Below the pieces are notes generated by a model, which was not told the origin of the DNA, made no database searches, and was given only the letters and a program-made list of their open reading frames with translations. A stretch of DNA of 64,000 nucleotides from Deltaproteobacteria bacterium (GTDB taxonomy: Bacteria > Desulfobacterota > Binatia > Bin18): NCBI GenBank assembly GCA_016874775.1, contig VGTJ01000002.1, positions 8,700 through 72,699 of the forward strand, given 5' to 3'. Position 1 is the stretch's first letter. Each line of letters opens with the position of its first letter. Shown piece by piece: positions 1 to 64,000 of this stretch. Made by a program: the position numbers and the translations under genes.

Positions 1-460
1 GAATACCGGAATGGACGACTTCAGCAAAATGGGCGAAATTCACCGGATCTAAAACCGCAACCAGTGAAGCAACACGCACAAGCGGGAGGACCTCTTCTTT
101 CGTCGCTTGATCAATAAGCTCAATGGGGTCGGCCAGCCCGGTCGCTTCGATGAAAATCACATCAGGTTTGTACGCAACAACATCGACTAAGGCGAGTCCT
201 AGCGTTCCTCCGATCGTGCAACAGATACAACCATTGGTCATCTCACGGACTGTGTATCCCTGCCCACGCAAGAGTTCTCCATCGATGTTCACTTCGCCAT
301 ATTCGTTCATCATGATGGCAGGCTTACGCCCATGCGCCAGGCAATAGTCAAGCAGATTTTGCAGGAGAGTGGTTTTCCCACTGCCAAGAAATCCCGAGAT
401 CAGATGGACCGGAATGCGACCACCTTCCGAAAAGACAATACGCTCTTTCACCTCGTCCAT
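1..460 (-). CDS. CobW/YjiA-family (COG0523) metal-chaperone GTPase, partial; the C-terminal part lies beyond the window start
   Basis: Reverse-strand translation from the ATG at 460 gives MDEVKERIVFSEGGRIPVHLISGFLGSGKTTLL...GCICCT. This is a P-loop GxxGxGKT followed by the CxCC motif typical of COG0523 GTPases. The ORF has no stop before position 1, so the ORF track does not list it. The plus-strand ORFs 123..347, 332..550 and 487..687 are antisense artefacts. Confidence 0.75.
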   Translation of the reverse strand, partial: MDEVKERIVFSEGGRIPVHLISGFLGSGKTTLLQNLLDYCLAHGRKPAIMMNEYGEVNIDGELLRGQGYTVREMTNGCICCTIGGTLGLALVDVVAYKPDVIFIEATGLADPIELIDQATKEEVLPLVRVASLVAVLDPVNFAHFAEVVHSGI

Positions 461-637
461 AGCCTTATGTTGTACTGCATGAAAAGATGCAAAGAAAAGT
501 GGGGCAACAGTTCTTGTTTTTCTGCTTTGTCTTTTTTCCCTACAGCATGAAGCTTGTAGCCTCATGCCTCTCTTTCCCCTTTTACCATTTTCCCTTTTCC
601 GTTATTGTTCCTCCATCCTGTTTCCAGGAGTGGTGTG

Positions 638-2794
638 GTGAACGAAGATACGCGTCCGCAAAAGTATGTGCTAGAGTCCGAAACTGAATTAACCCAACCT
701 CGACGGTTTCTCATTGACTACCAGGCAGAACTGAATCCCTCACAATACGAAGCGGCAATTACCCATAAAGGTCCGATGCTCGTGCTCGCTGGCGCGGGGA
801 GTGGGAAAACTCGCACTCTTGTCTTTCGTGTTGCCCGCATGGTTGAGGAAGGAATTGATCCCTCATCAATCCTGCTGATGACGTTTACTCGTCGTGCAGC
901 CGAGGAAATGTTGGAACGCGCGGGAGCGTTACTGGGTGCGCAGTGTGATCGTGTTACTGGTGGCACCTTTCATTCGTTTGCTAATACCGTCTTGCGTCGT
1001 TACGCGCAGCTGCTCGGGTTCGCCAATTCTTTTACCATTTTAGATCGTGGCGATTCCGAGGATGTCATTAATCTCATCCGTTCTCGTCTTGGCCTAGAGA
1101 AAAAAGAGCGCCGCTTTCCCAAAAAGCAAACGATTATGGAAATTGTCAGCCTCTCGGCCAACAAGATGTGTAGTGTGGCCGAGACCCTGGATGATCAATA
1201 TCCCCACTTATTCTCTGAACTCGAAGAGTTGCAGCAAATTGACCGGATGTATCGTCAGTATAAACACGAGCGTAGCTTGCTGGATTATGATGACCTGCTG
1301 ACGAAGTTAAATGATTTGCTGCACAGTCACACCGAAGTCGCCGATCGCTTGTCGCACAGTTTTCGGTACATCATGGTCGACGAATATCAGGACACTAATC
1401 GCCTGCAGGCGGATATTATTCGTGCCCTTGCCCACGCTCATGACAATGTCATGGCCGTTGGTGACGATGCGCAGTCGATTTACAGCTTTCGTGGTGCGAC
1501 GGTGCGCAACATTCTCGAATTTCCCAAGCTCTTCCCTGGAGCCAAGATCGTTAAACTCGAAGAGAATTATCGCAGCACCCAGCCGATTCTTGATCTCTCC
1601 AATCAAATTATTGTTGGCGCGAAAGATCAATACACCAAGAATCTCTTCACTAAACGGGATAAAGGAGTGAAGCCGGTTCTGGTTGAAGCTGAGAGCGAGC
1701 GCTATCAGTCGCGCTTTATCGCGCAGAAAATTTTGGAATTGCGAGAACAAGGCGTACCGCTGACAGAAATGGCCGTGCTCTTTCGCTCGAGTTTTCATTC
1801 GTTCGATCTCGAATTAGAGTTAGCGAAACGTAATCTGCCATTCATCAAACGTGGTGGGTTCAAGTTTATTGAAACGACGCACGTAAAAGACGTGCTCGCC
1901 CATCTACGTATTATTGCCAATCCACAAGATGCAGTATCGTGGAACCGCGTGATTCTCTTACTTGAAGGGATTGGGCCGAAAGGCGCAGAGAAAATCTTAG
2001 CACACGTAACCGCCGGGGAGAGCCCTGCCCAACAGTTGGTGACCTATCCTGGTAAAGGAGTGATTGGCGACGAGTTGCGGAGGCTGTCGGATCTTCTTAT
2101 GGAAGTGAACGCGCCAGAGTCGAAACCAGCCGAACAAATGGAAGCGGTAGTGCGATACTACCAGCCGATTCTCAAACGCAATCATCGCGATGATGCCCCC
2201 AAGCGACAGAAAGACCTTGAGCATTTTATCGCCATCACTGAACGGTATACGAGTTTGGAGAAATTACTGGCTGACATGGCGTTGGAACCACCCAACAATA
2301 GCGTGGGAGATGTGCTCGCCACCGAACGTGAAGAAGAAGGGTTGCTCACGCTTTCCACTATCCACTCGGCAAAAGGTTTGGAGTGGCACTCAGTGTTTGT
2401 TATCTGGGCGACCGAAGGACGCTTTCCGTCGTTGTACAACAAAAACGATGATGAAATCGAAGAAGAGAGGCGTCTCATGTATGTAGCCGTGACGCGCGCG
2501 AAAGAGAAGCTGTTTATTTCCTATCCCATCAATGTCTTCGACAAAGCAACTGGCATGGTGTTGAGTAAACCGTCACGTTTTCTCGACGGTCTGTCGCGCA
2601 AAATCATCGAGCCGGTCTTCTTAATGGAAGACGATGACAGTCGCGACAACGCCTGGCGCTCCAATCGTTATGAAAACGGTGGAGGTGCAAACAGCCACTT
2701 TGGCAGCGGGAATCGTTTCGGCAACAATAACCGGGTTGGTTCAAGCCGACCAAGCGGCGGCAGTTGGCAACCGCCGCGCAAACGGACGTGGTAA
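638..2794 (+). CDS. UvrD/PcrA/Rep-family ATP-dependent DNA helicase with a Gly/Asn/Arg-rich C-terminal tail
   Basis: LNPSQYEAAITHKGPMLVLAGAGSGKTRTL matches helicase motif I. The protein also has DEYQDTN (motif II) and the remaining UvrD-like motifs, over about 690 aa. The ORF opens at 605 (TTG), but the GTG at 638 sits 7 nt after AGGAG (626-630) and is the likelier start. The last ~45 aa are low complexity (NGGGANSHFGSGNRFGNNNRVGSSRPSGGSW). Confidence 0.85.
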   Translation: MNEDTRPQKYVLESETELTQPRRFLIDYQAELNPSQYEAAITHKGPMLVLAGAGSGKTRTLVFRVARMVEEGIDPSSILLMTFTRRAAEEMLERAGALLGAQCDRVTGGTFHSFANTVLRRYAQLLGFANSFTILDRGDSEDVINLIRSRLGLEKKERRFPKKQTIMEIVSLSANKMCSVAETLDDQYPHLFSELEELQQIDRMYRQYKHERSLLDYDDLLTKLNDLLHSHTEVADRLSHSFRYIMVDEYQDTNRLQADIIRALAHAHDNVMAVGDDAQSIYSFRGATVRNILEFPKLFPGAKIVKLEENYRSTQPILDLSNQIIVGAKDQYTKNLFTKRDKGVKPVLVEAESERYQSRFIAQKILELREQGVPLTEMAVLFRSSFHSFDLELELAKRNLPFIKRGGFKFIETTHVKDVLAHLRIIANPQDAVSWNRVILLLEGIGPKGAEKILAHVTAGESPAQQLVTYPGKGVIGDELRRLSDLLMEVNAPESKPAEQMEAVVRYYQPILKRNHRDDAPKRQKDLEHFIAITERYTSLEKLLADMALEPPNNSVGDVLATEREEEGLLTLSTIHSAKGLEWHSVFVIWATEGRFPSLYNKNDDEIEEERRLMYVAVTRAKEKLFISYPINVFDKATGMVLSKPSRFLDGLSRKIIEPVFLMEDDDSRDNAWRSNRYENGGGANSHFGSGNRFGNNNRVGSSRPSGGSWQPPRKRTW

Positions 2795-2851
2795 TACAAC
2801 TTTAGAGTACAACCATTCGCCGATTCTCGATCCCGTTGCACTCCATCGAGG

Positions 2852-3676
2852 CTATATTGTCACAACCGATGCTCGCTGGGCATGCTGTTCCAGGAACGGA
2901 CGTAGCGCAGATTTGAACGCTTCGGGTTTTTCGATGTTGGTGAGATGTCCGGCTTGCGGGATTGTGACTAACTCTGCGCCACGAATATTGGCAACCAGAA
3001 AATCTGACGCTGGTGGTGGCGTGACGACATCTTCATCGCCGACAATAACCAAGGTCGGCACGGTGATCTTGGGCAACACCGAGCGGAAGTCGGTGGTAAC
3101 AATCGCATGTAGCGCTTGTTTGTACGGACCGGCTCGTAACGCAGAAAGTGAGGCGATAAGCTTCGCTCTTGCAGCTTCAGAGGCGCTTTTCCCCGCCAAG
3201 ACTTGTACGACACCAGGAGCGATATCTGCGGGAGTCATGCCCTTTTCTAGTGGATCGAGTCGACGAGCAAGGAAGTCGCGTTTGGCTTCTTCTGAGGCAA
3301 CACCAAAGCCCGCAGAGGTATCAACTAGTGATAACGTCGCGACCCGTTGTGAATAGCGATCATAGAAATCTTGGATAATCATCCCGCCCATCGACAAGCC
3401 AACCAGATGAGCGCGTTCAGCTTTGAAGTGATCCAGTAGACGATTGAGATCATCGGCATAATCGCTGAATTTCAAGGTTTGCGGAGGATCATCACTCGCG
3501 CCATAGCCACGTGCATCCCACGTCACTGCACAAAAGCGATCACCAAATTGATCAAGCTGTTCATACCAATTGGTACGATTCCCACCGATGCCGTGCAGAA
3601 ACACAACTAGCGGGCCGTTGCCGTGCTTTTCATAGGCTATCGATACAGGACCAGCGGTACGTTGTACTTGGCGCAT
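2852..3676 (-). CDS. alpha/beta-fold hydrolase (3-oxoadipate enol-lactonase-like)
   Basis: VVFLHGIGGNRTNW and the GLSMGG nucleophile elbow are present, and the length is 274 aa. A perfect RBS AAGGAGG precedes the ATG at 3676 on the minus strand. Confidence 0.8.
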   Translation of the reverse strand: MRQVQRTAGPVSIAYEKHGNGPLVVFLHGIGGNRTNWYEQLDQFGDRFCAVTWDARGYGASDDPPQTLKFSDYADDLNRLLDHFKAERAHLVGLSMGGMIIQDFYDRYSQRVATLSLVDTSAGFGVASEEAKRDFLARRLDPLEKGMTPADIAPGVVQVLAGKSASEAARAKLIASLSALRAGPYKQALHAIVTTDFRSVLPKITVPTLVIVGDEDVVTPPPASDFLVANIRGAELVTIPQAGHLTNIEKPEAFKSALRPFLEQHAQRASVVTI

Positions 3677-3773
3677 AGGGCCTCCTTTTTTCGTGGTGCG
3701 TCACGTATGTTGCGTATTGCGTGTTACGTGGACGATAAGACGCAACACGAATCACGCAACACGTTTCACGTTT

Positions 3774-5492
3774 TTACATCGTTTCCACCGTCTCAATCCC
3801 CAACAACTCTAGTCCTTTCTTAATGTAACGTGCCGTGAGATCGCAGAGGAGCAGCCGGGTAGGACGGACATCATCTGGAGCTTTGAGCACTGGGTGGGCT
3901 TGGTAGAACAAGTTGAACTTCGTCGCCAAGTCGAACAGGAAACCAGCGAGCATATTGGGCTTATAGGTACGCTCGACTTCCAGGAGTGTATCGCCAAAGC
4001 GGATCATCTGTTTGGCGAGGTCGAGTTCTTCTGGTGCGGTCAGTCGGACTTCCGTGTTCGGTTCTGGTTGCCATTGTTCAAGCTCGCCTCTGCGGAAGAT
4101 CGAGCGAATACGTGCGTAGACGTATTGCAGATACGGTGCGGTATTGCCTTCCAAGGCAAGCATCTTATCCCAACTAAAGCGATAATCAGCCGTGCGGTTC
4201 TGCATGAGGTCGGCGTACTTCACTGCACCGATACCAACCACACGGGCGATATGCGCTTGCTCTTCTTCCGACAGGCTGGGGTTTTTGTCGCGCACGACGG
4301 CCCGAGCACGCTCCTCTGCTTCATCAAGTAAGGCTTCGAGTTTGATTGGTTCACCTTCACGGGTTTTGATTGGCCTTCCGTCTTCACCCAAAATCGTCCC
4401 GAAGCCGACGTGTTCTAAGGTCATCGAGTAGCCCCAGCGTTTGGCGGCAGCAAAGAGCTGGCGGAAATGGAGTTGCTGGCGGCTATCGACAACATAGATA
4501 ATGCGATCAGGGTGAAAATTGTCCGCGCGGTATTTGATGGTCGCTAGATCGGTAGTGGCATAGAGAAAGGCCCCGTCTTGTTTCTGGATGAGAAAAGGCG
4601 TGCCGCTCAGTTCCGGGTCATCCGCATAGAAAATGCACATCGCGCCCTCACTGGGCTGGGCTAAGCCTTTGGCTTGTAAGTCTTGCACCACTTCTGGCAA
4701 AAGTGGATTGTAAAAGCTCTCCCCTAGCCAGTGATCAAATCGAATATGTAACCGTCCATAGACTCGCTCGAACACGGTACGCGAGACGGTAGAGAACTCT
4801 TTCCACAACGCCAGGTTGTCGGAATCGCCTTTTTGCAACTTTGCCAATTCTTCACGTGCTTGCTGAGCAACGGCTGGGTCAGCCTTGGCTTTCGCCTGAA
4901 TAGTTTTGTACACCCGTTCGAGTTCGGCGATCGGATCGCGTTCATAGGCCGCACGATCAAGCACGGTGCGATAACCAACGATCAACATGCCAAACTGAGT
5001 TCCCCAATCGCCCACATGATTATCAGTTACTACCCGATGACCAAGAAACGCAAACGTTTTTGCCAGTGCATCACCAATGATGGTCGAGCGAATATGACCA
5101 ACATGCATCGGCTTGGCAGTGTTCGGAGCACTGAAGTCAACGACAATCGTTTCTGAGTGAGCTGCTCGTTCGATCCCAAGGCGTTCATCTAAAGCTGTGG
5201 CGAACACCGTACGCTCAAGCCAGTGCGGATCAAGACGAAAGTTGATGAACCCAGGGCCAGCAATTTCGCAGGTGGCTGGTAATTCAGTCGGATGAAATGC
5301 AGCAATGACTTTCTGGGCCAATTCGCGCGGATTGACCTTGCGCGCTTTAGCAACGGCCATCACTCCGTTGGCTTGGTAGTCGCCAAACTGGGCATTGGCT
5401 GTGGGTTGAACTAAGGCTGGAGCGGACATGCCACTGGCAACTGCCAGTGCCGCCGAGGTTTTCTCCTCTAATAACTGGGTAATGGTTGGCAT
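3774..5492 (-). CDS. argS: arginine--tRNA ligase
   Basis: PNTAKPMHVGHIRSTIIGD is the class I HIGH region. The N-terminus MPTITQLLEEK...FGDYQANGVMAVAK and the C-terminal ...LGIETVETM are both typical of ArgS. The track ORF starts at 5603, but the first 37 codons are a non-homologous extension, so the true start is the ATG at 5492. Confidence 0.9.
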   Translation of the reverse strand: MPTITQLLEEKTSAALAVASGMSAPALVQPTANAQFGDYQANGVMAVAKARKVNPRELAQKVIAAFHPTELPATCEIAGPGFINFRLDPHWLERTVFATALDERLGIERAAHSETIVVDFSAPNTAKPMHVGHIRSTIIGDALAKTFAFLGHRVVTDNHVGDWGTQFGMLIVGYRTVLDRAAYERDPIAELERVYKTIQAKAKADPAVAQQAREELAKLQKGDSDNLALWKEFSTVSRTVFERVYGRLHIRFDHWLGESFYNPLLPEVVQDLQAKGLAQPSEGAMCIFYADDPELSGTPFLIQKQDGAFLYATTDLATIKYRADNFHPDRIIYVVDSRQQLHFRQLFAAAKRWGYSMTLEHVGFGTILGEDGRPIKTREGEPIKLEALLDEAEERARAVVRDKNPSLSEEEQAHIARVVGIGAVKYADLMQNRTADYRFSWDKMLALEGNTAPYLQYVYARIRSIFRRGELEQWQPEPNTEVRLTAPEELDLAKQMIRFGDTLLEVERTYKPNMLAGFLFDLATKFNLFYQAHPVLKAPDDVRPTRLLLCDLTARYIKKGLELLGIETVETM

Positions 5493-5657
5493 TATACAAA
5501 CTCTCAATCGTTTTAAGGTCAGGTCCACAGCTTTCAGGACAAGAGTACGAGAGTCAATAGATGGGAAAAACGAAGACACCAGCGTTTCTAGACACCCCAC
5601 CACTTCATGCTTAAATAGAGGCGGGACTATTCCTCAGAAGAAAAGGCAACAGGCACG

Positions 5658-6800
5658 ATGGGCGAAGGACTCGCAGGGAGAGATCTCTTGCAACAGTGGC
5701 GATATTGGCTTGCTCTTCGGTTGGTCCGTGGAGTAGGGAACGTCACATATCGCGAACTTCTTGAACGTTTTCAATCACCTGAAGTAATTTTGCGGACACC
5801 GGCTTCCGCACTGATCGATGCCGGCATTCACTCGACAGTTGCCCAGGCTATTGCCACCTTCGACCAATGGAAAACTGTTGATACCGAGCTGCAAAAACTT
5901 TCGCGGACCAACATACGGCTCGTAACCCGAGCCGATGATGCATATCCAATCAACTTGACCCATCTCCATGATCCTCCACCGTTCCCCTATATTGCTGGAG
6001 AACTGCTCCCAACCGATCGTTTAGCGATTGCAATTGTCGGATCACGATCTGCAAGCACTTATGGCAAAACAGTTGCCCGTGACTTGGCTCGTGGTTTGGT
6101 AGAAAAGGGTGTAACCGTCGTCAGTGGCTTAGCTCGTGGCATCGATGCCGAGGCACACCGTGCAACTCTCACCGTTGGCGGGAGAACATTCGCGGTATTG
6201 GGCTCGGGCGTTGATGTCATTTATCCCAGTGAACATCGAAGCCTCGCGCAGGAAGTGACAAAAAATGGAGCACTGATCTCCGAGTTTGCCCTGGGTAGTA
6301 AACCTGATGCCATGAATTTTCCTTATCGTAATCGGGTAATTAGCGGGCTGACGTTGGGGACGGTCGTAGTTGAAGCAGCGGAAAAGAGCGGATCACTGAT
6401 CACAGCACGTTGCGCATTGGAACAAAATCGGGAAGTATTTGCGGTACCGGGAAGTGTGACGTCAGATCGCAGCCGGGGACCGCACCGGTTGATTAAGGAA
6501 GGAGCAAAGCTAGTTGAAGGGGTAGAAGATATTTTGTCTGAAATTGCGCCCTCGCTTGTTTCTACTCCTGCGGCTCCGGTGACTCCGCCGCTACAACTTG
6601 AACCGCACGAAAAACAATTGATAGACTTGTTGAGGGATGATTCACTACATGTCGATGTGTTGATTAGTAAAAGTGGCTTGGGGGCCGCACGCGTGCTTGA
6701 GATTCTCCTCGCGTTAGAGCTAAAGGGTGGAGTAACGCAACTACCGGGAATGCATTTTGCGCTTGCCGGTACGCTCTTCAGTACAAAACAGAAAAGGTAG
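5658..6800 (+). CDS. dprA: DNA-processing protein DprA (Smf)
   Basis: VVSGLARGIDAEAHRATL and GSGVDVIYPSEH form the DprA Rossmann-like domain, and there is a C-terminal winged-helix region. The gene sits directly upstream of topA, which is the classic synteny. Confidence 0.85.
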   Translation: MGEGLAGRDLLQQWRYWLALRLVRGVGNVTYRELLERFQSPEVILRTPASALIDAGIHSTVAQAIATFDQWKTVDTELQKLSRTNIRLVTRADDAYPINLTHLHDPPPFPYIAGELLPTDRLAIAIVGSRSASTYGKTVARDLARGLVEKGVTVVSGLARGIDAEAHRATLTVGGRTFAVLGSGVDVIYPSEHRSLAQEVTKNGALISEFALGSKPDAMNFPYRNRVISGLTLGTVVVEAAEKSGSLITARCALEQNREVFAVPGSVTSDRSRGPHRLIKEGAKLVEGVEDILSEIAPSLVSTPAAPVTPPLQLEPHEKQLIDLLRDDSLHVDVLISKSGLGAARVLEILLALELKGGVTQLPGMHFALAGTLFSTKQKR

Positions 6801-6805
6801 TTGGG

Positions 6806-9118
6806 ATGGCAAAGAATCTGGTGATCGTTGAATCTCCGGCCAAAGCCAAGACCCTTGGGAAATACTTGGGCCGGAACTATCAAGTGAAAGCGTCAGTCGG
6901 GCACGTCGTTGACTTACCCAAGAGTAAGCTTGGCGTCGATGTCGAAAAAGGATTTGCTGCCGAATATCAAGTCATCAAGGGCAAGTCGAAAATCATCGAC
7001 GACCTGAAAAAGGCAGCAAAAGACAAAGAACACATATACCTTGCCTCGGATCCTGATCGTGAAGGTGAAGCAATCGCCTGGCATATCGCTGAGAAGCTCG
7101 ACAAAAAAGGTAAAAAGATTCACCGAGTGCTGCTGAACGAAATCACCAAAAAAGCCGTTCAGGAAGCCATTCAGAACCCAACCGATCTCAATCGTGACCG
7201 TTACGAAGCTCAGGCGACTCGTCGCATTTTGGACCGCCTCGTTGGATACCAAATCAGTCCGTTATTGTGGAAGAAAGTGCGACGCGGGCTTTCCGCTGGG
7301 CGCGTTCAGTCAGTCGCTGTCCGCATCATCACAGAACGAGAGCGCGAGATTCAAGCCTTCGTACCAGAAGAATACTGGTCGATTATCGCTAACCTCGAAG
7401 GGAAGGACCCACCGCCATTTGAAGCACGACTCGCAAAAGTTGCCGATAAACGCGTTGATAATAAAACCTTCCGTATTGGCAATGAGGCTGAGGCCAAAGA
7501 GATTCTCGAACATCTCGATAAAGCCGACTGGATTGTCAACAAGGTCGAAAAGCGCGACCGGCGACGCAACCCTGCACCTCCGTTTATCACCTCCCGATTG
7601 CAACAGGAGGCATCACGCAAACTTGGCTATTCTCCCAGCCGCACGATGGGAATCGCGCAACGACTCTATATGGGCGTCGAACTCGGAGACCAAGGCTCAG
7701 TCGGTTTGATTACCTACATGCGGACCGATTCACCACGGATTGCGCCGGAAATGATGACAGCCGCCCGAGGCTACATCAACGAGACATATGGTGAACAGTA
7801 CGTTCCAGAGAAGCCAAACACCTATCGTTCCTCTAAGAGTGCCCAGGAGGCCCATGAAGCCATTCGGCCAACGTCTTTAGAAAACACGCCAGAAAAAGTC
7901 GCACCGTACCTCAGCCGTGAAGAACTCAATTTGTATACATTGATCTGGAACCGTTTCATGGCTAGCCAGATGCCCCCTGCCCTGTTCGAGCAGACTAGCG
8001 CCGACATCGCAGCCAATGCTTGTACGTTCCGAGCCAGCGGACAAGTCATGCGCTTTGATGGGTTTCTGCGAGTGTACATGGAAGGCAGAGACGACAAAGC
8101 TGCCGATGACGACGATGACGACGAAAAGCAGCTTCCCCCTCTGAAGGAAGGGGACCGTCTACAATTATTGAAGCTGACGCCGAATCAGCATTTTACGCAG
8201 CCCCCGCCGCGCTTCACTCAAGCGACACTGATCAAAGAATTGGAAGAAAAAGGCATTGGACGACCGTCAACCTATGCCTCAATCGTGGGCACGATTATCA
8301 ACAAGGATTATGTCGAAGAAGACGAACAACGTCGCTTGCGCCCTACAAACCTCGGGATGCTCGTCACTGACCTCCTGGTCGAATCCTTCCCTGACATCCT
8401 CAATGCTGAATTCACCGCTGGCATGGAAGAAGTCCTCGACAAGATCGAAGACGGCCAGGAGGACTGGAAGAAGGCGATGGAACGGTTCTATCAGCCGTTC
8501 TCGGCTGATCTCGAACGTGCCGAAAAAGAAATGCGTGACGTCAAAGGGACAGGGGAAATGACCGATATCGCCTGTCCAAAGTGTGAAGATGGCAAGATGG
8601 CGATTCGCTGGGGCCGCAATGGAGAATTCCTCGCCTGCTCCAATTATCCCGAGTGTAAATCGACGAGCAACTTCACTCGTGACGACCAGGGCAACGTCAC
8701 TCCAACGAAGGAAGAAGAAGAAGCAACCAACGAAGTGTGCGAAAAATGCGGCAAACCTATGCAAGTGCGGTTTAGTCGTTACGGCAAATTCCTTGGTTGC
8801 TCTGGCTATCCGGAATGTAAGAACATCAAGAAAACTGGACAGGCTGCACCTATCTCTCTCGGAGTGACCTGTCCGGACTGCAATGAAGGCGACATCCAGC
8901 AAAAACGTTCACGACGAGGCAAGACCTTCTATAGTTGTAGTCGTTACCCCAAATGCGCATTTGCACTCTGGGATCGTCCGATTTCTGAACCCTGTCCGCA
9001 ATGCCAGGCGCCCTTCATCGTCGAGAAAACCACCAAACGTACAGGTACCACTCGGCGCTGTTTCCGTGAAGAGTGCGATTATCAAGAGGTAGTAGAACCG
9101 ATCGCGGAAGCAGGATAA
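6806..9118 (+). CDS. topA: DNA topoisomerase I
   Basis: MAKNLVIVESPAKAKTLGKYLG is the Toprim N-terminus. The Tyr active-site region and the C-terminal tandem Cys4 zinc ribbons (CPKCEDGKM..., CEKCGKPMQ..., CPDC..., CPQC...) are present. Confidence 0.95.
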   Translation: MAKNLVIVESPAKAKTLGKYLGRNYQVKASVGHVVDLPKSKLGVDVEKGFAAEYQVIKGKSKIIDDLKKAAKDKEHIYLASDPDREGEAIAWHIAEKLDKKGKKIHRVLLNEITKKAVQEAIQNPTDLNRDRYEAQATRRILDRLVGYQISPLLWKKVRRGLSAGRVQSVAVRIITEREREIQAFVPEEYWSIIANLEGKDPPPFEARLAKVADKRVDNKTFRIGNEAEAKEILEHLDKADWIVNKVEKRDRRRNPAPPFITSRLQQEASRKLGYSPSRTMGIAQRLYMGVELGDQGSVGLITYMRTDSPRIAPEMMTAARGYINETYGEQYVPEKPNTYRSSKSAQEAHEAIRPTSLENTPEKVAPYLSREELNLYTLIWNRFMASQMPPALFEQTSADIAANACTFRASGQVMRFDGFLRVYMEGRDDKAADDDDDDEKQLPPLKEGDRLQLLKLTPNQHFTQPPPRFTQATLIKELEEKGIGRPSTYASIVGTIINKDYVEEDEQRRLRPTNLGMLVTDLLVESFPDILNAEFTAGMEEVLDKIEDGQEDWKKAMERFYQPFSADLERAEKEMRDVKGTGEMTDIACPKCEDGKMAIRWGRNGEFLACSNYPECKSTSNFTRDDQGNVTPTKEEEEATNEVCEKCGKPMQVRFSRYGKFLGCSGYPECKNIKKTGQAAPISLGVTCPDCNEGDIQQKRSRRGKTFYSCSRYPKCAFALWDRPISEPCPQCQAPFIVEKTTKRTGTTRRCFREECDYQEVVEPIAEAG

Positions 9119-9202
9119 GGACAGAGCTGAGAAAAAACGTGATGCGTAAAATGTAACCTCTCCCTCCTCTTTTTACGTTTTACGATTTACGTTTTACGGA
9201 TT

Positions 9203-10567
9203 ATGCAATCAGTTACTGTCATTGGCGCTGGCTTAGCTGGTAGTGAGGCCGCTTGGCAACTTGCTCGCCGCGGTGTTGCGGCACGCCTCTATGAGATGCG
9301 CCCAGTGCGGGCAACTGAAGCGCATCACACCGACAGTTTTGCCGAATTGGTGTGTTCTAATTCACTGCGCAGTGCCTCGCTCGATACCGCGATTGGCCTG
9401 TTGAAAGAGGAAATGCGCCGGTTAGATTCGCTGGTCATGGCGGCCGCAGATGTCGCGCGGGTCCCGGCAGGAAGCGCGTTGGCAGTCGATCGCACGATCT
9501 TCTCGCAGTATATCACCGAGGCGTTAAGCCAACATCCACAGATTGAGATTCGTCGCGAAGAAGTACGCACACTGCCCAGTGAGGTCACTATCGTTGCGAG
9601 CGGCCCATTAACTTCTCCTGCGCTCTCGTCCCAACTCCGAGATTTATTCGGCAGTGAGTATCTGTACTTCTACGATGCTATTGCACCCGTAGTTACAACT
9701 GAGTCGATTAACACTGCTGTGGCATTTCGTGCGTCACGCTATGATCACGGCGACGACTATTTTAACTGCCCGCTCACACGCGAAGAATATTATCATTTTA
9801 TCGATCAACTGCTTGCCGCTGAAAAAGTCGCGGAAAAAGACTTTGAACGAGCGATCTATTTCGAAGGGTGTTTACCGATCGAGGAAATGGCTCGACGAGG
9901 GAAGGATACGCTTGCGTTTGGGCCGATGAAGCCTGTGGGGCTCACCGATCCTCGGACTGGTAACCGCCCCTACGCAGTCGTGCAACTACGGCAGGATGAC
10001 CGCGCGGGAACATTATGGAATCTCGTCGGATTTCAAACCAAGATGACGTACCCAGAGCAACGGCGAGTGTTTCGTATGATTTCCGGTCTAGAGAAAGCCG
10101 AGTTTGTTCGCCTAGGAAGTCTTCATCGCAATACGTTTATCGATTCGCCACGATTGTTGTTACCAACCTTACAGTTTAAGGACCGTCACAACCTGTTCTT
10201 TGCCGGGCAGATGATCGGGGTCGAAGGATACCTGGAATCTGCGGCTGCCGGATTGTTGGCAGGACTGAACGCTGGACGACTTGTGCAAGGACTCCCGCTA
10301 CGTACTGCGCCACCGACAACCGCTCTCGGTTCGCTGATCACCTATATTTCCAGTGATGAACGCCGCGATTTTCAACCGATGAATGCCAACTATGGGCTGT
10401 TTCCTCCACTCGAACGCCACATGCGTGGACGCGAGAAAAAAGCGGCATTGGCTGAGCGTGCCCTGCGCGACCTCACGATTTGGCAAACAACCTTGGCAAA
10501 AGATTCTCTGTCTGCAGTTCCTCCTCAGTCCGCAACCGCTAACCCACAATGGTCGAAGCCACTATGA
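9203..10567 (+). CDS. trmFO: methylenetetrahydrofolate--tRNA-(uracil-5-)-methyltransferase TrmFO (Gid)
   Basis: [21 protein letters not shown]...[17 protein letters not shown] is the FAD-binding TrmFO signature. It lies downstream of dprA-topA as in many genomes. Confidence 0.9.
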
Positions 10568-11019
10568 GATACTGGACCACGCTTTTCGCGCTCTGTGCGC
10601 TGTTATCGAGCTGCACCTCAACGACCACCAGCTCTCGATCTCTTGACATCTTTGGCAAGGCTTATACCCCTGTCGTTCTTTCCCAAGAATGTAAAGGACT
10701 ACAGGTGAAGTTCTCCTTTGAACGAAAGTCACAAACACTTGCGGCTTACTCGTTACACATTACCGATGAATTCGGACAACCATTGTCCAACATTACGCGC
10801 ATTATTCTGGCGTTTACGCCACTCGATCAAAATGACGACAATACCGTCACACTTGTTGCGCACCAGAATTTTCAAGATGCGACATTGTATGCCCCCAAAA
10901 GTACCTATGCCCCGAATCCAGGCTTATGGAAGGTCGAGGCTTGTGGTCCGCCGCGACCGAGCGAACGACACTCTGTGTACGTTCACCTCAAATCTCTAAT
11001 TGACAGCGTTGTTCCGTAG
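10564..11019 (+). CDS. hypothetical lipoprotein
   Basis: The start ATG overlaps the trmFO stop (ATGA at 10564-10567), which suggests translational coupling. The signal peptide [17 protein letters not shown] carries a lipobox (LSSC). I recognise no conserved domain. Confidence 0.5.
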
Positions 11020-11084
11020 GCCTTTCTTTTCTGTTCCCAACCTTGGTAAAGTGCGGGCGATTTTCGCTTGCGAAGGAACCTATT

Positions 11085-12251
11085 ATGGATTTTTCACTGC
11101 TCGAAGAACACCGCATGTTACAAGACACGGTCCGTCGCTTTGTCCGACAGGAACTCTTGCCACTTGAGCCTCTCGTGTTGCAACGTGACACCGAAGGGCA
11201 TACCGGAGAAGATATCCTGCCGCAGGATGTTGAAGAGAAGCTGCTGGTCAAAGCTCAAGAGGCCGGGCTCTGGGGACTCGACGTGCCAGAGGAATTTGGC
11301 GGCCTGAACTTGAGCGCATTGCCCAAATGTCTGGCGAACGAAGAGTTACATAAGACCGTAACGCCATTCATCTTCCCGCCCGATGCCCCCAACTTGCACA
11401 TGTTGATGCAAACCTGCACGCCGGAGCAGCGCGAACGTTATCTCATTCCGTATGCGCAGGGAACGAAGCGTTCGGCGATTGCCATCTCCGAACCAGGAGC
11501 TGGCTCTGACCCAGCAGGAATGCAAACCACTGCGGTCAAAAAAGGTGATCAGTGGGTCATCAATGGTCGTAAAATCTGGATCTCACGCGCCCATGTTGCA
11601 GACTTTATTATCGTCATGGCCGTGACCGACAAGGAGAAACGTGCACGAGGAGGGATCACCGCGTTTCTCGTCGACAAAGACACACCGGGATTGATTCTCC
11701 AACGCCAGATTCCGGTAATCGGTGGCCATGCTCCCTGGGAAATTGTCTTTGAAGATTTGACCCTGCCAGAATCTCAGATCCTTGGTCCCATCGGTCAGGG
11801 GTTCGCACCAATGCAACTGCGCTTGACCGTACGACGGTTAGAGATCGGCACCTGGTGTGTGGGTATGGCCCAGCGTGCGCTCGATATGATGATCGACTAT
11901 GCCAAACAACGAGTGACTTTTGGCCAACGTCTCGCTGACCGACAAGCGGTGCAGTGGTTTATTGCCGACTCAGCAACTGACATCTATGCCTCGCGATTGA
12001 TGACGCATCATGGAGCGTGGAAATTCGATCAAGGAGAAGACGTGCGCCAAGAAGCGTCGATGTTGAAGATTTTTGCGACCGAGATGGCGACCAGGGTTGT
12101 CGATCGTGCCATGCAGGTGCATGGGGGGATGGGAATGTCAAAGGATCTGCCGTTGGAGTTTATGTACCGTCGTCTACGACCGATGCGAATTTTTGAAGGG
12201 CCCACCGAGGTTCATCGCTGGGTGATCGCTCGTTCGCTGCTGAAAGACTAA
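11085..12251 (+). CDS. acyl-CoA dehydrogenase family protein
   Basis: It has the ACAD N-terminal, middle and C-terminal domain pattern. The C-terminus ...IFEGPTEVHRWVIARSLL is typical. The ATG at 11085 follows AAGGA, and the track ORF begins 14 codons upstream. Confidence 0.85.
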   Translation: MDFSLLEEHRMLQDTVRRFVRQELLPLEPLVLQRDTEGHTGEDILPQDVEEKLLVKAQEAGLWGLDVPEEFGGLNLSALPKCLANEELHKTVTPFIFPPDAPNLHMLMQTCTPEQRERYLIPYAQGTKRSAIAISEPGAGSDPAGMQTTAVKKGDQWVINGRKIWISRAHVADFIIVMAVTDKEKRARGGITAFLVDKDTPGLILQRQIPVIGGHAPWEIVFEDLTLPESQILGPIGQGFAPMQLRLTVRRLEIGTWCVGMAQRALDMMIDYAKQRVTFGQRLADRQAVQWFIADSATDIYASRLMTHHGAWKFDQGEDVRQEASMLKIFATEMATRVVDRAMQVHGGMGMSKDLPLEFMYRRLRPMRIFEGPTEVHRWVIARSLLKD

Positions 12252-12326
12252 TGCTCGTCTTCACTCGCAGGAACTTTTACGCGAAGATTACGTTAAATGA
12301 GAGAGCTTTCTACGAAAGGGATACGT

Positions 12327-12593
12327 ATGCAAAAAATCCTGCTGACCGTACTCGTCTTTGGAATACTCTCCACCACAGGCTGCACTGCGGCAAACTCGCA
12401 GAACGTCGCCCGGCAACAAGCGTCCACGTACTACGGTCGCTCCTATGAACAACTGACTCCCCAGGAAAAGATGCGCTTAGAAAACCACCTTTCCCGCCAA
12501 GACGCGGTGGCTTGGAACACAGGCGCGCATGTCGCGTCCGGTGTGGGACGCCTCCTACAAGGAGTCGGAGTGCTAATATGGAGCGTCAGGTAG
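12327..12593 (+). CDS. small secreted/lipoprotein, hypothetical
   Basis: MQKILLTVLVFGILSTTGC is a signal peptide ending in Cys. AAGGGA RBS precedes the ATG at 12327. The protein is about 88 aa with no recognisable domain. Confidence 0.45.
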   Translation: MQKILLTVLVFGILSTTGCTAANSQNVARQQASTYYGRSYEQLTPQEKMRLENHLSRQDAVAWNTGAHVASGVGRLLQGVGVLIWSVR

Positions 12594-12622
12594 AGATCGC
12601 GTACTGACTATTCAGCCCACCA

Positions 12623-12838
12623 TTACGGGTGGGCTTCGTTCTCAGCCAGTATCTCGATTTCATGCGGAAAGACTGGGACAGTGAATCCCTGATCCCAATC
12701 TACCATGACAAGGGTCCGCCCAAGGTTCTCCATTTCATAACGGATCGTCCCCATCGCGGTTCTGACTAAGTCTCCCTCCACCGTCCGAACGAGTTGGTTT
12801 GTCCGGCACCGCCTCCCAGCTTTGCTCCGATCGATCAT
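12623..12838 (-). CDS. small hypothetical protein (71 aa), possibly DUF4926-like
   Basis: A strong RBS AAAGGAG sits 6 nt before the ATG at 12838 on the minus strand. The sequence is MIDRSKAGRRCRTNQLVRTVEGDLVRTAMGTIRYEMENLGRTLVMVDWDQGFTV.... The longer track ORF, which runs to 12925, lacks an RBS. Confidence 0.4.
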   Translation of the reverse strand: MIDRSKAGRRCRTNQLVRTVEGDLVRTAMGTIRYEMENLGRTLVMVDWDQGFTVPVFPHEIEILAENEAHP

Positions 12839-13125
12839 ATAAACTCCTTTCTCGACCGTTGTTATATTTATACCACAGCAAATGACATACCAAAAGACCT
12901 CGTTTTGTTTCGAGAAAAAGCTCAATGAAATTGGAGTTTTTTTCGCCGCAGAGACGATGTTTTCCCAAGGGGCTAAAAAAATAGACAGCGGTGTCTCAAT
13001 TTTTGACAGCGGGGAGACCTAATTTGTCTCATGCTAGAGTTGCATGAGAGGAATTGACGAACTATTGTAATGCCCTTCTCCTTGTTGCGTTCATAGTTGA
13101 TCTTTATTGTAGGAGGGAGCCCATC

Positions 13126-13593
13126 ATGAAAGCTGTTTGTGTCTGGCTATCGTTATTCTGTGGGTTACTCGCACTGAGTTGTGCAGGGAGAATCTATCCA
13201 CCTATTGCGCTCACAAATCGGACCAACACCATTTATCCAGAGCCACGCCCAGAAAACTGCCGACTCACCATTTTGACCAGCCCGCCATCCGAGCCTCATG
13301 AATCTTTTGCGCACATCATTTCATACGCAGGCTCAGCAGAGATGGCCGAAAAGATGGAATCGCTTATCAAAGCCAAAGCGTGTGAGGAAGGCGCAGAGGC
13401 GATCATCCTTCTCCCATTGCAAAAAGTCGATCACGTCAACACTGACAGTATCTATCCCGACTGGGTGACAGTAGGACAATACAGTGATCAAGGTCAGCGG
13501 TTTCAACACTGGCAGGACAAACGGTATTCGGTTGCGCAACGAGCGATTGCGCTAGTGCGGAAACGTGAACCGGTAGCAGCGGAGAATAAGTAA
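13126..13593 (+). CDS. hypothetical lipoprotein
   Basis: AGGAGGGA RBS precedes the ATG at 13126. MKAVCVWLSLFCGLLALSCAG is a signal peptide with a Cys. No domain is recognised. Confidence 0.5.
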   Translation: MKAVCVWLSLFCGLLALSCAGRIYPPIALTNRTNTIYPEPRPENCRLTILTSPPSEPHESFAHIISYAGSAEMAEKMESLIKAKACEEGAEAIILLPLQKVDHVNTDSIYPDWVTVGQYSDQGQRFQHWQDKRYSVAQRAIALVRKREPVAAENK

Positions 13594-13708
13594 CGAGGAG
13601 TGAAAAATTCGCTCATGCCCGGAGCAAAACAGTCAGACACTTGACGATGAACCAAGGGTAACACAGCCAGGATCTTATCCTTGTACCTCTCAGTAGCGAT
13701 CTTGCTCT

Positions 13709-14584
13709 TTACGGCTCTCGTCCTGTTACATCTAGATCCACTTCCTGCACCCCGGTAATTGAAGCAAGCGAAAATAAAGTATCCGCAAGTACCGGATTCA
13801 TATCGACGCGTTCGTAGTAGATACCAACCTCTTGTCCACCTTGGAAATCAGTCAACACAATCTCAAAAGGGAACTCGTGTCCTTGCACGATGCGGTAATC
13901 GGCTAAGGACATCCGAGCAGACACCGTTCCGTCGCTGTTGAGAGTTTCCCAACGCAACAAGTGACGTTTCTTTGCATCGAACGTTAAGGTTTGACTGTTT
14001 CCCCCCTCGTCAGGCACTGAAAGAACATACCAGTCCCGATCGGCATCAAAGCGGACGTTGCTGTTCTCTTCTTGAGGTGTCGAGAGTGGTAGGCCGAACA
14101 ACAAACTCGCAATATCACTGGCAGAGAGCATAATCCGGAGGAAACGCGCAGCGTTTTCTGCACTCGCAGCTCCACGATAGATCGTCTTTTCTTTGGGGAA
14201 ATAGGCAGACAGTCGCTGGCCGTTCGTTGTCACCAAAGCGGCAATTCCGATCGGAGAAAAGAGTTCCACACGAGTGCGATCGGGAGCAACAACGGCAACG
14301 GCTTGTCGTGCCGTCCCCTTTTCCTCACGATCTTTGTAGGTCACTCGGGTTAAGCCTCGCAGGCTTGTCAATTGTTGTTGGCGCAAGCGTAACGGGGCAA
14401 GGAGCTGCGCTGCCGTTGGTATCCCTGAACCTGTAGGAGTTTCCCCTGACGTAACAGGTGGGGTCGAGGGAAGCGGTTGACGTGGGGCACAGCTGGTAAC
14501 AATGGCGAATAGGAAGAAACAAGCGACAGTAAACGTCCGAAGTCCAGAGTCCGAAGTCCAGGGGCGGCGAGAGAAAAGCGGCAT
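13709..14584 (-). CDS. lipoprotein, possibly LolA-fold (DUF4292-like), partner of the downstream TPR lipoprotein
   Basis: The signal peptide ends ...AIVTSC, with lipobox VTSC. The protein is about 290 aa. It lies immediately upstream of, and on the same strand as, the TPR lipoprotein gene. The family assignment comes from size and context only. Confidence 0.45.
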   Translation of the reverse strand: MPLFSRRPWTSDSGLRTFTVACFFLFAIVTSCAPRQPLPSTPPVTSGETPTGSGIPTAAQLLAPLRLRQQQLTSLRGLTRVTYKDREEKGTARQAVAVVAPDRTRVELFSPIGIAALVTTNGQRLSAYFPKEKTIYRGAASAENAARFLRIMLSASDIASLLFGLPLSTPQEENSNVRFDADRDWYVLSVPDEGGNSQTLTFDAKKRHLLRWETLNSDGTVSARMSLADYRIVQGHEFPFEIVLTDFQGGQEVGIYYERVDMNPVLADTLFSLASITGVQEVDLDVTGREP

Positions 14585-14660
14585 GAGATGTTAACGTGGC
14601 GTCGAACTTCCCACCCGTACCGAGTTCATCACGCGTGCAGCTCCTCGCCGGAACAGTCAG

Positions 14661-16442
14661 TTAGATTCCGTCACTGATGGCTTTTTTATCGCTCGCGATG
14701 GTATCGATTTTTCCTCGCAACCGTTGAGTTTGGCTTTCTTCTTTGGCGTGTGCGAGGGCTTCACGATATGCACGTGCAGCATCCATCGTGCGTCCGACTT
14801 TTTCGTACGCATCACCGAGATGCTCATTGACCGTTGGGTCCTGCCCCACAAGTTCAGCCGCCCGTTCTAACTGCTGGACAGCTTTGGCATACTCACCACG
14901 CTGGTAATACACCCACCCTAAGCTATCGATATAGAACCCGTCGTTAGGTTCTACCTGGAGTGCTTGGCGAATGAGTTTTTCCGCCTCATCGAGACGCACT
15001 CCTTGTTCAGCCCACGTATAGCCCAGATAGTTGAGGGCAGCCGCGTTTTTGGGATTCAACTTAATTGCCTGCTCCATATTGAGGATACAGTTCTGCTTAT
15101 CCTTCGTTTCATCGTACACAGCACCCAGAGTGAAATAAAACTGATCGTTCTCTGGGTTCAACGAGATCATATTTTTCAGAATCTCAATTGCTTTCTCACG
15201 ATCTCCCTTTTCTCGCTGGAGCGATGCCAAGAATCCCAAAAGATCAAGGTCATCTTTCTTCGCTGCAAGTGCTTTATCGGCTTCGCCGATTGCCTCATCC
15301 AATTTTCCCTGCCGTTGATACACATAACTGAGATACAGTCGTGCATCAGGGTAGTATTCCGATCCTGTAGCGATACGATTCAGTTCCGCAATCGCTTTGT
15401 CGTACTCTTTGCCTTCTGTGTAAACGACACCAAGAAAGTAACGTGCACGTTCATTGTCCGGCTGGGCGGCAAGGGCCAGGCTTAGTTCGGTCTCCGCCTT
15501 CTGATATTCCCCTTTCTCACGATAAATGAGGCCAATGCGGACTCTGGTTTCTTGCGGGTCGGCTTCAATTTTTTCGAGTTCGCGATACTGCAGCAGTGCA
15601 TCATCTAATTTCTTCTGCCCCACGTAAAACCCACCGAGTCGTTTGCGCACTTGCGCGCTTTGTGGGTTTAACGACAGCGCCTTCTGGTAGATCTCCATGG
15701 CCTTTTCTGGCTTTTTCTGTAACTCGTAGACCAATGCCAGATCGAGCATGACCAGTTCTGACTGAGGATTCAGCTTGAGCGCTCTTTGGTAGTAGGACTC
15801 TGCTTTGTCAAATTGATTAGCGGCAGCATGCACCTGGCCTAGATAATACAAGCCTAGGATCGATCGCGGGTGCACATCCATCAATTTATTGAGAACGGCG
15901 ATCGCTTTGTCAAATTTCCCTTGCTTGGCATAGAGAGTACCAAGATAGAGGTACGGCTCTTGGTTCCGTGGTGAACGTGCCAGGACAGCCTCGTACAACT
16001 TGGCAGCTTCCTCTTCTTGGTTCATGGAAGAGAGAAGTCCAGCCATTAGCAACTCAGCTTCAGCGTTGTTCGGGTCTTGTTCTCTCACCTTCCGACAATG
16101 CTCAAGCGCTTCCGCCAGCTTCCCTTTACGAACATAGAGTTTGGCAAGCTGTAAGCGCAGAAAGGTACTTGCCGGGTCATTAGTCACTGCTTGTTCAAAT
16201 GCCGGAAGTGCAACTTCAGAATCCCCTCGATCAAGCGCGACTTTCCCCTTGAGAAAATTTCCCAGGGCGCGGTCGGCTGGGGAGAGAACGACAGGCTCAC
16301 CAGGAATCTTGAAGACTGGAGGAGCGACAGGAGGAGGCGGGGGAGGAGGAGCCGGACGAAAGGCTGCACAGCCAGACACCGAAAGACCGACAAGGAAAGA
16401 AAAAACGACACGGCACATAACCGTGGCTGTCTTTACAAACAT
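14661..16442 (-). CDS. tetratricopeptide-repeat (TPR) lipoprotein
   Basis: The signal peptide MFVKTATVMCRVVFSFLVGLSVSGC has lipobox VSGC. A poly-Pro stretch (PAPPPPPPPVAPP) follows. Then come more than 12 TPR units, recognisable by the repeated (L/Y)G..Y...G.Y..A pattern. Confidence 0.85.
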   Translation of the reverse strand: MFVKTATVMCRVVFSFLVGLSVSGCAAFRPAPPPPPPPVAPPVFKIPGEPVVLSPADRALGNFLKGKVALDRGDSEVALPAFEQAVTNDPASTFLRLQLAKLYVRKGKLAEALEHCRKVREQDPNNAEAELLMAGLLSSMNQEEEAAKLYEAVLARSPRNQEPYLYLGTLYAKQGKFDKAIAVLNKLMDVHPRSILGLYYLGQVHAAANQFDKAESYYQRALKLNPQSELVMLDLALVYELQKKPEKAMEIYQKALSLNPQSAQVRKRLGGFYVGQKKLDDALLQYRELEKIEADPQETRVRIGLIYREKGEYQKAETELSLALAAQPDNERARYFLGVVYTEGKEYDKAIAELNRIATGSEYYPDARLYLSYVYQRQGKLDEAIGEADKALAAKKDDLDLLGFLASLQREKGDREKAIEILKNMISLNPENDQFYFTLGAVYDETKDKQNCILNMEQAIKLNPKNAAALNYLGYTWAEQGVRLDEAEKLIRQALQVEPNDGFYIDSLGWVYYQRGEYAKAVQQLERAAELVGQDPTVNEHLGDAYEKVGRTMDAARAYREALAHAKEESQTQRLRGKIDTIASDKKAISDGI

Positions 16443-16474
16443 GGAGAAACCCTAGCACGTCGAGAAATGTACGG

Positions 16475-18670
16475 TCAATGTATGAAACTGGTTCGTAACC
16501 CACGAGGGAACACCACCACGACAGTACAAGGGACTTGATTGACGATTTGCTCGGTTCCTTGACTCAATATCGTTCCGGCGCGGCCCGAGCGACTCTCTAC
16601 CCCCAAGACAACCAGGTCATAACTACCACTGCGAGCTTCCCGGAGAATCTCCTCAGTCGGGCGCGCCCCCTCAATCACTTTAGCTGCCAAGCGTAGTTCA
16701 GGTTTCACTCCTGTGGGGCGCATCTCCCACAGCATGGTGTCAGCCATCATTTTCAGGACATTTTCCTCAAGTCCGTCTTGTCTTCGGCGAAACCAGCGAA
16801 ATCGCTGCGGTTCTGGGGACGGCAAGACATGCAACAACGTCACTTGCGCGCCGACGTCTTCGGCATACATAGCAGCGAATTCGACCGCAAGCTGTGAATA
16901 GACGTCGTCAGCCGTAGGCACAAGAATATGCTCGTAGCGTGGCTTTTCATCTCGTGCTTTAACAATAGCAACATGCGTTGGTGGGTCTTTTAAAATCTCG
17001 CCAAGAAACTCTCCCCCTAGCGGATTCTGATATCCAGACGCTCCCAACAGGATCAAGTCGTATCCACGCTGAGCCTCACGTCGGACCAGTTCCCCTTCTC
17101 GCATGCCATCCGCCGAAATGACACGTTTCTCAATCGTCACGCCAAAATCCTGAGCTATGCGTTGCAACGCAAAGAGCGGCTCTCCTTCAACAGACGGGGC
17201 CCTCTCTCGCCACCATCGTCGCAGGACGCCAAAGCTCTGCGACGGATCTTTTCCGACGAACAAGGTTGTGATTCGCGCTTCGGCATTCGTTGCCAGCGGT
17301 GCAGCCATACGCATGGCGGTCTGGGCATTGGGTCCACCGGCTGCTGGAAGCAGCACGCGAAGCGTACGCTTGTTAAAAATTCCCCGTTGGACCGTCGTGA
17401 GTCCCAGCCGTTCTTGTTCTTCACTGGAGAGAGGGATGTGTTGCAGTGCCCATTGCAACAAAGGCGGAGCCATAAACGACGTCACCATCGCCATCAACAC
17501 AAGGCTGCTATAGACTTCTGGTCCAAGAATTCCCGCAGTCAGCCCAATCAACGCCACAATGAGTTCCATACCTCCGCGTGCATTCATGCCAATGCCGATC
17601 GAGAATGACTCCCACCACGGCAGGCGTCCTAACAACCCACCGAGGGTACAACCGATTAATTTCCCGGCGCAGGCAACTACAATAACGGCAACAATCAGGC
17701 CCCAATCGCTTAAGAGCGTGAGGTTCACCCGTAACCCGACAAAGGCAAAAAAGACCGGCGTAAATGCGCCATGTACGACACCAACTAACTTCTCCAGAGC
17801 ATTGGCACGTACACGCGGAGATTGCGCCAACATCACGCCAGCAACAAAAGCGCCAAAAACCGCATGGATGCCGATGGCTTCGGTAATTGCTGAACAGATC
17901 AACGTAACCACCAACACCGCAGTGATATGGCCTTCCTCGACGAGTACCCGTTCATCAACCCACCGCATCAGGCGACGGACAAGGTGTACCCCAAACACAA
18001 GCGCCACAAGCACAAAAACTGCAGTACTCCCAACGGCAACAGCCACATCGCGAAAATCGAGAACACCTTTCGTGGTCATGCCAATCAGAGTTGACAAGAT
18101 GAGCCATCCAGCGATGTCGTCAACGATGGCCGATCCCATAATAATCGCGCCGATATTGCGGCGCAGCATATTGAGGTCCATGAGAATCTTGGCAATCACC
18201 GGTACGGCAGAGATTGCCATCGCCGTTCCCATGAATAGATGAAAAACCACTCGCTGCTCTGGACGCGCAACCAGGCGGTCGGGGATCATGGTTCCGAGAA
18301 TGTAACCAAGAGTGAAAGGCAGAAGAATACCGAAGAGTGAGGCAAGTGCTGCTGGTCGGCCAAGTTTGCGTAGAATGGTGATATCGGTTTCAAGTCCAGT
18401 CAGCAGCAGCAGGAAAATCATGCCCAGCCAGGAGATCAATTCGAGCAGTTGATATTGCAACGCATCACGGGGAAAGAGCGCGAGAGAAACCTCGGGGAGC
18501 AGCCACCCCAACAAGGAAGGGCCAAGAACGATCCCAGCCAATAACTCACCAAAGACGGGTGGCTGGCCATAGCGCTTCATCATCTCACCGAACAAACGAG
18601 CGCTAGCCAACAATACAGCGAACTGCACAAGGAACAGAAAGATCTGATGCGCACTAATCGGAGCAATCAT
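16475..18670 (-). CDS. CPA2-family monovalent cation:proton antiporter (KefB/NhaP-like) fused to two C-terminal universal-stress-protein (USP) domains
   Basis: The N-terminal ~400 aa are polytopic membrane, with GELLAGIVLGPSLLG as the CPA2 signature. The C-terminal ~300 aa contain two USP-like alpha/beta units (VLLPAAGGPNA..., ILVPTADD...VVLGVESRSG). Confidence 0.8.
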   Translation of the reverse strand: MIAPISAHQIFLFLVQFAVLLASARLFGEMMKRYGQPPVFGELLAGIVLGPSLLGWLLPEVSLALFPRDALQYQLLELISWLGMIFLLLLTGLETDITILRKLGRPAALASLFGILLPFTLGYILGTMIPDRLVARPEQRVVFHLFMGTAMAISAVPVIAKILMDLNMLRRNIGAIIMGSAIVDDIAGWLILSTLIGMTTKGVLDFRDVAVAVGSTAVFVLVALVFGVHLVRRLMRWVDERVLVEEGHITAVLVVTLICSAITEAIGIHAVFGAFVAGVMLAQSPRVRANALEKLVGVVHGAFTPVFFAFVGLRVNLTLLSDWGLIVAVIVVACAGKLIGCTLGGLLGRLPWWESFSIGIGMNARGGMELIVALIGLTAGILGPEVYSSLVLMAMVTSFMAPPLLQWALQHIPLSSEEQERLGLTTVQRGIFNKRTLRVLLPAAGGPNAQTAMRMAAPLATNAEARITTLFVGKDPSQSFGVLRRWWRERAPSVEGEPLFALQRIAQDFGVTIEKRVISADGMREGELVRREAQRGYDLILLGASGYQNPLGGEFLGEILKDPPTHVAIVKARDEKPRYEHILVPTADDVYSQLAVEFAAMYAEDVGAQVTLLHVLPSPEPQRFRWFRRRQDGLEENVLKMMADTMLWEMRPTGVKPELRLAAKVIEGARPTEEILREARSGSYDLVVLGVESRSGRAGTILSQGTEQIVNQVPCTVVVVFPRGLRTSFIH

Positions 18671-18813
18671 GCTAGAGCGATTCCCACCTCGCCCTCCACC
18701 TTACACGGATGGGATACGCAATCAAAAGCCCCGTCATAAATTGTCTTGTCACATTCCGGCGGGTCACATCTGTCCCATGATTCACATCGTGGGCTGAAAT
18801 ATATCGTCATGCT

Positions 18814-19085
18814 CCACGGTTAACACCGTGGGCTATAATCTGCCGCCTCTCCGAGGCTCATGAAGAAGTGACAATTCACCAACGAGCCCCGTTAGGGGCG
18901 ACATAATGCAGCCCATAGCGTGAGCTATGGGGAATCGGCAAATGACACGATCGTCATTCTCGCCAACGCCCCCACGGTTAACACCGTGGGCTGTATAATG
19001 TCGCCCTTCCAGGGCTCAACGAACCTCGCTAGGGGTGACACAATACAGCCCACAGCGTGAGCTGTGGGTAACTGTGGGGAACCGT
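18814..19085 (+). repeat. two tandem copies (~157 bp each) of a hairpin-rich intergenic element, REP-like or a candidate structured RNA
   Basis: Copy 1 spans 18814-18970 and copy 2 spans 18971-19085. Each starts with the perfect palindrome CCACGGTTAACACCGTGG. Three further hairpins follow in each copy. Their stems differ between copies by compensatory changes: GCCTC/GAGGC versus GCCCT/AGGGC, and CCCATAGC-GTGA-GCTATGGG versus CCCACAGC-GTGA-GCTGTGGG. The GTGA loop is a GNRA tetraloop on the plus strand. Confidence 0.6.
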
Positions 19086-19089
19086 GAGA

Positions 19090-20223
19090 TTATTTCCCAG
19101 CCCGCACCGGTGCCGATGCGTTGACATCCACCGCAGTGCGACGTGGTTGCGGCGATGGTTTCCAACTCTTAATTTCTGGCCCGACTTCTTTGGCGAACAA
19201 CTTCATGCAGGCTTCAACTTGGTCGTACGGAATACTCTGGTAGCTGAAAGCACCGTTAACTTCAAAGTCACCAATCAGTTCACGGCGCTTGCGCAGCTTG
19301 GCAATAATCATGTCCGGGGTGCCCCACAGGTTGGCACTGAGAAAATCTTCAACTACTGCGTCTTGCCCTGCAGCCTTCATTGCCTCTGACGCTTTGGCAT
19401 AATGTTGGTATGAATTGCCAGTACCAGAGAAATGGTCACCGAGCATTTCGTAATGTTCCATGACACTGAAGTAGTAGCCAACGATCTTTTCGCGCGCGAC
19501 TTCTTCAGCTTTCTTCTTATCTGTGTAACAGGAGACGAAATCGGCAATGTGAATCGGTGGTGCTTCCTCACCATTATTCTTCTGGCGATATTCTTCGCGA
19601 TACGCCCAGATGACGTCCGCGACTTTTTCCCACGACATCTGCGAAAACAACATCGCGCCAAGACCGAGTGACGCCGCAACCGAGAATGACTCAGGCGACA
19701 TGCACACCATGTAACGACGACCTTTGAAGCTCTTGATCGGGCGTGGGCGCACTTCAATGCGGCTCTGGGGATAGTATTTGCCGTTCCCTTCAACAAAGCC
19801 AGTTTCCAAGCCTTTCACGATCATCTCAGAGGCCTCGTTAAAACGATCACGGGCTTCGGACATCTCGACACCCATGCCTCGATACTCACGACGGGCGAGG
19901 CCGCGCCCCAATCCCAGAACAGCACGACCATCAGATAGATGATCCAACAAAACCATTTTCTCGACCACGCGCATTGGATTGTTCCACGGCACGATAATGG
20001 CACCAGTCGCCAGTTCCATGCGCTCGGTCCGTGCCGCGATGTAGCTCAGATACTGCATGTTGTCCGGGCAAATTGAGTAATCAAAGAAGTGATGTTCCAC
20101 TGGCCACAGAATGTCGTAGCCCCAGCCTTCTGCTTCAATCGCTAGACGCAGCTCGTGCTTATACATCTCGCGGTCGGAGTAATCCTTGTGATTCTGGATA
20201 ACCATCTGAATGCCAACTCTCAT
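19090..20223 (-). CDS. LLM-class (luciferase-like) flavin-dependent oxidoreductase
   Basis: MRVGIQMVIQNHKDYSDREMYKHELRLAIEAEGWGYDILWPVEHHF is the typical bacterial luciferase-like monooxygenase TIM-barrel N-terminus. Confidence 0.8.
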   Translation of the reverse strand: MRVGIQMVIQNHKDYSDREMYKHELRLAIEAEGWGYDILWPVEHHFFDYSICPDNMQYLSYIAARTERMELATGAIIVPWNNPMRVVEKMVLLDHLSDGRAVLGLGRGLARREYRGMGVEMSEARDRFNEASEMIVKGLETGFVEGNGKYYPQSRIEVRPRPIKSFKGRRYMVCMSPESFSVAASLGLGAMLFSQMSWEKVADVIWAYREEYRQKNNGEEAPPIHIADFVSCYTDKKKAEEVAREKIVGYYFSVMEHYEMLGDHFSGTGNSYQHYAKASEAMKAAGQDAVVEDFLSANLWGTPDMIIAKLRKRRELIGDFEVNGAFSYQSIPYDQVEACMKLFAKEVGPEIKSWKPSPQPRRTAVDVNASAPVRAGK

Positions 20224-20334
20224 GTCGATTCCTTTCGTGTCACTCCGCGCGAGGCTTTAGCAGGATACCAGGCGGGAGCAGAAGAATTTCTGGGAAGGCT
20301 ACCTTAATCAGATAGCGAGAGCAAGAAGAAGCGC

Positions 20335-21222
20335 TTATGCTACACGATACCGCTCTCCCTCCTGCACCACCCTTCCCTCCTGTATCAGTTTTTGGAGATG
20401 AAACTGCATCGAATTCTTCTCGACCGCATCAATCCAGACGACGTTATTGTAATCTTTGCGGTAGACGATTCGCTTCTTAATGATCTCGGTCAACGTGCGT
20501 GGTTGGGCAAGAAACTCCAGCAACATCTGCTCACGTTCATAGACGATATCCAGATAACTTTGCACTATTGCCGCTTGATCCTTCTCGCAAATCCCGACGT
20601 GATGGAAACTGACCAACGTGTTCGTACTGAGGGCACGAATCTGCTCTAGCGATGCGATGGTAGCAATAAGATCAGAGGTGGCATCGCCATACACCGGGCC
20701 AAATTTGGTCAGATCCCAATCTCCTAAGAACAGCAACCCTTCGTTCTCAAAAAAGAAACAGCAATGTCCGCCCGTATGACCGGGCGTATGCAGCACGCGC
20801 ATACGCGTGTGCCCGAAGTCATACACCTGACCATCGTGGAAATGCACCATCTGTTCGCGTGACTTATAGTGATACTTCTTGAGCAAAACTGGTCGCCACA
20901 CGTCATTCGACGCTTCATCCATACCATAGTAGTCCAGAAGCGTTTCCAACGAGCGCATCGCTGGCGCATCGAGTGCGTGGATGTGGAGCGGTACCTCGGG
21001 GAACCAATGACTGCCGATCCAGTGGTCTTCGTGGTAGTGGCTGTTGAGCAGCATATCCACCGGTCGGCCTGTCACCTTTCCTTGCATTTCATACACTGTC
21101 TGTGATGGGTCGATCAGCGCGGTCACATCATCTTCGACCAGGATCGAGTTACCGTGCGGATACTTGCCGTTTTTCTCACCGATAATGACTTTGACGCGAC
21201 CGAAACTACGCACCTCTGCCAT
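20335..21222 (-). CDS. MBL-fold metallo-hydrolase with a C-terminal winged-helix-like domain
   Basis: The HxHxDH motif (SHYHEDHWIGSHWF) is present, followed by downstream His/Asp ligands. GGAGG RBS precedes the ATG at 21222. The track ORF extends 122 codons further upstream (to 21588) with no homology, so I treat that extension as spurious. Confidence 0.75.
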   Translation of the reverse strand: MAEVRSFGRVKVIIGEKNGKYPHGNSILVEDDVTALIDPSQTVYEMQGKVTGRPVDMLLNSHYHEDHWIGSHWFPEVPLHIHALDAPAMRSLETLLDYYGMDEASNDVWRPVLLKKYHYKSREQMVHFHDGQVYDFGHTRMRVLHTPGHTGGHCCFFFENEGLLFLGDWDLTKFGPVYGDATSDLIATIASLEQIRALSTNTLVSFHHVGICEKDQAAIVQSYLDIVYEREQMLLEFLAQPRTLTEIIKKRIVYRKDYNNVVWIDAVEKNSMQFHLQKLIQEGRVVQEGERYRVA

Positions 21223-21367
21223 GAGTCCTCCGTGTATTACTGGTTGAGAAAGCGAAGTTATATACCGAATCCAGTTAATCAAGTAGGGAAGCGGCAGAAT
21301 GAATTGACCGACTATTGCAGGTGTGTATATTGAGGAAGAAATTTCCACACGTGGAGAAGCAAGCAGT

Positions 21368-21592
21368 ATGCGCACCTCTGGAACCCTGGCGAGAAAAAAT
21401 TTTATGGTCAATGAAGAAGACGTTCGTATGCTAAAGCGTGTCTTGCAAGTCGCCACTGAATCAGAAGCAGTCCGTATTGCCGTACGAGACCGACTTGCGC
21501 TTGAAAAAGCCCAAACCGCTTTTCGCCGCATCCGTGCACGCGGCGGTATTGAGGATGTTTTCCATCGGAGCGCCCCAGACTCGCGCAAATAA
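21368..21592 (+). CDS. vapB: type II antitoxin, VapB-like (DUF2191-like)
   Basis: MRTSGTLARKNFMVNEEDVRMLKRVLQVATESEAVRIAVRDRLALEKA has the ribbon-helix-helix-like pattern. Its stop lies 5 nt before the PIN-domain gene. Confidence 0.55.
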   Translation: MRTSGTLARKNFMVNEEDVRMLKRVLQVATESEAVRIAVRDRLALEKAQTAFRRIRARGGIEDVFHRSAPDSRK

Positions 21593-21597
21593 CCCCG

Positions 21598-22245
21598 ATG
21601 ATTGCTTTGCCTGTTATCTTCGATACTTCGATTTACATCCCATACCTCCGAGAAGAGGCATATACGGATCTTATAGAAAGCATGATCCGCACGGCTCGCG
21701 TTCGTCTCAGTACTGTCGTATTGAGTGAACTTTACGCTGGAACACGTTCTGCCCGGGATAAAGTGGATTTAGATGTAATTTATCGTACATATCAGTACTT
21801 CAGACACTTTTTCGGCGGAACATTTCTATAAAATCAGAAGGTTACGGCTACAAAATCGAATAAAAGCAAAGTTAGCATGCTCCCTGACTTGCATTTAATT
21901 CTCTGATCTCAAAGAAGTCGGCCATTTACGAATCGTCTATCTCCAAAAAGTGTCTACAGTATTGGTACATATCAGACATTGGGTTTTCTCGTGGTACCGA
22001 CCGCAGAAGATTGGATACGGGCAGGTCAAGGGATTCGCCACTACAGTCGGCTTTATGGGAATATTGAACCTCGAGAACATGTCAATGACATCCTCATTTT
22101 GCTCGCCGGTGCAGCGATTGGAGCTGAAGTTGTCACTGAAAACGCAAAGCACTTCACACGTTGGGCATTCTTATTACGGCGTATGGGATTCTCCACACGT
22201 GTGAGAGAAGTGCGTCGGAACGAGCATCTAGATCGGAATAGGTAA
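21598..22245 (+). pseudogene. vapC: PIN-domain toxin gene vapC split by a 169-bp insertion
   Basis: The N-terminal half (21598-21795, MIALPVIFDTSIYIPYLREE...DVIYRTYQ) continues in frame with the C-terminal half (21976-22245, TLGFLVVPTAEDWIRAG...DILILLAGAAIGAEVVTENAKHF) only once the element at 21796-21964 is removed. Both track ORFs (77 and 88 aa) are fragments of a single PIN domain. Confidence 0.7.
21796..21964. mobile_element. MITE-like non-autonomous insertion (169 bp) with terminal inverted repeats and an 11-bp target-site duplication
   Basis: The direct repeat GTACATATCAG occurs at 21785-21795 and again at 21965-21975. The element ends are TACTTCAGACACTTTTTCG (left) and, reverse-complemented, TACTGTAGACACTTTTTGG (right), matching at 17 of 19 positions. 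The interior is AT-rich with no ORF. Precise excision would restore an intact vapC reading frame. Confidence 0.6.
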
Positions 22246-22250
22246 CCACC

Positions 22251-23222
22251 ATGCCCATCTTGGGTCAGGCAATTTACGATCTCACACGCCTCTTTGGCTT
22301 ACGAGAAGCCGTAGACACACTCGACCTTGTTGCTCCTCCGACCGTCCGACTTGTTGCTCCTCACACCGCACCATCGCTCCGTCGTGTCGGAATCCTGTGC
22401 GGGTCATTCAATCCTCTCACTTTCGCCCACACGACCTTAGCAGAAAAAGCAATCGAAGCCTTTACCCTCGATCAGGTCTTCTTTACCCTTGCTAAAGTGA
22501 CAGTTGATAAAGAGCAAGTAACAGGCATGAGCTTAGAAGATCGTCTGTTGTCACTCTCGCTCTATGTTGAGCAACATCACAACCTCGGCGTCGCCCTCGT
22601 CAATCGTGGACTCTATTTCGAGCAAGCACAAGCATTTCACTCATTGTTTGGCAATCAGGTAGAGCTGAATTTCCTCATCGGCATGGACAAGTTGTTACAG
22701 ATTTTTGACCCGCGTTACTATCAAGATCGGGACGCAGCGCTACAACAACTCTTCAGTCTTACCTCACTTATTGTTGCCAATCGTGGCGATATGGATGAGC
22801 AGAGCTTTTCCCAATTATTCGACCAGCCTGAGAATCATCCGTTTCGTCAACACGTGCATTTCTTCACTCTCCCCGCAAATATCACCGACTTATCGGCGAC
22901 ACAGGTCCGTCACAACCTTGCGACCGAGCAACCCATCTCAGCGTATGTCCCTCCAGCAGTAGAAGAATTCATCAACGAGACTCGTGCGCATCATCCTCCG
23001 CAACAATGCGGCGAAGAACAGCTCTACGCTTATGCCGTTCGTCAAGCACTGCTCGCGTTACTGTTCACTGAACGTTCCTGGACAGAGCAAGAAATCGATT
23101 TTCAACGCCTGATGACTGCAGCGCTTTCACCAGATGCTCACGGTCGAGCACTACGCCAAGCGGGGAGTGGAAAGGATATCGGAGAGTCCATTGCCATCTT
23201 CCCCCTAAAGCCTGAAGCCTAA
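22251..23222 (+). CDS. NadD-like nucleotidyltransferase (nicotinate/nicotinamide-nucleotide adenylyltransferase family) with a ~130-aa C-terminal extension
   Basis: VGILCGSFNPLTFAH is the (H/T)xGH-type motif. The block order FTLAKVTVDKEQ...SLEDRLLSL...FLIGMDKL parallels NadD (FLP..PPHK, HRLAML, FIIGAD). Confidence 0.6.
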   Translation: MPILGQAIYDLTRLFGLREAVDTLDLVAPPTVRLVAPHTAPSLRRVGILCGSFNPLTFAHTTLAEKAIEAFTLDQVFFTLAKVTVDKEQVTGMSLEDRLLSLSLYVEQHHNLGVALVNRGLYFEQAQAFHSLFGNQVELNFLIGMDKLLQIFDPRYYQDRDAALQQLFSLTSLIVANRGDMDEQSFSQLFDQPENHPFRQHVHFFTLPANITDLSATQVRHNLATEQPISAYVPPAVEEFINETRAHHPPQQCGEEQLYAYAVRQALLALLFTERSWTEQEIDFQRLMTAALSPDAHGRALRQAGSGKDIGESIAIFPLKPEA

Positions 23223-23318
23223 AGGCTGGCCTTCGCCCAAGCCGATAGCTTTTTTCCCACGGTCCCTTGCGCCAGGCTGCCATAGCTCTCGCGCGATGAA
23301 GTTTATATAATACAGAGC

Positions 23319-24215
23319 ATGGATCAGCCAACGACAACTCTCGCCATTCTCTTTGCCGATATCAGTGGAAGTACCCGCCTGTATGAGACCTTGGGTGACG
23401 CACTCGCGCGGCAGAAGGTTGCGGATTGTTTATCGGTGCTCAGCGAAGCGATTCAGCAACGTGGAGGTACAGTCATCAAAACTATCGGTGACGAAGTGAT
23501 GAGTACATTTCCCAGTGCTGAAGTTGCGGTCCAGGCGGCCTGTGCGATGCAGGAATCGTTGGCCGAACGTGCGGCCTTGAGTAAAAGCCCGCTCACCATT
23601 CGGGTGGGTTTACATTATGGCCCAGCTTTGGTCGAAGCAGCGGATGTTTTTGGCGATGCCGTCAACCTGGCTGCCCGTATCGTCGGCCTGGCAAAAGCGA
23701 ATCAGATTCTTACTTCCCGTCAAACTGTCGACACACTCCCCACCTCGCTGCAAACCATGACACGACATGTCGACCGTGCCCCGCTCAAGGGAAAACAAGA
23801 AGCCGTTGATATTTATGAAGTCATCTGGCGTGAGGATGAACTCACCCGCATGGAAGGGCCTAGCCTTGCTCCACTTCCCACAGCACATTCCGCGCGATTA
23901 CGCCTGAGCTTTGGTGAGCAAGCGGTAGAAGTTACCCCATCTCGTCCGTCGGTTTCTATCGGCCGCGGACAAGAGAATGACCTCGTGATCGCTGATGAAT
24001 TCGCCTCACGGCTGCATGCGCGGGTCGAGTTGCGTCGTGGAAAATTCGTCCTTCTCGACCAAAGCACCAATGGGACTTTCGTCATCATTCAGAACGAAAA
24101 GCCGTTGCACCTCCACCGCGAAGAACTGCTCCTGCAGGGAACAGGAGTCATCAGCCTTGGTCGCCCGTTGGATGGAAATCCGCCAACCCTGATTCATTTC
24201 GTCTGCGAACCATAA
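23319..24215 (+). CDS. class III adenylyl/guanylyl cyclase (CHD) fused to a C-terminal FHA domain
   Basis: TLAILFADISGSTRLYE...GGTVIKTIGDEVMSTF is the cyclase homology domain. The C-terminal VSIGRGQENDLVIADEFASRLHARVELRRGKFVLLDQSTNGTFV is a canonical FHA domain, with the GR...SR.H...NGT pattern. Confidence 0.85.
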   Translation: MDQPTTTLAILFADISGSTRLYETLGDALARQKVADCLSVLSEAIQQRGGTVIKTIGDEVMSTFPSAEVAVQAACAMQESLAERAALSKSPLTIRVGLHYGPALVEAADVFGDAVNLAARIVGLAKANQILTSRQTVDTLPTSLQTMTRHVDRAPLKGKQEAVDIYEVIWREDELTRMEGPSLAPLPTAHSARLRLSFGEQAVEVTPSRPSVSIGRGQENDLVIADEFASRLHARVELRRGKFVLLDQSTNGTFVIIQNEKPLHLHREELLLQGTGVISLGRPLDGNPPTLIHFVCEP

Positions 24216-24526
24216 TTTCGCCAGATTTGGTTCACCTGCGTGCGAGAAATTTCCCCCATGAGGGAAATTTCGTACCTTCCTCAGGCTGTTTCTGTATAGA
24301 CATCTCCCCCCTCTCCCGCCATCGTCTCTCTCCGAGGCCGTTGAAACGGAGAGACTCGCTCATACATCGAATATGAATAAGGGGACATTTGACATTACGA
24401 AGCGTGGTTTAGTAAGTTAACAAAGGGACACCCAACAACCTGTTTCTCCTTCCTCTTGGTCCCAGCCCGTACTTCATCCCGCTACTCTGCTTCGGAGTGT
24501 AACAGGGAGTTAATAAGGAGAAACGC

Positions 24527-25360
24527 ATGCACGACAGTGAGCAGCTTACCCGGCTGCGCGAAAAGGCCCAACACATCCGTCGGTCGATCATCGAAATGTT
24601 GGCTGCTGCCGGCTCAGGCCACCCAGGAGGGAGCCTCTCGGCGACTGACCTTGTTACCTGCTTGTACTTCCAGGTCATGCGCCATAGGCCGACCGATCCC
24701 ACGTGGCAGGATCGCGACCGCTTCATTCTCTCGAAAGGTCATGCCTGTCCGGTGTTGTACGCCGCGCTGGCCGAAGCCGGATACATTACCCCAGATCTAT
24801 TAACCTCGTTGCGGCGCTTTGGCAGCCCACTCCAAGGGCATCCTGACCGGCGCAAATTTGGCCTTATGGAGGCCTCGACGGGATCGCTGGGCATCGGCCT
24901 CTCACTCGGTGTGGGGATGGCTCTTGCCGCTCGTCTGCGTAACAGCCCTTCTCGCATCTACGTCATGCTTGGCGACGGAGAGTGCGAAGAAGGGCAAATT
25001 TGGGAAGCGGCGATGTGGGCAGCGCATCAGAAGCTCGACAATCTCTGCGCTATCGTCGATTACAACCGCCTGCAGCTCGATGCCAGCGTCGAGGAAATTA
25101 CTAGCCTCGAACCATTGGCCGAGAAATGGCGTGCTTTTCAATGGAACGTGCAGGAAATCGACGGGCACAATTACGAACACATCCTCAGCGCCTTTACACA
25201 TGCCGAACAGACCAAAGGGAAACCTACAGTTTTGGTTGCCACTACGGTGAAGGGAAAAGGCGTGTCATACATGGAGAACCAGATCAAGTTTCACGGCAGT
25301 GTCCCCGAAAAAGCTGAACAAATCCAGCAAGCCTTGCAAGAAATCACCACCGGGAGATAA
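24527..25360 (+). CDS. tktA-N: transketolase, N-terminal (TPP-binding) subunit of a split transketolase
   Basis: GHPGGSLS, the GDGE TPP-binding motif (LGDGECEEGQIWEA) and the 277-aa length point to the split transketolase N-terminal section. AAGGAG RBS is present. Confidence 0.9.
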   Translation: MHDSEQLTRLREKAQHIRRSIIEMLAAAGSGHPGGSLSATDLVTCLYFQVMRHRPTDPTWQDRDRFILSKGHACPVLYAALAEAGYITPDLLTSLRRFGSPLQGHPDRRKFGLMEASTGSLGIGLSLGVGMALAARLRNSPSRIYVMLGDGECEEGQIWEAAMWAAHQKLDNLCAIVDYNRLQLDASVEEITSLEPLAEKWRAFQWNVQEIDGHNYEHILSAFTHAEQTKGKPTVLVATTVKGKGVSYMENQIKFHGSVPEKAEQIQQALQEITTGR

Positions 25361-25365
25361 GCGCC

Positions 25366-26355
25366 ATGATCAAACGCTGGCCGACACAATGGGAACTGGG
25401 GATGGCGACACGCGAGGCATACGGTCACGCGTTAGCACAATTGGGAGAAGAGAATTCTAAAGTTGTGGTCCTTGATGCTGACCTGTCGAAGTCGACTTTC
25501 ACTTCGCTGTTTGGCAAAAAATTTCCGGCGCGCTTTTTTGATGTGGGGATCGCCGAGGCCAATATGTGTTCTATCGCCGCCGGACTCGCCTCTGACGGCT
25601 TTATTCCGTTCGCTTCGAGTTTTGCCTCGTTCCTCTTATGCAAAGGCTATGAACAACTCCGTATCTGTTGCTCGTACATGGAAATGAATGTCAATTTCGT
25701 TGGCTCACACGGTGGAATCAGCTTAGGGGAAGATGGCCCATCGCAGCAGTCGATCGAAGATATTGCGCTGGCGTGCAGCCTCCCAGGCTTCACGGTTGCC
25801 ATGCCCGCGGACGAGGTGGCCACACGCGAATTGGTCCAAGCCGCGGCTGCCCATTACGGTCCGGTCTACCTTCGTGTCAGCCGCCCACGCGCGCCCAAAA
25901 TTTATCCTGCCGGAGAACGGTTTGCTTTCGGTCGTGCCAAAACACTCTCAGATGGTGACGACGTCACTGTCATCGCCAATGGCCTGATGGTTGCCCTGGC
26001 GTGCCAGGCAGCAGAATTAGCGGAACGCAAAGGCATTCACACGCGGGTGATCGATCTCCATACGGCGAAGCCGTTGGACGAAGCGACGATCGAGATTGCC
26101 GCGCGTGATACCGGAGCGTTAGTCGTAGTTGAAGAGCACTTAAGCCGCCCAGGGCTAGGCTCGCTTGTCGCTCAAGTAGTCGTCAATCGCTGTCCAGTCC
26201 CGATGGAGTTTGTTGGTTTGCCCGACAGTTTTGCCGAGTCTGGCACCCCGCAAGAACTTTTCCGCGCCTATGGTCTGACAGTTGAACATGTGCTGGGCGC
26301 TATCCAACAGGTTGTTCGGCGCAAAGACAAACGTCAAGTAGCCTCAGCTCGTTAG
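25366..26355 (+). CDS. tktA-C: transketolase, C-terminal (pyrimidine-binding) subunit
   Basis: Immediately downstream of the N-terminal subunit gene. It carries the Transket_pyr domain and the C-terminal domain, 329 aa. Confidence 0.9.
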   Translation: MIKRWPTQWELGMATREAYGHALAQLGEENSKVVVLDADLSKSTFTSLFGKKFPARFFDVGIAEANMCSIAAGLASDGFIPFASSFASFLLCKGYEQLRICCSYMEMNVNFVGSHGGISLGEDGPSQQSIEDIALACSLPGFTVAMPADEVATRELVQAAAAHYGPVYLRVSRPRAPKIYPAGERFAFGRAKTLSDGDDVTVIANGLMVALACQAAELAERKGIHTRVIDLHTAKPLDEATIEIAARDTGALVVVEEHLSRPGLGSLVAQVVVNRCPVPMEFVGLPDSFAESGTPQELFRAYGLTVEHVLGAIQQVVRRKDKRQVASAR

Positions 26356-26369
26356 AAGGGGAAGCCACG

Positions 26370-29240
26370 ATGGCAAACCAAATATTCGATCTCCGCCAGT
26401 ATGGTCAAAGTGTGTGGTATGACTTTATCAGTCGCCAACTCCTCGCATCTGGCGAGTTATTACGCATCATCAACCGAGACGGCGTCTCCGGCGTCACCTC
26501 AAACCCCAGTATTCTTGAACAGGCGATCAACAAAACCGATGCCTACGACGAGGAAATGGCCATCCTCGCTCGTCATGGTTTGTCTGCTGAAGACATTTAT
26601 ACGCGTGTCGCCGTGCAAGATATTACCGAAGCTGCAGATATTCTGCAGACTGTCTCTGTCGCGACCAATGGCGGCGATGGCTATGTCAGTCTCGAAGTTT
26701 CTCCACGTTTAGCTGATGATGCCGAGGGAACGATCGCCGAAGCGCATCGCCTGTGGCAACAGATCCGACGCGATAACGTGATGATCAAAGTCCCTGGTAC
26801 GCCAGCCGGATTTCGCGCGGTACGCAAACTCATCAGCGACGGCATCAACGTCAACATCACCCTCCTCTTCTCGATCGCCGACTATGAAGCTGCTGCGCAG
26901 GCATATATTGGTGGACTCTCTGACCGTTTGAATAAAGGCGGAGACATCAGTCGTGTCGCCTCAGTCGCGAGCGTCTTCGTGAGCCGGATTGACTCTCTCG
27001 TCGACAAACTCCTCGATCAAGCGCTGGCTACCACCCGTGACAGCGAAGCACGCCAAGGCATCGAAAACTTGAAAGGCAAGGCCGCCATCGCCAATTCCAA
27101 ATTGGTGTATCAGCGCTTCAAAGCGCTCTTCTCTAGCAGTGAGTGGCAAAGACTAGAAGAGCACGGAGCCCGTCGCCAGCGTCCACTGTGGGCTTCCACT
27201 GGCACGAAAAATCCCAAATATAGCGACGTCCTCTACATCGAAGAACTTGTCGGCCCGGACACGGTGAATACGGTTCCTCCTGGTGCACTTGCGGCGTTTC
27301 GCGATCATGGCCGTGCGCGCCCCACGATCGAACTCAACACGCAAGAGGCACAAAATGCGTTTGATCGCCTTGGCGAATTGGGTGTCGACATGACCAAGGT
27401 CCACGGGCAACTCAAAGAGGAAGGGCTCCAAGCTTTCGCTGATTCGTTTGACACCCTTCTTTTAGGAGTCGATACCAAACGCAAAGCCGCACTGTTGAAA
27501 GGCCGCTATCAGATTGCTGGCGCCAAATTGGGTGACGCGCTCGACCGCTACAATATCGACCTGCAACTCCAAGACTATGTCGAAGGCATGTGGAGCAAAC
27601 GCGCGGAACTGTGGTCAGACGATCCGACGGAACAAAAACGGATCGCGAATCGCTTAGGGTGGTTGGATTCACCTGAAGTGATGGCAAAAGCGCTCCCGCG
27701 GCTGAAGCGCTTTGCTGCCGCTGTCCGTCATGACGGTATCAAACACGTGGTCCTGCTTGGCATGGGGGGCTCAAGCCTCGCCCCAGAGGTGATGCGGGCG
27801 ATCCTCGGGGTGCAGCCTGGGGCTCCAACGTTCACGATGCTTGACTCGACTGACCCTGGATCCATCAAGGCAATTACTGATCGCATATCACTGAAAGAGA
27901 CGATCTTCCTCATTGCCAGTAAGTCCGGCACAACGATCGAACCCAACACTTTGTCGGCCTACTTCTGCCAGCTGTTGAAAAACGCCGGGATTGCGAATCC
28001 TGCTCGTCACCTCGTCGCGATTACCGACGAAGGAACTGCACTCCATGAACAGGCGCAACACGATCATTATCGCGAGATCTTCGTGAACCCGTCAGACATT
28101 GGTGGCCGCTATTCCGCTCTATCTTTCTTTGGATTCGTGCCAGCCGCACTCATGGGGATTGATTTGGTCGACCTCCTGGCCTGGGGGCGGGGAATGGCAC
28201 TCTTATGTGGTCCAACCAACGCCATCGCCCAGAACCCTGGCGTCGCCTTAGGTATCGCAATGGGTGCGGCTGCCCGTACTGGCCGCGATAAGTTGACGCT
28301 CGTTACTGGCCCACATCTGCGTCCATTTGGCTTGTGGATTGAACAGCTTATCGCTGAGTCCACGGGGAAAAAGGGGACAGGCATTGTTCCCATTGTTGGT
28401 GAGCCACTCGGACTGCCAGAGGTGTATGGAGGCGATCGGTTGTTTGTCCGCTTGCGACTCCATGGCGGCGATCCTGAAGAACATGATCGAGACGGCAAAA
28501 TGGAGCGACTGCGAGCAGCGGGGTTTCCCATTATCACGATCAGTATGCATGCTCCTGCCGCAATTGGTGCAGAGTTCGTACGTTGGGAGATCGCCACCGC
28601 TACCGCCGGTGCCATCTTGGATATCAACCCGTTCGATGAACCAAATGTTCAACAAGCAAAAGATGCGACAAAAGCGTTGTTGCGACGATTCACCACCGAG
28701 GGAAAGCTCCCTGTTCCCACACCCCAGGTACCAATACACGGCACCTCGTTGACCTGTGATCAGGCCAGTTGGGAAAAGATCAAAGCCAGTGGTAACGATG
28801 TGTCTCGCCCTCTCAGTGCGCTGGCAGAGTTTCTGCGCACGGTGGAGAAAGGCGATTACCTCGGACTGCTTGCCTATCTGCCAGTCAACGACAAGATTGA
28901 AGCATCATTGCAGCGTGTCCGTAGCCAACTGCGCGACCTGTGCCGTGTAGCAACGATGGGCGGTTACGGCCCTCGCTATCTCCATTCAACCGGCCAGTTA
29001 CACAAAGGTGGTCCGAATAGTGGTGTGTTTATCGTGCTTACAGCAACACCGCAGGAAGACCTGGCCATTCCAGGTGAGCCCTTCTCCTTTGCCACTTTGG
29101 AATTGGCGCAGGCACTAGGCGATGTTGCTTCACTTGAAGCGACCGGGCGACGGGTGGTGCATGTGCACCTCGACTCCCCAGACCCAGGACACGTTGAGCG
29201 AGTGTGCGATCTCATAGCAGGAGCGGCGGCAAAACAGTGA
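26370..29240 (+). CDS. tal-pgi: bifunctional transaldolase / glucose-6-phosphate isomerase fusion
   Basis: The N-terminal ~370 aa are a transaldolase TIM barrel (NPSILEQAI..., active-site Lys region). The C-terminal ~580 aa are a PGI SIS-domain fold (VVLLGMGGSSLAPEV, ...GGRYSALS...). Confidence 0.85.
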   Translation: MANQIFDLRQYGQSVWYDFISRQLLASGELLRIINRDGVSGVTSNPSILEQAINKTDAYDEEMAILARHGLSAEDIYTRVAVQDITEAADILQTVSVATNGGDGYVSLEVSPRLADDAEGTIAEAHRLWQQIRRDNVMIKVPGTPAGFRAVRKLISDGINVNITLLFSIADYEAAAQAYIGGLSDRLNKGGDISRVASVASVFVSRIDSLVDKLLDQALATTRDSEARQGIENLKGKAAIANSKLVYQRFKALFSSSEWQRLEEHGARRQRPLWASTGTKNPKYSDVLYIEELVGPDTVNTVPPGALAAFRDHGRARPTIELNTQEAQNAFDRLGELGVDMTKVHGQLKEEGLQAFADSFDTLLLGVDTKRKAALLKGRYQIAGAKLGDALDRYNIDLQLQDYVEGMWSKRAELWSDDPTEQKRIANRLGWLDSPEVMAKALPRLKRFAAAVRHDGIKHVVLLGMGGSSLAPEVMRAILGVQPGAPTFTMLDSTDPGSIKAITDRISLKETIFLIASKSGTTIEPNTLSAYFCQLLKNAGIANPARHLVAITDEGTALHEQAQHDHYREIFVNPSDIGGRYSALSFFGFVPAALMGIDLVDLLAWGRGMALLCGPTNAIAQNPGVALGIAMGAAARTGRDKLTLVTGPHLRPFGLWIEQLIAESTGKKGTGIVPIVGEPLGLPEVYGGDRLFVRLRLHGGDPEEHDRDGKMERLRAAGFPIITISMHAPAAIGAEFVRWEIATATAGAILDINPFDEPNVQQAKDATKALLRRFTTEGKLPVPTPQVPIHGTSLTCDQASWEKIKASGNDVSRPLSALAEFLRTVEKGDYLGLLAYLPVNDKIEASLQRVRSQLRDLCRVATMGGYGPRYLHSTGQLHKGGPNSGVFIVLTATPQEDLAIPGEPFSFATLELAQALGDVASLEATGRRVVHVHLDSPDPGHVERVCDLIAGAAAKQ

Positions 29241-29374
29241 AGCATTGAGAATGCACGATGAAGATGATGAACATTGCAAATGGCACGCGACAAAATCTCA
29301 CATGCGGTTATCTATATTCTTCATTTGGCATTCTCCATTCTTAATTCATAAATTTTTTAATGAGGAGGCATCAT

Positions 29375-30271
29375 ATGCAATTAGGATTCATTGGCTTGGG
29401 ACGTATGGGTGGCAACATGGTTCGGCGTTTATTGCAAGGTGGGCATCAAATCATTGCCTACAATCGTAGCCCAGAACCAACTCGTGAAGTGGAAAAACTC
29501 GGGGCTACGGCTGCTTTCTCGATTGAAGAGCTAGTCAAAAAGCTTCCCGCCCCTCGGACCGTATGGGTCATGGTCCCGTCAGGAAAGGCGACGACTGACA
29601 ACATCAATACCTTGGCAGGCCTTCTCAGCGCTGGAGACACAGTCATTGAAGGTGGCAATTCTCATTACAAAGATGACGTAGCCAACGCAGCCATGCTGAA
29701 GCAAAAAGGTATTCATTATCTTGATGCCGGTACCAGCGGCGGTATTTGGGGACTCAAAATCGGTTACTGCATGATGGTTGGCGGTGACCGCGAAGTGTTC
29801 AACAAACATGAGCCCATTTTCAAAACGCTTGCACCGGAGAACGGCTACGGCTACATGGGCGGACACGGCTCTGGCCACTACGTCAAGATGATTCACAACG
29901 GCATCGAGTATGGCATGATGCAAGCGTACGCCGAAGGGTTCGAGCTGATGCAAAAAAGCGATTTTAAACTCGACCTCCCCTTCATCGCCAATATGTGGAT
30001 GCAGGGCAGCGTTGTTCGTTCGTGGCTCTTGGACCTCGCCGCCAGTGCCTTGAGTAAAGATCCACAACTGGCAAAGATTCAAGGCTACGTCGAGGATTCA
30101 GGCGAAGGTCGATGGACAATTCTTGACGCGATCGAGAAAGATGTTCCGGCCCCTGTGATTACCCAATCCTTGTACACCCGTTTTCGTTCGCGACAGGCGG
30201 AGTCGTTTGGCGAGAAGGTACTCGCGGCGTTACGTAATGAGTTTGGTGGGCATGCGGTGAAGGCGAAGTAA
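29375..30271 (+). CDS. gnd: 6-phosphogluconate dehydrogenase (decarboxylating), short-form Gnd
   Basis: MQLGFIGLGRMGGNMVRRLL is the NAD(P)-binding Rossmann N-terminus. The 6PGD C-terminal domain follows. GAGGAGG RBS sits 6-7 nt upstream of this ATG. Confidence 0.85.
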   Translation: MQLGFIGLGRMGGNMVRRLLQGGHQIIAYNRSPEPTREVEKLGATAAFSIEELVKKLPAPRTVWVMVPSGKATTDNINTLAGLLSAGDTVIEGGNSHYKDDVANAAMLKQKGIHYLDAGTSGGIWGLKIGYCMMVGGDREVFNKHEPIFKTLAPENGYGYMGGHGSGHYVKMIHNGIEYGMMQAYAEGFELMQKSDFKLDLPFIANMWMQGSVVRSWLLDLAASALSKDPQLAKIQGYVEDSGEGRWTILDAIEKDVPAPVITQSLYTRFRSRQAESFGEKVLAALRNEFGGHAVKAK

Positions 30272-30304
30272 ACACGTCCGTCTTCGCTCTGGCAATAGCA
30301 GAGA

Positions 30305-30412
30305 ACTGGCACCCCAGAATTGTCCCCCTGAACGAGGTGAAGGGTCTCTCCTAGAGAATTCTTCACTCCGCTCAGAATGACAATGGCGAATAGGTACCGC
30401 GGAAGGTGTACG
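30305..30412 (+). repeat. copy A of a ~110-bp conserved intergenic element with an internal hairpin, upstream of zwf; copy B is at 53806-53914
   Basis: ACTGGCACcccaGAATTgtcCCCCTGAACgAgGTGAAGGGTCTCTCctAGAGAaTTCTTCaCtcCGCTCAGAATGACA...AAGGTGTACG aligns at about 80% identity with 53806-53914. The GAAGGGTCTCTC...GAGA(A)TTCTTC hairpin is conserved in both copies. It uses G-U wobble pairs that only work as plus-strand RNA. Confidence 0.5.
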
Positions 30413-30428
30413 AATTTTGTGACGTCTG

Positions 30429-30460
30429 GTATTGGGAGGTGCCGAGGCACCTCCCAATAC
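30429..30460. promoter_or_regulatory. perfect 14-bp inverted repeat (hairpin or operator-like palindrome) in the zwf 5' region
   Basis: GTATTGGGAGGTGC-cgag-GCACCTCCCAATAC has a 14-bp perfect stem and a 4-nt loop, with no U-tract after it. It lies 52 nt upstream of the zwf start. Confidence 0.4.
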
Positions 30461-30511
30461 GCGGCGCCCGGGATACCGTGCTCCGACATGTAAATCATAA
30501 GAGGACATACT

Positions 30512-32113
30512 ATGGACAGCGCAGGCGAAGTCAAAACATCGGTCACAGGAAACCGCGACACAGGAGTTGAGGTAGGAGACGAGGTCTTTCGCGCCAAAGA
30601 TCCTGTTACCATTGTCATCTTTGGTGCGTCTGGCGATCTCAGTAAGCGCAAGCTCATCCCTGCGCTCTATCAGTTGCAAAGGGCCGGGTACCTGCCAGAG
30701 CGATACGCCGTAGTCGGTTTCTCACGTACCTCGATGAGCGATGAAGCCTATCGCGAAAACATGCGTACTGCGTTGCAAGAACAACTGGCAAGTGAAGGGC
30801 ATACTGTCACTGCCGACAACCAACTCGTGCAAGCGTTGCACTATCACCCAGGTAGTAACGATGATCTGGCTTCGTTCAAAGCGTTGAAAGAAAAACTCGA
30901 ACAGCTCGATCGGGAGCGGAATCTGCCTGGAAACAGGCTGTTTTATCTCTCGGTTTCACCAGAGTTTTTTACCGTCATTATTCAGAACCTGTGCGCTGCA
31001 GGCTTGATTTGTGGACGCCAAGATAAGACGTGGTCGCGCGTGATTATCGAAAAGCCGTTCGGTAGAGACCTCACCAGTGCCCGGCAATTGAATACGGATG
31101 TCACCGCACTCCTCGACGAGAGTCAAATTTACCGTATCGACCATTACCTCGGCAAAGAGACGGTACAGAATATTTTGAGCTTCCGTTTTGGCAACTCGAT
31201 TTTCGAGCCGCTGTTCAACCAAAAATATGTCGACAACGTGCAGATCACTGTCGCCGAAACCCTCGGCATGGAAGGCCGACGTGGTGCGTACTATGACACC
31301 TCTGGAGCGATGCGTGACCTGGTGCAGAACCACATGCTGCAATTACTGTGTCTCCTCGCCATGGAGCCACCAGCCGCACTCGAAGCACGTGCCATTCGTG
31401 ATGAGAAAGTAAAAGTGCTGCGTGCCATACTCCCACTCTCGCGCAAAGAGGTCGCGGCCAATACAGTGCGTGGTCAGTACGGTGTCGGAGAAAACAACGG
31501 CACGATTGTCAAAGGGTATCGACAAGAAGAAGGCGTGAATCCGAAGTCCATCACCGAAACCTATGTTGCTATGCGTCTGAAGATCGACAACTGGCGCTGG
31601 GCCGGTGTCCCGTTTTTGTTGCGCACGGGCAAACGCTTGCACAAGCGCGTGTCGGAAATCGCGGTAGAATTTAAACATCCCCCGCTCCATTTGTTTGGCC
31701 AACTCGAAAACAATGGCAACGAAGATGTCTCCCGGTCAAAATCGAATGTGCTGGTTCTGCGGATTCAGCCTGACGAAGGCATCAATCTCTCATTCGCCTG
31801 CAAACAGCCAGGAATGCGTATTCATCTTGAAGATGTCCACATGGATTTCTTCTATAACAAAGTATTCCAGCAACGCTCACCCGAAGCCTACGAACGGCTC
31901 TTACTCGATGCGTTGCGTGGTGACGCCTCGTTGTTCACGCGTTCGGATGAAGTCGAGTATGCCTGGCGCGTTATCTCATCAATTCATGATGGCTGGGCAA
32001 ATCTTCCTTCCCCGACTTTTCCCAACTATTACCCATTTACCGATGGGCCGGATGAAGCGCAGAAGTTATTCGACGGGACACAAGCACAGTGGCGATCGAT
32101 TCGTGACATGTAG
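30512..32113 (+). CDS. zwf: glucose-6-phosphate 1-dehydrogenase
   Basis: VIFGASGDLSKRKLIPALYQL..., RIDHYLGKE and the EKPFG motif are all present. The length is 533 aa. Confidence 0.9.
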   Translation: MDSAGEVKTSVTGNRDTGVEVGDEVFRAKDPVTIVIFGASGDLSKRKLIPALYQLQRAGYLPERYAVVGFSRTSMSDEAYRENMRTALQEQLASEGHTVTADNQLVQALHYHPGSNDDLASFKALKEKLEQLDRERNLPGNRLFYLSVSPEFFTVIIQNLCAAGLICGRQDKTWSRVIIEKPFGRDLTSARQLNTDVTALLDESQIYRIDHYLGKETVQNILSFRFGNSIFEPLFNQKYVDNVQITVAETLGMEGRRGAYYDTSGAMRDLVQNHMLQLLCLLAMEPPAALEARAIRDEKVKVLRAILPLSRKEVAANTVRGQYGVGENNGTIVKGYRQEEGVNPKSITETYVAMRLKIDNWRWAGVPFLLRTGKRLHKRVSEIAVEFKHPPLHLFGQLENNGNEDVSRSKSNVLVLRIQPDEGINLSFACKQPGMRIHLEDVHMDFFYNKVFQQRSPEAYERLLLDALRGDASLFTRSDEVEYAWRVISSIHDGWANLPSPTFPNYYPFTDGPDEAQKLFDGTQAQWRSIRDM

Positions 32114-32145
32114 ATCATGCACAGGGAGAGAGCAACGAGGCACGC

Positions 32146-33144
32146 ATGGCACAGTATATATTGGCTGGTGATATTGGTGGTACCAAGACGAACCTGGCGA
32201 TCTACGCAGTCGAGCGACCTGCGCACGTTACCCTTGTCCGCGAGTCCTCCTTTTCCAGTCGACAACACGATGGATTGGAATCAGTGCTGGGTGAGTTCCT
32301 CAAGGAAGGCCGAGAACACGTCTCCGCCGCTGCCTTTGGTATAGCCGGGCCGGTGCTCGATGGCGTCGTGTTGGCCACGAACCTGCCGTGGAAGGTAGAA
32401 ACTGACCGCATTGCCAAAGCACTCGATTGTTCGCGCATTCAGCTGATGAATGATCTGGAAACAACGGCCTATGGGTCGCTGTTCCTTCCACCCCAGGAAA
32501 TCCAGATTCTCCACGAAGGGAAAACACGCAACGGTCACCGCGTCGTCATAGCGGCCGGGACCGGTCTGGGGCAAGCGTTCTTGATGTGGGATGGTACCCG
32601 CTATCGGCCAATTGCCACCGAAGGAGGCCATGCCGATTTTGCTCCTCGGACAGAAAAAGAAGTCGAGTTACTCCATTTTCTCAGAAGGAGTTACCCGCAC
32701 GTATCGTACGAGCGTCTCCTGTCAGGCCCTGGGCTCGTCAATATCTTCAACTTTCTCGATCAGCATTTGCATCAGCCCGTCGCTCCTATCGTTCGCCAAC
32801 GTCTGGTCAACGAGGACCCAGCTGCAGTCATCGGCCAGGCAGGCGTCGAGGATCTCTGCTCGACGTGCGCCGAGGCAGTCGACATTTTTTTTGGCGTGTA
32901 TGGTGCCCAGGCTGGCAATCTCGCACTGACAATCATGGGGCTCGGCGGTGTGTACATAGGTGGTGGCATCATTGTAAAGCTGCTTGCGAAAGCTATCTCC
33001 GGCGCGTTTATGGATGCTTACCTGGCAAAGGGACGTTACGCCTCGTTCATGGCTGACATTCCCGTACGGATCATTCTTAATGCCAAGGCCTCACAGTTTG
33101 GTGCCGCCCATGCTGCTCGCGAATTATTAGCTGAGAACCACTAG
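32146..33144 (+). CDS. glk: glucokinase
   Basis: [20 protein letters not shown] is the ROK/glucokinase N-terminal ATP-binding motif. The 332-aa length and the location next to zwf support the call. Confidence 0.85.
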
Positions 33145-33160
33145 AACGGAACCGCTACAC

Positions 33161-35872
33161 ATGGCCAAACGAGCGAAGGCTCCACGAAAAACAGTCACTG
33201 TAGAAGCCAAACGGCTTGCCGAAGACGCCCGAGGCAAAGCGTCCTGGAAACGTTGGGGACCGTATGTCAGCGAACGGGCCTGGGGCACGGTTCGTGAAGA
33301 CTACAGCCCCTACGGTACAGCCTGGGATTACTTTCCTCATGATCATGCGCGATCTCGCGCGTACCGCTGGGGGGAAGATGGCCTCGCCGGAATTTGCGAT
33401 CGGTACCAACTGTTAGTGTTTGCGCTCGCACTGTGGAATAGGAAAGATCCTATTCTCAAAGAGCGGGCGTTTGGCCTGGTCCCGACTGAAGGAAATCATG
33501 GCGAGGACGTGAAAGAGTACTTCTTCTATCTCGACTCTACCCCTACGCACTCGTACATGAAGTACCTCTACAAGTATCCGCACGCGACGTATCCCTACGT
33601 GCAACTGATAGAGGAAAATCAGCGACGACAAGGAACTGGGGAGACTGAATACGAACTCCTCGATACCGGCATCTTCGACGAGAACCGTTACTTCGATGTC
33701 TTTGTTGAATATGCCAAAGCTGGACCAGACGACCTGTGCATTCGCATTGAGGTGTGCAACCGCGGCCCAGAAGCAGCACCGGTTCATATTATCCCACAAC
33801 TCTGGTTCCGTAATCGCTGGGCCTGGGACCCCACGGCAAAGCCCGAACCTGTGATTGAGGTCGGCCCGCGTGGGAAAAACTTCCTGAGCCTTCGCGCCAA
33901 TGACTCTGCTGCTGAACCACTCACCAACTTGTTGACGTCCTATCAGCTCGGGCCACGGTATTTGTATGGCGAAGCTGGGGCCCAACTGCTGTTCACCAAC
34001 AATGAGACCAATGCAGAACGGGTGTGGGGTCCACAGGTGCAATCCCGTAGCCCGTATGTCAAAGATGCCTTTCATCGCCATATCATCAACGGTGAAGATT
34101 GTCTCAACCCTAAGCAAATTGGTACCAAAGCCGGGTTCCACTATGCAAACCTCACTGTTCCTGCTCATGGGTCAGTGGTGGTCCGCCTCCGTTTAACGGA
34201 TACGAAACTTGCGAGTCCGCTTGCTGAAGTGGACACCATTGTCAAAGAGCGGAAAAAAGAAGCTGATGCCTTTTACCGCTCGATTCATCCTGAGAACGCC
34301 ACTGAAGATGAATGTCTGATTCAACGCCAGGCCCTCGCCGGCATGCTGTGGAACAAGCAGAGTTATTTATATGATGTGAACGTGTGGCTGCACGGTGACA
34401 ACCCGCAATGGCCACCCCCAGAATCACGCCACCACATTCGGAACGTCCACTGGCGACATTTGAATTCACAGCGCATCTTGTCCGTGCCAGACAAATGGGA
34501 ATTTCCTTGGTTCGCCGCCTGGGATCTCGCGTTTCATTGCCTCCCGCTGGCCCTCGTTGATCCTGCATTTGCCAAGGAACAACTCTGGTTGTTACTCTTC
34601 GAGCAGTTTCAACACCCGAACGGGCAGATCCCTGCGTACGAATGGGAATTCTCTGACTTAAACCCTCCAGTCCAAGCATGGGCAGTGTGGCGGGTGTACA
34701 ACATGGACCGTGTCCGCTCCGGCAGTGCCGACCGCCAGTTTTTAGAGCAGTGTTGTCACAAATTGTTGTTGAACTTCACCTGGTGGGTCAATAAAGTCGA
34801 TAGTGAAGGGAATAACGTATTCGAGGGTGGCTTTCTCGGCTTGGACAACATCACCGTGATCGACCGCAGCCATGAGAAACCCCACGGCGCCAAGCTCGAA
34901 CAATCTGACGCAACCGGCTGGATGGGCATGTTCTGTCTCAATATGATGCGTATTGCCTTGGAATTGGCCAAAGAGAACAAAACCTACGAGGCCTTAGCCA
35001 CGAAATTCTTCGAGCACTACGTCTATATCGGCGCGGCGATGAAGAACATGGGGAGCCGCGACTACCAGCTCTGGGATGAAAAAGACGGATTCTTTTACGA
35101 CGTCTTACGTTACCCGAACGGTGAGTTTCACAAATTCCGCGTGCGTTCCCTGGTGGGGTTGATTCCTTTATATGCGATTGAACGCCTCGAAGAAGAGTGG
35201 ATTGTGCCCTTCGCAGATTTCCGTGCCAACCTGCACTGGTTTTTACGCAATCGCCAAGATTTAGTGCAACAGTGTGTCACGACCGTACAACAGGACGGGC
35301 AACAGGTTCATGTTCTCGCCATCATGAATCCTGAGCAGATCCGCCAGCTCCTGCAGCGAGTATGGGATCCACAGGAGTTTCGCTCGCCGTTTGGGGTTCG
35401 TAGCCTTTCCAGGTATCACGAGCAGCATCCGTTTACCTTCGGCAACGACGGAGTGGAGTATGAGCCCGGCGAATCCCGAGCCATGCATAAAGGCGGGAAC
35501 TCGAATTGGCGCGGACCGGTCTGGTTGCCAACGACGTTTCTCCTGATCGAATCCTTGCGCAAACTTCGGAAAGCCTACGGGGCTGCATTGACGATTGCTG
35601 ACCCTACAAATCCTGCCAAGCAAGTCACTCTCGATGAGTTAGCACGTGGGCTTGCCAATGGTCAGATCAATTTGTTTACTCGCAATGAACGCGGGGAACG
35701 TCCAGTCCACGGGGCAGCTCAGAAGTTTCGTGATGACCTCTACTGGCGTGATTGTCTGCTCTTTTACGAACATTTCCATGCTGATACCGGGCGGGGCCTC
35801 GGCGCCTCTCATCAAACCGGCTGGACCGGTCTGGTAGCTTCATTGATTGATGAATGGAGACGAGACGAATAA
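33161..35872 (+). CDS. GH63-like (alpha/alpha)6-barrel glycoside hydrolase, MGH/YgjK-like glucosidase family
   Basis: The protein is 903 aa. The N-terminal [21 protein letters not shown] motif and the large acidic catalytic-barrel C-terminal half resemble bacterial GH63 and mannosylglycerate-hydrolase-like enzymes. The assignment is from memory of the family and not from a database hit. Confidence 0.55.
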
Positions 35873-35917
35873 ACGCGGCTGTGAAGTCTACAGCCTATGG
35901 CTTACTTTTTATAACCT

Positions 35918-36673
35918 ATGACAAACCTTCACATATACCAGGATACCCAAGAGTTATATTCCGAAGCCGCGGCCCTGTTCACACGCTTGGCGAACGAGGC
36001 CATTGCCAGCCAAGGACGCTTTACGGTCGCCTTCTCTGGAGGATCCACTCCCAAAAGCGTCTACACTTTGCTTGCTCACGGTAATCCTCGCATGCAACCG
36101 ATCGCCTGGCCCTACGTGCATGTGTTCTGGGGTGACGAACGTTGTGTGCCACCAACGCATCAAGATAGCAACTATCACATGGCAAACGAGGCGTTACTCG
36201 CGCACGTTCCTATTCCCCCGGAGAATATCCATCGCATTCAGGCAGAACTGGAGCCGCTTGAGGCAGCCTATAACTACGAGCGAAAACTCCGAGAGGTATT
36301 TTCACTGCCATCCGACGGCACCCCGTGCTTTGACCTCGCACTCCTCGGGATGGGGCCTGACGGCCACACCGCGTCCCTCTTTCCTGGAACAAGTGGCTTA
36401 CAGGAAAAAACCCGCCTCGCCGTCGCCCATTACGTCGAAAAACTCTCAAGCTGGCGTGTCACACTCACGGCAAAAGTCTTCAATGCTGCTGCGCACGTCG
36501 CTTTTCTCGTTGCCGGAGCAGATAAAGCACTGACGTTAAAAGAAGTGCTCGAAGGTCCGTTTCAACCCGACCGCCTTCCTTCACAACTGATTCAACCCGC
36601 ACCGGAAAGCCTCCAGTGGTTGGTGGAGGCAACGGCAGCAAGCGGTCTCACACACCGCCCCAGCGACACGTGA
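35918..36673 (+). CDS. pgl: 6-phosphogluconolactonase
   Basis: FSGGSTPKSVYTLLA..., the ...ALLGMGPDGHTASLFPG motif and the ~250-aa length match NagB/Pgl-family lactonases. The gene sits within the zwf/gnd cluster. Confidence 0.8.
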   Translation: MTNLHIYQDTQELYSEAAALFTRLANEAIASQGRFTVAFSGGSTPKSVYTLLAHGNPRMQPIAWPYVHVFWGDERCVPPTHQDSNYHMANEALLAHVPIPPENIHRIQAELEPLEAAYNYERKLREVFSLPSDGTPCFDLALLGMGPDGHTASLFPGTSGLQEKTRLAVAHYVEKLSSWRVTLTAKVFNAAAHVAFLVAGADKALTLKEVLEGPFQPDRLPSQLIQPAPESLQWLVEATAASGLTHRPSDT

Positions 36674-36721
36674 CACGTACCATGCAGCACAACACACACA
36701 TCACAAGTAAGTGAGGAACCT

Positions 36722-37492
36722 ATGCCTAGTAATTATGTCATCGATATGGACGGGGTGATTTATCTTGGTAACGAACTCATTCCCGGCGCAAAGCACTTTA
36801 TTGACCGCCTCACGAAGGGAAACCATCGGTTTCTTTTTCTCACCAACAGTTCAAATCTGACGCCGCCGGACTTACAGCGCAAACTCAGCAAAATGGGAAT
36901 CGAGGTCAGCGAACATCATTTTTTCACCTCAGCCATGGCCACCGCTGATTTCCTCAACAACCAGTTGCCCAATGGCCGTGCGTTCATCATCGGCGGAGAA
37001 GGGCTACGCGAAGCGCTCCTCGCCGTAGGATACACAATTACCGAAGATCGCCCCGACTACGTCATCGTCGGCACCACCCGGACATATGACTATGACCGCA
37101 TGGAAAAAGCTGTAGCTCTCGTTCGTGGTGGAGCACGGCTTATCGGGACCAATCCCGATGTCACTGGCCCATCTGATCATGGAATTATTCCAGCGTGCGG
37201 CGCATTGGTTGCACCTATTCAGCTCGTGACCGGAGCCCATCCCTATTTTGTCGGTAAGCCAAATCCGTTGATGATGCGCACAGCCCTGCGTCGGTTACGT
37301 GCGCATTCAGGAGATACCTTTATGGTTGGGGATCGTATGGATACGGATGTCATCGCTGGCACTGAAGCGGGTATGCGTACGATTCTCGTGTTATCCGGCG
37401 TCACCAGACGTGAAGACATCTCCACGTATGCCTTCCGTCCGCATTATGTGTTCGATACAGCTGGTGATATTCCAGTTGATGAGCTAAATTAA
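36722..37492 (+). CDS. HAD-IIA family sugar-phosphate phosphatase (NagD-like)
   Basis: VIDMDGVIY is the DxDG motif I. FLTNSS (motif II) and the C-terminal GDRMDTDVIAG (motif IV) are present. Confidence 0.8.
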   Translation: MPSNYVIDMDGVIYLGNELIPGAKHFIDRLTKGNHRFLFLTNSSNLTPPDLQRKLSKMGIEVSEHHFFTSAMATADFLNNQLPNGRAFIIGGEGLREALLAVGYTITEDRPDYVIVGTTRTYDYDRMEKAVALVRGGARLIGTNPDVTGPSDHGIIPACGALVAPIQLVTGAHPYFVGKPNPLMMRTALRRLRAHSGDTFMVGDRMDTDVIAGTEAGMRTILVLSGVTRREDISTYAFRPHYVFDTAGDIPVDELN

Positions 37493-37601
37493 CTTTAATC
37501 ACAACGACGAAAATGAAGACGTTCTCTTTTGCACACTTGAGATCGTAAATGTCTCTTGTTACGTTAGGGCGCTTCCTTCATTTTCCTCAACGGTAGAACA
37601 T

Positions 37602-39170
37602 ATGCCATTTACTGAATCTGCTGGGCAGCATCGCCCGATATTTTATCATCCCTCTGGTGACACCGCGCGCCAGATTACCCTGAACGCGCGGGAAAAACTG
37701 GATTATTTTACCCGCCTGCCAATCTTTGGCGATGTGCTTGATGAACTTTTTGAAAAGATGCGTCCTGTCCTCATGCCTGACGGTAGCAAACAGCGACGTG
37801 ACATTTACGTCCGGGACGCGCTGGTTGAGAATGCCGATTTCTACGAAGTGCCAGCAGGGACGGTCATCTTTCAGGAGGGAAGCTTCGGCGAGCATCTCTT
37901 CATCGTCCTCAAAGGAACGGTACGCACCAACACCAGCGTCTCGTTAGATAACGAACGTAAAGCAATGGTTCCGCTCGAAGACCTCAAAGACGGGCACTTC
38001 TTTGGTGAGATGTCTGCGCTCTCCATGAATTCCCATCTCATCACGGCTGAGGCGGTGACGCCGACACTGTTGCTCCTGGTGCCGCAGTTTATCGTTCAAG
38101 AACTCGCAAAAACTCAAGATGCGTTCCGTGGCCCGATCATGCAAGAGTATGTACGACGAGCAGTGCTCACCCTGCTTCGTCGTATTCCGATGCTGCGTTT
38201 CACCTCCGACAACGACATCACACGTCTCCTAGAGAAAGTGGAGTTGAAGACGTTTGAAGCTGGCGACATCATCTTTGAAGAAGACGATCCACCAGACGAC
38301 TTGTATGTCATCCATCAAGGGTTCGTCAAAATCTCGAAGCGCGGCGAAGCCCGACAGCGCATTCTCAGCTATCTCAGTGAAGGCGATTGCTTCGGCGAAA
38401 TCGGCGTCCTGAACAATGCCCCACGCGCAGCAAGTGCGACAGCCATGAGCCGTACGGAGTTGCTGGTCGTGCCAGGTCCACAGTTCCAAATACTGGTCAA
38501 TGCCAACCCACAAGCGATCCAGGAAAGTCGCGGCGTTGCCAATCTACGTCGGTTAGATGCCGACATGGCACAAGACGTGACATTTATTGGTGCACGGTTG
38601 CAGTTCAAAGCCGAGGTGATGCCGAACCTGGATGTTCTCGCCATCGATGAAACCCTCTGCGTTCGTTGCGATAACTGCGTAAAGTCGTGTGCCGCCGCTC
38701 ACGATGATGGCATCTCTCGCCTTATTCGTAAGGGAACGATCTTTCAGGAGATGCTGTTACCCACAGCGTGTCGGTTCTGCCAGGATCCCGTGTGCCTCTT
38801 GTGCAAGTCAGGTGGTATCAAACGCGACAAAGACGGAGATATCTACTTCACCGATAGTTGTATTGGTTGCAGCGGGTGTGCGCAACGCTGCCCGTACGGC
38901 AACATTATTATGGTCGACATCGAAGAGTTGGAGCATTTGACACCACCGACCTTAGCGGATCAGCTTTTTCATATCGCTGCCCACAAACGCGGCGAAACCG
39001 TTGGGGCTGAGCAACGCCCACGGTTGAAAAAGGTGCCGGTCAAGTGTGACCTCGATAAGGGCCACCTCTTTCCCGCGTGTGTGAACAACTGCCCAACCCA
39101 AGCCATTCGGCGCTACCGGGCCGATGAACTTGACGTCATCATCACTGGACAACGTAACAAGAAGTCTTAA
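37602..39170 (+). CDS. tandem cyclic-nucleotide-binding (CAP-effector) domains fused to a C-terminal multi-[4Fe-4S] ferredoxin-like domain
   Basis: The first cNMP domain is ...FGEHLFIVLKGTV...GHFFGEMSAL...ITAEAV. The second is DIIFEEDD...GDCFGEIGVLNNAPRAASATA, carrying the FGE...R(S/A)A phosphate-binding cassette. Four Cys clusters follow: CVRCDNCVKSC, CRFCQDPVCLLC, CIGCSGCAQRCP and C...CVNNCP. Confidence 0.75.
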   Translation: MPFTESAGQHRPIFYHPSGDTARQITLNAREKLDYFTRLPIFGDVLDELFEKMRPVLMPDGSKQRRDIYVRDALVENADFYEVPAGTVIFQEGSFGEHLFIVLKGTVRTNTSVSLDNERKAMVPLEDLKDGHFFGEMSALSMNSHLITAEAVTPTLLLLVPQFIVQELAKTQDAFRGPIMQEYVRRAVLTLLRRIPMLRFTSDNDITRLLEKVELKTFEAGDIIFEEDDPPDDLYVIHQGFVKISKRGEARQRILSYLSEGDCFGEIGVLNNAPRAASATAMSRTELLVVPGPQFQILVNANPQAIQESRGVANLRRLDADMAQDVTFIGARLQFKAEVMPNLDVLAIDETLCVRCDNCVKSCAAAHDDGISRLIRKGTIFQEMLLPTACRFCQDPVCLLCKSGGIKRDKDGDIYFTDSCIGCSGCAQRCPYGNIIMVDIEELEHLTPPTLADQLFHIAAHKRGETVGAEQRPRLKKVPVKCDLDKGHLFPACVNNCPTQAIRRYRADELDVIITGQRNKKS

Positions 39171-39193
39171 CGCCAGCAGGAGACGAGAAGCGT

Positions 39194-40267
39194 ATGCGGT
39201 CACCCGCACGTTGGTATGTTATCGCTACCATATTAGTAGCTCTGGTCAACATCGCGTATTACGATCACTATACGGCACACTTGGTCGGGCCGCCGTCGGG
39301 CCGCACGTTTGAAGGGCTCGTTCTGGGGAATCTCGGGTTTGCGGCCATGATCGGTGCGCTGCTGTATAGTGTCCGCCGTCGCTTTCTCAGTCGCGCAATG
39401 AACGCGATCCGCGTTGATCCAGATGTACGACGGAAGATTAAAGAAGGCGAGCGCACCGCACTTGAACAGCTGCAAAACTTGCAACGCCAGGTCATGCAGA
39501 ATGCCTCACTGACGGTTTCCGCAGTTCGTCGTCAAGCGAGCGCCATCCTGCGACAAACCGGGATGAAACGTTTTCTCTATGCCCAAGTGGATGCCGGTCC
39601 AGGCGGACGTGGTGTACGGTTGGCCATTGGTCGACGCGAGTGGGGAGGCCGTTTACAGACCTGGTATTACTGGCACTTGATGCTTGGCCTCCTCTCGATC
39701 TTGCTCATTCTGACGCACGCGGGTTTTCGTTTCGGTAATCTGGTCGCCGTCCTCGCTCTCATCTGCCTGATTGGCGTCGTAGCGACAGGGACTTGGGGCT
39801 ACATCATTTATCAACTTGTTCCCACGGCCTTGACCAAGGTGGAAGAACGAGTCGAAAAAACGCCAGAAGAGTTGCGCGATGAGTTACAAGAAGTGACCCA
39901 AGAGTTAGAAACGATTATCCAAGGCAAATCCCAACTGTTCAATGAAATCTATCAACAGGAAACCGCTATCCCTGGGGTGAGTCTCAAGCCATCGTGGCGT
40001 TGGTTGTGGGCACCAGCAGAAATTGCCCGCGATACGACCCGTCCGGATCGTCTACGTCTGATCGTCAAAGAAATTCCCGGCACCGAACAAGAAGATTTCC
40101 GCCAGATGGTGCGGTTACTCTTCCAGAAAGAGAAACTTGAAGTCTCACTTTACCCGCAGTTGCGGTACGACTATCTGCTGAAGATCTGGCTCAGTTTGCA
40201 TATTCCGTTAACCGCTGGGCTGATGATCTTTTCACTCATTCACATTGTCTCGATCCTCTACTACTAA
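39194..40267 (+). CDS. polytopic membrane protein with two H-x13-H transmembrane pairs, candidate di-haem b-type cytochrome
   Basis: Four or five hydrophobic helices are visible. Helix 3 reads WHLMLGLLSILLILTH and helix 5 reads LHIPLTAGLMIFSLIH. Each has His-x13-His, the spacing that ligates two b haems in a four-helix bundle (as in cytochrome b of the bc1 complex). Helix 1 ends with HYTAH. A ~90-aa cytoplasmic coiled region lies between helices. Confidence 0.5.
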   Translation: MRSPARWYVIATILVALVNIAYYDHYTAHLVGPPSGRTFEGLVLGNLGFAAMIGALLYSVRRRFLSRAMNAIRVDPDVRRKIKEGERTALEQLQNLQRQVMQNASLTVSAVRRQASAILRQTGMKRFLYAQVDAGPGGRGVRLAIGRREWGGRLQTWYYWHLMLGLLSILLILTHAGFRFGNLVAVLALICLIGVVATGTWGYIIYQLVPTALTKVEERVEKTPEELRDELQEVTQELETIIQGKSQLFNEIYQQETAIPGVSLKPSWRWLWAPAEIARDTTRPDRLRLIVKEIPGTEQEDFRQMVRLLFQKEKLEVSLYPQLRYDYLLKIWLSLHIPLTAGLMIFSLIHIVSILYY

Positions 40268-40287
40268 ACGCAGAAGGAATAGCGGCC

Positions 40288-43200
40288 ATGATCAAGCTCA
40301 CGGTACAGACCGGAACAGAAACAGGGAAAGAGATCTCCCCCTCAAGCGATCCGATTATTCTCGGACGGAGTAGCACCTGTACGGTCGTGCTCCATGATGC
40401 CGCAGTGTCTCGTCGCCATTCCAGCATTGAACGGCGCGGTAACGACTATATCTTGACCGATCTCCAAAGTGGCAACGGGACGTTTGTCAACTCACAAGGA
40501 ACGCGCATTACCGAGCCCTATACGCTGAAAGACGGCGATGAAATCCTCATCGGGAAAAGTCGTATCCGTGTAGACCTGTCGCTGCAGTCGCAGGAAAGTC
40601 CGGGGCCGCGCAACACTGCCAGTGCAGGACAACCCGCGGCTGCGACAGACGAATCCACTCGTATTGCCCAAGCACCGCCACCGGTCAGCCCAACCCCACC
40701 GGTCAGTCCAACGCCGCCGACTGCAACGGACGGTCTCAATGCCGTTCATCAACCAGACGTGCCGATCGTTGTGACTATCGTTGGTGGCCCAAACCGCGGC
40801 ATGGTTTACTCTCCGGCACGAGAGGTTATTTCCATCGGTCGTGCAACAACATGTGACATTGCCGTCAATGACTCTACCGCTTCTCGGGTGCATGCCACGA
40901 TTAAGCGGGAGGCAGGGAAATACCGCCTGTATGATAACAATAGTGTCAATGGTGTGTATTTAAGCACCCCGCAAACTCGCGTCTATCAAACCGACCTCGC
41001 TGATGGAGATACATTTTTCGTTGGCCAGAACCAATTTCGCGTCGAAATCCATCTTACGCATCCCCCTGTATCCTTAGAAGTTGGCAGTGAAGAAGCCATG
41101 CGCATTACTGGAACCGTCGGCGGCAAAAACTTTACTTTCACCCTGAGCGCGCTCAGCGGCGGCACACGAGCAACGCAGATAGTGCCAACCGATGAAGCAA
41201 CTCGCGTTGCGATGGCACAAAGCAGTACCCCACCTCTTGATGAAGCAACCCGTTTTGTTAGGCAACCTGCGGTTCCACCAAAGCAACCGACGAGCGCGGC
41301 TCCGGCTGGTCCTAAAATTTCCCTACGGGTGATCGAAGGAGCAGATCAAGGGACGGTTTTCACTCCTCTTCCTGGTGTGGAACGTTACACCATCGGTCGT
41401 GGCGAACAAGCAACGTTTCGTCTGCAAGATCGCGGAGCATCACGTATTCACTGCGCAATCGAGATTTCCCCCGCTGGGTTTTTCCTAGTCGATGATGGAA
41501 GCCTGAACGGGACGTTTATCGGACAGAACACCGAGCGTATTACTCGTGTGGCTCTCAAGGGCGGCGAAGAAGTCTTGCTGGCAGACACTCGGTTCAAGGT
41601 TGAGATCACCCTTCCTGAAGGTGCCGCAGCCGCCGCTGAGGGTGCCGATGAAAAGACCTCGTATGTTCCCTATCATGCGCCAACTCCACCAGCCGCAACA
41701 CCGGATGCACCAGTACCTGTGGTCGTTGAGCAGCCCGCCACCGAGAATGTCAGGTCACGTTCGGCGGCGTTCAAAGATCGTTTAGCTATTATCGCTCGGC
41801 AAAGTGGAGTGACGTTACGACCGTTCACAGTTCCCGGCACTCCTCGACAGTGGGCCACATTTGCCTTGATGTTGGTTGCAGCCCTGAGTTCGTATGGCTT
41901 CGCGGTGCTCGGACGGTCTGACTATTTTGCCGGTGGTCCAATTTCAGAAAGTCACGCCAAGCTAGAGAACGGCACCTTTGAACAGCGCTGTACAGCGTGC
42001 CATCCCACTTGGGGTCTTCAACCAGTCAATGCCACCTGCGCCGCCACGGACTGTCACGCTGATGTATTGAAAGTGAGAGACGACCGGCGTGACGATTGCG
42101 TCAGTTGTCATACTGAACACCGAGGCCGGACCTTCGCGATCAAAGGCGGAAAAGAGCAATGTTGGAGTTGTCATGAAGCAGGCATGAACGTCCGTGCGTA
42201 TGCCTCACGTCCGATGGGAGTGTATCACACGCAAGTCTTTTCTGTCGCTGAACAGCTGATCCCACAACCCGGAAAAGTGCCGACGCAAGGGATACAACCG
42301 GCAGCACTCTCCACCGCACGAGAGACCTGGCAGAAAGATTTCTCTGCGCAGCCGACTGGGCTCAAGTATGCACACGCTCTCCACAGCGCGCAGGTGTTAG
42401 AGAAAAACAAGAAGCAGGAGCAATGTTTGGATTGCCACGTCAAGTTATTAGACGGGCAGTTTGCGCCATTCCCCACACATGCTCAGTGTATCGATTGTCA
42501 CAAAGAGGTTGCCAACGTCGATCCCCAGATCGCCAAGAAGAGCGCCTCGAAAGATTGTGAGTTGTGCCACACCCAGGCCGACGGGGGTGTGACCCATGTC
42601 GCACGAAATATCAACTACGTCGTCTTTCAGCATAACGATCATGGGCAAATGCGCTGTGTTCAGTGTCATGCGGTTGTGACAAGCGAGACTGAGTATCGCC
42701 CGGTCCTCCGCTCTTCAGCAGCATATCCGATGCCGATGGACGCCTGCTATTCGTGTCATGAAGAGAAGAAAGTAACGATCGCCTGCTTAGATTGCCATCG
42801 ACAACATCACAGTTATCCATCGACGACCGAATTGGCTTGGGGTTGGTTTGGTGGTCTGTCATTGAACGGCGTGCTTCTTTCTATGCTTGGACTCGTAGGT
42901 GCGACCGGTGCCTATATCTACGCAGACATGCGCCTCGCTCGACGATGGCTGGCGTCATTAGAAACGGCTACGCCACCCCCCGCAAACGAAGCGGCACCAG
43001 CAGCAGCAGGACACGACGGGCATGAGGGAGAAGCGGCACCAGCAGCAGCGGCACCAGCAGCGGCGATCCCACCACCTACTCCGAGTAGTGAGGGAGCCCT
43101 GTACCCCTATCCGACAATTGACTCCGACGCCTGTCTGCCATGCGGTACCTGTTATGACTCATGTCCCGGAAAAGTACTGGCACTGTCTCCAGCGACACAC

Positions 43201-44280
43201 AAGGCTGCGGTTGTCACTCCTGGTGCATGTCGGTCACTCACCGAAGGCTGTACCATTTGTCATGAGAACTGCCCGACCGGCGCGATCCGTATCTCGCCTG
43301 TGCCGATCGTCAGAAAATCTGAACGACCGGATATTGACCCCAACAGCGAAAGTCACAATGTTCCGGGCATCTTTTTGGGCGGAGAAATTCTGGGCAACGC
43401 TCTCATCAAAAAGGTCGTCAATCAGGGCGGACAAATTGTTCGTTACATCGATACTCGTAAACCGCGGATTCCTGAAGCCCAGTACGACGTTATCATCGTC
43501 GGTGCTGGTCCTTGTGGACTCGCTGCCGGTCTCGAAGCCAAACAACGTGGTCTTCGGTACGTGGTGCTTGAACGCGAGAGTTTGGCGAATACGATCCAGA
43601 ACTACCCACGAGATAAAGCCGTGCTCGCCGAACCAGTGCAGATGGCAGTCTACGGCTTGTTACCGATGAAAGATGCAACCAAGGAAGACCTCGTCGCACT
43701 GTGGGAAGACATTGTCCGCAAGGAAAGCTTGCACGTGAATACCCACGAAGAGGTCAGCGAAGTCAAGAAGAACGGCAACGTGATAACCGTCACCACGAAT
43801 AAAGGCACCTATCAGACCGGGTATGTGATTCTCGCCTTAGGTGCGCGGGGCAACCCTCGCAAACTCGGTGCAGCGGGTGAGGATCTTCCTAAAGTATCGT
43901 ATAACCTCAACGACCCTGCAGAATGGCAAGGGAAGCACGTGCTGGCCGTCGGTGGCGGTGACAGCGCCATTGAGGCGGCAGTAGCGATCTCCAAACAGCC
44001 AGGGGCCACGGCGACAATCTCGTATAGAAGCGGGGCTTTCTCGCGCGCGGCAGCACGAAACGTCGAAGCCATTAAAGAACAAGAAAAAGCCGGAAAACTG
44101 AAAGTGTTATTGAATTCTAACGTCACAAAAATCGAAGAGAAACGGGTCTCAATCAAAGCAGGGAACGAAGTCCACGAACTCGACAATGACGCCGTGTTTG
44201 TCCTCATCGGTGCTGATCCACCAAAGGCCTGGCTGGAAAAAATGGGGATAAAATACGTGATTGTTGAGAAAACGATCTAA
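40288..44280 (+). CDS. 1330-aa multidomain fusion protein: three FHA domains, TM helix, periplasmic ~10-haem cytochrome c, TM helix, 2x[4Fe-4S] ferredoxin, FAD/NAD(P)-binding pyridine-nucleotide oxidoreductase
   Basis: The three FHA domains are ILGRSSTCTVVL...SRRHSSI...NGTFVN, ISIGRATTCDIAV...SRVHATI...SVNGVYL and YTIGRGEQATFRL...SRIHCAI...SLNGTFIG. Pro-rich linkers join them (PPVSPTPPVSPTPP). TM1 is WATFALMLVAALSSYGFAVLG. Nine CxxCH motifs plus one Cx4CH (CAATDCH) follow. TM2 is GLSLNGVLLSMLGLVGATGAYIYA. Then come CLPCGTCYDSCP plus C...CTICHENCP, then YDVIIVGAGPCGLAAG and VLAVGGGDSAIEAA Rossmann motifs. The reading frame is uninterrupted throughout. Confidence 0.8.
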   Translation: MIKLTVQTGTETGKEISPSSDPIILGRSSTCTVVLHDAAVSRRHSSIERRGNDYILTDLQSGNGTFVNSQGTRITEPYTLKDGDEILIGKSRIRVDLSLQSQESPGPRNTASAGQPAAATDESTRIAQAPPPVSPTPPVSPTPPTATDGLNAVHQPDVPIVVTIVGGPNRGMVYSPAREVISIGRATTCDIAVNDSTASRVHATIKREAGKYRLYDNNSVNGVYLSTPQTRVYQTDLADGDTFFVGQNQFRVEIHLTHPPVSLEVGSEEAMRITGTVGGKNFTFTLSALSGGTRATQIVPTDEATRVAMAQSSTPPLDEATRFVRQPAVPPKQPTSAAPAGPKISLRVIEGADQGTVFTPLPGVERYTIGRGEQATFRLQDRGASRIHCAIEISPAGFFLVDDGSLNGTFIGQNTERITRVALKGGEEVLLADTRFKVEITLPEGAAAAAEGADEKTSYVPYHAPTPPAATPDAPVPVVVEQPATENVRSRSAAFKDRLAIIARQSGVTLRPFTVPGTPRQWATFALMLVAALSSYGFAVLGRSDYFAGGPISESHAKLENGTFEQRCTACHPTWGLQPVNATCAATDCHADVLKVRDDRRDDCVSCHTEHRGRTFAIKGGKEQCWSCHEAGMNVRAYASRPMGVYHTQVFSVAEQLIPQPGKVPTQGIQPAALSTARETWQKDFSAQPTGLKYAHALHSAQVLEKNKKQEQCLDCHVKLLDGQFAPFPTHAQCIDCHKEVANVDPQIAKKSASKDCELCHTQADGGVTHVARNINYVVFQHNDHGQMRCVQCHAVVTSETEYRPVLRSSAAYPMPMDACYSCHEEKKVTIACLDCHRQHHSYPSTTELAWGWFGGLSLNGVLLSMLGLVGATGAYIYADMRLARRWLASLETATPPPANEAAPAAAGHDGHEGEAAPAAAAPAAAIPPPTPSSEGALYPYPTIDSDACLPCGTCYDSCPGKVLALSPATHKAAVVTPGACRSLTEGCTICHENCPTGAIRISPVPIVRKSERPDIDPNSESHNVPGIFLGGEILGNALIKKVVNQGGQIVRYIDTRKPRIPEAQYDVIIVGAGPCGLAAGLEAKQRGLRYVVLERESLANTIQNYPRDKAVLAEPVQMAVYGLLPMKDATKEDLVALWEDIVRKESLHVNTHEEVSEVKKNGNVITVTTNKGTYQTGYVILALGARGNPRKLGAAGEDLPKVSYNLNDPAEWQGKHVLAVGGGDSAIEAAVAISKQPGATATISYRSGAFSRAAARNVEAIKEQEKAGKLKVLLNSNVTKIEEKRVSIKAGNEVHELDNDAVFVLIGADPPKAWLEKMGIKYVIVEKTI

Positions 44281-44309
44281 GGCCTCGCCACCTCCCCCGT
44301 ACAAATGCC

Positions 44310-44337
44310 GTAGGGACGTCGCAGACGACGCCCCTAC
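44310..44337 (+). terminator. GC-rich hairpin downstream of the fusion gene, possible terminator lacking a U-tract
   Basis: GTAGGGACGTCG-caga-CGACGCCCCTAC begins 30 nt after the stop at 44280. The stem is 12 bp with one mismatch. Confidence 0.35.
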
Positions 44338-44421
44338 AGTACCCACCGTCTGACAATAAAATACTTCTAGAATAGGCCGATAAAGTAGGGTACAGTAATT
44401 TGCAGTACAAAGAGGTATCGT

Positions 44422-44919
44422 ATGAACCTGTACCGGATCGCCACTCTTGTTATCGTGCCGTGGTTGGGCCTTTTGACAGCGACATCCTCTTCGTTCGGGG
44501 AAACATCACAGCCTGCTACGGTTATTGCAGCCTCACCAGAACAGGCCCAACAACAAGCTCCATTATTCACCTTTTTGCAGGGCTATTTCTCGTCGTTAGC
44601 CCAAGGCGAGGTGAATAAACTGGCCCAGTACCACCCCACCCTGACGACAGAGCAACTTTCTACTTTGCAAGGCTATTTTTCTCACACGATTCGTGACTTA
44701 CACATCGATGTGCGCAATGTACAAGTCCAGCTCACGGCGAATACCGCTACGGTCTCGTTTTTCCGCACCGATCGTTTTATTGATCGCCTCACAGAACGAC
44801 AGATCGAAAAGAGTATTCAATTGTCGACTGTTCTTGAATATGGTGCAAATGGGTGGCGGCTCGGCGGCCTTGATCAGGTCGCGTTTGCCTTAGTGCCGCG
44901 CACCACTCAGGCGGGGTAG
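44422..44919 (+). CDS. small secreted NTF2-like/SnoaL-like protein, paralogous to the C-terminal domain of the adjacent Ser/Thr kinase
   Basis: The signal peptide is MNLYRIATLVIVPWLGLLTATSS. The core LQGYFSHTIRDLHIDVRNVQVQLTANTATVSFFRTDRFIDR resembles the kinase C-terminus LEGYKSYSVSFRDVSVRNEGNRAVVRFIRVDTIDGK. Confidence 0.5.
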   Translation: MNLYRIATLVIVPWLGLLTATSSSFGETSQPATVIAASPEQAQQQAPLFTFLQGYFSSLAQGEVNKLAQYHPTLTTEQLSTLQGYFSHTIRDLHIDVRNVQVQLTANTATVSFFRTDRFIDRLTERQIEKSIQLSTVLEYGANGWRLGGLDQVAFALVPRTTQAG

Positions 44920-44929
44920 ACAAAAAAGC

Positions 44930-47900
44930 CTATCGCGTGCGAGCAACACGCCCGCCATTACTTTTTTCTAACTTGACTTCTTTCGGTGGCAGGGCAAGAG
45001 TCTTGCCATCTATCGTGTCAACTCGGATGAAGCGGACCACCGCACGGTTCCCTTCGTTGCGGACGCTCACATCCCGGAACGATACACTGTAGCTTTTGTA
45101 CCCCTCCAGGATCCCACGAAGTCTGGTCGCGTCCTGTGCTGAGATTTCGCCGAGCTGCACCAGGGCATCCGTATTTTTGTTTTCCCATGCCGGGCGATAG
45201 ATGGTTTCCAGCCAGTTCATGGCTTCTCTATCACTGGGAGGTCCGGCTTCCTTTGCCCGTTCAGTTTCTTCGCGTTGGACCTTCGCCAATCGTTCCTCTT
45301 CCGCCAGTCTCGCGGCTTCTGCTTTCCGCCGCTCTTCCTCTGCAGCTCTCTGGCGAACGGCCTCTTCTGCTCTGCGCCGTTCCTCTTCCGCTCGTGCAGT
45401 TTTCTCTTGTTCAGCTCTCAAGCGCTCAGCTTCTGCCTTTGCTGCCTTCTCTTGTTCCGCTTTCAACCGATCGGCCTCCGCCTTTGCCGCTTTCTCTTGA
45501 TCCGCCTTGAGCTTTTCAGCTTTGGCTTGTTCGGCTTTCACACGATCGGCTTCCGCTTTTGCCGCCTTTTCTTGTTCAGCTTTGAGTCGTTCCGCCTCGG
45601 CCCGTAGGGTCTTTTCTTGTTCAGCTTTTAGGCGGTCAGCTTCCGCTTTTGCCGCTTTCTCTTGGTCCGCCTTAAGCTTCTCAGCTTTGGCTTGTTCGGC
45701 TTTCACACGATCGGCTTCCGCTTTTGCTGCTTCCGCCTTTCGCCGATCTTCCTCTGCTTTCTGAGCTTTGGCTACTTCTTCAGCTTTGCGGCGATCGTCT
45801 TCTGCCTTTTGGGATTTAGCTACCTCCTCGGCCTTACGACGTTCTTCCTCTGCTTTCAATTGGTCGGCTTTGGCTTGTTCAGCTTTCAGACGCGCCTCTT
45901 CTTCTTGTGCTGCATTCGCTTGGGCGGCCTTTCGGGCTTCTTCCTCCTGCGCCTGCTGAGTCGACGGTTTCTGCGGGTTAACTGACTCTCCTCCTCGGCT
46001 GAAATAAAACCCTAAGGCAGCAACAACGACAAACGCGGCGATACCTGCGACAACTGGCGAAGATTGACGCGCAGGAGAAGGGGCATCCACGGGAACGGGA
46101 CGACTGGTACGCTCGCCTTCCGTTGTTGGCCCCTGATCAAGCAGCGGATGGACTTCTGTTTCTTGCTGCTGCAATGCGGAGAGAAGTGCAGAGGCTTCAT
46201 TATAGCTCGCGAGCGCTTGTGGGTAGCGTTTTTGCTGAAACGACTGATCGCCTGTAGTGATAAACTTCTCAGCTGACTTTTTCTGTTTCCCTTTCGCAGT
46301 CTGCGTTTGTTGTCGCAGCTCGTACGCGCGAGTTCTTGCACCCTCGGCTTCATGCTTTTGCCATGCAACCTCAGACTCTTGGCGAATCTGTTTCCAGCGC
46401 GAAACATTACGGTCAAACTGGTCTCGTGCCGCATCAAACTTTTCGTCGGCAAGCGCCTGCTCTGCCTTATGCAACTCAGACATCGCCTCGACATGTTGAC
46501 CAGGAAGAAATTCTTCACTCCTGACCGCCTGGGCCTCTGCCTGGGCTGCAACGGCCCGTTTCTGCGACTCTGTCGCGGCTTGCTTCGCTCGGGCAAGCCG
46601 GGCAATTCCCAATGCCTGACCAAACAACTCTCCTGCTTGCGCTGAGAGCGTAACCGATTCCTCGAATTGCTTTGCAGCTAACGCAGCCTCCGCCTGCTCT
46701 CGCACTTCCTGTGCTTGTCGATAGAGGTCTGCAGCATATTGTGGAGCATGCACGGCGTCAGCTTCGCGTTGACGTCCTTTCGCTTCTTGATTAGCCAAGA
46801 GGGCACGTTGCTGCTGCTCCTCTACTTCAGCTTCAGCTTGCGCGTACTCATAGATCTGTGCAGCCTGCGCATAATGCGCGCGGGCTTGCTCATACGCCTG
46901 TGCCTGCCACGCTTTCTCACCTTCGGTCTCGGAGGTTTGCGCTTCTTTCCACCGGGCTGCGGCAAAACGAGGAGCTAGGGTGCTGGCCGCTTGTTTTGCC
47001 TGTGCGGCTTGCTGCCGCACAACATCGGCCTCTTCCTGAGCAATTTGTTGCTGCACCGCCTGAACGAGCTTGATAAACTGTTGTTGCGCTTGTTCGTAAT
47101 TCTGGCGGGCTGTAGTGAAGTCATCTTTTTTTTGCGCAGCCTGGCCACGTTCGAAAAGTCCTCGAACCTGAGCAAACTCGCGCGGGAAACGTTGCTCGGC
47201 AGAACTCTGGGTTGCGGCAGATCCTGCTTCTTCTGCACGTTGCAGAGCAGCAAGCATTTCCTGCTTAGCGTACTCATGCTGTGCCGTACCCTTCGCCTGC
47301 ACAAAGAGTTCTTCTGCGTGGCGATACTCACGTGTAGCTTGACTAAATTTTTGCTGTCGTTGGTGGCGACTCGCTTCATCGAGAGCCGCCGCCGCCTGGT
47401 TAAAATCCGTGGCCGCATAGCGTGGGGCATCAACTTCTTCGGCTTGCTTCTTCGCAGTACCAGCCTGTTTTTCTGCCGCAGCGGTTTCTTGTCGGAGTCG
47501 TTCCTGTTCTCCTGCTGTCGCTGCCGTCGTGTATAACTGCGCCGTCTGTGTGTACTGCGCCAGTGCGTTTTCGTAGTCTTGGTCTGAGAACGCTCGCTCG
47601 GCATCGGCTTCTTGCTTCTGCGCGGCCTCCCATTGTGCGTTGGCCCATTGTTTCAGCTCACTCGCGTTCTCTTTCGCCTGCAGCATCTGTTGGCGCGCCG
47701 CTGCAGCGTCTTCGCGTGCAGCCTCAACGTCTGCGTCACGACGAAGACGCAACAGTTGCTGACGAGCCTGTTCGTATAAATCACTCGCTTGGGAGAAGTC
47801 TTGTTGTGTTTCCGCTTGTTGTCCCCGGACAACTACCTGTTGAGCACGAGCAAACTCTTGTGCGAAGCGTGAGTGGACTGCCGCTTCAGTGGCTGCAACC

Positions 47901-50900
47901 TGAGCAGCTTCCAATCGCTGACGCAGGGCAATGACAGCCTGCCGCGCTCTTTCTTGTTGTGCATCGTGCGCAGCTTGTGACCACAGTGACCGTGCTTGTG
48001 CAAACGCTTGGCTGGCATCGTTCCAGTGCTGGGCGTGCATCTGTTGTTCGGCCTGTTGAGCAGTCTGCGCCCCTTGCTGAAAGAGCGCCGTAGCGTACCT
48101 TTCCGCCTCAGCTCGTTGCGCTTCAGCGCGAGCTTCTTCCGCTTGTTGCTGCGCATCGAGTGCGCGGCGTCGCTGCCGCTCGATCTCAGCTGCGTGTCGA
48201 GCCTTCTCGGCCTCTGTTCGCGCTTCTATGTAACGTTGCGTGACGCGATCATACGCTTCTGCTGCTTTCGCATACTGCTGGGCTTCCCAGGCGGCGTTCG
48301 CTTCAGCTTCTGTTCGTTCCGCGTCAGCCCATTTCGCTCCGCGCCATTCAGTGAGCCCCGCCAATCCATTCCTAGATTCAGCCGCACGTTTCCGTGCGGC
48401 TTCCGCCTTTTCCTTCTCAGCTTGCCGAAAGGCTTCGCCCCCAAGACGCTCCCAGAGTTGACGTGCTTGCTGATAGGCCTCGCTTGCCTGAGAGAAATTC
48501 TCTTGCGTTTCCGCTTGGGCCGCTTGCTCAACAAGGTGTGAGGCTTTAGCAAAATCCGTGGCAAAGCGTTGTGCAGCCCCGGACTTCTCGGCAATCTGCC
48601 GTGCTTCCGTTGTACGTTGTCGAGCGCTTACGGCTTCCTGTCTGTGACGTTCCCGTTGCGCATCGTCAGCAGCTTTCGCCAGCAGCTCTGCCGCGCGCCA
48701 ATAGCGTTGAATCGCCGCCCGCAATTCTTTGGTGCGAATCTGTTTTTCAGCGTCGCTCAGTGCAGCAAGCCCATCGCGCCACAACTCAGCAGCGTAACGC
48801 GTTGCTTCGCGTTGTTCAGCGCGCGTTTTTGCAGACTGCGCTTGCTGCTGTGCATCACGGACTTCCTGTTGTAATTGTTCTTGCTCAGCGTTAGTGCGTG
48901 CTTGGGTATAAGCCTTCGCAGCCTGAGTGTAGAGATCCGTAGCACTGCGATATTCTTGCTTCTGGTAGGCCTGGTCCGCACGCTGCACACGTTCACGCGC
49001 CTGCGCCCAGTTCTCCTTAGCCCAGGCCTGCAGGGGCTCACTCCCCTGCACCACTTCTGCCATTTTCTGCCGCGCGGTATCAGCCTGCTCACGGGCAGCA
49101 AGCACGGCACATTCACGCGCGAGTTGTTGAAAGCGCTGGGCGGCCTCTGTATAGCGGTGGCGAGATTCGCGATATTGCTCTCGCTTTTCGTGCTCTTGTC
49201 CCTCGGCAACCAAGCGTTGAATCTGTTGGTAGGAGGAAGCCGCGCGTTCCTTTGCTTCCGCTTGGTCAGCTTGCACTTGGGCTTGTTGCAGCTGTTGCCG
49301 GACTGCAGCAGTAGCCTGTCGATCTTGTTCGGTAGCGGCTTCTTGGGTGGCTTGCTCATAGCGATCGCGCGCCTGCAGATACGCCTGCTTGGCCTTGTCA
49401 TACGCCTTCGCTTGCAACTGCGTGTCACCTTGCTTCTGGAACAAGGTAGCTTGCTGATACAACGGAGAGGCAAGATCGCGCGCCTGCGCGTCTTCAGCTT
49501 GACGCTGTGCTTCTTTGGCTTGTTGTTGGACGGCGACGGTTTCTAACCGTTGCTGTTCATTGACTGCCTCTTGTTGCGCACGCTCATATTTTTGCGCAGC
49601 AGCAAGATATAACTCACGCGCTTGGGTAAATTCTTCATGCGTGATTGCTGCACTTGCCCGTTGTTCTTGATCTGCAGCTTCACGAAAGAGGTTAGCGGCA
49701 AGTCGTGTCGCACCTTGCTCTTCCGCCGCCGCTTTTGCAGCGGTCGCCCGCGCATGCGCTTTCTCTGCTTCGTCTTTTAGGGTCTCACGGTACGCTTGCT
49801 CGCGAGCATCAGCGAAGGAACGTGCAGCTTCACTATAGCCGTGCGCCGCGTGCTGAAAATCACCTTTCTCAAGAAATTCATCAGCTTGCGATTCCAGGGT
49901 GAGGGCACGCGCGTATCGCGTGCGCGCGTGCCCTCGTGCGCCGTAGTGCTCAGCCTCTTCCTTGGCGGCGGCCATGTTACCCCGTGCCTGCTCGGCTTTC
50001 CGTTTGGCTGCTGCGGTTTGCGCTTCTGCGGCTGCCTGGGTGAAGATCTGGATGGCCTCATCGAATGCTTGTTGAGCTGCGGTAAAGTCCTTGTCCCGTA
50101 AGCTCTTCGCACCGTGTCCTTCCGCCGTCATTCCTTGCTGAAGCAAGGTGGCAGCCCATTCTGACGCACCGTCACGAGTCGCGCGTTCGCGTGCCTCACG
50201 CGCTTGCGTCTGGAGCGACAAAATACGACGACGCTCCCGTTCTTCTTCAAGTTTGCGGATCTGGTCTTCGATATCGTCGTCAGCCTGTGCCTCTTGCTTT
50301 TTCTCTTCTTTTTTTCCCAGCCCAGAGAGAATCAGCGTACCGGTGTCTTCTCCATCAGCGCTCAAATTCCGACAGCTCTCTAGCGCTTGCAGTAGTTCCC
50401 GCATGCTGTGGTAGCGATGGGCACGATTTTTCGCGATCGCCCGCGTCAACAGGTCAGCAAACGCGGCAGGCGTTGGGCGATCAAAGTGCGGCTCGTTCTC
50501 TTTGGTATCGTACAAGACCTTGCCCAGCACGGCATGTTCATCGAGCCCGCCGAAGAATTGCCTACCGGTGCACATCTCATACATCACCATACCCAGCGAA
50601 TAGACATCCGCTCCACCGTCAAGCTGCTCATGGCGCAGTTGCTCAGGCGAGGCATATTTCAAGGTCCCGATCACCATGCCGGTCTTGGTGGAATCGCCAT
50701 CGCCCAGTTCCTTGGCGATGCCAAAGTCCATCACCACCACGCGTGACGAATGGTCCTCAATCATGATGTTGGCGGGTTTGATGTCACGATGGATGATCGG
50801 CGGGGTATGGCCGTGGGCATAGCCTAGGGCTTCAGCGACCTGGCGCGAGATACGCAGAATTTCCGGCAGCGGCAACGGGCCTTTTTCACGGATGTATTTT

Positions 50901-51199
50901 CCAAGCGTCACCCCCTCGATGTACTCCATGACAAAGTAGTAGAGGTTCAGAGTCTCATCGCGCTCGATATCAAGGACACGAACGATATTGGGATGGTTAA
51001 GCCGAGCCATGACGCGCGCTTCCCGATAGAAGCGGTTCACCATGTCTTCGTTTTCCATCAAATACGCAGGCAGGACCTTGAGGGCAGAGATGGTGTCGAG
51101 GGCGGTGTGGCGAACTTTATACACCAGCCCCATGCCACCTTGACCCAGTTGGCCAACAACCTCGTACTTGCGGGAAATCACCATCGGCTTAGTTGCCAT
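44930..51199 (-). CDS. giant (2089-aa) Hanks-type Ser/Thr protein kinase: N-terminal kinase domain, a ~1100-aa degenerate helical repeat region, TM helix, a ~300-aa K/E/A-rich TolA-like spacer, C-terminal NTF2-like domain
   Basis: The kinase domain has GQGGMGLVYKV, the K in ALKVL, HRDIKPANIMI, DFGIAKE and GTLKYASPEQ. Repeated W..A..W...Y..A..Y and RFA.EFA blocks follow. The TM helix is VVAGIAAFVVVAALGFYF. Then come KAEQEKAAKAEADRLKAEQ repeats, and then the NTF2-like domain. Confidence 0.9.
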   Translation of the reverse strand: MATKPMVISRKYEVVGQLGQGGMGLVYKVRHTALDTISALKVLPAYLMENEDMVNRFYREARVMARLNHPNIVRVLDIERDETLNLYYFVMEYIEGVTLGKYIREKGPLPLPEILRISRQVAEALGYAHGHTPPIIHRDIKPANIMIEDHSSRVVVMDFGIAKELGDGDSTKTGMVIGTLKYASPEQLRHEQLDGGADVYSLGMVMYEMCTGRQFFGGLDEHAVLGKVLYDTKENEPHFDRPTPAAFADLLTRAIAKNRAHRYHSMRELLQALESCRNLSADGEDTGTLILSGLGKKEEKKQEAQADDDIEDQIRKLEEERERRRILSLQTQAREARERATRDGASEWAATLLQQGMTAEGHGAKSLRDKDFTAAQQAFDEAIQIFTQAAAEAQTAAAKRKAEQARGNMAAAKEEAEHYGARGHARTRYARALTLESQADEFLEKGDFQHAAHGYSEAARSFADAREQAYRETLKDEAEKAHARATAAKAAAEEQGATRLAANLFREAADQEQRASAAITHEEFTQARELYLAAAQKYERAQQEAVNEQQRLETVAVQQQAKEAQRQAEDAQARDLASPLYQQATLFQKQGDTQLQAKAYDKAKQAYLQARDRYEQATQEAATEQDRQATAAVRQQLQQAQVQADQAEAKERAASSYQQIQRLVAEGQEHEKREQYRESRHRYTEAAQRFQQLARECAVLAAREQADTARQKMAEVVQGSEPLQAWAKENWAQARERVQRADQAYQKQEYRSATDLYTQAAKAYTQARTNAEQEQLQQEVRDAQQQAQSAKTRAEQREATRYAAELWRDGLAALSDAEKQIRTKELRAAIQRYWRAAELLAKAADDAQRERHRQEAVSARQRTTEARQIAEKSGAAQRFATDFAKASHLVEQAAQAETQENFSQASEAYQQARQLWERLGGEAFRQAEKEKAEAARKRAAESRNGLAGLTEWRGAKWADAERTEAEANAAWEAQQYAKAAEAYDRVTQRYIEARTEAEKARHAAEIERQRRRALDAQQQAEEARAEAQRAEAERYATALFQQGAQTAQQAEQQMHAQHWNDASQAFAQARSLWSQAAHDAQQERARQAVIALRQRLEAAQVAATEAAVHSRFAQEFARAQQVVVRGQQAETQQDFSQASDLYEQARQQLLRLRRDADVEAAREDAAAARQQMLQAKENASELKQWANAQWEAAQKQEADAERAFSDQDYENALAQYTQTAQLYTTAATAGEQERLRQETAAAEKQAGTAKKQAEEVDAPRYAATDFNQAAAALDEASRHQRQQKFSQATREYRHAEELFVQAKGTAQHEYAKQEMLAALQRAEEAGSAATQSSAEQRFPREFAQVRGLFERGQAAQKKDDFTTARQNYEQAQQQFIKLVQAVQQQIAQEEADVVRQQAAQAKQAASTLAPRFAAARWKEAQTSETEGEKAWQAQAYEQARAHYAQAAQIYEYAQAEAEVEEQQQRALLANQEAKGRQREADAVHAPQYAADLYRQAQEVREQAEAALAAKQFEESVTLSAQAGELFGQALGIARLARAKQAATESQKRAVAAQAEAQAVRSEEFLPGQHVEAMSELHKAEQALADEKFDAARDQFDRNVSRWKQIRQESEVAWQKHEAEGARTRAYELRQQTQTAKGKQKKSAEKFITTGDQSFQQKRYPQALASYNEASALLSALQQQETEVHPLLDQGPTTEGERTSRPVPVDAPSPARQSSPVVAGIAAFVVVAALGFYFSRGGESVNPQKPSTQQAQEEEARKAAQANAAQEEEARLKAEQAKADQLKAEEERRKAEEVAKSQKAEDDRRKAEEVAKAQKAEEDRRKAEAAKAEADRVKAEQAKAEKLKADQEKAAKAEADRLKAEQEKTLRAEAERLKAEQEKAAKAEADRVKAEQAKAEKLKADQEKAAKAEADRLKAEQEKAAKAEAERLRAEQEKTARAEEERRRAEEAVRQRAAEEERRKAEAARLAEEERLAKVQREETERAKEAGPPSDREAMNWLETIYRPAWENKNTDALVQLGEISAQDATRLRGILEGYKSYSVSFRDVSVRNEGNRAVVRFIRVDTIDGKTLALPPKEVKLEKSNGGRVARTR
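45420..45770. repeat. near-identical in-frame tandem DNA repeats (165-bp period with ~82-bp sub-period) inside the kinase gene
   Basis: The unit starting TCAGCTTTGGCTTGTTCGGCTTTCACACGATCGGCTTCCGCTTTTGCCGC at 45516 recurs at 45681 with only 1-2 mismatches. The repeats encode the duplicated ...AKAEADRVKAEQAKAEKLKADQEKAAKAEADRLKAEQEK... segment. Confidence 0.7.
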
Positions 51200-51214
51200 G
51201 GGTGGACTTCCGAG

Positions 51215-52000
51215 TTAGCCAGCTACGGTTGGATCTTCAATGTACGACAGAATGATGATCGTACTGTTATCTCGGCCCCCACGTTCATTGGCGAGATTGA
51301 CCAGCGCATCACACGATTTTTCGAAATCTGGAGCGGTCTCGTTAATGATACGAAGCATGTCGCTATCTTCAACCACCCCATGAATCCCGTCACTACACAA
51401 GAGGTAAATATCTCCGGATTGGGGCCGTTCGAGCCGCACTGAAGGTTGGACAAGTGGACTCACCCCAACGGCTTGTGTCAACACATGACGGTGCGGAAAT
51501 GTCTTGACTTCTGTTGGTCCGATTTTGCCTTCACGGAGTAACTGCTGCACAAGCGAATGATCTTCCGTGAGGAGCTCAATCGTACCATCACGAACGCGAT
51601 AGACGCGAGAATCGCCAACATGACAAATCCCGGCAACGCTTTCGTGCTCATCAAACAAGACAGCAGCCACCGTTGTCCCCATGCCATTGAGGGCCGGGTC
51701 CTGCTGGCTCATCTCGAAAACTTTGTTATTTGCTCCCTGGATTGCGAGGAAAAGACGACGACCAGCGACCGACGACCAGCCATTCTCGGTTGTGATGGGC
51801 GTCAGATCTTCTCCCTCAGTTTCCTGGAGAACCCCATGCATCGTTTCTACAGCTAAGGCACTTGCGCGCTCTCCCCCGAGATGCCCCCCCATCCCATCCG
51901 CCACGATATAAAACGCCGCCTCGGGAAAGAATCCGGAGGAGTCCTCGTTTTTCACACGCACCTTACCCGTGTCGGTTTTAACTGCGCCACAGATGGACAC
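51215..52000 (-). CDS. PP2C-family Ser/Thr protein phosphatase
   Basis: It uses a GTG start with AAGGAG RBS. VKTDTGKVRVKNEDS...ADGMGGHLGGERAS is the PP2C metal-binding motif set. It ends 15 nt upstream of the kinase gene on the same strand, in the PstP-PknB-like arrangement. Confidence 0.85.
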   Translation of the reverse strand: MSICGAVKTDTGKVRVKNEDSSGFFPEAAFYIVADGMGGHLGGERASALAVETMHGVLQETEGEDLTPITTENGWSSVAGRRLFLAIQGANNKVFEMSQQDPALNGMGTTVAAVLFDEHESVAGICHVGDSRVYRVRDGTIELLTEDHSLVQQLLREGKIGPTEVKTFPHRHVLTQAVGVSPLVQPSVRLERPQSGDIYLLCSDGIHGVVEDSDMLRIINETAPDFEKSCDALVNLANERGGRDNSTIIILSYIEDPTVAG

Positions 52001-52228
52001 GGAACGCTCCTTTCACAACAATACCAGTATTTTTGAGGAATCGGCTGTTTCTATCCTTTTTTTTAGCCCCCTCAGTCAGTTTTAGCAAATACATTTTACT
52101 CTTTGCAAAATAAGAGATTTTTCATACCACAGAAGGTCCCATACACTAAGTACAAACACGGAGTCTGTAGTAGCGCGTGCCATGCGCACAAATTATGACG
52201 CTGAATGGCAGCGTGCACGCAGCGCCCG

Positions 52229-53752
52229 CTACACTGTGGAGCTTTGGCTTCTATCTTCTCTACCGTCAAACGTATACCCCATCCCCCCAGATGGAATAAA
52301 ATCAGCCCGGAAGCCATCGTCATTAAGAGGCATAATAGCGCCAAAAAAGATTGACCCCGAGACCCCCAACACGTAACGCAGACCAAAAGAGATGTCGATG
52401 ACATCATTGCGTTTGAACTTAAAGGGAAAACGGAAGGGAGGGCTGTCGCCGAGGGTACAGGGGTTCGCTTGTGAGCACGATGAAGCCGGACGGGAGAGAG
52501 AAAATCCGGCAAGCCCACTGCCTTTGCCAGGTTGCAGCCGACCAAAATCGCTCCTGCCAATAATATCGATCCCCGCGCCGAGCCGTTTCCATACAAGCGC
52601 GGCAACACCGACAGAGTAGAGGAATGCACTGCGATCCATATTCTTAGTGTTAAAATCCACCCCCAGATTCACATGTGGTTCAATGCGATCCCACATCACT
52701 TGCGACAAATAAATAAACGGGCTTACGTGCGTTTCACCGGTACCATGAAAGTTGTCCTCGTCTCCACTCGGGAGGCGCAGTTCCAAGCCCGCTGCGGCAC
52801 CACCTTGTTCCCCACCCCAGAGCCGGTATTTCGTTCGCAGCGAAATATCACCGACCCCGGTCGCACTTCCCGCCACCTTGGTTAATGTTCGTCGTCCGCG
52901 ATTGGCAGCAAAAAAGCGGGCTTGGGTCAGGTCAACTGGTTGGAGAGAAGAATTGAGTAACGCAAGGTTGACATTCCCTTGTCGGTCGACATTCGACACG
53001 AGAAACGCATCGGCCGTTATAGCTACGGGAATGAGATCATGGCGCACCCGTAAGAAGGTATTCACTATGGGGATAGAAATGCCAACGTCCCAGTTCTCCG
53101 TGAGTCCGTAGCGGAAGGTAGGCACGGCCAGATGCGTCTGAATATGCATCCGGGTGCGGACCGAAGAAAGTCCAAGGGCAGCAATCCTCAGCAACGATCC
53201 ATCATCGAGAAATCGCCCGCACAGTGGATCAAGGAACAACGGCAATCCAGCCGTAGATGGGCAAAACGCTTCGAGCAGTAATGGACTACGCTTGTTCTGC
53301 AAGCTCCCGCCGTTGACGTCATCCAAACCGACATAGGAATAGCCAATACCGAAGTTGAGTTGCCCTTTCCCAAGGGTGAGCGCGCGCTCGCTAAAAAGGG
53401 GACCAGGCACACTGGTGGAGCGTTCAAACACACTCAACGAGGGGATGTAACGATAACTGAAAGCAGGGGCAACTGACGCCAGTGGGGATTGTTGCGTCAC
53501 AGCTTGCGCAACTGCAGCGGAAAGCGCTGGAGCTAACCCCTGCCCTGCGGTGGAGAAGGCAAAAAAATCCGCCCTTCCATCAGCGGCAGTAGGGAATACC
53601 AGGTTCGTAATCAGGAGTGGATTTCGTGGAATCAGATCAAACCCTTCACCGAGCACCGTTGTTAAGTTGCGTGCCTCACTCCGCGACCACGCCCCCCACG
53701 CAACTATTTGCACCACAATGAGAACGATCACACAGCGGTTGAAACATTTCAT
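52229..53752 (-). CDS. outer-membrane beta-barrel protein candidate, paralogue of 54205..55584
   Basis: GGAGG RBS precedes the ATG at 53752. The signal peptide is MKCFNRCVIVLIVVQIVAWGAWS. The sequence has alternating amphipathic strands and is aromatic-rich with Phe/Tyr near the C-terminus. The block SVFERSTSVPGPLFSERALTLGKGQLNFGIGYSY also occurs in the divergent neighbour. Confidence 0.5.
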   Translation of the reverse strand: MKCFNRCVIVLIVVQIVAWGAWSRSEARNLTTVLGEGFDLIPRNPLLITNLVFPTAADGRADFFAFSTAGQGLAPALSAAVAQAVTQQSPLASVAPAFSYRYIPSLSVFERSTSVPGPLFSERALTLGKGQLNFGIGYSYVGLDDVNGGSLQNKRSPLLLEAFCPSTAGLPLFLDPLCGRFLDDGSLLRIAALGLSSVRTRMHIQTHLAVPTFRYGLTENWDVGISIPIVNTFLRVRHDLIPVAITADAFLVSNVDRQGNVNLALLNSSLQPVDLTQARFFAANRGRRTLTKVAGSATGVGDISLRTKYRLWGGEQGGAAAGLELRLPSGDEDNFHGTGETHVSPFIYLSQVMWDRIEPHVNLGVDFNTKNMDRSAFLYSVGVAALVWKRLGAGIDIIGRSDFGRLQPGKGSGLAGFSLSRPASSCSQANPCTLGDSPPFRFPFKFKRNDVIDISFGLRYVLGVSGSIFFGAIMPLNDDGFRADFIPSGGMGYTFDGREDRSQSSTV

Positions 53753-53805
53753 ACGATTGCACCTCCAGAGAAGACTCACATTCCCCGCACTCAATCAGAA
53801 CAGCA

Positions 53806-53914
53806 GACTGGCACACCGGAATTAGCACCCTGAACAAAGTGAAGGGTCTCTCAGAGAGATTCTTCGCTGCGCTCAGAGAATGACACACTCGAAAGGTCAG
53901 AGCGTAAAGTGTAC
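53806..53914 (+). repeat. copy B of the conserved intergenic element (see 30305-30412)
   Basis: About 80% identical to copy A. Its hairpin GAAGGGTCTCTC-aga-GAGAGATTCTTC has an 11-bp stem that includes two G-U pairs. It sits in the divergent promoter region between the two OMP paralogues. Confidence 0.5.
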
Positions 53915-54204
53915 GCATACCCCCTGTTTCGATTTTCGCGAGCCCAACATAAGCGTAATCAAACTGTATAATCCCCTTCGTCAAGAAGAAAGGTCGTACC
54001 GCACACGATAGGGCTACGTCAATCGGTAGAGTTTGTGTGGAATTTTTATGGATTTTTCTTGTATAGCCAAATACTCTTGACGGTAGGAACGTAAGTAGGA
54101 TAGTTACAGGAAGTTACTCACTCGGGGTGCCATTCGCCTTCGCTCGACAATTTTGTTACGATCACATCCTGTTGCGCCGTCTGCCGTTTGGAAGGAGGAG
54201 GAGC

Positions 54205-55584
54205 ATGAAGAAAATACTGTTGGCTATCGGGGTGGTGCTCGGCGCTGTACTTCTCACCGCTCCGGCGTTTGCTCGCAACTTACGGTCCTCATTGGAGAAC
54301 TCCCTCTTTGGTGGCTCACAATCGATTTTTCTTACTGTTCGCAACCAGGCATTTTTCACTGGTTCTGATTTGCCCGACTCGCTCGTATTACTTTCGGCGG
54401 ACCGCAACTCCAAAAGTTTTGGTCGACCGATCCAAACTGCAGGCCCTGGCGGTATCGCCCGCCTTTTTTCGCGCGGCTTGAGCGGAAACATCCTCACTGA
54501 GAGTGCAGTAATTCCGCTTCCCTCTGGGAGTGCGGGTTTTGAATATACGTTTAACCCGACCTTGAGTGTGTTCGAGCGGAGTTCGATTGGACTCGGTGCC
54601 ATCTTTAGTGAGCGCGTGAATACCCTCGGGAAAGGGGTGTTCGCTTTTGGAGTCTCTTATGTTCGACAAGACTTCGACACCTTCAACGGACAGCCATTGT
54701 CGCGATTACAGTTAAATAACAAGCTGTTTCCTGGTCAAGATTCCCTCGGCCCCTTTTTAGACACCGGCATTGTCCAAGGACAAGTCAATCTCAAGGTCAA
54801 AACCAATTCCGTCGCTATCTACGGCATTTACGGGATCACCGATTGGATCGATGTGAGCCTCTTACTACCACTCACGGAGATCTCGTTACGCGCGAGGTCG
54901 ACACTGCAGCAGGGCAGTCAGACACTCCGAGATGACTTTGCAGCGTTCCTGCCAGATCCACGGTGCGGCATCGATCGCGCCAAAGCCAACCAATGCCGCA
55001 TTTCTGATTTTATTATTCTCCGTGGCTCACCAAGGGAAGGCGTGGGTACTCGTTTTTCATTCCTTCAACGGACCCAGCGCAACACCGTCGATAAGAGCCG
55101 CTTTGGGGTGGGAGATTTGCTGATCCGAGCAAAAGCGCGGTTGCTGGACAGTTACTGGGGATCATTCGGGAGTTTAGCCGAGCTGACTTTTCCTACTGGG
55201 AATAAGAACAATTTTCTTGGCGACGATGCCTTCAAAGCGCGCTTTTTGATCCTCTATTCGAAGAACTTGTTTGCCAATCGCCTCAATTTTCATCTCAACG
55301 GTGGTGGAAAGATTACAACCCAATCATCCAACAAAAACACGCTCGAATACGCTACTGCCGTCGATTTCATGGTTACGCCTCGCTTCTCGTTAGTAGCAGA
55401 AATGTTGGGTTCGTGGCGTGTGGACCCGGAAGGATTGCCGCGTCATTTCTTGGATGGAGCCTTTGGTTTTAAGGTGAATCCGTTTGCGGGTCTCATCCTC
55501 AACGCCAGCTTCCGTCTTCCCGTTACCAATGACGGACTCCGCTCCGATCTCGTCTATCTGGCGGGATTGGAGTACGACTTTTAA
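54205..55584 (+). CDS. outer-membrane beta-barrel protein candidate, paralogue of 52229..53752
   Basis: GGAGGAGGA RBS precedes the ATG at 54205. The signal peptide is MKKILLAIGVVLGAVLLTAPAFA. The C-terminal ...YLAGLEYDF ends in Phe, a classic OMP beta-signal. The shared block is SVFERSSIGLGAIFSERVNTLGKGVFAFGVSY. Confidence 0.55.
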   Translation: MKKILLAIGVVLGAVLLTAPAFARNLRSSLENSLFGGSQSIFLTVRNQAFFTGSDLPDSLVLLSADRNSKSFGRPIQTAGPGGIARLFSRGLSGNILTESAVIPLPSGSAGFEYTFNPTLSVFERSSIGLGAIFSERVNTLGKGVFAFGVSYVRQDFDTFNGQPLSRLQLNNKLFPGQDSLGPFLDTGIVQGQVNLKVKTNSVAIYGIYGITDWIDVSLLLPLTEISLRARSTLQQGSQTLRDDFAAFLPDPRCGIDRAKANQCRISDFIILRGSPREGVGTRFSFLQRTQRNTVDKSRFGVGDLLIRAKARLLDSYWGSFGSLAELTFPTGNKNNFLGDDAFKARFLILYSKNLFANRLNFHLNGGGKITTQSSNKNTLEYATAVDFMVTPRFSLVAEMLGSWRVDPEGLPRHFLDGAFGFKVNPFAGLILNASFRLPVTNDGLRSDLVYLAGLEYDF

Positions 55585-55608
55585 AAATACTTTTTAGTTA
55601 AGTTGAGG

Positions 55609-55680
55609 CATTACCCTCACCCGTACTCGCTCCGCTCGTACTGCCCTCTCCCTGGCAGGGAGAGGGATAGGGTGAGGGTC
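55609..55680 (+). terminator. compound GC-rich hairpin downstream of the OMP gene
   Basis: The outer arms CCCTCACCC...GGGTGAGGG enclose an inner hairpin, CCCTCTCCC-tggca-GGGAGAGGG. It starts about 25 nt after the stop at 55584 and lacks a clear U-tract. Confidence 0.4.
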
Positions 55681-55817
55681 GTAAGTGGAGGTCCTATGGT
55701 AGGTTCAATCGCAAATTGCTCTAGCCTTTGCCATTTTCCCTTTCTGGGGCCCCGCCTTTGCGGGAATGACATGGGAGACAATCTACGACAAACAAGATCG
55801 CACCAAGGAGAACGCTC

Positions 55818-56426
55818 ATGAAGAACACTCTGCGACTCTTAGGCTCTTTCCTAACCGCGCTGCTGTTCGTGACTCGTACCGACGCCGTCATGGTCACGCC
55901 GTTCAACATCGAAGAACTGACGCAACGCGCGGACAAAGTCTTTGTCGGCACCTGTACCAAGGTCTCCCGCAGCGTGAACGCGCAGGACATTCCAGTGCTG
56001 GAAGTCACGTTCACTGTGACCGAAGCTGTGAAAGGCGACGTCGGTCAAACAGTCACCTTCCAGCAACTTGACCCCCAAGGGCAGAGCCTGCCGACAACAA
56101 AACCACACCCAGACGAACGCATCAGTGAAGCGCCTCTGGGTATTTTCTCTGCGGCCAAGATTGCTGGCCTACCAACCTACAGTGTAGGCGAAGAAGCGGT
56201 GGTGTTTCTTGCCGCACCAGGCAAGCTCGGGTTAACCACACCGATTGGCCTCACTCAAGGGAAGTTACCAGTGACTACGCTTGCCTCTGGTCAAAAAGTC
56301 GTCACCAACAGCAGCTTACGCAAAAGCGCTCTCACCGACAGTGCTCTCCCAGAGCCTGGCAAGGAAGCACGGTATGAACGCTTCTTGACTGTTCTACGCA
56401 CGATCGCAGGCTCACGGCAGCAGTAA
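55818..56426 (+). CDS. secreted hypothetical protein, co-oriented with and sharing a duplicated 5' leader with the downstream metalloprotease gene
   Basis: AAGGAGAACGC RBS precedes the ATG. The signal peptide is MKNTLRLLGSFLTALLFVTRTDA. No domain is recognised. Confidence 0.5.
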   Translation: MKNTLRLLGSFLTALLFVTRTDAVMVTPFNIEELTQRADKVFVGTCTKVSRSVNAQDIPVLEVTFTVTEAVKGDVGQTVTFQQLDPQGQSLPTTKPHPDERISEAPLGIFSAAKIAGLPTYSVGEEAVVFLAAPGKLGLTTPIGLTQGKLPVTTLASGQKVVTNSSLRKSALTDSALPEPGKEARYERFLTVLRTIAGSRQQ

Positions 56427-56451
56427 GGAGAACCATAAAAGGAGAACGCAC

Positions 56452-58617
56452 ATGCAAAAAATACTGAGGCTCTTAGGCGCTTTCTGGACTGCCTTGCTAC
56501 TGCTGGTCCTGAACCTTTGCACTCTGCTCAGCCAAGCCCATGCTGGAGCACCGTTGTTTTACAATGAATCCACTGGGCAACCCTTTTCCTGGGTTGATGG
56601 CCGTGCCTTCTATGTGGTGGAGACTGGCGATCTCGGTACAATTGGTAATCTTCAGGCAAGAGAGATCGTCGACCGCGCATTTCAGCGCTGGGTGACCCTT
56701 CCAGGGGTGGTCCTACAGGCCGACAATTTAGAACGCATTCTCCCTCCCCTTCCACCTGCCGTACTCGCGCCGTTCCAACGTGATCTCACAATCGAGGACT
56801 TCACTACCATGGTGCCATGTCAAGTTTTTGGGAGCGACGGTCCTGATCGTCAGCGTACTCGTTTCGCTTGTGATGTCCGCAAAGCGTGCCTCGATCAAAA
56901 TCTTATAAACTGCCCCAGTCCCATTGTCTTCGACAACGATGGACAAATCATCGAGCTTATATTCGGAAAAGATAGCGGGGTCGTTGGTGTTTCTGGTCCC
57001 GAATTATTCATCCCGTCCGCAAGTGCTATCATTGGCGGCTCTGCAGTGATCAATGGCGCCGAGTTTACTGCTAAAGCTGAGCAGGCACGGATAGCAAATG
57101 AACCAGCTGATACCAATGTAAATTTTCTTGAAAGCGTGCTGGTCCATGAGATCGGTCATTTCCTTGGTATCGGCCATGGATCGGTGAACGGCGACACCGC
57201 CCTCTTGAATCCTTCAGTGCGCCGCCTGGCCACACAAGTAGCACCGGTAGCCCCAAGCACACTCATCTTTGCACCCGTCGATCAATTGTCGGCAGTCAAT
57301 GCCATCCACGTTGAGACAATGTATCCTACGCTCCTGAGCGGTAACCAGTTCAGCACTCCAGAACGCGATGATGAAAGTGCACTGGCAACACTGTACCCCT
57401 GCACCCCTAAGGCTGCAGCCAGTCAGCGCTGCTCGCGCCCGACCTCGTCGACCGGAACGATTGCCGGTCGTGTCTTCATCCCCGATCCGAACATGCCTGG
57501 TCAGTTGAAACCCGCACAAGGCGTCTTGGTTGTTGCCCGGAAAATCGATCCAGGAGACACGTTTGGCAGTTTGCGCGAAGCAGTTTCGCAGATCACAGGC
57601 AGTTCTTTTGCCCCAAGCCGCTGTAATGGTGTCCTTTTCAGTGACGACAACAACGACAACCAACCTGGTGCTGATGAAGTGCAGTTTCGTGGCCTCTTCG
57701 GCGCATGCTCGCGAAACGATGACCCATTCGGCGCTGGAGTAGAGGAGTGTAAAACGCAATTGAACGGGAAATTTCCTTCGGCTGCCTATCGTTTCCGCGG
57801 CTTCTGCGGCTTCTTGAAGCTTGGCTTCGGCTTGCCCCGCCCAGTGGGAGCACCAGAAGAAAATACGTATACGTTGGCAAACCTCACTCCTGGCAAGTAC
57901 CTGATCCACGCTACCCCGGTTTTTCAAGGCGGATTTTCATCTCCGGTGCGCAGCACTTCAGGGCTCATTGGCTTAACCGGTCAGTTAGATCCTGTGATCA
58001 ACACGGATGACAACACCAAGTTTGCCTTCTTTCCCAACCCACAGATCGGTGAATTCTACAACGGTCCGATAACAGGCTGTGGTTCCGACATCACTGTCTG
58101 TGGGGACGAAAAGCCGAACGCCACCGATAACCCTTTTGTATACTCGTTGATCGATGTCAAACCCGGAGAGCGAGTCAGCAACATCAATATTTTGATGAAC
58201 ACGTCGGAAGTGGACTTTTTACGCGATCCTGGCTTTCAGCTGTGCACCGTCGGAGATGTCAACAGCGACAAGTTGGTCAATCGGGACGACGTGCTCGCGG
58301 TACTCAAAGAAACAGACAAGTCCGAGAGAGGGAAGAAGTTCAACCAGAAGGCTGATCTGAATCAGGATGGGAAAGTCACGTTTTTTGACGTCGATCTCAT
58401 CACCGACGTTGTGACCCTTCCCCGTCTCACACCTGACGCCACGCAGCAAGAATTGAAACGAGCGATTGCCCCATTCGATGCTATTTGCCGCGCGGCGGCA
58501 AGCGGCGATTGCGCAATCGAAGCCCCAGCCTCGGATATTCAGGAGGACGGCAAAGCAAGCGAAGCGACCTGCACCCGGGCAAAAGAACTTGGCTGTCGCG
58601 TGATCGACTGTCCGTAA
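56452..58617 (+). CDS. secreted metzincin-type zinc metalloprotease with a C-terminal dockerin-like (type I) Ca-binding module
   Basis: The signal peptide is MQKILRLLGAFWTALLLLVLNL.... HEIGHFLGIGHG matches the HExxHxxGxxH motif. The C-terminal paired loops GDVNSDKLVNRDDVLAV and DLNQDGKVTFFDVDLI form the dockerin repeat signature. The RBS and leader are nearly identical to those of the upstream gene. Confidence 0.75.
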   Translation: MQKILRLLGAFWTALLLLVLNLCTLLSQAHAGAPLFYNESTGQPFSWVDGRAFYVVETGDLGTIGNLQAREIVDRAFQRWVTLPGVVLQADNLERILPPLPPAVLAPFQRDLTIEDFTTMVPCQVFGSDGPDRQRTRFACDVRKACLDQNLINCPSPIVFDNDGQIIELIFGKDSGVVGVSGPELFIPSASAIIGGSAVINGAEFTAKAEQARIANEPADTNVNFLESVLVHEIGHFLGIGHGSVNGDTALLNPSVRRLATQVAPVAPSTLIFAPVDQLSAVNAIHVETMYPTLLSGNQFSTPERDDESALATLYPCTPKAAASQRCSRPTSSTGTIAGRVFIPDPNMPGQLKPAQGVLVVARKIDPGDTFGSLREAVSQITGSSFAPSRCNGVLFSDDNNDNQPGADEVQFRGLFGACSRNDDPFGAGVEECKTQLNGKFPSAAYRFRGFCGFLKLGFGLPRPVGAPEENTYTLANLTPGKYLIHATPVFQGGFSSPVRSTSGLIGLTGQLDPVINTDDNTKFAFFPNPQIGEFYNGPITGCGSDITVCGDEKPNATDNPFVYSLIDVKPGERVSNINILMNTSEVDFLRDPGFQLCTVGDVNSDKLVNRDDVLAVLKETDKSERGKKFNQKADLNQDGKVTFFDVDLITDVVTLPRLTPDATQQELKRAIAPFDAICRAAASGDCAIEAPASDIQEDGKASEATCTRAKELGCRVIDCP

Positions 58618-58652
58618 CCGTTGTACCAGGGCATCCCCGTAGTTGTTCACGT

Positions 58653-58686
58653 GAGGGCCAGGCAGTTCCTGAGCCCTCTTTTTTTC
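58653..58686 (+). terminator. rho-independent terminator
   Basis: GAGGGCCAGG-cagtt-CCTGAGCCCTC is followed by TTTTTTT, and starts 36 nt after the protease stop. Confidence 0.6.
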
Positions 58687-58894
58687 TTCGTTCGCCTCGT
58701 TTCATAAAATTCCATAAAAATTCTCAGAAGGGAAACCGAAAGCCACGAGACTTTTTGCACGCAGGATGATAGGAGCTGGAAGCGCTAGAGAAAAAGAGCT
58801 GTTGACCCTTGCATCACGGATTGTATTTGTGTGACAATCTTCCCCAGGGGGCTGCTCATCACTACCTGTCGTCGCTTCTGTGCAGCAATGGAAT

Positions 58895-60160
58895 ATGAGA
58901 CACTTGCTTTTTGCCTTGGTGTGCGCCGTTACGATGGTCTGGGGCTCAGTGGTCATCGCACAAGATGACAAAGGCTCTCAGACCGCTCTTCCTGTATCCA
59001 CTGCTCATGAGTTGTTTGGCAAGCAGTGTGGGCTGTGTCACGAACCGTTCAAAGGAGCCCCGGAACAACTGTGCATCAAGTGTCATGCGGGCCCACTGCA
59101 TGCCGCAACACAGACCGTGACCCCACCGTGCATTTCTTGCCACGTCGAACACAAAGAACAGAAAAAGCTCGCGGCGGTGACCAACGAACAGTGCGTGACC
59201 TGCCATAAAGACCTGAAGGTAAAAGATAGTGCGCCAACCTTTGCGAAAAAAGTCACGAGCTTCGCGAGCGATCACCCTGAGTTTGCCATTTCACTCAAAA
59301 GTGGCATCGGGATAAAACGGGTACGCCTGAACGAAGCAGGTGGGAACCAAAGTGACCGCACGACATTGACGTTCCCCCATGATGAACATCTTAAAGCGGA
59401 CCTCAAAAGCCCCAAGGGTCAGGTGACATTAGCGTGTAAAGATTGCCATGCCACGGCAGATGACGGGAAACAAATTGCTCCGATCGTCTATGAAAAGCAC
59501 TGCAAAAGCTGCCATGAATTGGTGTTCCCTGGCATGCAGAACAATCGGCCTGCACCTCACGCTGAGCCCTCCATCGTGCACGGTTTCTTAGTCGTAACCT
59601 TTGCAGAACGGCGGGCGGATACTCCTCCCCCCTCCCCTTCTACTCCGCCGCTGCTCCTTTCTCCTGGGCGGCTCACGCGACCGGTGGAATCGGTGTCACC
59701 TGTAGTGACGGCCCCGACTTCAGGCCAGTCGGTGGCTGCGGCAGAAAAACATTTGTACACGATCACCTGCAATTTCTGCCATGCGGTAGAAAATCCGCAG
59801 GCACGCATTCCGACCATTGCACGCGTTGCTATTCCGAAGGTGTGGCTCCCTTATGGCCTCTATCCCCATAGAGATCACCGACTGTTAGAGTGCGCCGCAT
59901 GTCATACCGATATGGCGAAGAGCAAATCCGCGAAAGACGTCAACCTGCCCAGCATTAAAGTCTGCCAACAGTGTCATCGCGCGGATGTACAAGTGGCGAC
60001 GGCCACCTCGTCGTCGCAACACACTGCGACGACGAATTGTGTTTCCTGCCATCTGTATCACGATAAGACGAAAGATATCGATTGGTTAGGGAATTTCACC
60101 GTGCAGCGAGTCTTAACTGAAGGAGACGACCCCAAAGCAGTAGGGCAAACGAAAAAATAG
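58895..60160 (+). CDS. secreted decahaem c-type cytochrome
   Basis: The signal peptide is MRHLLFALVCAVTMVWGSVVIAQD. There are ten CxxCH motifs: CGLCH, CIKCH, CISCH, CVTCH, CKDCH, CKSCH, CNFCH, CAACH, CQQCH and CVSCH. The track ORF starts at a GTG five codons upstream. Confidence 0.85.
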   Translation: MRHLLFALVCAVTMVWGSVVIAQDDKGSQTALPVSTAHELFGKQCGLCHEPFKGAPEQLCIKCHAGPLHAATQTVTPPCISCHVEHKEQKKLAAVTNEQCVTCHKDLKVKDSAPTFAKKVTSFASDHPEFAISLKSGIGIKRVRLNEAGGNQSDRTTLTFPHDEHLKADLKSPKGQVTLACKDCHATADDGKQIAPIVYEKHCKSCHELVFPGMQNNRPAPHAEPSIVHGFLVVTFAERRADTPPPSPSTPPLLLSPGRLTRPVESVSPVVTAPTSGQSVAAAEKHLYTITCNFCHAVENPQARIPTIARVAIPKVWLPYGLYPHRDHRLLECAACHTDMAKSKSAKDVNLPSIKVCQQCHRADVQVATATSSSQHTATTNCVSCHLYHDKTKDIDWLGNFTVQRVLTEGDDPKAVGQTKK

Positions 60161-60327
60161 TAAGCGCAAGAGTTCACGGAACACTTTCGACTCTTCATTC
60201 TCGACAACCACACTTCAGGCAATTCCCTGAGTGCTCCACAGGCCGAGTTGACCGACTTTACGACAGTTCACCACTTGTGCTACTCTACGTTGATCAGCGC
60301 ATCGGGTGGGTAGGAAGGACAACACGT

Positions 60328-62022
60328 ATGCTGAGAATACGACTCTCGACTGGAGTGCTATTTGTACTGCTTTCTGTATCTAGCTTCAGTCTCCCCTCTT
60401 TTACAGCCGCACAGGCGTGTAACCCAGCAACCCCTCCGCTGTGCGCTAGTGAGGTCCAGGCTATTATTGACACAGCCATCGCGGTCACTGACCAGCCTCT
60501 GGTCGTGGCTGTCGTCGATCGGGTCGGGAATCCGCTCGCAGTATTCCGTAAGAGTGGAGCGCCGACACAGGTTGCAGGAAACTTCTCGGGTGAGGCGTTG
60601 CTCAGTAATCCACGCTATGACGCTGCAGAAGTTGCGCTTTCTCTTGCGCGAACAGGAGCGTTTTTTAGCCACAACCAAGCACCACTGTCATCGCGTACCG
60701 TCCGCTTCATCAGCGGCATCCATTTTCCCCCTGCAGTCAGATTCACTCCCAACGCCGCCTTGTACGGCATCGAAAATACCAATCGCGGGTGTGAATTTAA
60801 CGCCACGTTTAATGACGGCAAAGAGGTTCCGCGTGCCAAGGCACTCAGTGGTCTCTCGTGCAATAGTAGTGATCGTCGTGGCTGTAGTCTTGGTATTACC
60901 ACAGGAAAATTGAATTTCTTTGACAAAGACCCTGTCGACGAAGACATCGTCGCCGTCAATGGCGGCGGCATTCCCTTATTCAAAGGCAACACCGCTGTAG
61001 GCGGAGTCGGGGTCGTCGGAAATTTTTCTCCCAATCTCAATGCATCGAATGATTTCGCTGAACTGGTCGCTTTCCTCGCTGCCTTTCAGCCGAAGAAGAC
61101 GGGCGTGCTTCCCGTACCTGCATTTTTTGTCAGAGATTTGCGCGAGCGTGTGTTCATTGATGGGATTCGACTCCCATTCGTGAATCGCGATGTGGCCAAT
61201 CTCGCTGTCAAAGGTAAACTGCCCAAAGCGATCAACCCAGACCCAGCTCCAACTGGAGAACTCATCTTCCCTGCGCAAGGTGGTCCGCGCGACGGTCAGT
61301 GTTTTGATCGCGACGAGAATAATGGTGTGTGTCGCGCTGCGCCTGAAGGGTATTTGATTGGCCCCAAAGCTGGCTCGAAACTCTCGGTCGAGGAAGTCGA
61401 CCGCATCGTACAGAATTCGCTGCGGACCGCAAATGAGACACGCGCCGCCATCCGTTTTCCACGTGGGCAAAAAACCAAGATGATGATCTCGGTGGCTGAT
61501 GTAGATGGTAGTCTCCTTGCCGTCTTCCGCATGCCGGATGCGACAATTTTTAGCATTGATGTGGCAACGGCCAAGTCACGCAATGTGATCTATTTTAGTG
61601 GTGCTGACGCTAATGTCCGAGATGACCTTCCTGGGGTACCGCAAGATACGTCCATTAGTAATCGCACGCTCAGTTTCGGCAGCCAACCCCTCTATCCACC
61701 TGGCATCGATACCGGTGGCGAAGGACCATTTTTCCGCTCTTTATATATCCCAGACACCATCACCCCGTGTACACAAGGAACACAGGCGCCGAATCCGAAT
61801 CAGAGTGGCATTGTCTTCTTCCCAGGGAGTCTGCCGTTATACAGGAACGGAGAGATTATCGGTGGTCTGGGAATCAGTGGTGACGGAGTTGAACAAGATG
61901 ACTTTGTCACGGCTGCGGGAGCAGTTGGATTCGAACCACCGGATAAGATCCGAGCGGATCAGTTCTTTATTCGGGGTGCCCGTCTCGCCTATCTCAAGTT
62001 CCCAAGAAACGCCACGAAATAA
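60328..62022 (+). CDS. secreted protein with two DUF336/GlcG-like (HbpS-like haem-binding/degrading) domains
   Basis: AGGAAGGA RBS precedes the ATG at 60328. The signal peptide is MLRIRLSTGVLFVLLSVSSFSLPSFTAAQA. The first domain is ...PLVVAVVDRVGNPLAVFRKSGA...ALSLARTGAFFS. The second is ...KMMISVADVDGSLLAVFRMPDA...ATAKSRNVIYFS. Both match the conserved Vxd..G.l.A.F.R...A....s..KA.T.A.F pattern of the GlcG family. Confidence 0.45.
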   Translation: MLRIRLSTGVLFVLLSVSSFSLPSFTAAQACNPATPPLCASEVQAIIDTAIAVTDQPLVVAVVDRVGNPLAVFRKSGAPTQVAGNFSGEALLSNPRYDAAEVALSLARTGAFFSHNQAPLSSRTVRFISGIHFPPAVRFTPNAALYGIENTNRGCEFNATFNDGKEVPRAKALSGLSCNSSDRRGCSLGITTGKLNFFDKDPVDEDIVAVNGGGIPLFKGNTAVGGVGVVGNFSPNLNASNDFAELVAFLAAFQPKKTGVLPVPAFFVRDLRERVFIDGIRLPFVNRDVANLAVKGKLPKAINPDPAPTGELIFPAQGGPRDGQCFDRDENNGVCRAAPEGYLIGPKAGSKLSVEEVDRIVQNSLRTANETRAAIRFPRGQKTKMMISVADVDGSLLAVFRMPDATIFSIDVATAKSRNVIYFSGADANVRDDLPGVPQDTSISNRTLSFGSQPLYPPGIDTGGEGPFFRSLYIPDTITPCTQGTQAPNPNQSGIVFFPGSLPLYRNGEIIGGLGISGDGVEQDDFVTAAGAVGFEPPDKIRADQFFIRGARLAYLKFPRNATK

Positions 62023-62061
62023 GGTCATGTCACTAGCTGTGGGGAAATGAGGGGGGTCGTC

Positions 62062-64000
62062 ATGCGTACAAGCACATTCAGAAAAATGAAACGGAAGCGA
62101 GCATTGATTGCAGCCCTTTCGCTTCTCATCGTCACTGCGACCCACCAGAGCTGGGGCGCAGAGGCTGGAACACCCACACTCGCGATCAATCGCGGCTTAC
62201 CAATCTACACGTCCGATGTGTCTCCTCGTCTTCACGGTACGTCGACCGCGCCCCAAGGGTCACGCGTTATAGCGGTGATCGGGAAGACCACCGCCTCGAC
62301 GATCGTGCTCCCTGGAGGCACCTGGATTATCGATTGGCCGGAACGGCTCGCACCGGGCAATTACAAACTGACAGTGACGGTGAGTGACGTACAAGGAGCG
62401 AGTTCGAGCGCGGTACAAACTGTCACCATCAGTCCTCCAGGCACTGCGGTTCGGCGCCCGCTCCTCTCCCCTCCCGATGAGTTCAAACCCGTGCCGCTGG
62501 AGGAATCCGCAGAGGCAGAGTTCCAAGCCACAACAGACCGCTGGCGTATTACCCCGCCACCGTACGAAGTGAACGTCAAAGGCAGTCTGTGGGATCCCTA
62601 TAATCAGAACGTCTTGAAAGGCGACTATCCGATCTGGGGAACACAAGATGTGTTTTTGAACCTTACTGGTGCCTGGGATACGCTGACCGAGGTCCGCAAG
62701 ACACCGGTCCCAAGCGGCCCTAGTAGTGAACGCCCAGGCAGCGCACAGTTCCTTGGCAACGACACCCAATTCCTCCTGAATCAGAATTTCATTTTGTCGG
62801 CGGATCTGTTCAAGGGCGATACCGCTTTCAAACCGTTTGATTGGCGCGCGAAATTCACTTTCATTGGCAACCTTAACTATGCGTTAGTCGAAGAGCGCGG
62901 CGCCCTCTTCCCTGGCGTACGAAGAGGCACGACCCGCACCGACGGGCACCCAGCTTTACAAGAAGCCTTTGTGGAAGCCAAATTGGCCGACCTCAGCCCC
63001 AATTACGATTTCATTTCGATACGCGCAGGTATTCAGCCGTTTAACAGCGATTTCAAGGGCTTCGTCTTTTCCGATACGACCCTCGGGGTGCGGTTGTTTG
63101 GCAATTACAATAACAATTTAGATCAATACAACCTGGTGTATTTTGATCGGTTGGAGAAAGATACCAACAGCGGATTGAACCGCTATCGTCTGCGTGACCA
63201 AAAACTCTTGATTGCCAACTACTACCGGCAAGATTTTCTCGTGAAAGGGTACACGACCCAGTTTAGTGTCCATCATCTGTGGGAAGGGAAATCATTTCAC
63301 TTCGATCAAAATGATTTCTTAGTACGCCCAGACCCAGTGGGATCCTTTCGCCCACATTCCCTCAATGCGACATATTTAGGCTGGACCAGTTTTGGCCACT
63401 ATGAACGCATCAATATCGACTCGGCCTTCTACTATGTTCTTGGGCGCGACACGCGTAACCCCATTGCCGGTCGTAGTATTAACATTGCCGCGTATATGGG
63501 TGCCCTCGAACTCTCGATTGATCGCGATTGGTTACGTCCGAAGATTTCGTATTTCCACGCTTCTGGTGACGGTGACCCTCTCGACGGCAGAGGGACTGGT
63601 TTTGACGCAATTTTTGACAACCCAGCTTTTGCTGGCGGCGGATTCAGCTACTGGAACCGCCTCGGCGTGAAACTCACCGGCACCGGCGTCAATCTCGTCA
63701 ATCGCGGCAGCCTGCTACCTGATCTACGGAGTAGCAAAGATGAAGGACAGCCCAATTTCGTCAATCCCGGTATTCACCTGTTCAACGTCGGCCTCGACAC
63801 CGAGTTCACTCCAAAAGTCAAAGGCATCTTTAATGTGAACTACATGGTCTTCGACACAACCAAACCGCTCAAGTTTCTGCTGTTTCAGAAGCGGGTCGGA
63901 GACGAGCTTGGGTGGGATTTCAGTGCAGGGTTACGATACCGGCCGTATCTTAATAACAACGTCATCATTCTTGTTGGAACGGCGGTGTTTCTCCCCGGCG
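62062..64000 (+). CDS. outer-membrane protein, partial (3' end beyond the window): signal peptide, Ig-like domain, beta-barrel, possibly alginate-export (AlgE)-like family
   Basis: GAGGGGGG RBS is present. The signal peptide is MRTSTFRKMKRKRALIAALSLLIVTATHQSWGA. The beta-rich Ig-like segment is ...NYKLTVTVSDVQGASSSAVQTVTISPPG. Alternating strands follow, rich in Tyr/Phe/Gly/Asn (GDGDPLDGRGTGFDAIFDNPAFAGGGFSYWNRL). The family call is tentative. Confidence 0.4.
   Translation, partial: MRTSTFRKMKRKRALIAALSLLIVTATHQSWGAEAGTPTLAINRGLPIYTSDVSPRLHGTSTAPQGSRVIAVIGKTTASTIVLPGGTWIIDWPERLAPGNYKLTVTVSDVQGASSSAVQTVTISPPGTAVRRPLLSPPDEFKPVPLEESAEAEFQATTDRWRITPPPYEVNVKGSLWDPYNQNVLKGDYPIWGTQDVFLNLTGAWDTLTEVRKTPVPSGPSSERPGSAQFLGNDTQFLLNQNFILSADLFKGDTAFKPFDWRAKFTFIGNLNYALVEERGALFPGVRRGTTRTDGHPALQEAFVEAKLADLSPNYDFISIRAGIQPFNSDFKGFVFSDTTLGVRLFGNYNNNLDQYNLVYFDRLEKDTNSGLNRYRLRDQKLLIANYYRQDFLVKGYTTQFSVHHLWEGKSFHFDQNDFLVRPDPVGSFRPHSLNATYLGWTSFGHYERINIDSAFYYVLGRDTRNPIAGRSINIAAYMGALELSIDRDWLRPKISYFHASGDGDPLDGRGTGFDAIFDNPAFAGGGFSYWNRLGVKLTGTGVNLVNRGSLLPDLRSSKDEGQPNFVNPGIHLFNVGLDTEFTPKVKGIFNVNYMVFDTTKPLKFLLFQKRVGDELGWDFSAGLRYRPYLNNNVIILVGTAVFLPG

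Follow-up and report, generated by a model that had tools for sequence, protein, structure and literature searches.

What kind of system is encoded between positions 55,818 and 62,022 of this stretch, and what is the role of the 202-aa protein (g1) with which it begins? The first-pass annotation described a single secreted redox/proteolysis locus of four consecutive exported genes, and the four reading frames do lie where it had placed them. Looking across the whole 64,000-nt stretch of DNA (hereafter, the window), we find that the region is two separate gene sets that abut each other, a protease cassette (module A) and a partial cytochrome/porin system (module B; Table 1). The four exported products are present, but the run is longer, with signal peptides also on g0 upstream and g5 downstream. 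Signal peptides were called by eye from their n, h, and c regions and AxA sites, together with a Kyte-Doolittle hydropathy scan, which flagged an N-terminal hydrophobic segment in g2, g3, and g4, and none in g1. The most informative gene of the region is g1, which the first reading had left as "unknown."

Table 1. Features of the window discussed in the text (positions are those of the window)
Feature	Position	Strand	Description
Upstream half of module B	37602..44280	+	From Pfam and topology; L041 orthologues lie directly upstream of the g3 orthologue
cNMP-binding/4Fe-4S protein	37602-39170	+	Upstream half of module B; Pfam
357-aa polytopic membrane protein	39194-40267	+	Upstream half of module B
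1,330-aa protein	40288-44280	+	FHAx3 - TM - nine CxxCH - TM - Fer4 - Pyr_redox
Insert between the halves of module B	44422..53794		Lineage-specific: 165-aa ORF, Ser/Thr kinase, PP2C, g0 paralog; module A next
Ser/Thr kinase	44930-51199	minus	Within insert
PP2C	51215-52000	minus	Within insert
g0 paralog	52229-53794	minus	Within insert; passes Pfam Phenol_MetA_deg
Module A	54205-58617		Three-gene cassette g0-g1-g2: outer-membrane barrel, 202-aa protein, protease
g0	54205..55584	+	Outer-membrane beta-barrel, module A gene 1; signal peptide MKKILLAIGVVLGAVLLTAPAFA; C-terminal ...LEYDF
Leader repeat copy 1	55805..55864	+	RBS AAGGAGAAC and first 16 codons of g1; probable donor
g1	55818..56426	+	202-aa secreted protein; signal peptide aa 1-23, cleavage TDA/VMV; putative g2 inhibitor/latency factor
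Leader repeat copy 2	56439..56498	+	RBS and first 16 codons of g2; shares 75% identity with copy 1
g2	56452..58617	+	721-aa secreted matrixin-like zinc metalloprotease; signal peptide aa 1-31, cleavage AHA/G
g2 zinc motif HEIGHFLGIGH	57145-57177 (aa 232-242)	+	Extended HExxHxxGxxH
g2 Met-turn VETMYP	57310-57327	+	M290, Y291, P292 invariant
g2 dockerin-like double Ca-binding loop	58252..58401 (aa 601-650)	+	Loops DVNSDKLVNRDD ... DLNQDGKVTFFD
Module B	Restarts upstream at 37.6-44.3 kb; runs past window end		Decahaem g3, tandem HbpS-like g4, porin-like barrel g5, two more cytochromes
g3	58895..60160	+	421-aa decahaem c-type cytochrome; N-terminal signal peptide; exactly 10 CxxCH
g4	60328..62022	+	564-aa exported; HbpS-like (DUF336/GlcG) domains at about 60448-61086 and 61444-61920
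g5	62062..64000 (cut by window end)	+	Signal peptide, Ig-like Big_13, large Cys-free beta-barrel, end ...NVILTF; 670 aa in L002

The two modules occur separately in other genomes. Synteny places the g0-g1-g2 triad without module B in L044 and in the 5.5-Mb genome L006, and module B stands without the triad in L041 (Methylomirabilota), L042 (a third MAG), and L043 (Nitrospirota), with orthologues 32-73% identical. In L010 the triad adjoins module B in an orientation different from that of the window. The order kinase-PP2C-g0-g1-g2-g3 is found in L008, L014, and L045, and the order g0 paralog-g0-g1-g2-g3-g4 in L012, whose contig stops short of the kinase position. Such adjacency in two different arrangements leaves room for a functional link between the modules, and it favors the reading of the region as one redox/proteolysis locus, in which the protease is docked by cohesin-dockerin pairing on a scaffold encoded elsewhere, as in a cellulosome. 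The occurrence of each module without the other argues against a single locus, and we consider that reading, scaffold included, improbable. In the lineage of the window, module A, the kinase, and the phosphatase were inserted into the module B conduit. The barrel g0 shares 28% identity (E 2e-24) with its divergent paralog in the insert. A gene of 445-465 aa without a Pfam match lies directly upstream of g1-g2 in L006, L008, L010, L044, and L045, and its position, its size, and the N-terminus seen in L012 suggest that these genes are g0 homologues.

The scaffold half of the single-locus reading can be weighed on the C-terminal module of g2. Its dockerin call is sound: Dockerin_1 (PF00404) scores 26.5 bits against a cut-off of 22.9, the best PDB sequence matches are real dockerins from Clostridium (E about 1e-3), and most Ca ligands (D602, D613, D635, N637, D639, and D646) are invariant in the g2 family, the loop-1 positions N604 and D606 being the ones that are not. 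These points favor a cohesin partner. The module had been described as two DxNxDxxVNxxD loops; the double Ca-binding loop is there, but the second loop reads DLNQDGKVTFFD and is not a second "VN" loop. Weighing against a scaffold, no Cohesin match was returned for g0, its paralog, g1-g4, g5, g6, the partial g7, or five other window proteins, all scanned singly, and no cellulosomal or carbohydrate-active context was found around g2, whose neighbors encode cytochromes, barrels, a kinase, and a phosphatase. Dockerin-like modules occur widely in bacteria that have no cellulosome, also where there are no cohesins, and on such general grounds a dockerin is a weak pointer to a cohesin scaffold. Furthermore, the matrixins paired with distant g1 relatives bear other modules at their C-termini instead, such as CarboxypepD_reg or MYXO-CTERM, and this suggests generic surface retention and not a scaffold. 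In the window, the probable role of g0 and the dockerin-like module is to hold the protease at the cell surface.

The cytochrome g3 had been taken for a free decahaem protein. The haem count is right, but g3 belongs, as one subunit, to a conserved cluster that counts at least eight genes, and orthologues 32-47% identical occupy the equivalent position in L041, L042, and L043. Likely starts are 58895 (MRHLL) for g3 and 60328 (MLRIRL) for g4. The tandem DUF336 architecture assigned to g4 is borne out, as both halves exceed the PF03928 cut-off of 25 (29.3 bits for the N-terminal half and 61 bits for the C-terminal half). This gene sits between the decahaem and the barrel gene in four lineages and between two c554-like cytochromes in L010; its family gives more than 6,800 matches, and source annotations as "heme-binding protein" are name transfers only. 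The closest solved sequences are EfgA (6bws) and the PduO-type domain (5cx7), in keeping with the HbpS/GlcG/EfgA/PduO-C family, but its known members have a single domain and about 140 aa, whereas g4 is an exported tandem with large insertions in a cytochrome cluster. The barrel g5 is 52-73% identical across phyla and is followed in L002 by a 1,293-aa decahaem+LVIVD protein (g6) and then a c554-like cytochrome.

The module B cluster appears to connect NAD(P)H in the cytoplasm with the cell surface, in a direction of electron flow that we infer. On the reading we favor, it is a cytochrome/porin electron conduit shared by several phyla, with g3 and g4 as periplasmic subunits; it begins at 37602 and extends past the window end. 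Like the MtrCAB conduits, it combines a decahaem in the periplasm (g3) with a barrel of about 670 aa (g5) and a large second decahaem (g6). It differs from them in that g3 and g5 have no match at E<=1 to TIGR03508, TIGR03507, or the MtrB/PioB model, the c554-like neighbors alone giving sub-threshold TIGR03508 matches, and in that g6 lacks a lipobox and includes an LVIVD beta-propeller. Further departures are the tandem HbpS-like protein and the inner-membrane protein with FHA, haem, FeS, and flavin parts that belong to the set. We found no description of this cluster in the searchable literature.

Turning to module A, the identification of g2 as a HExxHxxGxxH protease stands. Peptidase_M10 (PF00413) scores 25.4 bits against a cut-off of 24, over aa 212-257 only (profile positions 102-137 of 159); H232, E233, H236, G239, H242, and M290 do not vary among 14 homologues, the most distant of them at 43% identity, which supports an active protease, and the nearest PDB sequences are MMP-16, MMP-12, MMP-8, and karilysin. 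Beyond the Met-turn, a beta-rich middle region leads to the dockerin-like module and a Cys-rich tail. The cysteine-switch prodomain motif (PRCGxPD) is absent from g2, and the mature protein begins right after the AHA signal-peptidase site with a conserved G-[ANG]-P-L-F-F-N-E (GAPLF here). The AF2 model of g2, at a pLDDT of 43, is unusable and gives no cleft geometry; from its sequence, we read g2 as a Sec-exported matrixin-type zinc endopeptidase that ends in a Ca-binding dockerin-like module and a tail rich in disulfides.

The first-pass annotation had also pointed to a duplicated RBS-plus-leader at the starts of g1 and g2, and this proves to be a 60-nt direct repeat with 45 of 60 positions identical, far above the mean of the 666 pairs of gene starts in the window (17.6 identities, sd 3.7; next highest pair 28). 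A second AAGGAGAAC lies at 56425-56433. Copy 1 resembles the leaders of g1 homologues, for example P0025 (MQRNLLLLGSFIFTLLLVT). The ancestral g2 leader, M-x6-RWG..., has been replaced by copy 2: g2 homologues at 70% identity or less are without the copy-2 leader, which only the window lineage and one 95%-identical relative have. An identical protease sequence, leader included, is present in five independent assemblies, and the repeat is therefore not an assembly artefact. We read the repeat as a recent lineage-specific gene conversion from g1 to g2, with copy 1 as the probable donor.

The 202-aa protein had been listed as unknown, and it gave no Pfam and no NCBIfam match; all window g1 copies are annotated "hypothetical protein." We show that g1 belongs to a widespread, previously unannotated family that is strongly tied to bacterial matrixins by genomic context. 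The family comprises about 3,100 clusters (3,130) at 50% identity, is without a Pfam or NCBIfam model, and gave no Pfam match among 149 members scanned. Taking as informative those loci with at least 800 nt of sequence downstream of the g1 stop, a matrixin gene lies directly downstream of the g1 relative in 16 of 17, across at least three phyla. In L017 (Hydrogenedentota) a g1-like gene has no protease neighbor. Distant relatives, 25-35% identical, come from Vicinamibacteria, Thermoanaerobaculia, Myxococcales, and soil/sediment contigs, and their downstream same-strand gene carries HExxHxxGxxH or a Pfam M10 match, with the zinc motif 480-800 nt past the g1 stop. The gap between g1 and g2 is 25 nt here and elsewhere ranges from a 4-nt overlap (L016) to about 40 nt. 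In Archangium minus the link goes as far as fusion of the g1-like domain to a matrixin. In Binatia-type loci the triad g0-g1-g2 is fixed, which would suit a role of g1 as a periplasmic carrier or adaptor that brings g2 to the g0 barrel for export or display and leaves catalysis unaffected. However, other phyla keep the g1-matrixin pair without an adjacent barrel gene, and the gene upstream of the pair in L016 has an N-terminus that is LpxB-like by eye. We regard a carrier role as extremely improbable.

Mature g1 is predicted to fold as an OB-barrel with flanking helices that best matches TIMP/NTR domains. The AF2 model has a pLDDT of 74, with 85-96 in the core and less than 50 in the N-terminal segment. 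When this model was compared with the PDB by Foldseek, ranks 1-13 were all TIMP-1/-2 or agrin NtA, and ranks 14-15 were complement C3b and the PCOLCE NTR. The top matches have probabilities of 0.98-1.0, target-normalised TM values of 0.34-0.59, and modest E-values of 6e-4 to 5e-2; their rmsd is mostly 3.4-5.4 Å, with ranks 2, 3, 7, and 12 at 8.5-10.9 Å. Generic OB-folds from a viral library match g1 at similar E-values, but with TM and rmsd much worse. At the level of sequence, a PDB profile search with g1 returned no TIMP or NTR match, and hhalign against TIMP-1 to -4 gave a probability of 0.3%. The family has a conserved AxA cleavage site and a strongly conserved free N-terminus. Among 149 representatives, Ala occupies position -1 in 128/143, and in the mature chain Val occupies +3 in 117/148, Pro +5 in 68, and Asn +7 in 106; the N-terminus found here is V-M-V-T-P, and the family consensus is [TS]-[MTS]-V-[RL]-P. 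A single Cys is conserved (C46), with Val in its place in 28/148.

On this evidence, we propose that g1 is most likely the cognate inhibitor or latency factor of g2. We hold with moderate confidence the joint reading that the coordinates cover the junction between two independent systems, modules A and B, and that g1 is such an inhibitor. Once cleaved by signal peptidase, g1 would be a soluble protein of about 180 aa with an OB-fold of TIMP/NTR type, and a dedicated partner of g2, which it would bind 1:1, either in the periplasm or on the cell surface, and so keep latent. TIMPs and serralysin inhibitors act by an N-terminal segment in the active-site cleft, and the most probable means here would likewise be entry of the conserved free N-terminal segment of g1 into the primed side of the g2 cleft.

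A different role for the same partnership is suggested by Archangium minus, in which a single ORF combines a signal peptide, a g1-like domain, a linker, M10, and a MYXO-CTERM-like tail, so that the g1-like domain holds the N-terminal prodomain position of one polypeptide. Accordingly, g1 could be a prodomain acting in trans, a chaperone or foldase needed for active matrixin, with inhibition a transient by-product, as with protease propeptides. The lack of a recognisable cysteine-switch prodomain in g2, its conserved start right after the signal peptide, and the tight operon coupling of g1 and matrixin are all compatible with this. However, fusions are rare (one or two long members among the best 150 family representatives), the OB/NTR fold in solved structures is an inhibitor scaffold (TIMP, PotA) and not a foldase (PMC9890683), and the conserved free N-terminus fits insertion into an active site better. 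A foldase role is in our view unlikely.

Inhibition of g2 by g1 can be compared with several known systems. One bacterial parallel is the Mtz/Tim pair of Listeria monocytogenes, a secreted metzincin and an adjacent protein that is TIMP-like by predicted fold, a pairing found in many bacteria (PMC8235301). The likeness, judged for g1 and Tim by description only, is that of a bacterial secreted metzincin beside a TIMP-like-fold protein. The differences are in gene order (protease then Tim in Listeria, g1 then protease here), in export (Tim is a lipoprotein released by protease cleavage, whereas g1 lacks a lipobox and has a type-I AxA site), and in control, the Listeria pair being under a phage-like CI/Cro switch, whereas g1 queried against phage genomes gave no match. 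By analogy with the Listeria protein, which is cleaved and released by its metzincin (PMC8235301), g1 might be a substrate or effector clipped by g2, its freed OB-fold fragment acting on the envelope or environment as proposed for Tim. A variable 35-residue loop of g1 (aa 85-118), modeled at low confidence, could be the cleavage site. However, as g1 is no lipoprotein it does not need to be released, distant family members that retain the protease linkage lack the loop, and conservation lies in the N-terminus and barrel core. We consider this highly improbable.

For the inhibitor reading, gene order finds its counterpart in Tannerella forsythia, where potempin genes lie directly upstream of their target KLIKK peptidases and are co-transcribed, and where potempin A (PotA) is an OB-fold barrel that inhibits karilysin, an MMP-like bacterial enzyme (PMC9890683). 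The g1 gene has this arrangement, directly upstream of and co-oriented with its peptidase. However, potempins are outer-membrane lipoproteins of 98-132 residues, whereas g1 lacks a lipobox Cys; PotA uses a "bilobal" mechanism and not its N-terminus, is not in the top 50 Foldseek PDB matches of g1, and has no sequence match in the profile search.

The serralysin inhibitors APRin/Inh (MEROPS I38) are, like g1, periplasmic and operon-encoded with a metzincin. They insert an N-terminal trunk and coordinate the zinc through the alpha-amino group (also cited in PMC8235301). They differ in being eight-stranded up-and-down barrels, in having a T1SS-secreted serralysin as partner, and in not being recovered by the fold or sequence searches with g1. 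With the TIMP/NTR group (MEROPS I35; PF00965, PF01759), g1 shares the predicted barrel-plus-helices fold, its best match among solved structures, a matrixin-type metzincin as partner enzyme, and a functional domain that starts at the first mature residue, including the conserved Pro at mature position 5 of the g1 family. In contrast to TIMPs, g1 shows no detectable sequence similarity, lacks Cys1, Cys3, and the disulfides (Cys1-Cys70, Cys3-Cys99) that rigidify the TIMP inhibitory ridge, has no C-terminal TIMP domain, and is bacterial and operon-encoded. A bolder reading would make the g1 family the true prokaryotic counterpart of TIMP/NTR, ancient disulfide-free matrixin inhibitors that act through a free N-terminus in Binatia, Acidobacteriota, Myxococcota, and others, with the dockerin-like module perhaps anchoring g2 to g0 and not to a cohesin. 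We think this reading unlikely; if it held, animals would not have invented the MMP-TIMP regulatory pair.

To our knowledge, bacterial MMP-like proteases are poorly understood, with karilysin as the sole well-characterised case, and we know of protein inhibitors of matrixins from very few folds. One carrier of the g1 family, Archangium minus, is in culture and would allow a test of the inhibitor hypothesis. If members of the family are inhibitors, they would represent a new inhibitor scaffold for MMP-type enzymes, would explain how prodomain-less proteases stay latent during export, and would be relevant to how the animal MMP/TIMP system arose.

The four secreted-protein genes that the first-pass annotation had reported at 55818-62022 are all present, with the probable start codons of g3 (a decahaem cytochrome) and g4 (a tandem HbpS-like protein) revised as in the table. 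Its domain calls also stand, two of them just over threshold: g2 reaches 25.4 bits against a cut-off of 24 for Peptidase_M10 and 26.5 against 22.9 for Dockerin_1 (Pfam), g3 has exactly ten CxxCH motifs, and each half of g4, scanned alone, passes the PF03928 (DUF336) cut-off. The double calcium loop claimed for g2 required an amendment, as both loops exist but the second reads DLNQDGKVTFFD. In a "Deltaproteobacteria bacterium" metagenome-assembled genome (MAG; its proteins include MBM4254397-99), identical copies of the window proteins are annotated as hypothetical proteins (FJ147_00705 to FJ147_00720); their nearest named relatives come from Candidatus Binatia MAGs, and the same g2 protein was found in five independent assemblies. 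Among the 25 Pfam families listed, the remainder of the window consists of chromosomal housekeeping genes. Between 53.7 and 62.2 kb, predicted promoters and terminators were no more numerous than expected from shuffled sequence, and they do not delimit transcription units.

Features of the window and of related loci (window positions unless a locus is named)
Feature	Position	Strand	Length	Remark
sRNA matches	18813-19016	alternating		three Rfam Acido-Lenti-1 matches above gathering score, within 200 nt
Upstream half of module B	37602-44280			three genes, 14.6 kb upstream of g3
FHA-rich redox protein	40288-44280		1,330 aa
Ser/Thr kinase	44930-51199	-	2,089 aa	strong AT skew region; adjoins PP2C (51215-52000, minus strand) and FHA-rich redox protein
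g0 paralog	52229-53794	-		distal outer-membrane barrel
g0	54205-55584	+		outer-membrane barrel; exported, upstream side of the four genes
g1	55818-56426		202 aa	no Pfam/NCBIfam match
g2	56452-58617		721 aa	zinc motif HEIGHFLGIGH
g2 dockerin-like module			aa 601-650
g2 tail	58402-58614		aa 651-721
g3	from 58895			decahaem cytochrome
g4	from 60328			tandem HbpS-like protein
g5	from 62062, past window end			porin-like barrel; exported, downstream side of the four genes
g6	L002 8437-12318			decahaem with LVIVD
Split g2 and g4 orthologues	L014 6600-12200			several ORFs; long-read MAG
g1-matrixin fusion	L018 5947-7371			NZ_CP043494.1

The reading of these genes as a single redox/proteolysis locus, in contrast, is not borne out, as the g0-g1-g2 cassette (module A) occurs without cytochromes and the cytochrome/porin cluster (module B) without the protease cassette. 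Homologues of g2 consistently come in a triad, together with a barrel (about 450-465 aa) and a protein of roughly 200 aa. This triad has unrelated neighbours, and no cytochromes close by, in L044 and in the 5.5-Mb genome L006; cytochrome genes accompany it in L010, on the other strand and differently ordered; and the layout of the window is common only to the Binatia-type loci L008, L009, L012, L014 and L045. Conversely, g4 homologues occur without the protease cassette in L041 (Methylomirabilota), L043 (Nitrospirota) and L042 (a third MAG). In order, the cluster there comprises a cNMP/FeS (or flavin) protein, followed by a small membrane protein and an FHA/haem(/FeS/flavin) protein; next come a g3-type decahaem cytochrome, a tandem HbpS-like protein and a barrel, and then a second decahaem protein (matching LVIVD in L041 and in L043) and a c554-like cytochrome. 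BLASTP confirmed the orthology of these genes to those of the window, including the three genes of the upstream half. Since module B is kept without the cassette in these three loci, we infer that a block comprising a 165-aa ORF, the kinase, a PP2C, the g0 paralog and g0-g1-g2 was inserted into an already existing cytochrome cluster in the window lineage. The two barrels are divergently transcribed, share 28% identity and are both found in L012, and only the distal paralog reaches the Pfam cut-off for Phenol_MetA_deg. The split g2 and g4 ORFs of L014 probably reflect frameshifts in the assembly and not pseudogenes.

Module B appears to be a redox system in its own right. The 1,330-aa protein carries three FHA domains, a transmembrane (TM) segment, nine CxxCH motifs, a second TM segment, and 4Fe-4S and flavin/NAD(P)H oxidoreductase domains, a layout which suggests that electrons would flow out of cytoplasmic NAD(P)H into the haems of the periplasm and then via g3, g5, g6 and the c554-like g7; a single chain could in this way span the inner membrane in electron transfer. 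Together with the two genes at 37602-40267, the protein is conserved beside g3-g7 in Methylomirabilota, and its parts are separate proteins in L042 and L043. The kinase and PP2C, a pair that recurs in L045 and in Binatia L008, are probably phospho-regulators of this FHA-rich protein. Identity to the orthologues in L041-L043 (BLASTP) is lower for g3 (32-47%) and g4 (51-62%) than for g5 (52-73%) and g6 (62-71% between Binatia-type, Methylomirabilota and Nitrospirota MAGs), and the conservation of g5 and g6 far above that of g3 suggests either strong constraint or a recent lateral transfer of the cluster. The g4 protein is predicted to be exported in every lineage examined and lies between a decahaem cytochrome and a barrel in four of its five observed arrangements; with low confidence, we regard it as an accessory subunit in the periplasm, possibly a haem-binding one. 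The family models for Mtr, Pio and Omc do not match the g3, g4, g5 and g6 set, and we found no description of the cluster in the literature on Binatota/Binatia, on LVIVD with multihaem proteins, or on porin-cytochrome systems in Methylomirabilota and Nitrospirota.

Within module A, g1 is genomically linked to the protease. Searching GTDB genomes together with JGI metagenomes gave 30 g1-like loci. As L011 and L008 are one contig, 29 are distinct, and 17 of these were informative in that the sequence continues for 800 nt or more past the g1-like stop codon. A same-strand HExxHxxGxxH gene (in L020, a Pfam-M10 gene) directly follows the g1-like gene in 16 of these 17. Ten of the 16 involve distant g1 relatives (25-35% identity) from Vicinamibacteria, Thermoanaerobaculia, Myxococcales, Archangium and environmental contigs, where no barrel adjoins and the C-terminal modules of the proteases differ from that of g2. 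In Archangium minus Cbm 6, a cultured organism, the two are naturally fused in one ORF consisting of a signal peptide, the g1-like domain, a Pro-rich linker, the matrixin (M10) domain and a MYXO-CTERM-like tail; the g1-like domain still directly follows the signal peptide, and the NCBIfam model NF041905 extends over the protease and MYXO-CTERM part alone. P0177 and P0183 provide further read-through or adjacent arrangements, reverse order among them. The metagenomic P0177 (711 aa) is a g2-like protease ending in a GGGC-TM-basic segment that resembles a C-terminal sorting signal, and its ORF continues into a g1-like protein with its own leader, indicating reverse gene order or read-through. The linkage and the Archangium fusion together argue strongly, at the sequence level, for g1 acting either on the protease or jointly with it, and we hold it very likely that g1 and g2 are functionally coupled.

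The dockerin-like module of g2 is real and under selection, because most calcium-ligand residues of both loops are invariant in homologues 43 to 95% identical and its best, though weak, matches among PDB sequences are clostridial dockerins (E about 1e-3). The first-pass annotation took this module to imply a cohesin scaffold; no cohesin was found among those neighbouring proteins that were scanned individually with Pfam. Given that the distant partner proteases carry CarboxypepD_reg or MYXO-CTERM in its place, these C-terminal modules may have in common that they hold the protease at the cell surface. As a speculation, the co-conserved barrel g0, which has no match among PDB sequences, is a candidate anchor for g2. 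The Cys-rich tail beyond the module has at least five invariant cysteines, ends in CRVIDCP, and shows neither a family match nor a TM segment. The possibility that g2 is a lipoprotein, raised by a Cys in some leaders (LGLC), was rejected, as this Cys is not conserved whereas the AxA|G site is.

The leader shared by g1 and g2, proposed earlier as a local duplication or recombination, consists of two direct 60-nt copies that are 75% identical (45/60 matches, against 17.6 +/- 3.7 for 666 gene-start pairs in the window). Homologues of g2 at 70% identity or less begin M-x6-RWG..., g1 homologues begin MQR..LLL.SF.F.LL, and a g1-type leader on g2 is confined to the window and one 95%-identical relative; the leaders of g1 and g2 show no relation to each other in L006, L008 or L010, where 28-40 positions out of 120 are identical. 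The event thus appears to be a recent copy from g1 into g2 spanning about 16 codons and the RBS before them. Another AAGGAGAAC, probably the original one, lies 5 nt upstream of the g2 copy. Equalised translation initiation of the protease and its putative inhibitor is a possible side effect.

The predicted fold of g1 is a call that comes from one model and one search engine. The AF2 model (22 homologues; pLDDT 74, core confident) retrieved TIMP-2, agrin NtA and TIMP-1 at ranks 1-13 of a Foldseek search against the PDB, complement C3b and the PCOLCE NTR domain at ranks 14-15, and generic OB-folds lower down. A BFVD search returned only generic OB-folds with poor TM-scores, which calls for caution over the Foldseek E-values. 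The model runs from an N-terminal segment through a short helix, a long A-B hairpin, strand C, a loop and strands D-F to a C-terminal helix, an order that agrees with that of the NTR module and that we treat as a lead, not a test. We do not assign g1 to the TIMP family, because Pfam and NCBIfam scans, a PDB profile search and hhalign gave no TIMP/NTR sequence similarity and the TIMP cysteines are absent. Its own family is large (3,130 clusters at E<=1e-3, of which 822 reach E<=1e-10, in a profile search of 1.84 billion representatives); members are nearly all stand-alone proteins of about 200 aa, and none has a Pfam family.

In two known classes of metzincin inhibitor, the TIMPs and the serralysin inhibitors, a free N-terminal segment blocks the primed subsites and its alpha-amine binds the zinc (PMC9890683; PMC8235301), and PotA has an OB-fold scaffold encoded directly upstream of its MMP-like target (PMC9890683). 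The predicted OB-fold of g1 and the position of its gene directly upstream of an MMP-like protease are likenesses to PotA; g1 has no match in phage genomes, which gives no sign of a phage origin such as that of the Listeria Mtz/Tim pair. Across 149 representatives of the g1 family, the signal-peptidase site and first mature residues are unusually conserved, with Ala at position -1 in 128 of 143 and a mature start of [TS]-[MTS]-V-[RL]-P-L-N-L. By analogy, we put inhibition of g2 by g1 at roughly even chances; insertion of the g1 N-terminal segment into the primed subsites of g2 would be one way to achieve it, a mechanism we consider tentative and less likely than not. The g2 AF2 model (14-sequence alignment; pLDDT 43) was left out of the fold search. 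The main rival to inhibition is that g1 serves as a prodomain-like foldase supplied in trans to g2. As all catalytic residues of g2 are invariant among homologues and no cysteine-switch prodomain was found in it, inhibition by a co-translated g1, which would keep the protease latent in the periplasm, is plausible.
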